Source: Guillardia theta CCMP2712
Taxonomy: Eukaryota > Protista > Cryptophyta
Direction: 5' to 3'
Length of the DNA: 64,000 nucleotides
NCBI RefSeq assembly: GCF_000315625.1
Contig: NW_005434654.1
Coordinates: 190,273-254,272, forward strand
The notes below the pieces were generated by a model that was not told the origin of the DNA, did no database searches, and saw only the letters and a program-made list of their open reading frames with translations. Within the stretch, counting starts at the first letter, position 1, and each line of letters begins with the position of its first letter. Both the position numbers and the translations under genes were made by a program. This document shows positions 1 to 64,000 of the stretch, piece after piece.

Positions 1-1094
1 AGTGGGATGAATCGGGTCATGCAACGATGCTGCGCCCATCCCGTGGAGACTCGCAAGGGATGTAAAGCGTTTACACGTGGACTCCTGGGAGCAGAGACCG
101 TGGAGAACACAGGGAGCACAGCACGAGACCACCTCGCAAACGAGAGTCTGGACGTATGAGTCGCGGGAGTTCGTGGTCCTTTACAGGCATGGAGTGGTCT
201 TGTCAGTTCTTATGGACCCTCCACGCGGCAGGCAGTCCTGGCATCGCAAAGGAGGACACGGTGGTAAAGAGAGGACTTTGCACATCTATTGTCTAGTGCA
301 TGAAGATACAGTCTCAGTCTCCATGACTGATCGCAAGCCATGTGTCGGTGTCAGATCAAGGAGGCAACGAAGAGTATGTGCGTGTAGAGTCAGAGGGTCG
401 GGGTGTAGTCATGCTTCATGCAATACCAAGGGAATAAGACACAACTCGCCTCTCATGGTCACGGGTGGCACCCCTGGACTCAACTCATGTCAACCTCCCC
501 GCGTCTTCACAAGCTGAGCAAACAGGCAGCGTGCACCTGTGCCATCTTGTCGCATATGCCGAGGATCGGCCGCCCCGGAAACCGCTCTCGACTAGCTGCT
601 ACATCAGACAGAGGCTGGCGTCAGCCCATACCGTGCTGTCCTCCATTCAAGCTTGCACTCGCAGGTCAACGACCACTATTGTGATGTTGTCTTCGCGTCG
701 ATCAATGAGCTTCTGCAACTCTTCTGCCGGATCCTCTTCTTCCGTCAGGGTGTCGAGACGCCGTGCCACAGCTTCGTTTGTCACGGTTGCCCATAATCCA
801 TCGCTGGCAATCACCAGAAACTTGTGCTGCTTCGTGAGCAAGAGCTCCTTTATCTCAGGGTCTGGTATGATGCAATCATCTATGGGAATCCAAGTGTCTG
901 TACCGAAATGGCGGTATTGCTTGAGACTTTTGTCGCCTATACATCGAGACATTGCAAGCGATCTGATTCGGTTGATGGACCTTCCGTTGATTTCATAGCT
1001 TTCAATCTCCTCATCGTTGGCTTCGATGCGCTTCCGTTCCTCGGGCACAGTCGGGTCGCAGATGATCGCCCGGCAGTCTCCAGCATTCGCCACG
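1..1094 (-). repeat. Inverted segmental duplicate of the PP2C 3' half, its downstream flank and a DUF202 5' fragment (partners at ~23027-24070 and ~25403-26236)
   Basis: Reverse complement aligns by eye nearly base-for-base with 23027-24070. Positions 1-146 also match 1527-1672 (start of the DUF202 gene) on the same strand. Extends beyond the window start. Confidence 0.9.
647..1093 (-). pseudogene. 5'-truncated PP2C (PPM-family) phosphatase copy
   Basis: Retains ANAGDCRA, LAMSRCIGD, IASDGLW and EDNITIVVV, but lacks the N-terminal RxxMED/DGH motifs (sequence breaks into a GC island at ~1095). Has a 36-nt in-frame deletion (GEGEPMPMSTDH). Confidence 0.85.
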
Positions 1095-1532
1095 ACGAGG
1101 CCCGGGCCGGGCCCGGGGGCCGGGCGCCGGCCGGGCTCAGTGCTTTTAAATCTTTCCTGCCTAGTGCCAGTTTGTCCTTGACTAAAAAAGCGTGAAAACC
1201 TGGGGTGAAGAATTCCTTTGTCGAGATGATGATGGGAAGAAGAAGATAGGAATCTGAAGCAAATTAGTAAGTCTTCACAAGGAAAAAAGCAGTGTGGACG
1301 TGACTGAAGCTATTCCATCCGTAGTTTATCCGATGATGAGTCTCAGTGAAGAAAGCTAACACGAATGATCTGAGCTGTTTGCCAAACGTCGCTTCTTTTT
1401 TATGATATCGTCCTCAAGCCCCCATGAAAGAAACGAGAGATAGCGCATTGGACATGCTCGTGCGGAAGCGGGGCATGACGTACTAGCAACGCGCTGACCA
1501 AATCTTCTTTACGTGTCTTGCAGCACAGTGGG

Positions 1533-2203
1533 ATGAATCGGGTCATGCAACGATGCTGCGCCCATCCCGTGGGGACTCGCAAGGGATGTAAAGCGTTTAC
1601 ACGTGGACTCCTGGGAGCAGAGACCGTGGAGAACACAGGGAGCACAGCACGAGACCACCTCGCAAACGAGAGGACTTTCTTGTCTTGGTGCAATACAGGT
1701 ATGACTTTCTTCGGGGCTGGTGTTGCTTTGTTCAGCTCCTTTGAGCTGTTCGACGAGAACTCGACGACGCGCACAGGAGTGATAGGGAGTAGCAGTGGAG
1801 GAATGACCCTGCGCAGCCGACTGTCAGGATCACTCAATCCTCTCTGTCCTCGGGACACTAATCACAAGCCTGCGGGAGGATGGAAAGTAGTCGAGGTAGG
1901 ACTGACACGCTGACGCACATCTTCTCCTCAGCTGCGACCTTGAAGTTTTCACTAACAGGCCGCTTCATTGCTCGTATTGAATGGGGCAATTTTTGTCTCC
2001 TATGCTACATTCCAATATTTTCGTGTGCAAAGGGCGTTGAAGGCAGGCATGTTTCCTCAAAATAAGGTAAAATATTTTCCACTTATCATTGAAACAACTG
2101 ATTGTTTCTTCCACAGTATGGAGTTCTTGCCGTTGTTGGCAGTACAGGGAGCATCTCGGTGCTGGCCTTATACCTCCTTGCGCACGACAGAAAGTTACCG
2201 TGA
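1533..2203 (+). CDS. DUF202/YidH/Vtc1-like small membrane protein (predicted exons 1533-1895, 1959-2066, 2117-2203)
   Basis: Signature ENTGSTARDHLANERTFLSW followed by three hydrophobic segments. GT-AG introns keep the frame to TGA at 2201-2203. Confidence 0.85.
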
Positions 2204-3689
2204 GACCCTGCTTCTATATGCTGTATGCGATGTGATGTACAACAAAGGGCACAGTTGGAAAGACAGCTCCAACATGAGCGGCAAAGACGGCTGCAGAGAG
2301 ATGCCTAGTCATTTTCACGTCCCGGCTGGCAAGGCTTTGTTTGAGGAGTCGAACTACGCCGGTAGTCAGTGACTAGGCTCAGTTCCGAAGTTCGAGTCGG
2401 AGTACGACTCGGTCGGAATGTAGCATAGGTACCACGAAGCCAAAATTTCTGAGCTCTATCTCGTTGCTTGACATAGAACTATTACAACTTAGGATATCGT
2501 TCACAGTCACATGACAATGAATCATGTTTTTTGCAAGCCTTAAATTATTGATTTACAGCCAAAATGTAAGCCATCGGTTTCGTTATCATTCGCATTTCGA
2601 ATGACCACCTGATGTCATCTAGTCGCATTGCTTCTTTCTTTCGCATGTTCTCGACATATGTTGTCTATGCAAACTGCCCAATCCTATCACTTGAGCTCTC
2701 TGGCCCTTCTCCCTGATTGAGCCACGACACGAAATCCTTGAGATATTTCTTGAATATTTCATTTCGGCCTTGAAACATGGAAGATTCTCACCGACTATCT
2801 AAGAAGGAATTCAGTTCCATTACACTTTTCCGGATGAATTGGTCAAAGCACTTCGTCAGTGAGATAAACTATATCTGCAAACCGTTTGCTTCATGCTCTG
2901 TTAAAATCTGCTCCTTGCAGTTTCTCTAAAGAGGTATCCCTTTGGCATGTTTTGCCAGAGTGATACAGATTCCATGCACTTTTGAAACAATTCGCCACTC
3001 CAGAAATTCGATTCGCTTTCAGATCCGCTTGATCAGCCTGAGTGTGACGAACGCCAGCTCGATCGCCATTGACACACTGTACAGTGCTCCGACTCAGTAC
3101 GCCAGCGTTCAGGTCTCAGAGGTTAGGTTCCTGTTCCTGTTCCTGGTGTTCTATCGCATGTTGCCCTATCTCCAGAATCTTCAACAGGATCTGAATCGTA
3201 TTCACGAATCTACAGATGAAATCCCAACTAAATGTAAGAAATGTCCTGCCCACGATCCTATCTTCTTACTGTAATTCTCTTCCGTTGACGGATGTGGCCA
3301 TCCTTTCCTGAGCTAAGGTCATTTTCGTGACAACCAGTGTAAGAAGACATTTGCTGGTGCGAGCATTTCCTCATGTACAGAGAAACCAAACCTCGTCTTT
3401 TCAGCAACTCTTTGATCTTCTCAGGGGTTGGACCACGATGTTGTGGCTCTGTTTCTTATAACCTCTTGAACTCCGAAGCTGCTGACAAGCAACATGCTCT
3501 CTTCTCACACAGCCAAGTAATCAGTTGGCTCACAGAACTCCAATATTGATGTCTTCGGGTTGACCGCAAGCATCCTCTTCATTATCATCGTAATCACCAC
3601 CACCACCACATCATCATCATCCACCCTATTGTGCCATGTCATCCCTGCAGGACAAATCCTGAGGGCTCGTGAAAAATACATTTCACGCA

Positions 3690-4560
3690 TGACAGAGGGG
3701 TAGGGGTGGTTATAAGGCCACACAACCCACCATGGCATAAGACGGCAGAGCGGGGCCGTTTAAAAATAGCTAGTTAAAGAATTAGGTATTTCTGGGTGGG
3801 AGGGGGTAGTGGGTCATAGAGATGTGTATGGGCTCATAGAGCCTTTCAGGCATAGGACAGGTTCGTAGCAACTTAAGTTACCAAAATTTGATTATCAGTG
3901 ATACAACCCACCAATTCCCCGACAAAACCACCGGTGCAAGGTATGGTAATATAAGCAGCAGTTTACAGGGTCTGATCTCGCGGTATCCGTGTAGTGGATG
4001 GGGGGCGAAAGGTTGATATTTTACATCGTTTGGAACTGTTTTAGAATTCTAGAACCTCCAGGTTGCGTCCCCTCAGTGTGGGTTCATCAGATCACCCCAC
4101 CCTCTGCGAAATAAAGCAAATCACCAGGACCCTACATCTTGTCTATTCGATTACCCAGTACTTTGAAGATCAATATGTACCCCTACCCCCTAAACTTCAA
4201 AAATGAGTTCTATTGAAAGTGGGTCCACTTAAAAAACAGGCAGGGATGGTGGTAGGGGGTGGGGTCTTGTGACCGACTATTCAGGGTGGGGTGAGTTGCA
4301 GCCCTAGGGCGTAGGGGTGTGTGAGGAGGTATAGAGAGGTCAAGGAGATATCCCTGGCCTCCAGGGATATGCTGTGTAGTGTTCTGACGAGGTAGGTAGG
4401 GGTAGGGAGTTTGGGGGTGGTAGATCGGGCCCTCAGGGGGACTGTGAAGCCGCGGTGTGGCATGGGAGTGAGGGTTATGGAGGACAACATGGTAGGAGAG
4501 AGGGGTGGAGGAGATAGCGAAAATGATGCGTGATTGGCTCCCCTCAAATTCCGAAAGAAA
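3690..4560. promoter_or_regulatory. GGGTA/TACCC-rich intergenic island
   Basis: Dense ggggta/gggtagg/tacccc words and gtttacag (3961). Same composition as 20500-21190, 46980-47260 and 52080-53470. Confidence 0.45.
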
Positions 4561-5208
4561 ACCGAGATGAGGAACGGATTTGTGCTTCATTCAACCTGAC
4601 CTTTGGGGAATGGGCCGTTGATGCCTACGCTCGTGCGAGCTGCAGTGTAGCAGATTCAGAAGAACCATCATTGAATCTGCAGGTTGCATAGGAACTGTAC
4701 ACCTGGATCTTCTCGTCCCTTGTGAGTTTGGAAGGAAAATCAAAGGAGATTGCACTTATATTTTGGATGGCTTTTCTAGTCCCGAAGTTTGGGTGCTGTT
4801 TTGTTGTCTATCAATGACCCAGAATGATGAAACAATGGTTCAATTTCCATATTCAGCTACACAGATTTGTTTTGTTCAAAGCTGATTGATGATAGAGTAT
4901 TAAAGTGTGCAGGAAGCGTTGAAGGGATCTTGGGTCGAATTCTGGAGATTTATTCGATTCAGGAACGACACTCCATTTTGAAATTCTGAGTAGGGTTGAG
5001 ATATTGAAACAGAAAAAGGGTGTCAGGGGAGATAATTTCTCTTGAGTTGAATGTGCAATTCTTTGAAAGCTACCATGTAAATTACTCCCTCGATGAGGTT
5101 GGACATTTCTGAAAGAAAATAGCGTGCAAGTGTTCCACGTAGTTAACCGTTTCGTGATCAATTTTCCTGCGACCTGCCCAAGTTTTTATTCTGGGCTGAG
5201 AAAGCTAG

Positions 5209-6618
5209 ATGGCAATGCGATTCGGAAATCTCGATGCACGTTCAGTTGTTGTTGCCCGTGCATTTTTTCATGCAGCCACCAAATTGTCAGATGATGATGA
5301 GGATATTTTGCCGCAAGAAGATGGTGCAGATCAAAAGCTTTCGGTTTATTATCTTTTTTCAGAGCTCTTTCCTGAGCATGTAGTTTCCAAGGATTGTACT
5401 GGCCTAACAGCAAAAACTGGACTCACTCGCTTACAATTCAACAAACTTGGGTACGAGATATACGTGAAAGAGCAAAGCAGGAGAGTTCCTGCTCCCAGGG
5501 CAAAACCTGGAAATCCTGGATATGGCTTTCGAAGAGCGAGATGGAGAAATGCACACGATGGAGGTGAGGATCAAGGCACGATGCAAGAAACTTTGTTAGC
5601 CATCGGGTTATCGAAAGCTAGATGCGATTACGTCCGTATGCGTGTAGACCAATTTCGAATAGCTTGGGATCAAGCTCGACGCCCCAGCAGGCCTGCAGGT
5701 CCCGGAAGGCCACGTGGTAACTCTCGAGGAGGAAGGGAGTCTGTTGATGATCCCCCATACTCGAATGGGGGATTCCAACCTTCTTTAGCTGCGCACTCTC
5801 TCGGCGGAAGGCAGATGATTGATGCTGCCGCTTGGCAGTATTCAGCAAGCTTGGCAGCATTGCGTGCTTCCATTCAACCCCAGCCATCAAGCATGGCTGG
5901 TAATGCAAGCAATGTACCTATGCTTTCGACTGCAAGCATTGGAAGCGGTTTAAACTCATTGGCTTCTGTTTTGTCGTCATCTTCCATTCCTGCTCCAAAC
6001 AGTGCGGCCTCTTTCAGCTGGAATTCAGTTGTCAATTTGCAGCCGAATTTGTGGAATGTCTATAATGGACAACCTTTGTCTTTAACATCCATGGAGAGCC
6101 GTGGCCCTCTGCGACCAATACCACTGAGGGAAATGATCAGGCCATTAAATTCGTCATTCAATGGTGACAATGAGTCATCAGCAAGTGGTGGCGCTACTAT
6201 GAAGCCGTCAGACTTGATTCTTCCTGCGCCTATCAACAAAGTAAAGGTTCCGCATTCTTCTTTAGACCTAGGGGAAGCGAATCCACGGAAGCGCAAGTAT
6301 GATAAGTTGGATCCTGTTGATACTTCTACTAAGTTTCCCGGAACAACAGTAACTCCTCCCGTCAATTTTAAGAGCAAGGTGAAGGAATGGCATCTTATTC
6401 CAGCAGACAGCAATCAGAACGCTGCCTCCGGTCAGGATTTGGATCAAAACAAGAAGTTGAGATGTTCTCAAACAATGCCAAACTTGCAAGACTCTCCATG
6501 TTCATGCTCAAATCCTTCACCGCCAAACGTGCAACCTCTTGTTCTGAACTCAGACACATGCGAACAAGCAGGAGCCAGCAGCAGTAATAAAGCTTCGCTC
6601 ACCAATCTCATCGAATGA
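5209..6618 (+). CDS. Hypothetical 469-aa protein: folded basic N-terminal domain plus long low-complexity tail; possible transcription factor
   Basis: Long open ORF with a basic/aromatic motif (RLQFNKLGYEIYVK..RRVPAPRAKPGNPGYGFRRARWR), NLS-like PRKRKY and an S/P/N-rich disordered C-terminus. Confidence 0.7.
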   Translation: MAMRFGNLDARSVVVARAFFHAATKLSDDDEDILPQEDGADQKLSVYYLFSELFPEHVVSKDCTGLTAKTGLTRLQFNKLGYEIYVKEQSRRVPAPRAKPGNPGYGFRRARWRNAHDGGEDQGTMQETLLAIGLSKARCDYVRMRVDQFRIAWDQARRPSRPAGPGRPRGNSRGGRESVDDPPYSNGGFQPSLAAHSLGGRQMIDAAAWQYSASLAALRASIQPQPSSMAGNASNVPMLSTASIGSGLNSLASVLSSSSIPAPNSAASFSWNSVVNLQPNLWNVYNGQPLSLTSMESRGPLRPIPLREMIRPLNSSFNGDNESSASGGATMKPSDLILPAPINKVKVPHSSLDLGEANPRKRKYDKLDPVDTSTKFPGTTVTPPVNFKSKVKEWHLIPADSNQNAASGQDLDQNKKLRCSQTMPNLQDSPCSCSNPSPPNVQPLVLNSDTCEQAGASSSNKASLTNLIE

Positions 6619-7181
6619 TGCGATGTGAGCCTGCAGCTATCACGGCTTTCTGCAATTTTTAAATTCAAAATCGATCGAATTCAGAGAAATGGATTCTCCT
6701 TCAGTGCCACAGTGTGGAAGCACAAAGGGCTCAATATTATTAATCGGATAGATCTCATGACCTCCTGAAGGAGGCGGTCGCTAATGACGAGGAATAAGCT
6801 GATACTTCCCCCGCGACTTGGAGATCTTGACTTGTATGCAAAATCTTGATAAATGGACTGAAGTACCCAGGCGGTCGCTTGCTTCCAGCGTTGTCGCGAC
6901 TAACTAACGTGGTTAGTGGTTGCTCTTGTCAGCGTAAGAAGGCGACCTGACGCCTGTTGTGTCTGGTTGAATAGTTTTAATTGTGAAGTTGTCTCGCAGC
7001 AGTTCGCTTGCAATCTTTGATTTTCGGTTGTTGCTGAATCCGCTGTTGGAGGCCGTTTTTAATTCTAATATATCAGTTACTCTACAAAGATGTGAATAGC
7101 TTACATCCTAGTTGTCTGCTGCAGCTGCTGCTACATTATACATTTACATCTTACCTCACATCGCTCATAGACCATGACTCA

Positions 7182-10100
7182 TTATTCCAAGTTCTGGATT
7201 GCCAGGAGCTTTTCCTTCTTCTTCATCGTTCGCTCCTGCTCTCTTCTCAGGGACAAGATGCACTTGTCAAGGTCGAACGCCTTACCAGATTAGCTATGGC
7301 AGCAAGTAGTCTATACCTCTCCTCCTCCACGTAACGTTGAAACTTCTGTCTGAAGTCGCGCTGGCTGGTTCTTAGCTCAGACCAGCACAGCACGAGCATA
7401 CCTGAATGGAGAGTACGATGAGAGCCAGCAGCATGACAAACCAGGGGAACACAGGAGCTCCAACCACGTTGACAACCTGCACAGTCACCATCAGTTGAGT
7501 CACAACTTGCAAGGATCGTATAGATTTCAGCAGGCAAAGGGATAGTGCGAAGCTGAAGACTTCAGGGAGTGACAAGCGGACGAGGTGTGAAGGAGCGTCG
7601 GCAACTTACATTCTTGAAGTAAGCTCCGATGATTGCGGAGGGAGTCTGAGGTTGCCATTCATCGTTAAAACGACCAGGGAAAAGTCACCTGCCAAGCGAA
7701 CAGGGCGAAGTTGCTCATAGAGAAATCCCTGCCCTCACAAGGATTGTTCGTTTCGTAGATATTGCAGGCTACCGTTCTAGACATGACACATCAGTAGATG
7801 ACGATTTAGTCTGCGATCTCTCTCTACAACTCACGTTTCGTCCCCTGTCGTCGCGTCATAATTGCACGGAAGATTGTGTGTGATGTTGTAATAAAGGAGA
7901 GGGAGTTTGCAGATGGGCGCTTGAAGAAGCTCTAAGCGACACAAAGTCACACGAACTTCCCCAGCAGGGAGGCTGGTCAACCTGTAGACCCATAGACCCA
8001 GATGTAGTAGTACACGACAGTCGCCAATTCCAGAGCGAAGAACTTTGGCAGCTTCAGGAAATCTAGAAAGAGGGAAAGGAGAGGGCAAAAGGAATGGACA
8101 TGAAACATAGGAGAGAGGCAGCGTCTTTCTGCATGATGGAGAGAGAAAGTGATAGGACGAAGAGCAACTGCAAAGAGGTGGCGATAAATAACCTGGCAGA
8201 GGACGTCGGTGACGCGAAGGAGGACAGGGTTGTAAGCTCCCTTTGTAGAGGCGATCCAGAAGTTGAGAATGACTTTCTGATGCAGGAAGAATTGAATGAT
8301 ACCCTGCCCCACCTCGTGAGAGGAGAGGAGGAGAGGAGGAGAGGAGGAGAGGAGGAGAGGAGACGGTTGATGATCATGATGATGATGAAGGGGAGGTGAG
8401 CCGAAATCTTCACCGTGACAATGCGGAGAGCAGAGATAGCAGGCATGAAAGGCAAACACATGAGAAAGAGAGCCTGAGAGCTGACGATGTCCATCAGCCA
8501 GGAGCCCATCTCGAACTCTTGAAACGCTCGTGAGATACAAGTGTCGGCTGCCAGCAGCACAAGGCAAACCTGGTCGACCTGTCGCTCCTTGATCCTTCCT
8601 GAGAAGAATGACCATGAGAAGCAGGAGATGACAGTGAAATGGACAGTCAGGGAGGAGCTGAGTTACGAATACTCACTTCTCTGGCGGAGAGATTCTCCGA
8701 AAGACACCAACGATTAAAGGGATGAGGACCACCTGCCGTCTTGCCAGTCAGCAAACGATCGAGTCATGACCAAGGTGCGAGACCGCAAGGTTGGACATGA
8801 TCCAATCCATCGACCAGAACAGAAGGAAGTTGACACCGACCCCGTCCTAACGTTAACAGCGTCATATCAGGCAGAATGAGGTTGAAGGGGGGGGGGGGAG
8901 AAGGGAATCTGGAGGGAAAGGACCTCGCAGAAGCAGACGTCAGGCATGCGGTCGAGTCTGAGCACGCGCGAGGGGTCCATGATACTCTTGTACTGCTTGC
9001 GGAGGATGATGACGATGTTGACGAACCTGCCGTAGAGGGAGAGGAAGAGAAGTGCGACCGTCCGTTGACTCTTCTTGTAATGCCCGAAGCTCACGACCAT
9101 TCGGGTAGAGACGGGGACTATGAAATGGTTGTAAAAGCTTGAGAGCCCAGGAGGGATGAGCCGCTCCCAGCCGAAGGGATAGAGGAGCATTTCTTGCGGG
9201 AAGAAGAGCTCTATCATGACCCATACTCCCACGGTGATGCAAGAGATCAGCAGAAAGCCGCCGATGCGGTGCAGCATGAGAGTGCTCTTGTCCATGAACT
9301 CAGCCAGATTCCCATCTTCCGCAGTGATCTTCTCCTGCGGCACAAGATAAGCTACAGGGGGAGCACCAAAGTTGAGGAAGAGGAGGCAGCAGGTAGAGGT
9401 GGATTCGATTGAAGGTTTGTCGAGCAATAGGGAGTTTGAACAACACTCACCTCTTTTTGCTGTGCAAGGAACAAACGCAACGACGACTGGGTCTCCATCG
9501 CAAACGAGAATTGTTGAGCCTTCGTTAAGACTTTGAAGTTCAATCCGCTGAAGACCACGCTGGAGTATTTGTAGGGATGCTGATCTGACTGACTGACCTG
9601 TGTCTTGAAGTACTCCACCATGTCGCCATACAGCCTGTTCAAGATAGCAGCAGCGATAATAGCGTAGACGGCAGCGAAGAGAATGCAGAAGAGCAGTGAG
9701 AGATTGGTCCCGTGCAGCTCATGGGGAATGAAGGAGTAGAGGAAGTACTTGGGGATTATTACTGTTCCACTTCCACCTAAGGGCCAGATGGAGCTGAATG
9801 CTGTCCATGTGAGAATCTGTTAAAGGAAAATGTGAGAGAACAACCGAACGCAATGCCATGGCGGACAGGTGAGATCTGAAAGCTGCCAGAAGGACATGAA
9901 ACTTGTGAAGAGACCAAAACAATCGAATGACAATATCAAGCATCAATACTTCATAACAGAAGTATCATATCAAGCATCATCATTCCATTTCAAGTATCAA
10001 TATTTCATCTCATGCCTGGGGGATCGCAACCAACACCGTGAGATACGTGGACAAGTTCAGCCAACGGAGAGACTCGAAGTAGACGACTGTGCGAGGGGAC

Positions 10101-11095
10101 AGCCTTTTCAGCTGATTGATCGCGAATCTGTAGGGATCGAGGAAAGCAAAATAAATCATCACTGTCTCTTTCGCACGCTGAAATTCCAACTTAGCCCGCT
10201 TCCGCCAGGGAACCGCCGGTATCCACATCATATCCTGCTCGACTTCAAACTCTTCAACCTGCTGCAGCCCCAGGTCCAGCTGTTTTCTCCTCCTCATGGT
10301 TCTCTGACGGACTCTTTCCTCTTCCTTGGCCCTTGCACGTCTCACTTCCTCGGATAGCCCATCGGGGCCTGCTTCGTTCACCTCCCCCGTTGTTCCAACA
10401 TCCTTTGCTTGCTTTGCGAGCTCAGGGAACTTCTTGAGCATCTTCTTCTGTTTCTTGTCAAGTTCTTCGATGTCTCTTTGCCATGTTGAGATGTCTTGCT
10501 CTAATCGCTTGTTCTCAACCTTGAGCTTCGGCAAATTAATTTGCGCCTTGTTTAGCGTCTCACTGGCCGATTTCAACTTTTCGACAGCCTCTTTCTTCCT
10601 TTGTTCGTAATCGATGTCCTCCCAGAGTTCTTCTGTGGTGAATCGAACATTTCCTCCATCTTCTTCGTTATCATCGTCATGATAGTCGGCAGCCGTTGGT
10701 TGCACGAACGTAAGAGCTGCATTCTCCTCGATCTCGCGAAGAAACTCCAACTCTAATGAATCTAATCCATCAATGTCTTCTACGTCTCCTCCTACTCCTG
10801 CTATACTAGCCTTTGTCCCACCAAACTTCGCCTTGATAACTTTCTTTTGCTTCATGGCCTTTCCTGCCATGCTCGCTGCTTGCGCTTTCATCTCCAATGC
10901 TTCAAAGATATCGACTCCTTGCTCCTCCTTCTGAGAAGCCTGATAGCCTTGATCCCATACGGCAGAGAGAAATGTGGAGGAGACTTCTCCTTCTCCTTCT
11001 TCGTCGTCTCCCCCTCCTGATAAGACTGGACCACTCAAGTCAAGGATCCTCCTCCTCCTCCTCCCCGTCCTCGTTCCCGAGCTCTCCGATGCCAT
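7182..11095 (-). CDS. Transmembrane channel-like (TMC family) protein, multi-exon
   Basis: Acidic coiled-coil N-terminus, then AINQLKRLSPRTVVYFESLRWLNL (TMC pre-TM1 pattern) and EFEMGSWLMDIVSSQALFLMCLPFMPAISALR (TMC-domain EFDI..NVL.LIY.Q..P.LP pattern). Many hydrophobic exons; probable stop after KLLAIQNLE. Confidence 0.65.
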
Positions 11096-11144
11096 CTACT
11101 CCCGAAAACCGACCACAGTTTGACATCATCCCCCTCATTCTCAG

Positions 11145-11480
11145 TTACCGGGTCCGGGCTGGTCCGGGCAGTCCGGGGCAGCAGCCGGGGCAGGTCCGGG
11201 GCTGGTCCGGGGCCACCTGCGGGGCCACTGCCGGGGGCCACTCCGAGGGTGCGGCGGAGCAGGTCCGGGCCAGGGCCCCTTGAGGGTGTCCGGGCGTAGT
11301 CTGCGGGGGGCCGCAGGTGTACGGGCAGGTGAGTCTGATAGCAATACGGTGACCGCCCGGCCGTCGGACTCGGAGGCGCTGGCGATCCACAACACCGTAC
11401 TAGGCCGGCAGGGCCTGAGCCTCCGGCGGAGACTTTGCTGACCGTACTCGGAGGCTCTCGGAGCGGCGGTCACCCGCCAG
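11145..11480. other. GC-rich CCGG/GGCC intergenic island
   Basis: Very high GC, built from ccgg, ggcc, gtcac, tgactc and ccgtac words. Similar islands at 1098-1142, 21310-22260, 24350-24720, 38470-39000 and 47300-48380. Confidence 0.6.
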
Positions 11481-11715
11481 GAACATCATTGTCGGACGGA
11501 CTCCAGACATTTGCAAATCGACTTTTGTATCTCTAGTAAACATAAATTACTTGCTGCAGAACTGGAAACGAGGAAGTCGGCTGGTCGAAAGCGACTGGAG
11601 GGTGGCAGACCTCTTGCGAGAATGCTCCGTGCTTGAGCGCCTGTTTGCGAGAGAGCAATCAGAACGAAAGAGCACCGTTTTTCTACTTCGAGAGCATTCG
11701 CACCGGATTCGCCTG

Positions 11716-13276
11716 TCAAGACGATTGAAGTAAGAGTCGATGTCCTTGCGCGCTTGAGAGCCCGACATACTCCTTCAAAACTGAATCAGCTTGAAAGAAG
11801 ACGGTCAAAATGTTCAACCTCGTCTTCGCAGCACGACTGGCTAGCTGGTGAACGGGAAAGTAATCCTTCAACCTCAAGGGATCACAAGCTTCAGGCTGAG
11901 GTCCCAGGTAAGCCTTGCATATGTATTCCTTCAAACTGCTCTCGTAATCAGTGAACAAAGGAAAACAGATCCAGATCCGACCTGTACGCATCTTCTTTCA
12001 GCGGGGCACCATCCACTACCACCCAGGGAGCATACTCCAACTTGGGCTGAGAGGATTGATTAGCCTTGCAATTATAGAAAGTATTGTCTACCTTCAAATC
12101 TTGAGTCTCCTGGATAGCAGCTCTGAGCATAGAAGTGCCTTGATCGCTGTAATGGAGCGGTCAAACTCACAGCCTGAAAGTGATTCATGCTTGACCTGTC
12201 AGAGCATTGGTTGATGGCTTGCACGTCAATTTCGTGTTTTTTCATGCAGATTTCAGCATTGTTACGAATCATTTCCGTGGCTGTAATGTTGGACAAGAAA
12301 TTGAAAGGAGAGTCAATCACGGATGCGTGCTCTTCGATGCAGGACATCGTCGGCATAAAGAGAGCAGTATTTCCGTACTGTTCGAATCAACCCTCATCAG
12401 GGGAGGATGATGGAAGTTCATCTAGTCTACCTGCTTCTCCAGGCATGCAAGGATCTTGTTGCCTTCACATTCTGCCTCTCCATGCTGACATTCAATGGAT
12501 TCCTCTTGAGTGACTTCGTCGTCCTTGATCTCTGCGTTCCCAGCCGGAATGACCCTCAAGTCAATGATGTCCGCCATGCCAGGCTCTTGCAGCACTGCAA
12601 CATAGATCAGATTTGGAAACCTTGATATGGAGGTTCCAGAGACCTGGTGAGAGAACATGAGTTGTGAAAAACTGGCACCCTGGACAAGCAGCTTCCATGT
12701 ACAGTTCAACCTTCACTCTCTTGGCATCTTTTGCACTCATAGTTGGTTTGTTCAATGCCACATCAGCAGCCTGCACCAACAGTTTAAAACCAAACATGGC
12801 TGATGTTGAATAAGTACGTCGCTTATATGCTGCGCAATTTGTTCTCCTATGATTGGAATGCTGCGGATCATGTCCATAGACGAAGAATCTGATTCGATCC
12901 GAGTCAGCTCTTGGGTACATGACAATGACTCAAGCAGTGGAACCTTCGCTTGTGCTTTCCTTCTCTTCGTGAGGAGTCACGGGGGGAGAAGACTTCGTTA
13001 ATCCTCCTTCAGTGTTGGAGACAAGGACCGATCGGCTTTCGTAAACTGACGATCTTGAGTGAGAACGCACAGACTAACCAACGATAGGAGAATACCAAAC
13101 ATATAATGCTCAGACAATAGCAAAACCGCTACCGCGCATAGAAGGATCATCGACCCCACTTGCGGGCTCAGCCATGCGCTGCGAGCATATCTCGGATGCG
13201 AGCTGCCCACAGTAGTCAGCTCAAATTTGCTCAACAATGTTGTAAACCGTTGAGAAGAAGCCTGAGGAGACATCAT
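11716..13276 (-). CDS. Gamma-interferon-inducible lysosomal thiol reductase (GILT/IFI30-like), multi-exon
   Basis: Motifs VELYMEAACPGCQFF (CxxC), IECQHGEAECEGNKILAC, YAPWVVVDG and LKEYICKAY, with an N-terminal hydrophobic anchor. Both ends approximate. Confidence 0.85.
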
Positions 13277-13990
13277 AGCTTCTTGTGGATTGTGACAGGA
13301 AACGGTAAAACCTTATAAGTACTTAACAAGCCTCCTGGGCAAAGAGTTAGTGAAAAGACGCTGAGCAAAAGCACGCTAATGAAGATAAACGTGATTGTGT
13401 TGCAAGAAACAGAAAGGCGACACGTTGAGGATAAATTATGATTGAATGGTGCTCACGAATCACAAACTTCAGCAGTATGATCCAGAAACATTCTCAGAGA
13501 CTTTCAAGAAGCAGCAAGGCTCTTGGAGCAGCAAGGTTCTTGTGGGAAAGAAGCATTGAAGCGAAAAGAAGGTGACATTTAAAAGGAGAGAGAGGAGGAG
13601 GAGCAGGAGGAGGAGGAGGAGGAGCATTGAACCATCGCATCCAGCGTGATCACAAGCTGCTACCTGTTGGCGTCCACAATTGGCCATGCCCTGAAGAGTC
13701 GCTGTCAATCACGGCCTATGAAATACAAATTTAAATTAGCTATTTTTGTATTTTGATGCTTTGTTTTAATCTATTAGCTCTCTCACTTTTCCCCCCGGAA
13801 TTGCCATGTAACCGTCGGGTGCCTATGTAACTGCTCTGTTCAGAAATAGAACCATGGGGATACCGGTATCGCACAAGGCTACTTGAGGAGGAGCGGCAGA
13901 GGAGAAGAGTATGGGAGACAAGTGTCGATAAGTGTTTGCTAACAAGTCTGGAAGAAACCTCGGGTGTTCGAGCTTCGGTGCTCAAGAGAA

Positions 13991-15067
13991 ATGGAGGTTG
14001 GACAAGGAAGAAGATCAACTCGGGTTGGGCTGACTGTTGGGGCGTCCGGAGCTCTAGTGCTGCTAGTTCTTATAATGTCTAACTATCAAGGTCGAGATGA
14101 TCGAAATTTAAAAGTGAACAAAGACATCGATGAGCTTTTGGCCATCAATTCGTACCCGAACTATGGAAATTACCTGAGCAAGGATTCAACCGCCTTGAGT
14201 TATGATTCAAGCGCAAGCAGCCAAGATAAGTTCAAGACATTGCATGCCCTTGCTCAGGCAGCAAAAGAAGAGCACAGGCTTCATGTGCAATCGTCAATGT
14301 CCCCTGATCAGAAGGTAACTTGTGGTATTGGAATTGTTCCTTTGTAACTGTTGTGTGCAGATAAGTTCAATAAGCAACCCAATATCTCTATTGAAGAATC
14401 TCGCAAAGGCCCATGACTCTTCAACCAATACAAAGAAGTTGAAGCAAGCCAGTGACACTATCAAACAAGTCATGGAGCAATCCTTGAAGGACGAAGATTT
14501 GCGACGGAAGGTACTGAGCGAGGCAGATTCTGTAAACAAGAAAGATGGCAGTAGCTGGAATTCTTTGCTTGCAAACCAGGTGACCCTTGTATGTCATATA
14601 TTCTGCTTGTTTGAATATCCTGAAAAGATTGGGCCTCATTCTCTTGCTATGGCATCTGATTGGCTTTCAACGGAACTTGCTACGAGCAAATCCAAAAAGA
14701 AAGGCGCAACTTTCGCCCGCGCGCAACTTGCTGCCGCCTTGTCTCAGGTGCTCTCTTGCCCTCACAGTTGCGGAGAGCATGTGAGAAGCTCACTGCTGCA
14801 TTGCAGGTGGGGGGAAAATTCTCACGGCCTGTTTGGAGTTCTCAGGGGGAAGTCAGCAGTTCGAGATCATCGTCTTTGGTTGCCTTCGAATCTGCTGTGG
14901 CAAAGCATGTTATGAGCAATGCGTTGTCAAGCCATCAAGAATCGGATCCTTATGGTGGAGCAAGTGACGATTCCTATTCATCGTCACAACAGTCGAAGAA
15001 TTCCGGCGTTGCGCCAGGACTCAGTTCTTATGACGCGCAAATCTTAGCCAACGGGCCTCCGTCATGA
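13991..15067 (+). CDS. Hypothetical type II membrane protein, multi-exon
   Basis: N-terminal TM segment (VGLTVGASGALVLLVLIM) then an S/K/A-rich ectodomain across overlapping ORFs joined by GT-AG introns (e.g. donors at 14315 and 14580). Confidence 0.6.
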
Positions 15068-15884
15068 GTACGTCGTGAAAATATTTTCAAAGTTTGTGGT
15101 GTTTTTTCGTGTTCTCGACGTATTTGTGGAGATTTTTACGTGATCTCGACGATTTTTTCATGTTTCTCTTGGGAAAACCAGTTCATGTTTCAGTGTATGT
15201 AAAGCAGAAGAGAAAAAAATATACATTATCAAAACAGATCGATAAAACGCATATACGGTTCTGCTAGAACTGAATCTTAATGGATGGCTTGTGCAGAATA
15301 CCGTTGTCAAAGGATGCATGCCGCGTTACAACTTTCCTATCTCCACCATTCTGATCTGGCAACAGCCAGATCAGATGTCAAGGTTCAACGGTTTGTCCAT
15401 GAAGCACATTGATCGTACTACTCGTCATTCTCTTTGCGATGGCCTTTGAAATTTCTTGTCCGATCAATCTCATAGTTGGTCAAGTAAAGGGCTTGATTAC
15501 GATTCAATCACTTGGATCACCTCCGTTCTCTTCAGCGACTGTCCCCTTGAAACTCAACAGCCCTTCCCCTCCCCCCCCCTTCCCCCTCCCGCTCTCTCCC
15601 TCTCCCTCTCCCTCCCCCTCTCCCTCTCCCTCTTGTCCTTCTTCAGGCCTGCCTGCCTCCCTCTTTCCTGCCGCCTAGTCTTGTTCTTGTCTCCTGAGCA
15701 GAGACGTCTTCCCAATCGCGCGAAAACTACACAAATTGACTGGTCAAAACGCAACGGTCAAATTGGTCAAACCTTGAGAAAGGCAGGGAGGAGAATGGGG
15801 GAAGATATACAACAAGCACAGGCTTCGACCTTGATGATGATAAGAGACAAGTCAGAAGTGATCTAGTAGATCCCTGTTTCCTCC

Positions 15885-18496
15885 ATGACCGCTGAAGGCG
15901 AGCTTCTACGATATGGCGAAGGGACGCGGACGAGGAATTCAGCGTGGAGGAGAGGAACAAGAATAGTCAGGTCACTGACTGAGGGAGGAGGCTCTGTGGA
16001 GACACCCCTTCGTGCCCAGGGAGAAGGAAGAGCGCTTCTTGGTTTGAATGGCGAACGTGACCCAATCAAGAAAGATCGCAGTTGTGATGAAGAAGACGAA
16101 CTTGACGTTGGTTATGTTGTTGGCAACAAGGCAGTCACTGAAGAGCCTCCAAAGAATGAGAAGATCAATGACCATGATCGCAAAAATTTTACGGAAAAAC
16201 AAGATGAAAAATCGACAAGAATACAACCTGATGCCGTCAAGGAAGTCTTGACTGCTGTCAAGCTTCCAACCAAACACCACGAGGAGACAGCACGAAACAA
16301 AGTTTGCAGAGTAATCGAGAAAGATTATACAAAACAAAGCGAGAAAACTGTGTCTACATATGGAGCAAACTATAAAGGGCTTAACGAAACAGAGATGAAC
16401 GACTTGAGAACTGCTTTCAGGTTGCCAAAGTTCAGCCTGGAGGAGATAGCAGTTGCAGATAGCAATTGCACAAGTAGAGATGTTATGCTTGAAGTTTGAA
16501 TATTAATGTAGATTTCAGGCTTGCAACCTGTCGTGAAAGAACGTCAAGACGAGAATGAGAAATCATCTCTCATTGAGCAGGTTGGAATGATGCTTTGACT
16601 CCTGCGTTTGTTGACTTGATCCTCAGCTTGAAAGATTGTGCGTTCTACACACGGATGGCAAATTGTCAGTCTTTGAATTTTCAGCGGCAAAGAAGATTTT
16701 ATTGCATGCATTTTCCAAGTCGAGAGAATCTGCAAAAGTTTCGCAGGGTTTGTTGAACTCGAAGTTGTCGAGCAGCAGAGAATTGGAGGCATCAACGATC
16801 CACGTGGAGAAGAAGTTAAGACAGGGAAGCACCGGGAAAGAGAAGCCAACCATGGGAGAGAAAGCATCAGCAGTGGCGGAAGGAAAAGGAGACATCAAAG
16901 ATCTCGACAGCAAGCGTGAACTCCGTTCGGTCCCAATATTCGACGTCAACGCAGCAACTAGAGCAGCGAAATGGCTCAAGGAGGAACAAGCAAAATTCCA
17001 CCTGGTCACCCATGTCTATGGAAGGAACTACGACATGCGTCACAAGCTGCATCCCTTCCGTCACTACGACGTGTCAAACTATCCTGCCCAGCCCTCCTGG
17101 TCTTTCCCTGGCAGGCAGCAGCCGAGCTGGATCCTCCTCCCCAACTGCGAGACGCCTGGCCCGGGGCACTACGTGATCTCAGTAAGCGGAACGACTAGTC
17201 GCTCCACGAGTTTCGGCAAGGGGGGACAAAGACTCTCGCCCAGCAGGTGCTGTGCTTGTAAGAGGAGGAGAGCCACTGACTGTTGTCCTTGTCATGGTAC
17301 AGGCACCACGAGTACGAGCAGGCGAACATGCCGGGGCCAGGTCAGTATGACGTAGAGGGCAACTGGGGTCAGGACGGCTTCACGTTTGGGAGAAGCGTCA
17401 TGCGACCAGCGTCAGTGGAGGAGGCTGAGGGCTTCCCGGGTCCAGGAGAGTACGACCCATGGAAGGAGGAGAAGGAGCGTGGCCGCGGTGTGTCCTTCGG
17501 GAAGGAGGTGCAGCGGCCGGATGAGTGGGAGGTGACTGTAGCAAAGGATCTTCCGGGTCCTCAAGAGTATGTGACGACGATAAGATGGGGGAAAGAAAAA
17601 GGAGGAGGAAGCATCAGCTCTTCAGAGCGATTCCCTAAGCCGACCAGGCAAGAGGAAGAAAAAGCTTCCTTCCCCGGGCCTGCAGATTATGACTGCTTTC
17701 GGGGGGAGGAGGGGAAAGGTCCCTCCTTCTCCAGACAAGAGAGGCTGCCATGGACAGAGGAGCAGAAGGCGTGGCTTAGCGTCCCGAGCTCCACAGCTTA
17801 CAATACAGCGAGAGAGTGGAGGAGCAAGAGCCCCTCCTTCCCGCGTGAAGCGAGAGACTTGGAGAGCAAGGTGCTGCTCGGAGAGAATAGATCCTTCCCT
17901 GGTCCTGGCGCTTACCTCCTCCTGTCCTCCTCTCCAACCTCTCCAGGCATTTCTTTCGGTCAGGAGGAGCAGAGAAGAATGAGCATGTGGGAACGAGAGC
18001 AGCAGCAGGTGCCTGGGCCAGGTACTTACGATCCGCAGGAAGACAACGGCATAAGTATCAGTTTTCCGAAGGAAGCAAAGAAGAACAGGTGGCTGGAGGG
18101 GACAGCAATGGAGCTGTCGCCTGGTCCAGGACACTACTCGTCTCCTCCTCCAGCAGGAAACGGAGGGCTCAGCTTCGGCAAGGAGGAGCAGAGAATGCTG
18201 AGTGGGCAGGAAAGGTACTGGAGAACCACCCCAGGAGTTGGAGCTTACGATGAGGGGTTTTCCCTCCTGCCTCAGCCCCCTTGTGCTGTGATAGGCAACG
18301 AAGTTCGTCAGCTAGTCTTCATGAGTCCCTCGAAAATGCGCAGACAGCGAGCAACAGCTCTCTGCTGCCTCTGCAGCCTGGAGCAGCGTCCAGAGATGCT
18401 GCAGCTGTGTCCGATCCACAGGACATGGTCGAGGAAGCACCAGGAGATTGTGATGGAAAAAGAAGCGCAGAAAAGCTATGGAGGTTTTGATGGTGG

Positions 18497-18537
<41 letters not shown>

Positions 18538-18608
18538 TAAGATCTGTTGCAACGGGTGATAGGTCGACCACAAAACTCGTCAAACCGAGAGGCACAATCT
18601 TTCGCTAG
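15885..18608 (+). CDS. SHIPPO-repeat (ODF3/STPG-like, PG-rich) ciliary microtubule-associated protein
   Basis: At least nine PGPG.Y-type repeats (PGPGHY, PGPGQY, PGPGEY, PGPQEY, PGPADY, PGPGAY, PGPGTY, PGVGAY), most followed by an SF[GP]-type motif. 5' exons uncertain. Confidence 0.8.
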
Positions 18609-18981
18609 TCTGTATTGCCCACTCATCGGTATAGCAGATGGAAGCAGGGAAGTGAAATTTGCAAGAACACTCGACACAGAACAGGATTTCATAGCGATGG
18701 TAAGAAAAGTGATCTCTATCATTGAATGTATTGACATACAACATATTTTCAGAAACATCTCAACAGTACAGAAACCCCAAACAACATCACTTACAAAACT
18801 GATCATCCTGAAGATTTTCCAAGTACCAGGCCGAGAAATAAGAAATTCACAGCTTTTGTTGACAATTGGCGAAGGACAAAATATCAAGTATAGAAAAAAC
18901 TCTTGAAATTTGAATTCTCCAATATATTGAGAAACAAAATATGATAACTAAGCATACACAAGAGATCACACAATAAGAGCC

Positions 18982-20491
18982 TTACAACTTGATGAAGGAC
19001 CAGAATCCACCCTCCTTTTTCTGCTCCTTTGCAGCAGCAGCAGGTTTGGCAGGCTCCTCCTCCTTCTTTGCCTCAGGCTCATTCTCCTTCTCCTCAGTCT
19101 GAATCGAAGCCTTGACCTCCTCCTTGGACTCAGCCACAACTTCCACCTCCTGCTCAGAGAGGGTGCTGGCTGGTTCCTGCAGCTCGTTTACTTCCCTGTC
19201 ACCTTGACGTCAATTATCAGCGGAATTATAGGAAAGGGGTGTTCTTACTGCCAATGAGGAGCTTCTTGATCTCCTGCAACTCCTCGAGAGCGCTCTTGAG
19301 GGTGCTCTCAGTCTCCTTGCGTCTCATCATCTCGACCTCAAGCTGTGCAAGACGATCAGATCAAGACAGAGAACAAGTGATGGTTGTAACCTTGGAGAAG
19401 AGGGACTTGAGGCGGAAGTCCTCGGGGGGGGGCTCAACTCCAGCAGGCTGGCGGTTGTACATGCGGCGAAGTCTCCAGGTGCTTGGGCGCTTCTTGTAGG
19501 GCTCGTCCTTGTCGGCGTAGGCCTCCTTGGCAGCCTGATGAACGTGTAAGAATATCAATAAGGCCAAGAGAGTAACCACCTTCTGATCGTAGAGCTCGTA
19601 GATGTTCCTGACCTCAGGAGACATGCTGGTCTGCACAGGCAAATGAACAATTGTAATGTGCAAGAACATGTCAAATACCTCGGGGTCGAAGTTGAGGTTG
19701 TTGAGCTCGCCAGTGGCGGGGTCGACAGTGAAGCCGAAGATGCGGGGCTTGGGGAAGCCAGTGCGAAGGTTGGTGTAAGTCCTCCTCCTCTGGACAACAG
19801 CCTCCTTGTAGACGTTGTTGCACCTGCAACTCAGTCAGCCGATCATAAACCACACAGAAGAAACTTACTGCTCCAAAACGTTGAGCTCGATCAAGCGGCG
19901 CTCGCGGGCCTTGGGGTCGGAGATGCTGTCCAACTCAGCCTTGTGGAGGCGCTGGACATCGCGGACCTGGCGAACCCAGTTCTCAAGCGGAGCAAGATGG
20001 TCGTTCATGGACATGGAAGCCTTGACTCCACCGCACTCGAAGTGACCAGCAACAATGATGTTCTCGATCTCGAGGTACTCGATTGCGAACTGAAGGATGG
20101 CCATCAAGGACATGTCAGTGTTGACGACCTGGTTGGCAACGTTGCGGTGAACTACAATCTCGCCAGGCTCAAGTCCGAGAATCTCGTTGGCTGGGATACG
20201 AGCATCACTGCATCCGATCCACAAGAACTTGGGGCTCTGTCCCTTGGCCATCTTGCTGAAGTAATCCTTGTCCTGCTTCAACATGCTCTCCCTGAAGACA
20301 CGGTTGCCCTCCATCAAGTGATCGATGTTCTTCTTCTCGATCATGGAGGCAAGCTTCTCGCCGTCGAAGTCAGCCATGCGAACATTCACGGCAGCAGAGC
20401 GCGATCCCCTGAGAGTGGGGACACGGGCGATGGTGAAGCCCTGTGCAGAGGCAGCAAGGGCTGCAAGAACGAGTGCTCGTCTGAGGAACAT
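18982..20491 (-). CDS. Beta-carbonic anhydrase with bipartite plastid-targeting leader and extended C-terminus (6 predicted exons)
   Basis: Zn ligands in WIGCSDAR and AGHFECGGV, plus HRNVANQV. Signal peptide MFLRRALVLAALAASAQG|F and transit peptide ending VRM. Spliced continuation EQCNNVYKEAVVQ..RIFGFTVDPATGEL and tail ending KKEGGFWSFIKL*. Confidence 0.92.
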
Positions 20492-20494
20492 CTT

Positions 20495-21195
20495 AGGAAA
20501 GGGGTACTCGAGGTAGGACCGAGGAGAGCAGCAACCGCAGCTTCCGCTAGCGCTGGAGCAGATGGAAGCGCAATGGGGGCGGTGGGATTAAAAACTGTCG
20601 CCCCCCTTCTTGGGGTAGGGGTGCTTGTCAGCGGAAAGGGGTGGTGGGGTATAGATCATGTTTGGAACCAAGTAAAGGGGTCCCTGCTCCATGTCTGATC
20701 TTTTGAGGGTGGGGTCATAGAAGAGGGGTTATTGAGTCTAGGAAGGGGTACCCATAATTGCCTGAATATGAGGTAGGGTGGTGATGCAAAGGGGGTGATG
20801 CTTGAGGGGTACTTTGATGATGTCGAATAGGGGTAGTGGGCTGTAAGGGGACAGACATCGAGGCGATCTGAGAGGGTGGTAAGGGGGGTGGTGGGTGATC
20901 ATTTCCAGGAAATGGAAGGGTGAGCTAAGCTGTAAGGACGGGTAGCTCTGTAAAATGAAGGGGTGATGCAGCTACCCCTTGCTTTTCCTTTCGAAGAAGA
21001 GGGGAATGGGGGTAGGGATATATGTATAGATGATTTATCTTTGCTGATGGTACTTTTCTATGGGAAACATGGGGGTCTCTCCCACCACCGGTCCCCTTTT
21101 ACAGCGATCATCGGGAGTAGGATGACTCAGAGGGGTGGACGAGGGGTAACTCATAAGCGGCTGTAAAACAAGTGGAGCTGATGAGAGTTTACAGA
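20495..21195. promoter_or_regulatory. GGGTA-rich upstream region of the carbonic anhydrase with repeated CTGTAA/TTTACAG motifs
   Basis: ctgtaa at ~20841, 20930, 20948 and 21161; tttacag at ~21098 and 21188; many ggggta/gggtag words. Confidence 0.5.
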
Positions 21196-21620
21196 GCCCG
21201 ACTGAGATCATACGGGAATGCGACCCGGACTCCGGCAAAGAAAAGGCCTCGTAACTGTTTTAACAGGAAGATGAAACCGTCACAGTGAAAAACGGTTAAC
21301 CGTTCACTAGACCGGCGGCCCATTGACCGGACTCGGTCAGTCCCGGCCGGCCTGGGGCCCTGCCGGGACTCTCACTCCGGCCGGCGGCAGCGGCCGGCGG
21401 CGGGCGCCGTGACCGTCGGACGTGCTGCGGATGCCCGCGACCGTACGGTACCACCCGGTGACCCGGTGACCCGGCACGGTCGGCGGGCCGCGCGCAGCAC
21501 CGTGACGGTGACCGGCCCGGGCGACGGTCCGGCCGCGGCGGCCGGGGCCCGGCGGGCCGCGGACCGTACCGTGGCGGCGGCCTGGATTGCTGGCAGGCCC
21601 GGCCCCCCGCCGTGACTACT

Positions 21621-22093
21621 GAGGCTAGACTCGTGACTCGGAGGCTCGTGACGCCGGGTCACCGGGCGAGTAAAGGCTCAGCGCTGGCGGGCCGAACTTC
21701 TGCCGCGTACATGACAGTGATCTCGGGCCCCGGACTCGAAAGTCACCGTTACTCATCCCGGCAGCGCCTTGAGCGGCGGCGGCGTCCGATCAGTGCGACT
21801 CTCAGGGCCCGGCCTTTCCGACCTGGCCTACATCATCATGCGGCCGCAGCCATTACACACCGTCACGCGTGATTCTCCCTCTGTCCACTGACTCGGATGT
21901 GGCGCACGCCACTTGTTGCCCGGCCCGCAGCCTGCAGCACAGCGAGCCTCTGCTTCCCCGACCGTACCTACCATCATCAGATTTGCTGACTCGGATTCTT
22001 TGCCAACAGTGTGGTCTTTGAAGACAAATCTCCATCCGATCGCCTTGCTCGGCATCCGATCTCAGTGGCCCCGTGACTGCGGCGTCAGGACCG
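21621..22093 (+). pseudogene. Decayed duplicate of the PP2C upstream/5' region (template 22136-22606) riddled with short insertions
   Basis: Collinear blocks (ccattacacac, attctccctctgtcca, tgtggcgcacgccacttgttgccc, gtctttgaagacaaatctccatc, gccttgctcggcatc) are separated by 5-18 nt inserts. Confidence 0.85.
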
Positions 22094-22387
22094 TCCGCGG
22101 CGGGCAGCGGCAGCCCGGCCCGGGCCGGCCCCCCGACTAGGCTAGACTCGTGACGCCGGGTCACCGGGTGAGTAAAGCGGCTCAGTGCTCGAACTTCTGC
22201 CGTACCATCTCGGCGGCCCCGGACTCGAAAGTCAAGTTTACTCATCCTTGAGCGGCGGCGTCAGTGCGACTCTCCTGATCGTCCTGGTACTGATCTTTAA
22301 CTTAACTTTGAGTAAAGATATTTTTCCTCTCCGCGGCCAATCCTACCTGGCCTACATCATTTAACTTAACTTTGAGTAAAGAAATTC

Positions 22388-23509
22388 ATGCCATTACACA
22401 CAATTCTCCCTCTGTCCATGTGGCGCACGCCACTTGTTGCCCGCAGCCTGCAGCACCGCGAGCCTCTGCTTCCCCGACCTGATTTGCTGATTCGACGGTA
22501 CCAACATGGACACTGTGGCAGCGAGTCAAATAAGATGAGTTGTCCTTTGTCTTTGAAGACAAATCTCCATCGCCTTGCTCGGCATCTGGACTGCAGCGTC
22601 AGGACGCATGTGCGGACGGTGAGACTTTGTTCTGACAAGAGAGAGTCGCAGGAAAGAAGCGTCTCTAAGAAAGCCTGCAGTGACTCAGGCAAAGGCAGGC
22701 CACTGCCTCGCTTTTGGATTTATGAAGCTCAAGGCGACAGGCCTCGCATGGAGGATACGCATGTGGCGCAGCTTAGCTTCCACAAAGACAAACACGTGTT
22801 CGGGGTTTTCGACGGACATGCTGGTGATTGCGCTGCCAAGCTGCTGAGCACTGAGATCGTAGGGATACTGAGGGACCAGATCATGCAGAGGTCGGGCCCT
22901 CAAGACAGCGCATTGGGGGCCAGCCTGACCAGCAGCTTCCTTGAGGCCGAGAAGAGAGCGCTAGCACAGCCTTGGGACGATGGCAGCTCAGCAATCCTGG
23001 CAGTGATCGATGGAGATCGTCTCTTCGTGGCGAATGCTGGAGACTGCCGGGCGATCATCTGCGGTGAGGGAGAGCCCATGCCGATGAGCACTGATCACGA
23101 CCCGACTGTGCCCGAGGAACGGAAGCGCATCGAAGCCAACAACAAGCGCATTGAAAGCTATGAAATCAACGGAAGGTCCATCAACCGAATCAGATCGCTC
23201 GCAATGTCTCGATGTATAGGCGACAAAAGTCTCAAGCAATACCACGATTACGATACAGACACTTGGATACCCATAGATGATTGCATCATACCAGACCCTG
23301 AGATAAAGGAGCTCTTGCTCACGAAGCAGCACAAGTATCTGGTGATTGCCAGCGATGGATTATGGGCAACCGTGACAAACGAAGCTGTGGCACGGCGTCT
23401 CGACACCCTGACGGAAGAAGAGGATCCGGCAGAAGAGTTGCAGAAGCTCATTGATCGACGCGAAGACAACATCACAATAGTGGTCGTTGACCTGCGAGTG
23501 CATGCTTGA
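22388..23509 (+). CDS. PP2C/PPM-family Ser/Thr phosphatase, intronless (copy 2); a start at Met 22535 would give a mitochondrial-type presequence
   Basis: All PP2C motifs present: QGDRPRMED, FGVFDGHAG, DGSSA, ANAGDCRA, LAMSRCIGD, IASDGLW, EDNIT. Confidence 0.92.
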   Translation: MPLHTILPLSMWRTPLVARSLQHREPLLPRPDLLIRRYQHGHCGSESNKMSCPLSLKTNLHRLARHLDCSVRTHVRTVRLCSDKRESQERSVSKKACSDSGKGRPLPRFWIYEAQGDRPRMEDTHVAQLSFHKDKHVFGVFDGHAGDCAAKLLSTEIVGILRDQIMQRSGPQDSALGASLTSSFLEAEKRALAQPWDDGSSAILAVIDGDRLFVANAGDCRAIICGEGEPMPMSTDHDPTVPEERKRIEANNKRIESYEINGRSINRIRSLAMSRCIGDKSLKQYHDYDTDTWIPIDDCIIPDPEIKELLLTKQHKYLVIASDGLWATVTNEAVARRLDTLTEEEDPAEELQKLIDRREDNITIVVVDLRVHA

Positions 23510-23925
23510 ACGGCATATGCGACAAGATGGCACGGGTGCACGCTGCCTGTTTGCTCAGCTTTTGAAGACGCGGGGAGGTTGACATGAGTTGAGTCCAGGG
23601 GTGCCACCCGTGACCTTGAGAGGCGAGTTGTGTCTTATTCCCTTGGTATTGCATGAAGCATGACTACACCCCGACCCTCTGACTCTACTCGCACATACTC
23701 TTCGTTGCCTCCTTGATCTGACACCGACACATGGCTTGCGATCAGTCATGGAGACTGAGACTGTATCTTCATGCACTAGACAATAGATGTGCAAAGTCCT
23801 CTCTTTGCCACCGTGTCCTCCTTTGCGATGCCAGGACTGCCTGCTGCGTGGAGGGTCCATAAGCACTGACAAGACCACTCCATGCCTGTAAAGGACCACG
23901 AACTCCCGCGACTCATACGTCCAGA

Positions 23926-24130
23926 CTCTCGTTTGCGAGGTGGTCTCGTGCTGTGCTCCCTGTGTTCTCCACGGTCTCTGCTCCCAGGAGTCCACGTGTA
24001 AACGCTTTACATCCCTTGCGAGTCCCCACGGGATGGGCGCAGCATCGTAACATGACCTGATTCCTCCCAGCGTGCTGCAAGACGCCCGATAAAGAAGATT
24101 TGGTCAGCGCTTTGCTACGGTACCGTACTA
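23926..24130 (-). pseudogene. 5' fragment of the DUF202 gene carried in the duplication
   Basis: Reverse complement matches 1480-1672 and stops at ...DHLANE. Confidence 0.85.
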
Positions 24131-24715
24131 TTATTAGGTCGGGTACTTTTCCGAGCACTTTAACTGGGGTGGGGTGGCAGAATTTGTTGGGATGACTCAG
24201 TGACTCGGCAATGGCGATCCCGCGACCGTGAAACTGTTTCGAGGATGAACAACTCAAGGCAATCAAAATCTGTAGAGCTCAGTGCATGCTTTGTTGAATT
24301 GCCTCAAGGAATCTTTCTTGTTCAAATGACTTATCAACTTAGACAAGTAGCAGGCCCTGCGGCCAGGCCGCTCAGTGCCAGGCCGTTACGGGCCGCCGCT
24401 GCTCAGACTCTGAGTCTGAGCTGACCGCGCCCTCGACCCTGGCCCCTGGGCCTTTCCGGGCCCGCCTTCCCTGCCGAAACTTTTAGCCGACTAGGCTAGA
24501 CGCCCACCTTGAGTAAACTTGAACTTCTGCCGTACCATCCCGGGCCCCGGACTCGAAAGTCAAGTTTACTCATCCTTGAGCGGCGGCGTCAGTGCGACTC
24601 TCCTGATCGTCCTGGTACTGATCTTTAACTTAACTTTGAGTAAAGATATTTTTCCTCTCCGCGGCCAATCCTACCTGAGGAACAGCGGCGCGGCTACCGT
24701 AGGTACCGTAGCATC

Positions 24716-25885
24716 ATGCCATTACACCAGATTCTCCCTCTGTCGCGCACGCCACTTGTTGCCGGCAGTGCCTGCAGCACTGCGAGTCTCTGTTACCGGG
24801 TCTTGCCACTGCTCCTCATTGTCTGCTGGCACTCAGTGTCAGCTTATCCCCGACCTGATTTGCTGATTCGACGGTACCAACATGGACACTGTGGCAGCGA
24901 GTCAAATAAGATGAGTTGTCCTTTGTCTTTGAAGACAAATCTCCATCGCCTTGCTCGGCATCTGGACTGCAGCGTCAGGACGCATGTGCGGACGGTGAGA
25001 CTTTGTTCTGACAAGAGAGAGTCGCAGGAAAGAAGCGTCTCTAAGAAAGCCTGCAGTGACTCAGGCAAAGGCAGGCCACTGCCTCGCTTTTGGATTTATG
25101 AAGCTCAAGGCGACAGGCCTCGCATGGAGGATACGCATGTGGCGCAGCTTAGCTTCCACAAAGACAAACACGTGTTCGGGGTTTTCGACGGACATGCTGG
25201 TGATTGCGCTGCCAAGCTGCTGAGCACTGAGATCGTAGGGATACTGAGGGACCAGATCATGCAGAGGTCGGGCCCTCAAGACAGCGCATTGGGGGCCAGC
25301 CTGACCAGCAGCTTCCTTGAGGCCGAGAAGAGAGCGCTAGCACAGCCTTGGGACGATGGCAGCTCAGCAATCCTGGCAGTGATCGATGGAGATCGTCTCT
25401 TCGTGGCGAATGCTGGAGACTGCCGGGCGATCATCTGCGGTGAGGGAGAGCCCATGCCGATGAGCACTGATCACGACCCGACTGTGCCCGAGGAACGGAA
25501 GCGCATCGAAGCCAACGATGAGGAGATTGAAAGCTATGAAATCAACGGAAGGTCCATCAACCGAATCAGAGAGCTTGCAATGTCTCGATGTATAGGCGAC
25601 AAAAGTCTCAAGCAATACCACGATTACGATACAGACACTTGGATACCCATAGATGATTGCATCATACCAGACCCTGAGATAAAGGAGCTCTTGCTCACGA
25701 AGCAGCACAAGTATCTGGTGATTGCCAGCGATGGATTATGGGCAACCGTGACAAACGAAGCTGTGGCACGGCGTCTCGACACCCTGACGGAAGAAGAGGA
25801 TCCGGCAGAAGAGTTGCAGAAGCTCATTGATCGACGCGAAGACAACATCACAATAGTGGTCGTTGACCTGCGAGTGCATGCTTGA
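24716..25885 (+). CDS. PP2C/PPM-family phosphatase, intronless (copy 3); tandem duplicate with 2376-bp period
   Basis: 24847-26236 is near-identical to 22471-23860; all catalytic motifs intact. Confidence 0.92.
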   Translation: MPLHQILPLSRTPLVAGSACSTASLCYRVLPLLLIVCWHSVSAYPRPDLLIRRYQHGHCGSESNKMSCPLSLKTNLHRLARHLDCSVRTHVRTVRLCSDKRESQERSVSKKACSDSGKGRPLPRFWIYEAQGDRPRMEDTHVAQLSFHKDKHVFGVFDGHAGDCAAKLLSTEIVGILRDQIMQRSGPQDSALGASLTSSFLEAEKRALAQPWDDGSSAILAVIDGDRLFVANAGDCRAIICGEGEPMPMSTDHDPTVPEERKRIEANDEEIESYEINGRSINRIRELAMSRCIGDKSLKQYHDYDTDTWIPIDDCIIPDPEIKELLLTKQHKYLVIASDGLWATVTNEAVARRLDTLTEEEDPAEELQKLIDRREDNITIVVVDLRVHA

Positions 25886-26620
25886 ACGGCATATGCGACA
25901 AGATGGCACGGGTGCACGCTGCCTGTTTGCTCAGCTTTTGAAGACGCGGGGAGGTTGACATGAGTTGAGTCCAGGGGTGCCACCCGTGACCTTGAGAGGC
26001 GAGTTGTGTCTTATTCCCTTGGTATTGCATGAAGCATGACTACACCCCGACCCTCTGACTCTACTCGCACATACTCTTCGTTGCCTCCTTGATCTGACAC
26101 CGACACATGGCTTGCGATCAGTCATGGAGACTGAGACTGTATCTTCATGCACTAGACAATAGATGTGCAAAGTCCTCTCTTTGCCACCGTGTCCTCCTTT
26201 GCGATGCCAGGACTGCCTGCTGCGTGGAGGGTCCATGAGATTTTTGCAGAATGAGATCACGTTGCAACATGATGAACTTGATGGTAAAGACGACTACAAG
26301 GAGGACCAAGAGGAAGATCTCTTACATGCTTTATCTACAAACATTCATCTACTTGTGCGGAATTGTTCTTCCGTCACTCTTTACGTAAGTTTGCAATGCT
26401 ATGACCTTTGTCGTCACCTCTAACTGGATCTGTTTGAAAGAAGATTGTTGCCTCAGCCCAGACTGCGTCCGATGCAGCTGATGCTGATGACCTGGAATTC
26501 CCTACTCGCTAAAATGTCAGGAGACGTCATCAGTTGGAAGGTATGTTCTTGCCTTGGAAAAGTTCTGAAGGATGAAGGAATCTCATGGCATCGGAAACAG
26601 ATTGCAAAGATGATGAGCGA

Positions 26621-28831
26621 TCAAACAAAACTTTCTCCATCACTTCTCTTCTCTTCTGCAGGCACAAATCTCTGAGTGAGCCCTGAGGCGGTAACTCTGC
26701 TCTCAGTGTTGTCGGTTTCCTGCTGGTTTAAAATATCACGTGAATCACCGAGCAAAAATTCATTACTCTTGCGCTCCCTTGCTTGTTCTCGATGGTTCAA
26801 ACATGGTATTCTCATTACCTTCAATGCCAAGGACAGTAAATGCACCTTGATCGTCATGTTTTGGATCGAACCAAGGAAACTCAGGCGTAGGCGGTCGAGA
26901 TTGCAAAGAATCGTTGCAGCCCTCTTTAATTTCTTCTTCATCGTCTTCTTCGTCTTCTTCTTGATCATTATGTTGATGGTCAATGTCATTGTCATTCTCG
27001 AGCCTAGACGACAACGATGCTCCATATCGTTCTTGTGACCCTCTGATCCATTTCTTATCTCCTCTTGATCCTATTTCTGAAATTTCATCGCACAACCAAG
27101 ACCCTCTGTCGTCGATTGTTTGATGCTTCTTGTGTTTCTTTGATGCAGAGTTGCCAGCATTCTTCTCAAAATCTTCTGATTCAAAGACGGCACTGTTGTT
27201 CTGTCTGCCAGTCCCGGCAAATTCCCTGTGTGAGGTATTTTCTGCAGTGATTTCGTTCAGATCTCGTTCCATCAACATAGACATGTTTGTCTTGTGTCTC
27301 AACACGTATTTCGGTCTGCAACAAAACCATGAGCACGAGACAATCAGCAGTTAGAACGAGGGAGAGGAAAAAAGAGGTCGATAGTGCAATGGGAGTTAAT
27401 GGATTACAAGTTCAGCATGTCAAGACCTGCAACAAGTTCACAGAGATCAGTCTTGTTGCCGCCACAGAGTGGAGGGGACTAACGCTCGGAATCTTGAATC
27501 CTCAAGGCAATCGACTTCCTGCCCACCGCGTCTTCTTGTGCAATTTCACTTGCAAACCTGGCAGGCGGAGGCAGAGCGTAAGGAGGAGAAACAGGATGTC
27601 AGCTCTCCTTGCCTGTAATATGCGCTCTTGTCGAGCAGCGGACAGAGAGTCTTTCCGATCTCTGCCGGTCTTTCTTCCTTGCATTGCCGACAAACCTTGT
27701 CTTCGACGTAATCGTTCATGGACCAAAGCCACTTGCGCAACCCATGTCGATTCCAACTTCCACAACCTGGACGACAGTCAAGGAGAATGAGATCGAAAGA
27801 GTTTCAGTCAAGCTCTTGCTGCTGATGATGATCAGACAAAACGTGAACAGAATTGTGATAGCAACGAGACGCTTGGAGGGTCAGATTGCAAATGATCTCA
27901 CTGGGGCAGATCCACTGATCCGCACAGAGACAGCCCTCGTCGTCAAGTTTGTGTTGGTTCACCATCAAGTCCAACGAGTAAGTCTGTCGAAGAGGGAGAT
28001 GTCATTCAATCAGCCATCTCCTCCATCCACTTACCGACGAGACTGTCTGATGAAACCTTTGATCCATCTTCACCCTTTTGTGCTCCTTCAAAGCATCCTG
28101 TTGCAATGTTCACATGATCTGATTCCTTTTCAAGCAGGTTTTTCACTTGCAAGCCCTTAGAAACTGGGAGGGAGAGGGAGCGACTGAGGTCTTGGATGCG
28201 TATGACGTCTTCTCCTCTCACTGTTCCAAGTTTTCTGAAAGCCTTTCTGAGAAGTGAGAAAGGAGAATTGAAGTCGAAACAAGTCAAAGACCGCAAACAT
28301 TGCAAGACACTCGTGCTGTGAGATGTCGAATCCAAGTTCTCTCAGTCCGGTGCGAAACTCTCCTGGAGGCAAGAAAAAAGTCACTTTTGACACCACCAAA
28401 TTCCAGCAAAGATGATGAAGACAGCGAGGACGAGTCACAGATAGCGTGATGTGATGTCATTCAGATGTGACAAGATAGTCGCAAAGATTCATCTACCCGG
28501 ATCAATGATTTGATTGCCATCTGAGTCCATCGCCTTGCTCAAGGCTTGCACTTTACAGCTTGTCATTGACTTTCAGCATGCGCTCTCATCACCATCAAGG
28601 CCTTTGCGATAGCAATGCTTGCGCAGTTTTGTCAAGATATCATTGCCTGTCATGTCATCAGCGAGACATCTGTGTTGTGATGGTAAATGGACAGGGAAAC
28701 TATTGTGCTGATTTACCGATCTTTTCGAGAGAATTTTCCTTCTTCCTTTTGTCCGCAAGAGATCGTGAAAGTTCTTTTGCTGCCTCGACGAAATTATAAG
28801 TCTTGTCGATCTTAATCCTGAGAAAATATCA

Positions 28832-28920
<89 letters not shown>

Positions 28921-29156
28921 ACTGACGTATCATCATTTCACCTCAGGTAGATCTCAGATGCTTGCTTAGTCTGAAGATTCTGTGCAACACATTAGACACA
29001 CTTCATTCTTTGTCCACAATCACTTTGACTTGATGCCCTTTATTGTCTAGCAAAGGATACCTGTCACTCCATCAGCTTGAGCAGGACATTGAAAGCTTTC
29101 CTCCTCCTCCTCCTCCTCGTCCTCCTCCTCTCCTCCTCCTCGTCCTCCTCCTCGTC

Positions 29157-29192
<36 letters not shown>

Positions 29193-31601
29193 CTCCTCCT
29201 CCTCCTTATCCGATTACCATCCTTCCTCCATGTAAGTTGATTCACAACCTCCTTCGCCGTCAGCATCTTCAGGTGGACCATTGTAGTACTTCGAGATCAG
29301 GTCTTCTCCCTTTCCTTTCTCTCAACACCGACAAAAAATAATTCCGCAAGTTTCACCGAGAGAACAACATGTCCCATGAAATCGTTGGCCTTCATCATAT
29401 CGAAGTCCCAAACTGTGATGATAATCTGCACCGGATGATGACGATTCTTGGTCAGTTGTCACATTCTGTCTCACTTTATCTTCCGCGTTTTCGAATGGAA
29501 GATGATGAATCTTGTCCCAGAAAGGAAACAGAGTCTGCGAAGAAAGATAACACTCAGATCGATTGAGAGGAGAGGACAAGGGAGTGAGGGGGAGAGCAGC
29601 GACGAACTAGCAGGTTGCAGGAGCGGAGCTGAACAAGGAGTCGAGGAGGACGGTGGAGAGCGAGAAGACTTGTTTGACTCCTACCGAGAAACAGATGTCA
29701 CTCTTCGAAGACACCTCTGTCACTCTCTTCTTGGAGAGTCGAAAGCTCTTGATCTGTTGTGAGGTAAAGCAACATGTCAAGTCTGCCCTCAAGACCAGGG
29801 CGAAACGAATCACGATCGTCACCTCGCACACGGCAAACGGATCTGCAAGTCCGATAAGATTTCTATCCCTCAGGAAGATGTCGGTGCTTGGCAGGTTGCG
29901 TGCCTATCAAGACTTGTAAGAGAAGGAGAAGCGGGAGAAAGCAATGACATCCGACCCGGTAAGTGTTGATGTACAAGCTCCACTAAGTTAGAAGGGAGTT
30001 CAGAGATGATGCTTTTCACTCTTTCAGCCCCTCTATCACCTTCTTCGCGTTCGCTTGTTTCTTGATCGCCTTGAAATTCAAGTCAGTGCGCCGCTCTTAC
30101 ACTCAGTAGCCCGACATGCTTCATCGCGTTCTCCGTCCTACTTTGCTGCTTCAGCCTGTTCTTCTCATTCTCTTTCACCAGCATGTCAGACATCTGCAAG
30201 CAATCGGCCAACTTTCTCCTCACCTGTCACCTTCTTTGACTTCGACTCCATGTCTTCTTTGCTCTCCAGTGACTTTTGTACCAGCTTCCTGAGAGGTCCA
30301 TACATGGTGATCCCGGGGCACCTTCATTGCAACATGTCAAAGGAAGTCTTGAAAGCTGCCCTGCACTTCTATCCTCTATCGTTTGATCTTGTTTCTCTTG
30401 TCCTAACTTATTTCCCCTTCATTATCCTCAATTTCAATCTCTTTTCTCCATTCTTCAGCTCTACAATCTTCTTCTTCCCAATCCTCCCGAACATTCTCGT
30501 ATCCCCTCACGCATACCCTCCATCCTCTCTCGCTTTCACCCTCCGATCTTCCTACACTGATCTCATGCTCTTCTCACCTGTAGTAAATGACGACCGAACA
30601 GATCAACAAGGACAAGCCTACCATTGCTGGAATTGCAACTCGAACAACATTGAAGTAGAGGGTCGATGATCCTGTTGTTGCAGAAGTCTCTGCTGCAATG
30701 ATCGTACAATTAGATTTCATCGCTTCTTCTTTGATCTTGCTCGGAACACAGACCCATCCCTTCTCAACATGACATTCCGAGTCGCAACCGTCGTTGGACC
30801 TTGTGTTTCCGTCATCACACTCCTCGAGGTTGGAAGAAACGGCTGCAACAACATCAGGGGAGATTGTAACGTGCTCGATCATCGCAACTTGCCTGGGTTG
30901 TACAGCTTGTTGAAAGTGATCCCATCCCCGCAGTACGACAGAACTGATGCACTCTCGACGGCATAGCGGAGAGCGACTTGCGGGCTGTAGAGCTTGAGCT
31001 GCAGGTTGTAGACCCTGGCACGTTCCTTCAACTCTCGTGGCTCCTCCTCCCTCCTCACCTCGCGCGTATCACAATCGACTGCGACGTCAGAGCCGCAGAC
31101 TCTGACGAGGATGTGAAACCTACGCAGCTGCTCTGCCCGCACACGTCGTAAGGGCCTGCGCCGCATGACAGCGGGTAGCGAGGAGGATACGACGCAGCCA
31201 TGCCGGGCTGCGTCTCATCCACACTGCGTGCATGAGCTCATCCTCCTCTTCCTGCGCCTCTTGTCTCACCTGGTCCAGCAGAGCACGTTGCATCTCTGAT
31301 CCATGCTGACGAATTGAACCCGAAAGCTCGACGAGTCGAGGAGCAGGGAGGTCAGAATGCCTCCCTTGGTCAGCTCCAGCTTCGTCTGGTTCGGCTTGAA
31401 GACAGGCGGCAGGCAGAGCTCACACCCCAGCGTCGTCTGTGCGCATGGCGTTCCAGACGCGTCCGTAGGGTCAGTCGCACAGTATGCAGGGAGGAGGAGG
31501 AGGAGGTGCAGAAGTAGGCATGAGAGCTCACTGAAAGCCGCATGAAACGTCACTCCTCCTCCTCCTCCTCCTCCTCCTCCTCCTCCTCCTCCTCTTCGCA
31601 T
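26621..31601 (-). CDS. Putative type I membrane protein: signal peptide, Myxococcus-type Cys-rich repeat, TM helix, C2 domain, EF-hands and acidic tail (could be two genes)
   Basis: LLLHLLLLLPAYCA signal; EECDDGNTRSNDGCDSECHVEKGWVC; TM VVRVAIPAMVGLSLLICSVVIYYR; C2 motifs SLYINTYRARNLPSTD..ADPFAVCE, TLFPFWD and ITVWDFDMMKANDFMG; EF-hand MDSDGNQIIDP.EFRTGLRELG. Confidence 0.6.
28831..28920 (+). repeat. (TGCTCC)n hexanucleotide microsatellite, ~15 copies, probably intronic
   Basis: Directly visible perfect tandem run. Confidence 0.95.
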
Positions 31602-32040
31602 GCTCAACGAAGCAGATCGTCGTGAGATCGAGGCATCTATCTCCTCTGCTTTCCCCAGCTCTCCCAAGTACTGGGAGGAGACAAGGAAGGAGGCGCGAGG
31701 GTTCGAGAGGTGAAGGGAGGGAGGGGAGGGAAAGAGAGTCGATAGGAGGGCAGAGGAGGGACGGAGAGAGGAGGAGCGGGAAGAAGTGAAAGAAGTGGAG
31801 GGAAGGGAGAGGAAGGAGAGCAGGGAGGGAGACACAAGGACGAGGGCGGAGGGGGTCAGGAGGGGAGGGGAGCGCAACAGGGAGCGCAAGGATTGTCGGG
31901 TTGATGGGAGGGGATGGGGGCGACGAGACTCTAGGGGCTCAATTAGGAAATGATGGAAGTGTGGCCTTGGGGACGGACACGACGAGGGAAACAACACATG
32001 GTGGAGTATTTCTGTGTTTAATGTGGAAGCGAAGATTACA

Positions 32041-32165
32041 AACGTCGAACAACGAGGGAGCAGAGAGGAGGAGAGGGGAGATGAAACTCTCTCTTACAAG
32101 ACAACGTCGAACAACGAGGGAGCAGAGAGGAGGAGAGGGGAGATGAAACTCTCTCTTACAAGACA
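32041..32165 (+). repeat. ~62-bp direct tandem duplication immediately downstream of the USP stop codon
   Basis: aacgtcgaacaacgagggagcagagaggaggagagggg...ctcttacaagac occurs twice in a row. Confidence 0.9.
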
Positions 32166-32167
32166 GC

Positions 32168-35100
32168 CTACGTGCACCTCTCGTAGAAGAGGACGTTTGG
32201 CTGGAATCGACCCAGTCTGCACCTCTCCACCACTTCCTTCCAGTCGCCAACGCGCTTGACCGAAGAGTCGTCGTATTGAACCCACTGCTTCACCCGCGGC
32301 TTGTAGGACAGGAGCACGTAGTGCTGTCCGTAGAAGCAGACCATGCAGCGCAGGCGGTACTTGGAGCCACTTGGCACTCCCGAGTAGACCAGGGAGAGGT
32401 CGAGGACGAGGGGAAGCTGGTGGAAGAGGAGGCTGATGTCGTCAGGAGTAGCCGATGTTGTCTCCCAGACCAGCACGAGACTGAAGATGTCGGGGCAGGA
32501 GAACAGAGCCTGAGAGCACTCGAACATCGCGTTCCCCTCCTTGCATCCAGGGCAAGTCCTTGTGTCACGTGCGTACGCCTCACGCAGAAGGTCCTCGGGC
32601 GACAACTTTTGGTCCCTCAGCTGCTGGTGCACGTCAGCCAGCAGCTTCGGAGGAACGTAGTGGAAGAAGCGCGTGTAGCTCTGCTCCTGCATCTTGTAGC
32701 CACAGGTGGAGCATCGCAAGCCCTCCTTCACCTTGAGTCCGAAGGAACCCAGCACGATGTTTGACGAGGCATCCGAAGAGTCCGTCTTCCCGCTCTGCTC
32801 GAAGAACAGCTGGAGAGTCTCCAGGATGTCATTGAGCGCTTCGGAAGCATCCGCCATCTCATGCACCTGTGACCGTTTGCGGCTCATGAAGATGGAGCTG
32901 AGAGCCTTGCGGCACTCCGTCGGGTCCACTACGAAGAGATTCTTTCCTCCGCTGCCCCACGCGTTCCCAACTGGTGCTGAGACGATTGCTGGAGGGCCAG
33001 ACGCCCAGGCGTTGGCGGCAGCCGGAGGCTTGTTGGACCCCTCTGTGACAACATCGACTCCGCTCTTGCTTCCTGATAGCGACGAGAAAACCTTAGCCAA
33101 ACTGCGCAAGAAGGCAGCGGCTTCAGATTCATCGTCAGGTCTCAGGCTTAGTTCAGAGTTTGTCAAGAGAGCCTCTCTGAAGGATTCCAGTTGCCACAAG
33201 GACTGTATGATGACATTCAAGAAGCAGTTATATTCACCCTTTGGGTTGTCGAGCCCTTTGCCAAGGTCCTTAGCCGAGATCTCTCCGTTCTTTTCCAGAG
33301 CTTCTCCGTGCGATGCTCCCCAAACATTCCCGTACTCTCTCGTGCCAAAGCTCTGCTCGGGTCTGAGATGAATGCTGGGCAATTGCAGGCTGGTGACATC
33401 TTCGTTCCTAAGTGCTTGTTCCAATTCCGGCGATTGGCTGTCCTGCATCTTGGTTGATCCAAGAGGAATTTCTAAGGAATCGCCTGCTGCCACTTTCCTG
33501 GTTGCCGTGCGCTCTCCATCTTCAGTCTTCTTGAGTGCTGCAGCCCAAGCGTTGGGAGGAGGCATGCTCTTGGCAGCACTCTCCGCCTGCTGTGATGCCG
33601 TTGGCTCAGGCTGCAAGTGACTGTCTGTAGGAGCATCCTTGAGAGCCTGTTGACCAGAACCGTTGTCTTTGACTTGATCGACTCTTTCATTCGGTTCTAT
33701 TTGCTGCGGACTCATCCCAGGAGCAGGAGGACGAGCGTTAAACTGAGGGGGCTGCAAATTCTTGTCCGTAGCGTTACTCCCTGGAAGGCCCTCAGCATCG
33801 CTCCAAGGCACAGCAGCTCCTGCATGATTGTTGACAGGGGAACCATGCAATCCAACTGGCGGGCAATGCATTCCGATGGCAGGATTGTGCATAGCGCACA
33901 TGGCAGACGGGTGCATACCCCAAGCCATCGGCACCGGCGGACAAGCAGGCGCCATGGGCATCTCATTTATTCGGCCATCAGAGAGGATTGGGCGCATTCC
34001 TGTTGGTATTCCCATAAAGTATGGCGGCACGTTGGTGGGCAGCATGGCCGGCCCGCACATTGCAGGATTCATAGGATTCATAGCAAGAAAATGTCCACCT
34101 CTTGGAAGGTTCCCAGGGCCAGGAAGTGCTTGAGGATGTTGCATCTGAGGGTTGCCGGGAGGAGGAATGCCAGCATTCTCATGGTGCGGAATCCTGTCTC
34201 CTACCTTCTGCTTGCTAACATTCTGTTGTCCTTTTCCCTTCGATGTCTTCTTTGCCTTTTCAGATTTCTTTTCAGTTTTGTTTGCACTTTTGCCTGGCTG
34301 CACTCCAGTCGGATTATCGTTGCTGGCTTGTGAAGGGCTGCCAGGAACGAATTCCTTCGCATCACAAGACAAAAGTTTGGCTCCACCTTGTGTATTCATC
34401 TTCGGTTCTGATTCAGCTGGCTTTGCTTCTTCCTGTATCTGAACTTCAGGATCCACAGCGTTGACAATAGAAGTGGAGTCTTCAACATTAGATGGTTCAT
34501 CACTTGAAAAGCAAGGAGTCTCATCAGGCTCACTATGGGACTGAATCATGTCGACGTTCTCGTCGGATTCTTCGTGCTCGTTTTCATCAGGTTCGCCAAG
34601 ATTGTCAGCATCTAAAGATTCTTGTTCCTTAGAGTCTGCAAGGGGGACAACAGGACCTTCTTCTTCGGAATTTTGCTTCTGCTGGGTGTCCTCCATCTCT
34701 TTTCGCTGTTTCTTCTCCTTCTCCTTTGCTTTCCGCTTCGCAAGGCGATCTCGTTTGAGTTTTTCTTGTTCTGCAAGACGCTCCTCACTCTTCAACAAAT
34801 CTTCAACAGCTTTCAAAGCCCCTTCTTCTTTCAATCTCTTATCCTCTTGCTCTTGTGACATTTTGAACCCTGTCAAAATGTTTTCACGTATGATGCAAAT
34901 ACAAATATTCCGAATCATTTCCGAGTAATCCGCTTTGCACTCATACAAGTAAAATAGCAAGGAAGAGCTCTGAAAATCATAAGATCCAGTGTTTGAAACC
35001 TCCTTCAGAACTTTCTTCATGTCACCATACATTTTGTCAATATTTTCAAGCATGGAAGTTGCACGAGAATACATAATTTGATACTTGATTGAATTTTCTC

Positions 35101-37795
35101 CGAGTTTTGCGAGTTCTGAAAGACGGCCTTCATACACTTCTGAAGTAGAAACGCCGGAAAAAAAGGGAGAATTCATAATCTTATGTTTCAATGACATCAA
35201 GGATGAGTAAGTCTGTACAACCTTCTGACCATATTCCAAAATATGATTGTAGTTGACTTCAAATCCTTGAAAGTTTTGTATCTCCTTATCGAGCGGTTTG
35301 AAGACATCGGTATGTTGTCGCAAGATAGCCAATGTAGACTTCAGGACCGTTTCAGCATGAAACAAATGAGCTTGTCTAGTGTCAGAAGCAGCATTGTTTG
35401 CTGTGTGAAACAAAGTCTCAAAGTCACGTAAAAGAAGTATGAATTGTTCTGATTCTATCAAAGACTCGTCGTTGCTAAGACATTGAGCCAAAATATTTCT
35501 GAAGTGAGTCAAATCGTTGCTCAATGCCTCAATCTGCCAGAAAATCTTTTGATGTGCTGACCATCTCAATGCTTCTTGAATGTTGGCATCCAACGCTTGC
35601 CGAAAATTCTCACGTTTCTCTGACTCAACCTTTTCGTAATATCTCAAGACTTCCGCAAGACTTCGACCATGAACCCGAAACTGTGTTTGGACTCGATTCG
35701 ATGTGAGTTGTGGGTTGCAAGATGGATTGCTATTTTCTTTCTCATGAAAATTTTCGGTCTGGCGAGACTCAATCTCCTTTCCTTGTTCTGCCATCTTCAC
35801 AACCTCAATTAAAAATTCAGAATTTCCTTGAGAATCAAAACCGTTTCTATCGGCGTTAAAATCCAGGATCTCACTCTCAGCCAAATATTTATATCCGCTG
35901 ATTGCATCAATTTCAGTCATATCCACAAGTATACTTGACGCCGTTGCCATGCCTTCATCGAAAACATTTTCAGCTTCTCGCACTATCGAATACACAAGGA
36001 GCCATTGTTCTGAGGGGTTCGCAGCATACCTATCCATAACAAAGGCCAACATGTATTCATTCCAAAATTCATTCGATGAACTTGTCATGTCTGAATTGAA
36101 GGTAAGCACTGAGTCCAAGCTCTGTACATTATTGACATTTAAAGCGCCACAGATCGGAAAGCGCGTGTTGAACTTCCTCTGAAGATCGAAATATTCTGCG
36201 CGGACTTTTTCTCGAAACAAGGATCGGCACAGCTCATCCATTACCTTTGTATCGTTATTGTTTTCAACCATATACATCCATCTATCTTCTGTACACTGAT
36301 CCAAAGCCTCTTCAACAGGCGTATTCACAGCACTTCCCTGGGAGAAACTGTGGAAAAATCTGATTCTTTTGGAAACTTCAATGTCACAAAGATCTGTTTG
36401 GAGGAACTTTTTCATCCTCAACAAAGAATCTTCGGTACTATCAAGATCCGCTTTCCAGGGATATTCCAATGTGACCTTGCCTTGTTCCACAAGTTGAATA
36501 GTTTTCTTCTTCGCCATTTGCAGTGTTGCCCGCCACAAAATTGATTTGAGGAGTGGCAGAAGCAAAGAACGATCTGTGTTATGGGTCTCACAATCGTACC
36601 AACGACCAAGAAATAAAGTTGATTGATTTTCAAGAGCATTGATAATCACTTGCTGCAAAATGCTCGTTTGGACAAGTTCTTGACGTTGTACATTTGATAT
36701 GACACTTTTTAGCCTGTCGGCATCAATTTGAAGAAATTTAGGTAAATCCTGCTTGTCAAGTCTCTGTATGTACTCAATCACAGAGTCTCCAAGGTTGTGC
36801 AAAAGTTCCTCTGATCTGTCACCTGCTCCCTTCTTTGCAGCTAATTTTCGTTGTAGTCGTTCTGACATCGGATTGGCAGCTCCCTTCACAACTTTGGATG
36901 TTTGCATCTCCATGACGTCGTCTTTGCCATGCAGATTTTGATTGCTTTGAGAGCAAAGAGCCAGTGCTTTGGCTCGCACGACCTCCTGTTCAATCATCTG
37001 CCGCTTGATTTTCTTTGCTTCTTCAGCAGTCAATGAACCTGATTCTTTGGATCCATTGCTCTTTTTAATCGGTGCTCTTAGGCCCTGCCGATACAGCTGG
37101 CCAAGTTCTTGCCGTCTTCTGCCCACCTTAATACTGAGATTGTTCAAGTCTTGAGGCACGAATAAACTTCCATTACTCAACCTCGCAACTTCCTGGAAAA
37201 TCATGTGGCGAGCATGGAGCTGCAAGCGTCTGAGACGGTCCGTGAGGTAAATAACATCATCCTTGAAGTCGAGATTCAGCAGGCTATGTACCTTGAGATC
37301 ATCTTCCTCGTCTTTGCTTGCAAGTAATTCGAAATACATTTTATCGTCTGTGGGCCTCGATTTTTCGATTTCTATCACAGCAGTTGAAGCTAATTCTGCT
37401 GCAAAATTGTAGTCGCACAAGCATTCACACACAATTGCACAGCATCGTTCCATCCCGTAAGCCCAGCAAATGTGTTGAGATTTCAGATACATTACGATTT
37501 CGCGCATTTCTAACTTTCTTTTCGGATCCATTGTACTGCTATCCTTGCTTGTGTTCAGAGCACGAGCCAACATTTCTAGACGAAGAAGTTGAAACTCAGC
37601 ATTATATTCTTTGAATTTGCTCACCTCATCCTCAAAAATCTTATTAAACTGCTTGAACTTGAGCTTTTTCGATTCCTTTTTGATTTGATTCGAGAGCTGC
37701 AGCGCATCCTTCTTGCGCTGCTTTTCCTCTTCATCTATACGGTTGGCACGCTGGCCATTTTGATTGCTGACAGATTTCTTTACGTTGCTTGGCAT
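32168..37795 (-). CDS. Ubiquitin-specific protease (peptidase C19, USP53/54-like clade) with coiled coil and PAM2 motif, 1875 aa in one exon
   Basis: Cys box GLDNPKGEYNCFLNVIIQSLW; His box MVCFYGQHY..WVQYDD..QPNVLFYE; two CxxC pairs; PAM2-like KLLSCDAKEFVPG. Confidence 0.9.
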   Translation of the reverse strand: MPSNVKKSVSNQNGQRANRIDEEEKQRKKDALQLSNQIKKESKKLKFKQFNKIFEDEVSKFKEYNAEFQLLRLEMLARALNTSKDSSTMDPKRKLEMREIVMYLKSQHICWAYGMERCCAIVCECLCDYNFAAELASTAVIEIEKSRPTDDKMYFELLASKDEEDDLKVHSLLNLDFKDDVIYLTDRLRRLQLHARHMIFQEVARLSNGSLFVPQDLNNLSIKVGRRRQELGQLYRQGLRAPIKKSNGSKESGSLTAEEAKKIKRQMIEQEVVRAKALALCSQSNQNLHGKDDVMEMQTSKVVKGAANPMSERLQRKLAAKKGAGDRSEELLHNLGDSVIEYIQRLDKQDLPKFLQIDADRLKSVISNVQRQELVQTSILQQVIINALENQSTLFLGRWYDCETHNTDRSLLLPLLKSILWRATLQMAKKKTIQLVEQGKVTLEYPWKADLDSTEDSLLRMKKFLQTDLCDIEVSKRIRFFHSFSQGSAVNTPVEEALDQCTEDRWMYMVENNNDTKVMDELCRSLFREKVRAEYFDLQRKFNTRFPICGALNVNNVQSLDSVLTFNSDMTSSSNEFWNEYMLAFVMDRYAANPSEQWLLVYSIVREAENVFDEGMATASSILVDMTEIDAISGYKYLAESEILDFNADRNGFDSQGNSEFLIEVVKMAEQGKEIESRQTENFHEKENSNPSCNPQLTSNRVQTQFRVHGRSLAEVLRYYEKVESEKRENFRQALDANIQEALRWSAHQKIFWQIEALSNDLTHFRNILAQCLSNDESLIESEQFILLLRDFETLFHTANNAASDTRQAHLFHAETVLKSTLAILRQHTDVFKPLDKEIQNFQGFEVNYNHILEYGQKVVQTYSSLMSLKHKIMNSPFFSGVSTSEVYEGRLSELAKLGENSIKYQIMYSRATSMLENIDKMYGDMKKVLKEVSNTGSYDFQSSSLLFYLYECKADYSEMIRNICICIIRENILTGFKMSQEQEDKRLKEEGALKAVEDLLKSEERLAEQEKLKRDRLAKRKAKEKEKKQRKEMEDTQQKQNSEEEGPVVPLADSKEQESLDADNLGEPDENEHEESDENVDMIQSHSEPDETPCFSSDEPSNVEDSTSIVNAVDPEVQIQEEAKPAESEPKMNTQGGAKLLSCDAKEFVPGSPSQASNDNPTGVQPGKSANKTEKKSEKAKKTSKGKGQQNVSKQKVGDRIPHHENAGIPPPGNPQMQHPQALPGPGNLPRGGHFLAMNPMNPAMCGPAMLPTNVPPYFMGIPTGMRPILSDGRINEMPMAPACPPVPMAWGMHPSAMCAMHNPAIGMHCPPVGLHGSPVNNHAGAAVPWSDAEGLPGSNATDKNLQPPQFNARPPAPGMSPQQIEPNERVDQVKDNGSGQQALKDAPTDSHLQPEPTASQQAESAAKSMPPPNAWAAALKKTEDGERTATRKVAAGDSLEIPLGSTKMQDSQSPELEQALRNEDVTSLQLPSIHLRPEQSFGTREYGNVWGASHGEALEKNGEISAKDLGKGLDNPKGEYNCFLNVIIQSLWQLESFREALLTNSELSLRPDDESEAAAFLRSLAKVFSSLSGSKSGVDVVTEGSNKPPAAANAWASGPPAIVSAPVGNAWGSGGKNLFVVDPTECRKALSSIFMSRKRSQVHEMADASEALNDILETLQLFFEQSGKTDSSDASSNIVLGSFGLKVKEGLRCSTCGYKMQEQSYTRFFHYVPPKLLADVHQQLRDQKLSPEDLLREAYARDTRTCPGCKEGNAMFECSQALFSCPDIFSLVLVWETTSATPDDISLLFHQLPLVLDLSLVYSGVPSGSKYRLRCMVCFYGQHYVLLSYKPRVKQWVQYDDSSVKRVGDWKEVVERCRLGRFQPNVLFYERCT

Positions 37796-38469
37796 TGATA
37801 CACTTTTGAAATAAATCGACTCAGGGCGTCGACATTTTCATGCAGCTTGCAGTGTTTGATGGTAGAAATGACAAATGAAAAGATCAAGCTTTGATTGCAT
37901 CACTTCACTTCATGTTCTTAACCAAGAATTATACTCCTACAAATAAAATAACAATTAGTCATCAATCCTCTGATTTCTTGATATGCAGATATGACATAGT
38001 TTAAGACAGTTGCCGTTGCATGCCAAGCAAAGCAGGGTGGGACGAATTTAGACAAAGGAGTGAATCACAGAAATGAAAAGGGGTAAATGCGTGCACAAAG
38101 CGCTGATACATGGTATGAGCATGAGGAAAACAGACAAAAAAACGCGATATGGAAACTGTACGATCAATGCAACGATCGAACAATTCTCTAGCAACCATAT
38201 CCTCCGACTTTGAACTCGCACCTCCCGTGCCTCCCACTCTATCACCGCTCTCTCAATCACAATCACCCTTCACCCCTGTCATGACACTTCATCCCATGAG
38301 CGATCATTTCTTTCCTTTTCTAGGGAGTAAGCTCTTCTCTCCTCTCCCACCCCTCCTCCTCCGAATACCTCCTGTCCTCTGACAGCCATGCAGCGGCGGG
38401 AACGAGGGAAAAAAAAATATGTTCCGTTACACTAAACGTTGTGAACCGTTGCGTAGAAACACGGTCTGC

Positions 38470-39000
38470 TTGCGGGCGGCCGGCCGCCGGGGCCGCCCGG
38501 CCGGGCCGGGCACCAGTGACTCAGCCAGGAGTCCGTCGGACCCGGCGTCGCGGCGTGCGGACTGAGCGGGCTCGGAACCGGTGCCAGGGCTCAGAGTCGG
38601 AGCTGCCGCCCGGGCCGGCCCCGGGCTGCAGTGCCGGCACCGCCGCTGAGTGAGCCTCCGAGTCGGCCGGCGCCGCCCGGCCGCAGGGCCCGGGCCCCTG
38701 CCACGCGGCCGGGCCGGAGCACGCCGTATACTATCATGCCACGGGGGCCCGGGAGGGGGTAATGATGGCCGCGCCCCGGCCGTCCCGGTCGGACCCCGGG
38801 CCGCCGCCCCATGCCTCAATGCCGGGCCGCTGTCACCGACGGTTTCAACTCAGCCTGTAGCAGTCACACAGAGTCGGATGCTGAGTCACAGCCTGGCAGA
38901 GTCGCCAGCCGTACGGTAGTACGGTACGGTACTGACGGGGACCGTACGGCCCCAGCCGGCTGAGCCGCGCCTCGTTCAGCCCGCCAGGTTCCGAAAGCTT
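38470..39000. other. GC-rich CCGG/GGCC island upstream of the USP gene
   Basis: Same word content as the other islands (ccgg, tgactc, gtcac, ccgtacgg). Confidence 0.6.
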
Positions 39001-39448
39001 CGCTGTGAAGCCTCTGATGAGACTCAGACTCGTGACGAGTCGCCTGCCATGATCATCCGACCGGATTGTCCCGGCAGTGGATATACCACGGCACCGTGAC
39101 TCGTGACACGAAGCGTTTTTAAAACGGGCAGTAATAATAAAGATCCGAGGCTACAGTAGCGGCTAGTAGTAACAAGTAAAGCAAAGCGTTCTAACTCAGA
39201 GCTCCCAGTCACGTGCCCACTTTCCGGCCTCCCGTTGCCCGCGGCCTCGTTCAATATCCTGGGAGATACCGGGGATAGCGAGGAGATCCGAAGGAGATAC
39301 CGCTTGGACTCCGGAGATGAGTCTGGACGTTTGACTGTCACACGCCCACACTTCCGCCGCCGCCCCTAGCAACAAGCCTACAGGACTGCCCTTCGCTGCT
39401 GCCTCGCTGCTCCCCGGAGGAATCCTCCCCAACCACAACCAGAGCTTA

Positions 39449-39694
<246 letters not shown>

Positions 39695-40079
39695 TCATGA
39701 CGGGCTCGTCACGGCAATGTCTGCCTCGTCGACCTCTCTACACCCCCTCCCTTCGCCCCACACCCGAGTTTGTATTCCTTGACTATTTCGGTTCAAGCTT
39801 GCTCGTCTCTTGTCCAGTCTCTGATAGCTCCAACCTTGTCCTCGACTTCACAAGTATCTGCGCCGACGACTCCGAAGGCTTTTGCTGCTGGGCAGATGTC
39901 GAGACAAACTACAACAGATGCGCACTTGAGGAAAAGAAGGGAGGGAGCGGAATAGAAAAGCGAGTTAGGCAAGTCTGTCTTGGACGTATGGCGCATATAA
40001 GTGAGGCCAATGATGTCAATGCCGGCCATCAGGCAGTAATGGTAGGGAGTGATCGCAAGGATGAAGAGTCTATAAAATA

Positions 40080-41110
40080 AATCGTCCATTGAGTGGCGGG
40101 TCACAATCGAATATCCCCATGCAGAACACCACGCAACAGAGCTCCTTACCATGCTTTACGGAAACCACTAAGGTCCGTAAAAGTCCGGTATCGATACACA
40201 TTCCTCGTACATGTCATTGATTGTGTTGGAAGTGAAAAATGAACAGAGAAAGCAGGGATGCAATCACGAGGATGAATAACACCATCTGTATCCATGGGAA
40301 CCCCAGGCCGAGCAGCAATATCCTGGATAAGGGTGTTACACGACCGCTCTGTGATTTCAAAAATCCCAAAAAACACGGAAACCATCATCGGCATCATGAC
40401 TGCCACACCACAACACTGCATCTGGTACCAGCACTCCACCAGCGAAGAAGGAATGCTCAAGCACGACTCTAGCAGCACCTACAACATGATGCTAGCCAAC
40501 GTGGTATGCATCAAGACCACCAAGGAGAAAGAGCCAGGTGCCGACATGAACGTCTTCATGTTTGCCGGCTTCGACCCTTCGCTAGCCTTCAACAGCAATG
40601 CGCAGGCGGTCTTCGACAGCTTCCTAGGTGTGAAGATGAAGATCGTCCCAGCGAACATCACGGGGAAGAACCTCACCATGGTTAAAACAAATTATGCCAA
40701 ATCAGAGATAGGAACTATTGGAAGTGATCGTTCTCGTCAGAACTAGGTGTCTTCTTCCCCTTTTGTGTGTGCACCACGTCTGTTTGGGCCACACCAACGT
40801 GTGTTGGCTTGCTTTGTTTGGTGTGTGAGATAAAGAGAGATAGATCTCCTTCTGTCACACTCCTTTCCTCTTAGTCGACAAACTCCAGCGCAAGTTCTTG
40901 TTGAGCGACCGTCTGAGACACGACTACGAAGTTGAGAGGTTCCTCGCCGGGCGTACGCGTGGACGTGGACAGCAATATCTCGTCAAATGGAAAGGCTATT
41001 CTGACGCTTCAGAAACTCCTGGCTTCCCGCAAAAACATCGTCGTCAGCGTTTTTTCAGGAATTCTTCAGATGATGCCTTGGAACAAGCAGCGCTCGACGC
41101 CGACGAGTAA
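40080..41110 (+). mobile_element. Degenerate element remnant with a frameshifted chromodomain (chromovirus/Polinton-like?)
   Basis: YEVERFLAGRTRGRGQQYLVKWKGY at ~40924-41000, continuing as SWLP/KNI only via frameshifts. Preceded by an intronless, stop-interrupted ORF (40294-40746). No RT or integrase visible. Confidence 0.45.
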
Positions 41111-41738
41111 GCTTGGTCTGCTTCGGATGGTCCTGCTGACCTCATCGTTCATGAGCAAACTTTTACGTAACATGGAATTCTTGCCGTCGCACAGTGGGAG
41201 CAATGTGGTACAATGGATCAAAGTTCATAACACAGACAGACTGCGGCAGGACAGGCAGAAAACCTGTCCTGCTTGTGCTCTAGAAAACGCATTTCCTGAT
41301 TGTTCCAGTGATCTATCTTGTTATCAAAGCTTGAGTTACAACGTATAGTAAGGTTGATAAAGTTAACCGAGGCTTCAATTGCGCATCAAGAGTTGTAAAC
41401 AAAACGTTCCATGATCCTCATTTGAAACATTCTATTCCCCCTACCTCCCCCTACCTCCATTTTCTCTTTCCTCCTCCCGCTCTTCTCCTTCTCCCCTCAC
41501 GCTCTTCTCTTTCCTCCCCCTCCTTCTCTCCTCCCGCTCTTCTCGCTCTTCTCCTTGCTCATGGCATTTCACTCCTCCAGCGTTGGGTCAAATGTAGGAC
41601 CGGTCATCCCATTGTGGATACCGGGTGTGATGACTGTTCATCTGTCTATTTTTATGGGGTAGGTACCCGAACAAAGGCAACTGGGTAGGGCATCTTTTCT
41701 CCGAGATGTTGGGACGCTGCCTCATGTTTTTAAGGGGG

Positions 41739-41815
41739 AGAGCAGTAGAGCAGTAGAGCAGTAGAGCAGGAGAGCAGGAGAGCAGGAGAGCAGGAGAGCA
41801 GGAGAGCAGAGGAGG
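41739..41815 (+). repeat. 8-bp microsatellite (AGAGCAG[TG])n
   Basis: Directly visible tandem run. Confidence 0.9.
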
Positions 41816-42075
41816 AGAGCGAGTCCAGAGACAGAGGGACACGGATAGAACGACAGACACAAGCACGATGATGAAGAGGACATGCGGATGGTGTTGATAG
41901 CAAGAACGTCAACTCTATCCAATAGTGGACTTTGAGCTTTTCACGGCCAAATTTGATGAGAATGGTTTGAAGAGTTTTATCCCGTTGCACTACAGCTCGA
42001 GGGAAAGAAATCATTGACAAGAGGAGTTGCGAAGTGTTGACCATGGGTTTGCCATGCTGATCACGATCAGTGCAA

Positions 42076-44235
42076 ATGCATGACAAGCTGAGCACATTCT
42101 TGACACCTTGTTCCTCCATACAGCCGCAGACCCATTCTCAACATATTTCAGCTGGACCCGACAGGATCGGCAAAGTTGGCAGTCATGCCAGAGGTGAGGC
42201 TCATACACATAACGACACACGAGCTCATGCTATTGTTTCCCAGCGTTCAGACTGGCTCACCATCAACGGGGTTCCTCTGGAGAGGCGGCTGCAGACAGCG
42301 GCCGTCGCAGCTTTCGTCACTGCTCTACCGCTCATGCCGATGAGTGTCATGTGCCACATCTGCTCTCCTTTGCGATCGCTGACGATGCTGGTCAGACTTG
42401 CGATTGTCCTGCTCAGCAGGTGGCCCTACCAGCCTCTGATGATCTTGTACCTCACGTACTGGTAAGGGGGAACCGACGGGCGGGTTGTCAAATGACGTGT
42501 GATGGTTTCAGTTGCTTCTTCGATGCAAGTCCCCAGACCGGGAGGCGGAAGTCAGAATGGTTCCGAAACCTGGGGTTCTGGAAATACTTCAAGGATTTCT
42601 TTCCGATCTCAGTCAAGAAGACTTCGGGTTCTTGTTTGATGAGATTGGTTCGAGCATTGTGAACGATTCGAACGCAGAGCTGGATCCGACGAAGAACTAC
42701 ATCTTCGGGTATCATCCTCACGGCATTATTGGGTGCGGTCTCTATTTTGCTCTTGCTACCTCGTCGGGGTGCAGCCTTGATGAGAGAGCTCTCTCGTTGC
42801 CAGGTTTGGAGCAATCTCCTGTTTTGCGACAAACGCTCATGATCCTAAAACTCTTCTGCCTGGTAGGGTAGAAGGAAAACAGAGATATTCATGGATAGAG
42901 CAGGAGCGAGGGAGCGAGGGAGGAGAGGGGAAGGAGGGGAGGGAGGGAAGAGTCGGCTCATGTTTTCTCTGAAGGACTCGACCTTTATCTTCTCACCCTC
43001 CCAATTCAGTTTCGATTGCCATTCATCCGAGAGGTACTTGGCCGCCTCCCCCATCTCGTATGTGAGCCTCCGTGCAGGTCTGGCTGCTGATGGGCATCTG
43101 CGACAGCTCCAAGGAGACGTTTAAGAGAATTCTGTCCAAGGGTCCAGGATCGTCACTGGCTGTAGTAGTGGGAGGTGCAGCAGAAGCGTTAAAGGTGTGA
43201 AAGCTGCTCTTGCTGAATTCTGGTCGCTGACTGGTAGCAAGTCCTCACCGGGTAAGATCGATCTGACGCTCAATGCACGGAAAGGATTTGTAAGGCAGGT
43301 AAATACGAGGAGAGGAAATCGGGGAGTGCGGGGGAGCGGAGGAGAAAGCACAGGAAAGCGCAGGACAGGATGGAGTGAAAATGAAGCATGGAGGAGGAGG
43401 TGCTGAGTTTGAACTTGACTACAGGCGCTGCTTCATTCTGCTTCTCTTGTTCCTGTGATCGCCTTCGGGGAGACCGACGTGAGCTGATGATGGCATACGG
43501 AGGAGAAAGAAAGACCAACTGAACTTTGTGTCAGGTGTATGGTGTGTTGCAGAACCAGTTCTTCAAGAAAGTACAAGTCAGACTTCAGGTCTGTCTTGTC
43601 TTCTAGAGGAAGAAAGCTTGCTTATAGAAAAGTTTCAGAAATGGTTTGGGTTTGCCATGCCTTTGTTTCATGGCAGAGGAATCTTCAATTACAACTTCGG
43701 TCTCATTCCCCACAGACGTCCTATAACCGTCGTTTTGGGCAGGTGGACAACATTTCATCATCGTTATTTTCTTGTTCTCTTCTTCATTATCTCAATCATC
43801 ATCCCTTCCGTCATCATCATCACCACCATCATCATTATCATCATCATCACCACCACTACCACCACTTTGATTATCACTATGACCACCACTATGACTACCA
43901 TATCTCACGCCATTTCTTCTTCGTGTTCAAACTTTCATGCAGAGCCATCGAGGTACCAACGAATGATTCAGAGGGGAACCCGATTGCAGCCAAAGGTATG
44001 AGAATGACTTTGTTTCTTTCTTGTGACAGGAGCAAAACAGGAGAAAGGTGGCTTGTGGAATCCGATGAGGTGTTTGCTCTGTCGACTTATCGTTAAGCTC
44101 ACTTCTCGTTGATGACAGGGAAGAGCAATAGTTGCAAAGATTCACGCGCAGTATGTGGAAGAACTTCGCCAGTTGTATGACGAGAACAAAGAGAAGTTCT
44201 ATTCTCACTGCAATGCCACCTTGAGTGTAACATAG
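42076..44235 (+). CDS. DGAT2: Diacylglycerol acyltransferase type 2 (DGAT2/MOGAT family), multi-exon
   Basis: [68 protein letters not shown] and [16 protein letters not shown]. Start approximate. Confidence 0.9.
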
Positions 44236-44406
44236 AAAAACTGAAGTCAAAGTCATATGTCATCATTGGGATTTATCTCGATGTCAACACGGTGTCTGAG
44301 GCAGGAAGACGAAGATTTGTGTACAAAATGTACTAAAGAATGCAAGCTAATGATCTACCACAAATCACACCTCCCAATAGGATGTATGGACAAGCCATTG
44401 TCCAGT

Positions 44407-46942
44407 TTAAACTTTCCTGCGCACAAGGAATTGATCTCTCCTCTTCATGTACTCCTCGAACGATTCGTTGCTCCTGCATGGAACGGTCACGATGATACTT
44501 CACTCCATCCTCACACTCACGGGATGGGGACAGGAGGAGGAACGTAATCATCCTCAACCTTTGGCTCCTCAATCTTCATTTCTACCTTTGGCTTCGGGGC
44601 CTCAACTGGCTCTACGACCTCAACCTTCTGCGGAGGAGCCGCAAGAATGGCTTCTCTGTGCTTCAAGTAGTCCTCGAACGACTCAGGGGTGGTCCCCTTC
44701 CTTGCCGTGTCCACGAACGCCACAGCCTGTGGCCTCACCTGCTCCTCGTCAACCGCGGCTCGAGGTGGAAGAAGCTTGACTCACCTCCTGCTTGGGTTGA
44801 GCTGGAGCAACTTTCTGCTCGGGCTGCTTGACAACTGCAGGAGCTGCGGAAGGAGGCTTGGTGGCAGGAGCAAAGGAGGAAGCAGGCGAGGTAACAGGGG
44901 CAGGGGCAGACGAAGGGGCAGGGGCAGACGGAGCGGGAGGGGCATAAGGAGCAGGCGATGCAGCAGGAGCTTCAGTTCTGGCACGAGGAGCGTAGCCTGA
45001 CGTCGAGTAGCTGATGCGATTTCCAGACTGAGCTTGAGGAGGTGCTTGAACAGGAGCGGGGGCCGGAGCTGCCGCAGCTGGCGCTGGTGCGGCTGCGGAT
45101 CCTCCCTGGCGTGCCTTCATGTACTCCTCGAACGACATCGCCGGCCTGCCTCCCTCGTCAGCCTCTCCCTTCTCTCCCTCCATCTCAGTCACTCACGGCA
45201 CGTAGGTCTGCTTGGACTTGGGGTCGTTGGGGTCGATCCTGGTCGAGACCGGGTCACGGGTGTGGGCCTTCTTCTCGCCGCCCCAGCCGGCGTCAGGGAG
45301 ATCTCCGGCATCCTGAGCTGGCTTGCCCTGCCAACCGCAAGTCAGATCAAGGCAATAGGTAAGCAAGCTCAGCTACCGCAGGTTCATTGTACTGAGGAGC
45401 GTAGGAAGCAGCAGGGGCGGAGGCGGGGGCCGAGCGAGCTCCGGGAGTGTATCCGCCAGTGGTGGAGTAGCTCACGCCCCTGCTCGGAGCAGCCGAGGAC
45501 TGGGGAGCGTAGGAAGGAGCAGCGCTGTACGAGGCCGAGGCAGCAGGAGCCGGGCTGGCCGAGCGAGCTCCGGGAGTGTATCCGCCAGTGGTGGAGTAGC
45601 TCACGCCCCTGCTCGGAGCAGCCGAGGACTGGGGAGCGTAGGAAGGAGCAGCGCTGTACGAGGCCGAGGCAGCAGGAGCCGGGCTGGCCGAGCGAGCTCC
45701 GGGAGTGTATCCGCCAGTGGTGGAGTAGCTCACGCCCCTGCTCGGAGCAGCCGAGGACTGGGGAGCGTAGGAAGGAGCAGCGCTGTACGAGGCCGAGGCC
45801 GCAGGAGCCGGGCTGGCCGAGCGAGCTCCGGGAGTGTATCCGCCAGTGGTGGAGTAGCTGATGCGTCCGCCAGAGGGAGCTGTGGAGATCAATCAGTTAC
45901 TTTAACTTGGAGTACTTGTCGTGCTACCAGCAGAAGAAGAGCTTGTTTGTTGCTCCGCTACAGAGGTTTGCAAACGCATGAGTATCTGGGAAACGTCTTT
46001 CGAATGGTTGTACCTGCTCTTTTCTTTTGAAGGTACTCTTCGTATGGTGACAAGGCTGCCTCTTGTTTGCTTGTCGGCGACGTGTTGGACTCTCCAGCCA
46101 TCCTTTTCTTCATGTACTCCTCGAAGCTTGTTGCTGGCCTGCTTGCAAGTCACTCACACCGCTCGGCTCAGACTACATGTCTTACGGCACGTAGGTCTGC
46201 TTCGACTTGGGGTCATTCCTGTCCAGGTGGGTTGAGACAGGATCGCGAGTGTGTGCTTTCTTCTCTCCTCCCCATCCTGCGTCTGGCAAATCGCCGGCAT
46301 CCTGAGCAGGCTTGCCGTACGTAGTCGTCTGACTTCTTCCAATGGTTTTCTACCAACATGGTCATGTATCGTCAGAGTTGACAAACATTTCTGTTACAGT
46401 TTCAATGACGCCGCTTGGGGCCACATAGTTCGAAGCTGGGATAGAAAAGACGGGTGATCTAGCCTTTCCTGAGGCTAAGGATTGAGCTCAGCTTGTACTA
46501 CATTTCCAACACACATGCAATACCTTGATTTTGTCTTCGCTTCATATACTCCTCGAATGACTCCGCTGGCCTGTAAAGCCTTGAGTGGAGCTGCAAAGCA
46601 CCCCACAAGAAGAACTCACGGCACGTAGGTCTGCTTGGACTTGGGGTCGTTGGGGTCGAGCCTGGTCGAGACCGGGTCACGGGTGTGGGCCTTCTTCTCG
46701 CCGCCCCAGCCGGCGTCAGGGAGATCTCCGGCATCTTGTGCTGGTCGATAAGAAAGGCGAAGCGAAACTTTCGACGGAGTCTACGAAGAGACAAATTTAG
46801 ATGTGAAAGGAGTTAAGGAATAAAGTGTAGACAGGGACAAGATGCAGTCTTGACATCAACAAGATTGTTCATATTGACTCACTGGAATACACGATCCCAC
46901 GAAAGCAGCAGGCGCAGACGACGAGGACAAAGGGGTGAGCAT
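44407..46942 (-). CDS. Multivalent repeat protein paralog A (3 DAGWGG/TRDP modules, 6 FEEY-type helices, 5 SYST(T/S)GY-type stickers)
   Basis: Exon 1 46942-46883 reads MLTPLSSSSAPAAFVGSCIP, spliced to TPSKVSLRLSYRPAQDAGD. GT-AG introns keep the frame through to ESFEEYMKRRDQFLVRRKV*. Confidence 0.8.
45410..45880 (-). repeat. Coding tandem repeat, 129-bp/43-aa unit, 4 copies
   Basis: SYSTTGGYTPGARS occurs four times in ORF 45347-45892. Confidence 0.95.
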
Positions 46943-46974
46943 GGCGGCGCTGGAGGCTGCGTGGGTGCTGCTGA

Positions 46975-47260
46975 CTAAAGGTTTTACAGCCAAAAAAAAT
47001 TATGTTTTACAGCGAAAAAAACTCCGAAACGCAGTTTACAGCCTACCTGTACCCACCATTCTGGAGATGGTTAAGTCATGACCCCCTTAAATCCCTGACA
47101 AGTACCCACCCAAATTCAGGTTTAGATGTCACCGAGAATAACCCACCTTGGTCCATGCGGGCGGCTGTTGCCCTACCAAGTACCACAAGGTACCCCACCC
47201 CCGGCCCTCCATATCTCGTTGATTCCCTCCCGTCTGGTTTTAGCCAGATGGTATAGTGAA
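46975..47260. promoter_or_regulatory. Upstream region of paralog A with three TTTACAGC motifs and TACCC-rich DNA
   Basis: tttacagc at ~46983, ~47006 and ~47035, within 100 bp of the ATG. Confidence 0.55.
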
Positions 47261-47504
47261 ACTATTACTCAACTTGACAGCGACAGCTGCTGGCTCCATC
47301 ATGTCACGGGGTCCTGACGGGGTCCCGGGCCGGAAGTTGAAGGGCGGGGGGGACCGTCCCGGAAGTCACAGGCCCTTCAGTGTCCGCCAGCAAGCCTACG
47401 GGGGTACAGCCTCTGATGAGAGGCCGGCCCGGCCAGTCACTCCCTGTCCGGCCCGTCAGGTGAGGCTCCGGCCGGGACTCGGGACTCCAGACGGTGGCAG
47501 TCAG

Positions 47505-47560
47505 ACTTTACTCAAAGTTAAGTGAAAGTTAAAAATCAGTACGAGGACAATCAGGAGACG
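47505..47560 (-). repeat. Diverged inverted copy of the element upstream of both intact PP2C genes
   Basis: ctttactcaaagttaag..aatcagtacgaggacaatcaggaga is the reverse complement of tctcctgatcgtcctggtactgat..ttaactttgagtaaag at 22271-22318 and 24599-24646. Confidence 0.7.
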
Positions 47561-48599
47561 GTCGAGGAAGTAGCCTGAGGCCAAACGGCGAGAAGAGAAA
47601 AGACAGCGAGAACCGTGGCAAACCTATTCCTGCCCGGCCAACTGCTGTCCCCCAACCTAACTGATACCTTCACTTAACTGCGCGCAGGACAGTTCCCCCG
47701 CACCATGCCAGCGACATCCTGATCGCTGTGGCCGCCGCCGAAGGAATGAGACTGATCGGACGCATACCGGAACGCACCCGCGATGATGGCAGCGAAGGAC
47801 AGCGACGAAAGATCCTGGACCGGACTCCGGGATGCGTTTGCACGTCGTCGGACCACCTGAGACGCGGAGTCTTGCGAGGCCGACTCCTCGCCGGAGTCGG
47901 AGACTCCCGACCATCTGAGGCTGAGCACGGTGATATTAAGTCACACGGACGGTAAAGGCTCCCGCCCGGCGTGAACGGCGGCGGCCCGGGCCGTCCGGGG
48001 ACGCCGTATCATCGGACTCAGTACGGTCCACTGGCCACGGGGGGCCCCCGCCGGACGGTGACTTAGCAACTCAAAGCCTAGTCACTCATAATTAAGCGGC
48101 GGCACAGCGGCAGTACGGTCAAGTCACTGACGGCGGCGGCCATACGGCGAGACTCGAGAAACTCCGCAACTTAGTTGAATCATAGTACACGGTGACCGTA
48201 CGGGGAGCTCTTGAACTTATCGGAAGTCGGAAGTTCCCCCGCATGCCCGGTGGGCCCGGCCTGAGCCTGCGGCACTGAGGCAGTGCCCGGCCGCCCGGGT
48301 GACTCAAACTGAGTCTGCCCCCGATCAACTTACCGGGCCGCGGCCCGGCCCGCCGCCGGGCGGCGTTGCCGCAAGTTTGTGGCAATGCGCGCTTGAGGAT
48401 TCCTTCTGCATGCTGCTCCTGTCCCGCCCTTCCTTATTACCATACCTCCTCCGTTCTCCACCCCTCCTCTCATCTATCGTTCACCTGTTCTGCATACATT
48501 CCATCTTTCAGGCCCTCCTTCCTTTGAGCCTGAACTCTGAATGCTTCCTTCACATTTCCTGTCCCATCCTCCTCCTCGATCATAGTGTCCTTCCTTTTC

Positions 48600-48698
48600 C
48601 TGATATGATAGACTTCCAACATTTTCTGAGTTAGGTTACTGCTTTTTCTCTGATATGATAGACTTCCAACATTTTCTGAGTTAGGTTACTGCTTTTTC
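48600..48698 (+). repeat. ~50-bp direct duplication in pyrimidine-rich DNA
   Basis: ctgatatgatagacttccaacattttctgagttaggttactgcttttt occurs twice. Confidence 0.9.
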
Positions 48699-49586
48699 GT
48701 CCTCTCCCGTCATCCATTCTTTTCCAAATCTTTTCCGATCTCTGAATTTGCATTTCACCTATATCTCCTTGTTTCCACATCCTTTTCCGTCCTTTCCTTT
48801 CAAGACCTCCTCTGCTTTCCCCCCTTCCCTTTCTCTTTTTCCCTCATTTTCTTTCCTCGCCTTCTTTCCTTGGGATTCCTACTCCTCCACTCTTGAACCA
48901 CCACCATCTCCTCCTTCCAATTGCCCGCTCCAAACTTGTCTTGATACAATCCATACGGCTGGTTACATGAGTGTTCTCCTTGCCATTCTGATTCTTAAGC
49001 CAATAATCATCAAAACACTGAACATTTTACTTTACCGATGCCTCTGGTAGTCTTCTTGCGAATGCTTGCTTACCCTGAATGCTCCTCTACACTGTTTCTC
49101 TCTGCTCTTATTCCGAATCCCGGCTTGGTAACCTTGCTTTATACTTGCTATCTTTTCTTTGTCTCCCCAACCCTATGCTGCTCGCTGATTTGCTTGTGAC
49201 TCTTAAAGCTTCTTCCTTGCCTTCCTCTCCAAATACCTTCCTCTTGATCACCTTCCCGTTCCCAGGCAGTGTGTGCAAATCCATCAGGCCGAGCATCAAG
49301 ATCAAACAGATCAAATTCTTATCATGCACTGATCGTCAGTTGAAGAGAGCACTTTGCATTTTTGGGTATTCGCTGCGTTGTTGTCGGTTCTGATTTCCTC
49401 GTTCTCCACACTGGATTTCCTCGTTCTCAACATAGTCATTTCAAGAAGACACTGGGTGGTTCGAAAGAAAGCGCAATGCTGAAAATTATGTCGAAATTGA
49501 ACACAGTACAATTTTGGGATCAAATCTTCAATGAATAGGAAAAAGAACAGAAGGAGTAACTACGATGCTAATCGAAGACACCTCCT

Positions 49587-52054
49587 TTACTTGCCAGCTG
49601 CTTGTCTGCGCTTGAGGTATTCTTCAAAGGACTCGGCAGGCCTGGTATATCGTTAGAAACTGCTTCACAAAACAAAAAGAAAACATACGGAATGTAGGTC
49701 TGCTTGGACTTGGGGTCGTTGGGGTCGAGCCTGGTCGAGACCGGGTCACGGGTGTGGGCCTTCTTCTCGCCGCCCCAGCCGGCGTCAGGGAGATCTCCGG
49801 CATCCTGTGCTGGCTTGCCCTGCAAACCATGGGTCAAAGATATCCTCAGGGCCAAGCATAATACATACCGCCATAACAGGGGCAGAGCTGTATGAAGAGG
49901 ATCTACTAGGAGTGTAGCCTGACGTCGAGTAGCTGATGCGATTTCCAGTTTGCTGCTGGAGCGAGGCTTGATAAGAAGAGAACGATGGAGCTGGAGCCGG
50001 AGCAGGAGCTGCTGCAGCTGGCGCTGGTGCGGCTGCGGATCCTCCCTGGCGTGCCTTCATGTACTCCTCGAACGACATCGCCGGCCTGCCTCCCTCGTCA
50101 GCCTCTCCCTTCTCTCCCTCCGTCTCAGTCACTCACGGCACGTAGGTCTGCTTGGACTTGGGGTCGTTGGGGTCGATCCTGGTCGAGACCGGGTCACGGG
50201 TGTGGGCCTTCTTCTCGCCGCCCCAGCCGGCGTCAGGGAGATCTCCGGCATCCTGTGCTGGCTTGCCCTGCCAACCGCAAGTCAGATCAAGGCAATAGGT
50301 AAGCAAGCTCAGCTACCGCAGGTTCATTGTACTGAGGAGCGTAGGAAGCAGCAGGGGCGGAGGCGGGGGCCGAGCGAGCTCCGGGAGTGTATCCGCCAGT
50401 GGTAGAGTAGCTCACGCCCCTGCTCGGAGCAGCCGAGGACTGGGGAGCGTAGGAAGGAGCAGCGCTGTACGAGGCCGAGGCAGCAGGAGCCGGGCTGGCC
50501 GAGCGGCCGCGAGGAGTGTATCCGCCAGTGGTGGAGTAGCTGATGCGTCCGCCAGAGGGAGCCGAGGACTGGGGAGCGTAGGAAGGAGCAGCGCTGTACG
50601 AGGCCGAGGCAGCAGGAGCCGGGCTGGCCGAGCGGCCGCGAGGAGTGTATCCGCCAGTGGTGGAGTAGCTGATGCGTCCGCCAGAGGGAGCCGAGGACTG
50701 GGGAGCGTAGGAAGGAGCAGCGCTGTACGAGGCCGAGGCAGCAGGAGCCGGGCTGGCCGAGCGGCCGCGAGGAGTGTATCCGCCAGTGGTGGAGTAGCTG
50801 ATGCGTCCGCCAGAGGGAGCCGAGGACTGGGGAGCGTAGGAAGGAGCAGCGCTGTACGAGGCCGAGGCAGCAGGAGCCGGGCTGGCCGAGCGGCCGCGAG
50901 GAGTGTATCCGCCAGTGGTGGAGTAGCTGATGCGTCCGCCAGAGGGAGCCGAGGACTGGGGAGCGTAGGAAGGAGCAGCGCTGTACGAGGCCGAGGCAGC
51001 AGGAGCCGGGCTGACCGAGCGAGCTCCGGGAGTGTATCCGCCAGTGGTGGAGTAGCTGATGCGTCCGCCTGATGGCGCTGCAGATGGAGAATAAGAAGCA
51101 GCGGGAGATGATGCTGCCGCAGCTGGCGCTGGTGCGGCTGCGGATCCTCCCTGGCGTGCCTTCATGTACTCCTCGAACGACATCGCCGGCCTGCCTCCCT
51201 CGTCAGCCTCTCCCTTCTCTCCCTCCGTCTCAGTCACTCACGGCACGTAGGTCTGCTTGGACTTGGGGTCGTTGGGGTCGACCCTGGTCGAGACCGGGTC
51301 ACGGGTGTGGGCCTTCTTCTCGCCGCCCCAGCCGGCGTCAGGGAGATCTCCGGCATCCTGAGCTGGCTTTCCTCCGTACGAAGGGGCCGCAGCAGCTGCT
51401 GGCTGGGCAGTGGCACCCTGCCTTTTCTTCATGTACTCCTCAAACAGAGATGGCTTCGAATCAGCTGACGGCTCAGCACGAGAGCTCTTCACAGACTTCT
51501 GCAACTTGCAAAATCAGAGAACAATCTTTGTTCAATGTAATGACCAACCAGATCCACAACGCCGCTGCCTGCAGAGAACGACGAACCGGAGATTGGTGCA
51601 ACATATGTTTGCGCAGTCTTGGACCCTGCAGACATTCTCAATGGATGATTTCAACATGTTTCAATTTGCATTACCTCCAGAATTACGTCTCTTCAAATAT
51701 TCTTCAAAGGATTCAGCAGGCCTAACAGATGTCAGATACTTTCTCAGTCACAACGAACTGCTTACGGAACGTAAGTCTGCTTAGCCTTGGGGTCACTTGG
51801 ATCCATCCTGGTAGGCTTCGGATCCCTGGTGTGTGCTTTCTTCTCTCCACCCCAGCCGGCATCAGGTAGATCTCCAGCATCCTGCGCAGGCCGATAGGAC
51901 ATGCGGAGGACAGTGGGGGCAGTGGCCTAGCACAATGTCGGCAAGGGATAGCAAGACAATCTTCTGTCATTGTACTTACCGAGGATACATGAGACCCAGG
52001 AAGCACAGGATTGACAGTGGGAGCAAAGGCTGCAGTTGGCAGCTTGGAGAGCAT
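49587..52054 (-). CDS. Multivalent repeat protein paralog B (4 modules, 5 FEEY helices, 7 stickers)
   Basis: Exon 1 52054-51980 reads MLSKLPTAAFAPTVNPVLPGSHVSS, spliced to ATAPTVLRMSYRPAQDAGD. Last exon PAESFEEYLKRRQAAGK*. Confidence 0.82.
50330..51070 (-). repeat. Coding tandem repeat, 129-bp/43-aa unit, 6 copies
   Basis: Period 129 (e.g. tccgccagtggtggagtagc at 50521 and 50650). Confidence 0.95.
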
Positions 52055-53498
52055 GGCGATCAACAAGCGGCGATGCGGTGAGGAATGGAGGGATCGTGGA
52101 AGGGCAAGATGAAGGGGATACCCCTAAGTGGGGGGAGGAAAAAAAAAAGAGAAAAATAAGGATTTTGGTGGGTGGTCAGGGAAAACGTGGGGTAGTCAAG
52201 TGGGATTCGCCAGGTGGGTACTACCTCTTAGAAGGTCGCGTTTACCCCCTTCCGATTCTCTTTACAGGTCCCAGAAGGGGTTGGTCCTAGGAAATCCAGG
52301 GGGTATTTGAAGGGAAGAAATGGGGTCCAAGGAGGTTCACCAGCCTTGATCTCAGCGTACTTTTACCACCTGTACCTGTCTTTTTGGGGTTATGAGGGGG
52401 TAGGGGGGTATTGTTTCAGGCTCGCCCCAGCACTAGAATCGCCCCCCCGCCTCAGATGTCCTCTAAGAGGTTCCTACCCCAGAACCCTGCCGATTCCCAT
52501 CAACCTGCAGGATTTCTACCCCCCTCCCTCCCCCCCCCACCCCCCACCCCCGGGTCTAGCTCCGGCAGGTATAAAGGGCTGCACCTGGTAAGCAGCTTCA
52601 AGAGAACCTAGGCCTTCGCCCCCGGCCCAGGAACCCGGGAGTTTAGACTCTTTTGGTCGGGGGTAGACACCGAGGGGTAGAATGGGTACCCCTCTATCGA
52701 TGATCGACACCTACTACATGTATTTCACCCACCCGTCGGTGAAAGGGGGCCCTTGCAAGCCAAGCAGTGCTGACCAAATGCCTCCCCCATTCCTTTTATG
52801 TCTAAACGCGTACTGCTTTAGCTCATTTTCGGTAGTGGGCGACCCTAGCCAGTAGAGACGCTTGTAAGGGATGAAGTACTTTAGGAGGTAGGAGGAGATG
52901 GGTACGTGGGTGGGGTCAATTTTTTTCATCTTTTTTTCTTTTTCTTTCTTTTTCTTTCTTTTTCTTTCTTTTTCTTTTCTTTTTTCCTCCTGTAAAAACC
53001 TTGGTGTATGCTTTCTTTTTTCCAACGATGGGATAATGGGGGGTAGGGGTGCTGGTAATATTATAACGTACCCGTGCTTGTGGCTTCTTCCTTCTAAGAG
53101 AATGACCCCGTGATACGAACCCTTTCCTCACGTGTACCCCTCGTTTCCGCCTTGTATCCCCTGTAAAAACAACCCCACCCCACCCTCGTGATGCCTAAAC
53201 TATATCCCACCCTACCTTATTTTCAACGACGCGTTTGGCATCCCCACCCCGTCATCAATGCAAAAGCCATGGTCACACCCCCTCGACGACATCGAATTTG
53301 GGGGTATTCGCAACCCTAGAGATGGCCTTGGGTCTCATGAATCTACCCCTACCCCCTTTTCGACTTCCATAGACCCCGACCCATCGGACTTCACCCTTAG
53401 AACTTTTCCCGAGTCCACCTCAGGTTTCTGACTACCCGTCTCTTTCACCAAAGACTACCCTACCAATCGTCACCTGCTACTCCCGCCGCAATCCCGCC
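52055..53498. promoter_or_regulatory. Divergent (bidirectional) promoter region between paralogs B and C, GGGTA/TACCC-rich
   Basis: Head-to-head ATGs at 52054 (-) and 53499 (+); tttacag at 52261; ctgtaaaaac at 52990 and 53161. Confidence 0.6.
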
Positions 53499-56400
53499 AT
53501 GCTTACGCCGATGCCATCAGCTCCCATGCCGGGCGCATACGCGACGGTGAGGGGAAGATGCAGATCAAATTCGTTTGCCGAAGATTTGAAAACTTGACTG
53601 TTGCCCCTGTGTTATGAAGAAGAAACTTTGTGAAATGATTTGTGCATGAAAATCACTGTTTCTCGTAGTTTCATTTTTTGACGATTCTTGTTGCTCTGTC
53701 AGGCCTCTGCAAGCACTATTCTCCGGATGTCATCTAGACCAGCACAAGACGCAGGAGATCTTCCAGATGCGGGCTGGGGAGGGGAGAAAAAGGCACATAC
53801 AAGAGACCCTGCTTCTACGCAAATCGACCCGGCGGACCCTAAGTCAAAACAGACATACATTCCGTAAGTTGCCTTCTGCAAGATCAGGATGCTTCTTGCT
53901 GAAACTTTCAAAACAAAGACCCACGGAAACCTTCGAGGAGTATCTCAAACGCAGACAGAGCTCTGGTGAGTACTGTGATGCAACGCGCCAGTAGCCATGA
54001 CAGGTGGTTGCCCAGCCCAGAAAGCACCGAATAGCGTTATCGCCCCAGTGTCAGGGCCCTTGCGTGCTGCATCAAGTGGTGTTGTGGATTTGGTGAGTTC
54101 GTTGACGGCCATGAAATTCTCGCTGATGCCTGGGTTGCAGAAGTCGGTGGCAAAATCAAGGAGCGAGAGTTCGAACGTTGAGCCCTCGACCAGACAGTAT
54201 GCATGCATGACACTATGGTGTGACAGTGTGATGGTCTCTCTTCAGGCAAACGGTTTCCTTCGACGAGTACATGAAAAGAAGAAATCAAGGTAAATAATTG
54301 AATCTCAACACGCAGTTGCAAAACTTGCCACACTGTTCACACTGCAAAACAACAGGGGAGAAGGCAAAACCTGCAAAGGCGATGGGTGAAGAAATGAGTA
54401 TATTCGAGAAATACATGCAGAACAAACAGAATCAAGCATCATCAGTAACTGTATGTGTATTGCTATCTCAATCTCCTGTAACCTGCCTTTTTGCAGAATG
54501 CACAGGATGCCGGAGATCTCCCTGACGCCGGCTGGGGCGGCGAGAAGAAGGCCCACACCCGTGACCCGGTCTCGACCAGGATCGACCCCAACGACCCCAA
54601 GTCCAAGCAGACCTACGTGCCGTGAGTGACTGAGACGGAGGGAGAGAAGGGAGAGGCTGACGAGGGAGGCAGGCCGGCGATGTCGTTCGAGGAGTACATG
54701 AAAAGACGACAAGATCAACTGAATGATTCACTTCAGGCAACATCAACAAACTCCAAGCCACAAACATCTACACCGCAAGCTAATCGAGTAAGCTACTCCA
54801 CCACTGGCGGATACACTCCCGGAGCTCGCTCGGCCAGTCCGGCTCCTACTGCCTCGGCCTCGTACAGCGCTGCTCCTTCCTACGCTCCCCAGTCCTCGGC
54901 TCCTCCGAGCAGAGGCGTGAGCTACTCCACCACTGGCGGATACACTCCTCGCGGCCGCTCGGCCAGCCCGGCTCCTGCTGCCTCGGCCTCGTACGGCTCA
55001 GAGCTGCCTTCAGCGAACTCCGAGTCCTCGGCTCCCTCTGGCGGACGCATCAGCTACTCCACCACTGGCGGATACACTCCCGGAGCTCGCTCGGCCAGCC
55101 CGGCTCCTGCTGCCTCGGCCTCGTACAGCGCTGCTCCTTCCTACGCTCCCCAGTCCTCGGCTCCCTCTGGCGGACGCATCAGCTACTCCACCACTGGCGG
55201 ATACACTCCCGGAGCTCGCTCTGCCAGCCCGGCTCCTGCTGCCTCGGCCTCGTACGGCTCAGAGCAGCCTTCAGCGAACTCCGAGTCCTCGGCTCCCTCT
55301 GGCGGACGCATCAGCTACTCCACCACTGGCGGATACACTCCTCGCGGCCGCTCGGCCAGCCCGGCTCCTGCGGCCTCGGCCTCGTACAGCGCTGCTCCTT
55401 CCTACGCTCCCCAGTCCTCGGCTCCACCGAGCAGGGGCGTGAGCTACTCCACCACTGGCGGATACACTCCTCGCGGCCGCTCTGCCAGCCCGGCTCCTGC
55501 TGCCTCGGCCTCGTACGGCTCAGAGCAGCCTTCAGCGAACTCCGAGTCCTCGGCTCCCTCTGGCGGACGCATCAGCTACTCCACCACTGGCGGATACACT
55601 CCTCGCGGCCGCTCGGCCAGCCCGGCTCCTGCTGCCTCGGCCTCGTACAGCGCTGCTCCTTCCTACGCTCCCCAGTCCTCGGCTCCCTCTGGCGGACGCA
55701 TCAGCTACTCCACCACTGGCGGATACACTCCCGGAGCTCGCTCGGCCAGCCCGGCTCCTGCTGCCTCGGCCTCGTACGGCTCAGAGCAGCCTTCAGCGAA
55801 CTCCGAGTCCTCGGCTCCCTCTGGCGGACGCATCAGCTACTCCACCACTGGCGGATACACTCCCGGAGCTCGCTCGGCCAGCCCGGCTCCTGCTGCCTCG
55901 GCCTCGTACAGCGCTGCTCCTTCCTACGCTCCCCAGTCCTCGGCTGCTCCGAGCAGGGGCGTGAGCTACTCCACCACTGGCGGATACACTCCCGGAGCTC
56001 GCTCGGCCCCCGCCTCCGCCCCTGCTTCTTCCTACGCTCCTCAGTACAATGAACCTGCGGTAGCTGAGCTTGCTTACCTATTGCCTTGATCTGACTTGCG
56101 GTTGGCAGGGCAAGCCAGCACAGGATGCCGGAGATCTCCCTGACGCCGGCTGGGGCGGCGAGAAGAAGGCCCACACCCGTGACCCGGTCTCGACCAGGGT
56201 CGACCCCAACGACCCTAAGTCCAAGCAGACCTACGTGCCGTGAGTGACTGAGACGGAGGGAGAGAAGGGAGAGGCTGACGAGGGAGGCAGGCCGGCGATG
56301 TCGTTCGAGGAGTACATGAAAAGACGACAGGATCAGAGCTATAGTGCCCTGGGTAGTAGCAGAAGTTCTCCCAATCTTTCAGCTTCGACAGCAGTCAAGT

Positions 56401-57006
56401 TCTCTCAGCCAGAAGACAATTCTCGCCCTGTTTCTGCAGCTGCAGGCAAGCGCATCAGCTACTCAACTACGGGAGGTTACGTTCCTCGAGGAAGGGCGAG
56501 AGACGATGAAGGGAGCTCTGACGGTTCCAACCCTCCTTTGTCTCCTTGTACAAGCTGAAATGATTTCCAGATCTAATCTCTTCAGCTCGAAATGAAGACT
56601 CTGAGGACGGATCTGTATCTGTCCTTAAGAACTCAAGGCCGGTTCATTTCTATCATGACTATTTATATCAGCGTCAAAAGTCAGGTGTCAACATGCAGGC
56701 GATCACACGTCCTTCTTCCTGACTTGATCGTTTGCTTTACAGTCATGGCAAAAATCTCTTCGGGATCGGAACAGAACGACCAGGTCGTGTATTGAGCGAA
56801 TCTTGTTGCTTTGTGAAAAAAAAGTGCAGGCGTTCAAGGCACAAGCGGCGCAGTGGTTGTACGACAAGAGATACTTCCAAACAGCAAGCACGAAGAAAAG
56901 CAATGCTCCGTGAGTGATTTGGTTCAAAGCTGCTGCTCCTGAGTTTTCTCCCAGGGATGCAGAGACGTTTGAAGACTACATGAAGAGAAGAGAAGTCGTG
57001 AAATGA
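53499..57006 (+). CDS. Multivalent repeat protein paralog C (3 modules, 6 FEEY-type helices, 11 stickers)
   Basis: Exon 1 MLTPMPSAPMPGAYAT spliced to ASASTILRMSSRPAQDAGD; final exon DAETFEDYMKRREVVK*. Exons at 56520-56910 are less certain. Confidence 0.8.
54785..56045 (+). repeat. Coding tandem repeat, 10 units with alternating 129/132-bp (261-bp higher-order) structure
   Basis: Spacers alternate SAAPSYAPQ and GSE[QL]PSANSE; gtacggctcagagc recurs at 54991 and 55252. Confidence 0.95.
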
Positions 57007-57252
57007 AATGGGGGGCATTCATGAGATACAGAACACCCTACTGCTTCCTCTGTACATTTCCAAATTCTTTCACATGGAGCAGGAGTATTCCTCATCCATT
57101 GTTGTATTCATTTTGCTCGTCTCTATCCTTCCACTACACAGGTCAAGCTCTTGACCCTAGATAGATGATCGTTGAACAAGAATGTGTAGTTTGTGATTTA
57201 CCGGGAACATGCATTTGCCTGCCACAGAATGTTTTGGAGTAAACGATTGCGA

Positions 57253-58119
57253 TCAACTCTCGTCTTCTTCTAGGTTGATGCTCTTGCCAAACTTGAGCGT
57301 CAGCCTGGCCTTGAGTTCCTTCATCCTCGACTTCACCTGTGCACATGGCTGATAAGTACCGGACGCGGGTCTTGAGGATAGTCTTACCGTGAGGATTTCA
57401 GCCTGCAGTTGGTTTGTTTCCCCTTCCACCTCCTCAATACACTTGTCGACATGCCCTTGCGCATCTTCCTGGTTCAGCTCAACGAAAGCTTCTCCGACAG
57501 ACAGCTGAAGAGGACATCAAACATCTGATAATGTTGAAGAAGTTCAAGTACTTTGACTGGTTCAGAATCATCGAGGAGCATCATAATCTCGTTACTGCAA
57601 TCTTGCAGGTTTTGGAGGTGGTCCTGCAAAATCTTCAATTGCATCAACCAAGCTTGAATATACCTTCTTGGACTTGATGTCATCCTCCAACTCATGGAAT
57701 CTGATGTTCAGTTTACTAAATTCGTTGATATCTGCCTGGAATGATACATGGCATTCAGATTGTCAGAACGTCGAACACTTCTGACTTGGTGTTCAGCCAT
57801 TTGATTTGATATCCTGCTTTCACGCAAGAAATGCATCCAAACAATAAAGCATTGACACGTTGATAGACATGCAATAATGACACATATATGTCATCGAATG
57901 ACCTCATTTTGGTCATCGCTCAAGAGAGGAGGAACCAGCTTAATCAAGTCACGACATCTCCTGTCCAGTCCGCAAACTCTCATCAGACACTTGGGACTGT
58001 CCTTGCAGGTTGTCCCTCATGCTGCTTCCTCCTCCTCTTACCGCCTCCCATGTCGCCTCTCTCACCTGATCTGCTGCCGTCACCTCCTTCTCCTCCCCTT
58101 CCTCGCCCGCCGCCATCAT
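57253..58119 (-). CDS. PFDN4: Prefoldin subunit 4
   Basis: Spliced product EVTAADQ|ADINEFSKLNIRFHELEDDIKSKK|..LQNLQDCSNEIMMLLDD..|VKSRMKELKARLTLKFGKSINLEEDES* matches the PFD4/Gim3 consensus. Confidence 0.88.
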
Positions 58120-58225
58120 GGTTCCCGCGCTTTCTCACAGAAAGTGTAACGATCGTAACGTTTAGTTTAAAATTGTTTTAAAACAACCCTCGTAACGACT
58201 GTAACTGAAGGAGGGCAGTTGGAGC

Positions 58226-61030
58226 ATGGCGGGACAAGGCGGCGGCGGCGGCGAGGGAGCACAGGGTGCGGTCGGGGGATCGAGACGAGATGTAGAGAAG
58301 CAGGGGAAGACAACAAAGCAGGATGAGGATGATGTTGTGAAGAGAGACATGCTGTCAACGCTCGTCATGCTGCTCACGAACAAACATAGCGCAGAGCTCT
58401 ATGACAGGCAGGTGAAAACGTTAATGAGAATCAGCAAGGCTTATAGCGACGGGTTCTTCATTGCAGACATTCATAAGCTCGTCCAAATTTTCAAACATGT
58501 TGGGGGTCGGGTGGATCAAGGGATGACAGAGTTTGTTGAGCCTCTTTGCGATCTGTTGAACATTTGCTCCAAGCCCTTTGTTAAACAGATAGCGAGCGAG
58601 GAATACAGAAACTTTGACTCTTTGAGCGAAATCGTACAAGTAATCTGCTCCTTTATATCGTCTAAGATTCCTGAGATTCAGCTTTCGGCGGCAGCAGCCA
58701 TGATCGCATATTCAACGACTGACGAAGGGTTGCCCGCTAGCATTAGTTTTCGGAATCAAATTCTCGAAAGCAGCAGCGCCATTGAAAACATCGGACAGGT
58801 CTTTCAGAGGGGGGAACTCGACAAGAAGGTACTGCTCCAACTTCTACAGCTCCTGCTCGAACTCTCTCGCAGAAACGAACTGGCAGCGCAGATTTCACAG
58901 CAAAATTGTTTGGAGTACGCCGTGGAAGCTCTTCTGCATGGTTTCAAATCACATATATGCGTGATATCGGTAGAGATTCTCTGGAATTGTATGGAGAATG
59001 TCCCGTCTGCCGCTGAGCGACTTGGTACCAAGAGGACGGCAGACGTGTTTGCTCAGGTCATCACAGACCTGTTGAAGGAAGGTTATCGATCGCAAGACAA
59101 GGAGTTGAGGAATGAGTTGCTGCTGGTGCTGCATTACTTGGCGGAGAAGGTCGTTATCTCCTCTCCATGTCAGATTTCTGATGCTGACTATGTTTCTGCC
59201 CTGCAGGATAAAATCCATGAATTCTTTATCGCCAACGGTTTCCTGGAAACCTTGTTGACTACTTCATCTGCCAGCGAGAGTGAAGTAAGAAACGATGTAA
59301 AGTCGTCGGTTTTGACCTCCTCGAGCGAAGACTTTGAGATGAAGCGGACCATGATGCACATAATTTGCCTGCTGTCCGAGAACCCAGCTTGCATGGATAG
59401 AATCAAACAACACCACTCCTTTATTCCAGGCCTGGTCTTGCACTTGGACGAAAGGTATGTCAACCATCTTGCAAGGAAGAAGTTCTCCCGGCAACAACAG
59501 AGACAGCTCCAGATCGAATGTTTGTCTTCTCTCGTCATCCTCGTGCCGAAATTTCCGGATCTCTTCATCCAGCTCGGAGGCCTCGCCATCATCCTCCAAT
59601 TTCTTTCTGAACAGTCGGAGGAAAGTCTTCGTTCCGGTTGCCTTCGTCTCCTCATTCAGTGTGCAAAGCTTCCTGGCTTCCAAGAAGAGCTTGGAGGGAA
59701 GGCTGTGGCCATGATGATCTCGTTGGTAAAGGAGCAGAGCATGCATCCGTTCCATATCCGGCAGGATGCACTTAGCGTCCTTGCTCGACTGTGTGAGAAT
59801 TGCCCTGCCAACCAGAACATCGTCTCGGCGTTGGAGGGCCTGGATGCATTGATAGAGAACATTGAGTGGACGGTGGAGGAGACGATCAGGATGGAGCCGA
59901 TGTCTCTGACTGCTGTGGATGCAGTCTGGTGCATCGTGTGCGGGAACAGAGAGAACGAGAGGTTGTTCGAGCAGAAGGGAGGGCTAGAGGCTTTGGTGCT
60001 GCTGCTTGACAAGTGCCCCCGTTTCTTGCAATTCCTGGTCGTGAGTTGCATGTGCCAACTGGTTGAGAATCAGGGCCTGCTGGAGCAGCTTAGGACTCTG
60101 AGGGAGCCAGTCGCCAACAAGGCGGTGACGCACCTGCTGATCAGGCTGTGGAGGGAAGAGGAAGACTACATCCTGCAGGAGGAAAGGAAAGAGTTGGAGA
60201 TCAGAGGCGTCAATCTGAGGAGAGAGGAAGACATGAGGTCGGGAGAGCTCGTTGAGCACCTGACCCTGAAGAACCTGCACACGAAGATCCATTCCCTGCT
60301 TGTCAAACTCGGTTTTGACACGGCGAGGGACGAGTTGGACACAGAGGAGAAGAAGAAGCTCTTCCAGATCGAGAAGTATCTGCAGGCGCATGAAGCCACT
60401 CTGTGGCAGGCGTTCAACAAGGAGCTAGCAGAGGAAGGGATCCGGCCTGTCACACCTGACCGCAGGATTCTGGAGAGGAGGGTCGATGAGAACATGGCAG
60501 CCCAGGAGGAGCTCGAGGAGCAACTGGAAAATATGGACGCACAGCATGAGGCGGGAGAGCAGGAGGAGCTGCGACAATTCTTTCAGCAGATCCATCAGGA
60601 GGAGCTTGCCAGGAAGAACACGGTGAAGCGAGTCAGTCAGGCCCTGCCGACGTCGACGAGGACCAAGATCATCGTGGACTCGCACAAGTCGCAGATCTAT
60701 CCCCCGCTGATCGCAACGACAAGAGGGCTGGAGGAAAAGACCAACGACGGGCGGGGGAGCCGAACAGAGAGGAAGGACAACGTGGAGGAGTTCCTGCGGG
60801 ACTCCGCAACATCGAAGCTGGTAAGTGCCCCTTCCTTCCTTTCGTGTTGCTCCTGCTCGCCTCCCTCCTCCTTCCTCCCTGCGCCATCCCCGTTGATGTT
60901 GCTCACCGGCGCTTGTCAGGTGGCATCCAGACCTACAAGTGCAAGGCCGAAGAGTGGGAAGAGCGTTGAAGGCAGTCAGACCCCAGCTGGGGCCGGAGTG
61001 AACGCAGCCATCGCATTACGAGCTTCTTAG
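58226..61030 (+). CDS. CFAP69: Cilia- and flagella-associated protein 69 (ARM-repeat)
   Basis: ARM-like helical protein with GYRSQDKELRNELL, EDFEMKR, LIRLWREEE and EEGIRPVTPDRR. Probable in-frame introns at ~59150-59207 and 60821-60920. Confidence 0.75.
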   Translation: MAGQGGGGGEGAQGAVGGSRRDVEKQGKTTKQDEDDVVKRDMLSTLVMLLTNKHSAELYDRQVKTLMRISKAYSDGFFIADIHKLVQIFKHVGGRVDQGMTEFVEPLCDLLNICSKPFVKQIASEEYRNFDSLSEIVQVICSFISSKIPEIQLSAAAAMIAYSTTDEGLPASISFRNQILESSSAIENIGQVFQRGELDKKVLLQLLQLLLELSRRNELAAQISQQNCLEYAVEALLHGFKSHICVISVEILWNCMENVPSAAERLGTKRTADVFAQVITDLLKEGYRSQDKELRNELLLVLHYLAEKVVISSPCQISDADYVSALQDKIHEFFIANGFLETLLTTSSASESEVRNDVKSSVLTSSSEDFEMKRTMMHIICLLSENPACMDRIKQHHSFIPGLVLHLDERYVNHLARKKFSRQQQRQLQIECLSSLVILVPKFPDLFIQLGGLAIILQFLSEQSEESLRSGCLRLLIQCAKLPGFQEELGGKAVAMMISLVKEQSMHPFHIRQDALSVLARLCENCPANQNIVSALEGLDALIENIEWTVEETIRMEPMSLTAVDAVWCIVCGNRENERLFEQKGGLEALVLLLDKCPRFLQFLVVSCMCQLVENQGLLEQLRTLREPVANKAVTHLLIRLWREEEDYILQEERKELEIRGVNLRREEDMRSGELVEHLTLKNLHTKIHSLLVKLGFDTARDELDTEEKKKLFQIEKYLQAHEATLWQAFNKELAEEGIRPVTPDRRILERRVDENMAAQEELEEQLENMDAQHEAGEQEELRQFFQQIHQEELARKNTVKRVSQALPTSTRTKIIVDSHKSQIYPPLIATTRGLEEKTNDGRGSRTERKDNVEEFLRDSATSKLVSAPSFLSCCSCSPPSSFLPAPSPLMLLTGACQVASRPTSARPKSGKSVEGSQTPAGAGVNAAIALRAS

Positions 61031-61045
61031 CTAGCTATCCCCTCA

Positions 61046-63271
61046 TTATTGTTTTCTATCCTCTTGAACCAATCGCGAAGCTACACCATTGCGCAGCTCG
61101 TGCTCGACTCGCCGCAGCCGGCTGTGGATCTCGCTGCCACGTCACGTCAGCACCTCCCTCGTCCTGTAGCTGCAAGTTGCCTGACGGATGGCTCCAGCCT
61201 CGATGCAAGTCTCAACATCTCCAGGGCCCTCTTATGGTCCTGGCAGTTTGCAAAGGAGCAAACGCACGAGTCAAAATGTCGATGTGCCAGATGAGACCGA
61301 CGGGGAGGAGTCCTGACCTGATAGCGCTGGGATATCATGGTGCTGTAGGAGCACAGAGTCTGTGCATGATGAGGATCCATCTTGAGCAACGCCTGCATCG
61401 CTATCAGGCAAGATGCACCAACGAGTCTGGCAGACCTCGTAATGATATGTTGCCTCATCAATCTCACCCTTCATCTGCAACACAGTCGCGAAGTTGGAAC
61501 GAAGCTCCAGGTTGTCAGGTATCAGCATGAGCGCGTCCTGGTGAACGATCATCATCGTCCTCATCCGATCGGTCGACTGACCCGAAAAGTCTTGACTGCC
61601 AAATCAGCTTGCTTCAAGTAAAACTGCGAGAGAGCAAGACTGCAACGAAGAGATGTCTTACTCTTCTCTCAGAGCATCAGGATCAAAGACCTGTTCCAGG
61701 ATGTAGCATGGTAGGGGTCGAGGCTCTTGGCGATGGTGAAGAAGTAGGCAGCAGTCTTGCGATCTTTGCCACAGGACCCCAAAACCCTCCCGAGGTTGAA
61801 GTAATGATCAGGGTTCTCCGGCTCGATCGCTGCAGCTCGGCTGACGTGCGTCATGCTTTGACAACAGATGAACTTCTCCTCACCGATACAGAGAGACCAC
61901 GTCCTCCCAATTCTCATCGCACCTCTCAACGACTTTCACCAGCTCAAGGATGACGGCAAGGTCTTGAGGATCTTGAGCAAGAGCTTTCCTGGGGAAGAAC
62001 AGACGCTGTCTCAGCAGATCAATCTCCTCCATCTAACTTCCTCGCCTGTACATCAGAGAGGCTTCACTGTCTCTCCCTGTCTGTGACAGTAGACATCCAT
62101 AAAGGTTCATACACTCAGAGTCCTTGGGATTGATCTCTAGCGCACTCCTAACATAGTGCCGCTCAACAACAAGGAACGTGAGAGAGTTCATACCGCAGAA
62201 GAGCCTCCGCTTCCTTCCTCTTGCCGATCCCAACCTTGAGAGATGCCAGCACTGTCCTCGCTCCTGTGTGCTTCGGATTGAGCCACAACGCCCTCTGCAG
62301 CTCACGGTCTCAGCGTCGCCCTTTTAGCCCCCCACACAAACTTTGAGAAGCTCGTCTGCCTTGAGGATGTCTCTCCCTTTCTTCTTGATGTACTCTGCCT
62401 TCATCTGTCCAACAGTTCAGGTGCGGAGCATGGCGGCTCCTGCCAACCACCTGCGGGAGGTAGGAATGGATTTTCCTGCGTGTCCGATTCGCAGGATGAC
62501 CGTGCTGCTGCTGCGCAGCCCCTATGACACCGGAGGAGTTTGATTGGAGCTTCAAGGATGAGACGTTTCTCTCAGTGGGGGGCCTGAGACCAGTACAGGA
62601 GCGTCACGTATGCGAGGATCGACCTCCTCGCTTGTACTCCACGTTTTGGCTACCTCAAGACCAGGAACTCAGCATAGGCCACCAGCGGGAGCGAGTGATT
62701 CTGAAAGAGATGGATGGCCCCGTTGAAGATTCGCTCAGCCTCTTCGTAGTCAGGGTCTTCCCTGAGCTTGAGATCAGCGAAAGTCAAGTGCAGGCTCGCA
62801 GAAAGCTTGCCTGTGCCAAAGAATGCTGGCAAGGTTCAGCAGAGGAGCCAAAGAAGAGTTGAACGGTATCATCGAGCGGATGGCTCCCTCCGCCCCCGTC
62901 AGGTTCTTCCAGTGCACTGCCTGGATGTATGCAAGGTTGTTCGCAGCTAGAGGAAGCCCTGGGGAGATGCGAAGGGCGTTCTCGTAGCATCGTGCTGCTT
63001 CCAGATAACGACCCTCGTTCATCCCGTCCTGGGCGGAGTTCAACCATGGCAGAAGACTTGAGTTGCCGCCCTCGATGTCGAGCTTGATGGTGGATACCGC
63101 CCCATCTTCGTCTTTCAAGTCTCCAAGGGGATACGCATGGAAGAATCCATGCTTCTGCCTCCGTCCTGCTAGGCTGGGCGCAGAAACATCAGCCGGCTCG
63201 AGACGCGAGATCGCGAGCACGAGCAAGAGCAGTCTTGCCGCCACGTGCTCCATCGGGAGACGGGGAAGCAT
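61046..63271 (-). CDS. TPR-repeat protein with N-terminal signal peptide, multi-exon
   Basis: TPR patterns GRYLEAARCYENALRISP, ALEINPKDSECMNLYGCLL and IEPENPDHYFNLGRVL; hydrophobic leader RLLLLVLAIS. Confidence 0.8.
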
Positions 63272-63289
63272 GCGAGAGGAGGACAGTGA

Positions 63290-64000
63290 TCATATCATGT
63301 CGCCAGCTGCATGGCGCCGATCGCGTCGGGCGCGCTCCTCCTCGCTCTCCATTGCGCCTGCTCTGACTGCCGCAAACTTGTCTGCAGCCTCGATACTTAT
63401 TTACGCGGGGCAAGGGAAGCAGGCCTGGGGAGGGGAGGGGGAGGGGGAGGAGGCAGGAGAAGGTCATGGCGAGCTCTGTGGATGAAGGGAGGATGAGATG
63501 ACGACCTCAGCAGCATGTAGCGGCAGGGCGAGGAGAGGAGACGCGGTGCGGCTCTCTTGCTTCAACCTCTCTCTGCCTGGAAGCCAGAGGAGCGAAGAAG
63601 AGGAGAGAGCAGGGGAGAGGCGGAGGCCATTGGTCGGGAGGCTGGTGAAGCCAGGAGTACTGAGATCCAGCTTCTCGTCCATTGAGTCAGAGGCGCACGC
63701 TGCGGCTGGGCATGCCAGAGCTTGCAAGCAGGAGAGAAGGTGCGTGTTTGTTCGAACCCGGACCGCTGCACAGTCCTTGAGCCCTACAAGGAGGCTCGAC
63801 CAGGCCGCAGGCCGCTTGCATGAGAGGGCAGGTCAGAGCCATGCACGGAAAGACGATGTGAGATCGCAGAACCAGAGGAGCCACCTGGATGGAAGTCGGC
63901 GAGCGAGAACGAGCCGGCCTGCCGCGGCTTCAAGGGAGGACGAGCAAGCGCTCGGTCAAGCTATGCAGGGAAGTCAGAGCAGGGAAGTGAGCATGAGACT
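63290..64000 (-). CDS. 3' part of a hypothetical multi-exon gene continuing beyond the window
   Basis: Coding-like terminal exon IEAADKFAAVRAGAMESEEERARRDRRHAAGDMI* and pyrimidine-rich intron-like tracts. Confidence 0.4.

What the first reader, a model, noticed from the sequence alone, without database searches (positions are those of the whole stretch)
44407..57006. Three-gene cluster of multivalent sticker-spacer proteins: candidate cryptophyte pyrenoid/Rubisco-linker system
Seen in sequence: after splicing, paralogs A(-), B(-) and C(+) combine 10 copies of a ~42-aa PAQDAGDLPDAGWGGEKKAHTRDP..DPKSKQTY[VI]P module, 17 short [ST]FEEY[ML]K[KR]R-type amphipathic helices and 23 SYST(T)GGY[TV]P-type motifs, joined by S/A/P-rich disordered spacers with no enzyme domain. 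Each begins with a transit-peptide-like leader. Established knowledge: pyrenoid matrix linkers EPYC1 (Chlamydomonas) and PYCO1 (Phaeodactylum) are sequence-unrelated, lineage-specific disordered repeat proteins with aromatic/basic stickers. I know of no characterised cryptophyte equivalent. Inference: these genes encode a phase-separating scaffold family with tunable valency, possibly condensing red-type Rubisco.
Basis: partly seen in the sequence, partly recalled or inferred. Interest (0 to 1): 0.92.

Follow-up and report, generated by a model that had tools for sequence, protein, structure and literature searches.

The report
Candidate cryptophyte pyrenoid linker genes
Three neighbouring, expressed genes of the alga Guillardia theta encode long disordered proteins that string together copies of an ancient red-lineage peptide unit and tyrosine motifs, making them good but unproven candidates for the glue that packs Rubisco into the pyrenoid.

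Summary
The window is Guillardia theta CCMP2712. Three intron-rich genes (A-, B-, C+; 44407-57006) carry exactly 10 M modules, 23 tyrosine motifs and 17-18 FEEYMKRR-type helices. RNA contigs confirm the splicing of the 5' part of B and most of C. The public model GUITHDRAFT_105364 equals my B model from residue 66.

New points:
- M and the helix H form one ~57-aa "MH" unit, joined across a 51-nt intron.
- The unit is not a cryptophyte orphan. It is the PYP1 family: Pyropia yezoensis protein 1 in red algae, an abundant 2-3-unit family in haptophytes, and 1- to 4-unit forms in cryptophytes.
- Old M copies show saturated synonymous change with an invariant 23-residue core, so M is under purifying selection.
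- The tyrosine motif is also conserved in other cryptophytes and resembles the PYCO1 GTGYNP sticker.

The proteins are basic (pI 9.2-9.6), Cys-free and predicted disordered apart from the H helix.

Rubisco binding and pyrenoid location remain untested. The leaders end like G. theta transit peptides, but their signal-peptide part is weak. Relatives also include monovalent forms. The linker reading is plausible (about 0.4), not shown.

The parts
44407..46942 (-). Gene A, 12 predicted exons, 641 aa (624 aa if the 51-nt exon 45907-45957 is skipped). It has a leader, 3 MH units, 3 extra helices, 4 tandem tyrosine motifs plus one isolated one, and an A/P-rich tail. Exons: 46883-46942, 46620-46780, 46524-46570, 46398-46435, 46186-46349, 46014-46138, 45907-45957, 45377-45879, 45197-45327, 44785-45145, 44521-44738, 44407-44473.
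   Evidence: Spliced by hand from GT-AG sites by analogy with B and C. It was not covered by reads, and the 27-nt intron 45880-45906 is doubtful.
49587..52054 (-). Gene B (GUITHDRAFT_105364), 10 exons, 674 aa. It has a leader, 4 MH units, 1 extra helix, and 6 tandem tyrosine motifs plus one isolated one. Exons: 51980-52054, 51766-51926, 51675-51721, 51549-51625, 51242-51498, 50317-51190, 50137-50267, 49869-50085, 49689-49819, 49587-49641.
   Evidence: The four 5' introns are seen as joints in RNA contigs of X1, X2 and X4, and the contigs reach 52097-52118. An in-frame stop lies at 52124-52126, read. Residues 66-674 are identical to P0033, the public model.
53499..57006 (+). Gene C, 15 exons, 896 aa. 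It has a leader, 3 MH units, 4 extra helices, and 10 tandem tyrosine motifs plus one isolated one. Exons: 53499-53546, 53703-53863, 53919-53965, 54016-54092, 54141-54196, 54246-54289, 54356-54450, 54497-54621, 54673-56059, 56109-56239, 56291-56523, 56571-56684, 56743-56783, 56830-56909, 56955-57006.
   Evidence: Eleven of the 14 introns are listed as GT-AG joints in RNA contigs. Of the other three, 56910-56954 is supported by read loose ends. 56240-56290 and 56784-56829 are inferred by frame and by analogy.
53727..53864 (+). M module C1, an old copy
   Evidence: 24-26 synonymous differences against 7-11 non-synonymous ones from the other copies
54488..54622 (+). M module C2
56103..56240 (+). 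M module C3
51765..51902 (-). M module B1, an old copy
51241..51378 (-). M module B2, part of the exon used as query for the homology searches
50136..50273 (-). M module B3
49688..49825 (-). M module B4
46619..46756 (-). M module A1
46185..46322 (-). M module A2, an old copy
45196..45333 (-). M module A3
45428..45859 (-). Tandem array of the 43-aa tyrosine-motif repeat in A (3.3 x 129 nt)
50368..51069 (-). Tandem array of the 43-aa tyrosine-motif repeat in B (5.4 x 129 nt)
54791..56008 (+). Tandem array of the tyrosine-motif repeat in C (9.3 x 129 nt, organised as 4.7 x 261 nt)
52055..53498 (.). Intergenic region between the divergently transcribed genes B and C, presumably a shared promoter region. 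No RNA contig depth from 52200 to 53399.
   Evidence: depth table; the promoter role is inference only

Best explanation
Genes A, B and C encode plastid-directed, intrinsically disordered, multivalent proteins that most likely act as scaffold (linker) proteins of the pyrenoid matrix.

Each chain carries:
- 3-4 copies of an ancient ~57-aa PYP1-type unit. This is an extended Asp/Pro/Lys-rich segment ending in the short amphipathic helix ..SFEEYMKRR.. .
- Extra copies of the helix alone.
- A central block of 4-10 repeats of 43 aa, each with an Arg-flanked tyrosine motif (R-I-S-Y-S-T-T-G-G-Y-T-P-R-G-R).

Proposed mechanism, all of it inferred:
- The conserved unit docks on a very conserved stromal partner, most likely form ID Rubisco.
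- Several units per chain cross-link holoenzymes.
- The Tyr/Arg repeats add self-association, as the GTGYNP motif does in the diatom linker PYCO1.
- The 87-aa single-unit paralog GUITHDRAFT_122876 could cap or tune the network.

Shown here: the gene structures, expression, the unit's conservation and purifying selection, the disorder plus the helix, and the basic charge. Inferred: location, partner and condensation.
For: Architecture and physical chemistry:
- There are 3-4 MH units plus extra helices. The tyrosine motifs are spaced 43-44 aa. The mature pI is 9.2-9.6, there is no Cys, and Ala/Ser/Pro/Gly/Tyr dominate.
- In the AlphaFold2 model of the unit only the FEEY..RR helix is ordered, with pLDDT about 80. 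The ESM Atlas model has pLDDT 0.38.

Constraint:
- The three old M copies differ from the rest at 17-26 of 28.5 synonymous sites but only 6-12 of 94.5 non-synonymous sites. The first 23 residues are invariant in all ten copies.
- Across red algae, haptophytes and cryptophytes the core T-R-D-P..P-T..D-P-N-D-P-K.K-Q..I....S-F.-.Y is nearly invariant. This argues for a specific and highly conserved partner.

Plastid context:
- Haptophyte relatives carry canonical bipartite leaders with the ..SAF motif.
- The leaders of A, B, C and P0003 end in ..LRL/..LRM. G. theta LHC presequences end similarly, in ..LRMQ/..KMQ.
- A divergent G. theta relative on contig C17 has a textbook bipartite leader.
- Mature PYP1 starts just before the unit by protein sequencing, and its cDNA primer begins MAFVSGFT (PMC4501640).

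Likeness to a proven red-type linker:
- PYCO1 is basic (pI 10.03) and disordered. It uses a GTGYNP tyrosine sticker for self-association plus short helical Rubisco-binding motifs (PMC10288592).
- The tyrosine motif here (GGYTP) recurs as PGYDP / GGYDP / AYNP in otherwise different repeats of other cryptophyte-type proteins that also start with one MH unit (P0157, P0160, P0024, P0158).

Expression:
- Spliced transcripts are found in three runs.
- Spliced reads of the single-unit paralog are also present.

PYP1 is reported as an SDS-resistant dimer (PMC6966212). This is compatible with self-associating stickers.
Against: - There is no direct evidence of Rubisco binding, pyrenoid location or phase separation.
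- The signal-peptide part of the A/B/C leaders is weakly hydrophobic. The maximum 10-residue Kyte-Doolittle mean is 1.66, 1.16 and 0.94. Two bona fide G. theta plastid leaders score 2.2-2.5. Import into the four-membrane plastid is therefore not assured.
- The unit also exists as monovalent small proteins (PYP1, P0003). The PYP1 authors report a homolog in Chondrus crispus, which by my own knowledge lacks a pyrenoid. So the unit's basic role may be something other than condensation.
- None of the few hits that carry a source name was from a diatom, although diatoms have the same Rubisco form. Absence cannot be concluded, because most hits are unnamed.
- The PYP1 authors likened the protein to LEA proteins.
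Confidence: 0.4

Rival explanations
1. The proteins are plastid stromal multivalent adaptors for a conserved partner other than Rubisco. Candidates are other Calvin-cycle enzymes in the manner of CP12, the activase CbbX, or a membrane or nucleoid surface. The MH unit would be a general docking peptide, and A/B/C would cluster that partner.
For: The unit is conserved as a small monovalent protein in a red alga and in G. theta itself. This fits a regulator or adaptor better than a linker. The PYP1 authors report a homolog in Chondrus crispus. The leader and family context point to the plastid but do not name a partner.
Against: The defining CP12 features are absent. There is no Cys in mature A/B/C, and no CP12 or any other Pfam match. 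High valency combined with a Tyr/Arg low-complexity block is the pattern of condensate scaffolds. In algal plastids the best known such condensate is the Rubisco matrix.
Confidence: 0.25
2. The proteins are LEA-like hydrophilins, that is, stress-protective disordered proteins. The amphipathic helix would bind membranes or shield proteins, and repeat number would scale the protection.
For: The PYP1 authors describe LEA-like physicochemical properties (PMC4501640). The proteins are hydrophilic and disordered, with one short amphipathic helix per unit.
Against: The unit is widespread in permanently submerged marine haptophytes and cryptophytes. At least 530 related proteins were found, many from marine sequence catalogues. 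The 35-residue core is conserved far more tightly than a mere hydrophilic character would need. No LEA or dehydrin Pfam family matches.
Confidence: 0.1
3. The proteins are not plastid proteins. They are cytosolic or cell-surface structural low-complexity proteins, for example of the inner periplast component or the ejectisome. On this reading the short leaders are not functional bipartite signals.
For: The N-terminal 10-15 residues of A/B/C are polar, rich in Pro and Ser, and score low in hydrophobicity. Ser/Ala/Pro/Tyr-rich repeats are common in structural proteins.
Against: The leaders end in the same ..LRM context as G. theta plastid presequences and have an aromatic residue where the +1 Phe is expected. 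Haptophyte relatives have canonical plastid leaders, and haptophytes have neither periplast nor ejectisomes (the latter point is my own knowledge). PYP1 in a red alga is N-terminally processed.
Confidence: 0.1

Closest known systems
PYP1 (Pyropia yezoensis protein 1) and its uncharacterised relatives in red algae and haptophytes
   Same: The unit is the same. The PYP1 peptides given in the papers are ALEGGKSSGGGEATRDPEPT, ATRDPEPTAVDPN and DPKGKQQAIHVAPSF. Together they tile the GGGEATRDPEPT-x-x-DPNDPKGKQQAIH-x-x-x-SF core of the haptophyte units. They share the T-R-D-P..P-T..D-P-N-D-P-K-x-K-Q..I....S-F core with the G. theta units. PYP1 and G. theta GUITHDRAFT_122876 are both precursors of about 82-87 aa with one unit.
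   Different: A, B and C are 641-896 aa, carry 3-4 units and extra helices, and have a long tyrosine-repeat block. The cryptophyte units also have the extra conserved N-terminal half P-A-Q-D-A-G-D-L-P-x-x-G-W-G. PYP1 has been studied only as a bioactive food peptide, and its role in the alga is unknown.
PYCO1, the pyrenoid linker of the diatom Phaeodactylum tricornutum (form ID Rubisco)
   Same: PYCO1 is a basic, disordered tandem-repeat protein with two kinds of stickers. Its G-x-G-Y-x-P tyrosine motif (GTGYNP) drives self-association. The counterpart here is GGYTP, and in relatives PGYDP. Its Rubisco-binding elements are short and helical.
   Different: A/B/C have no KWSPRGGS and no AAEWGSMNQ motif. 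No sequence homology is shown. PYCO1 lacks the PYP1-type unit as far as its published motifs show. Rubisco binding is demonstrated for PYCO1 and untested here.
EPYC1 (Chlamydomonas) and CsLinker (Chlorella)
   Same: They follow the same sticker-spacer logic: a short helix repeated 5-6 times in a disordered basic chain, at spacings that can bridge Rubiscos.
   Different: They are unrelated in sequence and bind green-type Rubisco. They have no second (tyrosine) sticker class, and their stickers are not conserved between lineages, whereas the MH unit is.

Membership tests
PYP1-like (MH unit) family | Core motif [AH]-T-R-D-P-x-P-T-x-[ILV]-D-P-N-D-P-K-[SGA]-K-Q-x-x-I-[PH]-x-x-x-S-F-x-[ED]-Y-[LM] | tested here: met
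   In the alignment of 46 units, 4 columns are invariant and 13 more are at least 90% conserved. The PYP1 peptides from PMC4501640, PMC6966212 and PMC5436292 fit the core. The phmmer search found 32 relatives among 1.8 billion representatives.
PYP1-like (MH unit) family | Small precursor with one unit behind a cleaved plastid presequence | tested here: not met
   A, B and C have 3-4 units and 641-896 aa. The paralog GUITHDRAFT_122876 (87 aa) does meet this feature. A, B and C are therefore expanded derivatives, not typical members.
Pyrenoid Rubisco linkers (functional class: EPYC1, CsLinker, PYCO1) | Largely disordered chain with repeated short structured stickers at spacings of about 20-120 residues | tested here: met
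   Helices in the N-terminal part are 26-83 residues apart, and tyrosine motifs are 43-44 residues apart. In the AlphaFold2 model only the helix is ordered. The criteria come from PMC11570498.
Pyrenoid Rubisco linkers (functional class: EPYC1, CsLinker, PYCO1) | Basic isoelectric point | tested here: met
   The mature pI is 9.18, 9.61 and 9.45. PYCO1 has pI 10.03.
Pyrenoid Rubisco linkers (functional class: EPYC1, CsLinker, PYCO1) | Location in the plastid stroma or pyrenoid matrix | tested here: inconclusive
   The transit-peptide end matches G. theta plastid presequences, but the signal-peptide part is weak. No localisation data exist.
Pyrenoid Rubisco linkers (functional class: EPYC1, CsLinker, PYCO1) | Direct multivalent binding to Rubisco and demixing with it | not testable with these tools
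   This needs biochemistry or a full L8S8 complex prediction. Nothing here speaks for or against it.
PYCO1 homologs | KWSPRGGS small-subunit sticker and AAEWGSMNQ large-subunit helix | tested here: not met
   The only Trp residues are the one in each M module (G-W-G-G) and one near the C-terminus of C (Q-W-L-Y). None lies in a KWSP or EW context.
PYCO1 homologs | Repeated GTGYNP tyrosine sticker | tested here: inconclusive
   A similar motif, G-G-Y-T-P, occurs 23 times, and P-G-Y-D-P occurs in relatives. A six-residue likeness in low-complexity sequence cannot show homology.
CP12 | Cysteine pairs and the AWD-VEEL core | tested here: not met
   There is no Cys in mature A, B or C and no Pfam CP12 match.

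The most novel reading that the evidence does not exclude
The PYP1-type MH unit is the shared Rubisco-binding sticker of a large part of the red plastid lineage (red algae, haptophytes, cryptophytes). On this reading, pyrenoid matrices in these groups are built by changing its valency. The unit would be one copy that dimerises in Pyropia, two to three copies in haptophytes, and three to four copies fused to a PYCO1-like tyrosine block in cryptophytes. That would be the first linker element conserved across algal phyla. All linkers known so far are lineage-specific.
Probability: 0.3. Interest if true: 0.9.

Novelty: new variant of a known kind. Interest (0 to 1): 0.72.

Why it matters
In the reviews and papers searched here, Rubisco linkers are described for Chlamydomonas, Chlorella, one diatom and a hornwort, with a candidate in a chlorarachniophyte. 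None share sequence. No linker is described for cryptophytes, haptophytes or red algae, although haptophytes are major ocean carbon fixers. This locus supplies concrete candidates that can be cloned. It also supplies a short motif conserved across phyla, which can be tested directly against form ID Rubisco. In addition it gives a possible cellular role to PYP1, a red-algal protein known only from food-peptide pharmacology. If the motif binds Rubisco, it would show that at least one pyrenoid sticker is ancient rather than reinvented in each lineage. It would also offer a compact tag for engineering red-type Rubisco condensates.

Tried and rejected
- Complex prediction. I ran G. theta RbcL + RbcS + the mature single MH unit (P0003 residues 27-87). 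The verdict was 'no answer', score 0.05. One L and one S chain also cannot form the holoenzyme interfaces.
- Pfam on exon products and on eight relatives: nothing credible.
- PDB sequence search with the unit and with its profile: no relative. The best hit had E = 0.012 and is a chance 24-residue match. So the unit is not one of the unassigned chains in solved cryptophyte photosystem or Rubisco structures.
- ESM Atlas. The hits to 'PSII 12 kDa extrinsic protein', diatom hypotheticals, phycoerythrin alpha and CP12 clusters vanished when the leader was removed. They reflect the presequence, not the unit.
- P0009 and P0029 from the phmmer list are unrelated repeat proteins.
- Microsynteny. A PP2C gene lies next to the homolog on an environmental cryptophyte contig, and two PP2C genes lie at 22-26 kb in the window. 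They share only generic 33% PP2C similarity over 105 residues. I rejected this as a link.
- Rubisco genes are not in the nuclear assembly.
- A paper search for the gene identifiers found nothing.
- An upstream signal-peptide exon is ruled out for B. The transcript contigs stop 43-64 nt upstream of the ATG, and an in-frame stop lies just beyond.
Full report
**Identity of the window**

The assembly has 87,145,349 bases in 669 contigs, and the window is C20:190273-254272. The product of the central gene is in public databases as hypothetical protein GUITHDRAFT_105364 of Guillardia theta CCMP2712, on a 934,522-base scaffold.

**The observation**

A six-frame scan finds three kinds of element:
- 10 M modules (P-A-Q-D-A-G-D-L-P-D-A-G-W-G-G-E-K-K-A-H-T-R-D-P ... 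D-P-K-S-K-Q-T-Y-[VI]-P);
- 23 S-Y-S-T-(T)-G-G-Y-[TVA]-P motifs;
- 13 strict FEEY[ML]K helices.

With a looser helix pattern on the spliced proteins the helix count is 6+5+7. Tandem Repeats Finder reports 129-nt arrays of 3.3, 5.4 and 9.3 copies. These counts and the coordinates 44407-57006 match the finding exactly.

**Gene models**

I laid contigs and reads of four runs on 51000-56999. Three runs, evidently transcriptomes, show 15 listed GT-AG joints:
- four are in the 5' part of B;
- eleven are in C;
- the skipped stretches are 44-66 nt, with one of 156 nt.

The raw-read RNA run lies on opposite strands over B and C, as expected for divergent genes.

Using these joints and the same intron types elsewhere, I built three models:
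- A: 12 exons, 641 aa;
- B: 10 exons, 674 aa;
- C: 15 exons, 896 aa.

Residues 66-674 of B equal the public 609-aa model letter for letter. The public model is simply truncated at the N-terminus. The transcript contigs of B end 43-64 nt upstream of the ATG at 52054. An in-frame stop lies at 52124-52126. So B has no hidden upstream coding exon.

Gene A has no read support. Its 27-nt intron is doubtful, and a 134-nt intron that skips a 51-nt exon keeps the frame equally well.

**Anatomy**

Each protein has:
- a leader of 25-34 residues;
- an N-terminal group of MH units and free helices;
- a central block of 4-10 repeats of 43 residues carrying R-I-S-Y-S-T-T-G-G-Y-T-P-R-G-R;
- one or two C-terminal MH units plus a final helix.

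The mature proteins have pI 9.2-9.6 and no cysteine. Ala, Ser, Pro, Gly and Tyr dominate. No Pfam domain matches. In an AlphaFold2 model of the unit, made with a 46-sequence alignment, only the F-E-E-Y-L-K-R-R-Q-A-Q helix is ordered (pLDDT about 80). The rest has no regular structure.

**Selection**

Seven M copies are almost identical in DNA, as are their flanking introns. This points to recent duplication or gene conversion. Three copies (C1, B1, A2) are old:
- they differ from the others at 17-26 of 28.5 synonymous sites;
- they differ at only 6-12 of 94.5 non-synonymous sites;
- the first 23 residues are identical in all ten copies.

The M module is therefore under strong purifying selection.

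**Copies in the genome**

The M module occurs only here and on the 5-kb contig C491. C491 carries two inverted, identical copies of an 87-aa single-unit gene, GUITHDRAFT_122876. The loose ends of RNA reads at the M modules are exactly the spliced junction of that gene. So it is expressed and spliced too.

The strict helix pattern occurs ten times in the genome, nine of them in this cluster. The tenth, on contig C17, lies in a gene with a textbook bipartite plastid leader, a G-F-G-G-G stretch and ..I-P-T-G-P-A-S-F-E-E-Y-M-K-K-R. It is a divergent relative.

**Relatives elsewhere**

An exhaustive phmmer search of 1.8 billion representatives with one B exon gave 32 hits. Two of them are spurious.

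- *Cryptophytes.* Named hits are Rhodomonas abbreviata and Hanusia phi.
- *Haptophytes.* A second group reads G-G-K-G-F-G-G-G-E-A-T-R-D-P-x-P-T-x-I-D-P-N-D-P-K-G-K-Q-Q-A-I-H-K-A-E-S-F-A-[ED]-Y-L-A-[KR]-R. It has at least 530 members, mostly with two units. Its named members are Phaeocystis and Scyphosphaera.
- *Red algae.* A text search for G-G-E-A-T-R-D-P led to papers on PYP1 of Pyropia yezoensis.

What the PYP1 papers give:
- The N-terminus of the mature protein, found by protein sequencing, is ALEGGKSSGGGEATRDPEPT.
- Two further peptides are ATRDPEPTAVDPN and DPKGKQQAIHVAPSF.
- The cDNA primers translate to M-A-F-V-S-G-F-T at the start and ..K-K-K-A-E-G-K at the end, and the RT-PCR product is 246 bp.
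- PYP1 is described as an SDS-resistant dimer of about 10 kDa.
- The authors report homologs in Chondrus crispus and Emiliania huxleyi and call the protein LEA-like.

PYP1 is thus a single-unit member of this family with a cleaved presequence. In the alignment of 46 units, 4 columns are invariant and 13 more are at least 90% conserved. No solved structure contains the unit.

**The tyrosine motif is conserved too**

Environmental cryptophyte-type proteins (P0157 of 556 aa, P0160 of 390 aa, P0158, P0024) begin with one MH unit. Up to nine repeats of G-R-K-I-D-Y-G-R-P-G-Y-D-P-K-N-R follow, set in spacers unlike those of G. theta. The diatom linker PYCO1 uses GTGYNP as its self-association sticker. 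It uses separate short helical motifs to bind Rubisco. The likeness is in motif and logic. PYCO1's KWSPRGGS and AAEWGSMNQ motifs are absent here.

**Targeting**

G. theta LHC presequences end ..L-R-M-Q..K-M-Q or ..S-M-Q. One complete leader reads M-L-R-T-V-A-A-F-A-C-V-A-S-A-V-S-F-S-P... The leaders of B, C and the single-unit protein end ..L-R-M, and that of A ends ..L-R-L. Each has Phe or Tyr where the +1 aromatic residue of stromal proteins is expected.

Their first 10-15 residues are polar, however. The best 10-residue hydropathy is 1.66, 1.16 and 0.94. The values are 2.2-2.5 for two genuine G. theta leaders and 1.75-2.0 for the haptophyte relatives. Plastid import is likely for the family and plausible, but not assured, for A, B and C.

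**Interpretation**

The family context is plastidial and the chain is a multivalent disordered base. The sticker is conserved over a very long time, and the second sticker is of the PYCO1 type. Together these make a pyrenoid-matrix scaffold the best single reading.

Several things keep it at about 0.4:
- no binding or location data exist;
- the signal-peptide part of the leaders is weak;
- monovalent relatives exist;
- a homolog is reported in a red alga that, by my own knowledge, lacks a pyrenoid.

The rivals are an adaptor for another stromal partner, an LEA-like protectant, or a non-plastid structural protein. The complex prediction with RbcL and RbcS gave no answer and is not used.

**Surroundings**

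The neighbours are unrelated:
- a DGAT fragment at 43.5 kb;
- a CFAP69-like gene at 58.2-61.0 kb;
- a UCH protease gene at 32.2-37.8 kb;
- two PP2C genes at 22.4-25.9 kb;
- a SHIPPO-repeat gene at 17.3-18.6 kb.

**Earlier notes of the scan**

Earlier notes on this genome did not touch this locus.

Noticed in passing
G000:C491 (loci L009 1354-1733 +, L011 1306-1583 -): A 5-kb unplaced contig carries two identical, inverted copies of the 87-aa single-unit gene GUITHDRAFT_122876. This could be a real inverted duplication or an assembly artefact. Spliced RNA reads of this gene account for many of the reads that land on the M modules of the window.
   Followed up: partly
G000:C17:521526-521543 (locus L025, ORF 1117-1872 -): A gene with a canonical bipartite plastid leader (M-L-R-T-S-A-V-A-V-T-A-L-A-I-A-E-A-F-A-P..) followed by G-F-G-G-G and ..P-A-S-F-E-E-Y-M-K-K-R. 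It is a divergent relative of the MH unit that lacks the T-R-D-P / D-P-N-D-P-K core.
   Followed up: partly
window 51980-52054 and 51766-51926: The public model GUITHDRAFT_105364 starts at an internal Met inside the first M module. RNA contigs support two further 5' exons that add 65 residues, including the leader.
   Followed up: yes
window 22388-23509 and 24716-25885 (+): Two tandem PP2C phosphatase genes. An environmental cryptophyte contig (L035) has a PP2C gene directly beside its MH/tyrosine-repeat gene. The two share only generic 33% similarity, so no conserved linkage is shown.
   Followed up: yes
window 58226-61030 (+), 32168-37795 (-), 17283-18608 (+), 43528-44001 (+): Neighbouring genes are a CFAP69-like ARM-repeat protein, a large UCH-type deubiquitinase, a SHIPPO (sperm-tail PG-rich) repeat protein and a diacylglycerol acyltransferase fragment. 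None is related to the cluster.
   Followed up: no
window 54622-54672, 56240-56290, 51191-51241, 50086-50136; 56060-56108, 50268-50316, 45328-45376: Two intron types (51 nt and 49 nt) are letter-for-letter identical between paralogs. The duplications or gene conversions that spread the units therefore carried the introns along.
   Followed up: partly
window 45880-46013 (-): In gene A, either a 27-nt intron follows a 51-nt exon, or a single 134-nt intron skips that exon. Both keep the reading frame, and no reads were laid here.
   Followed up: no
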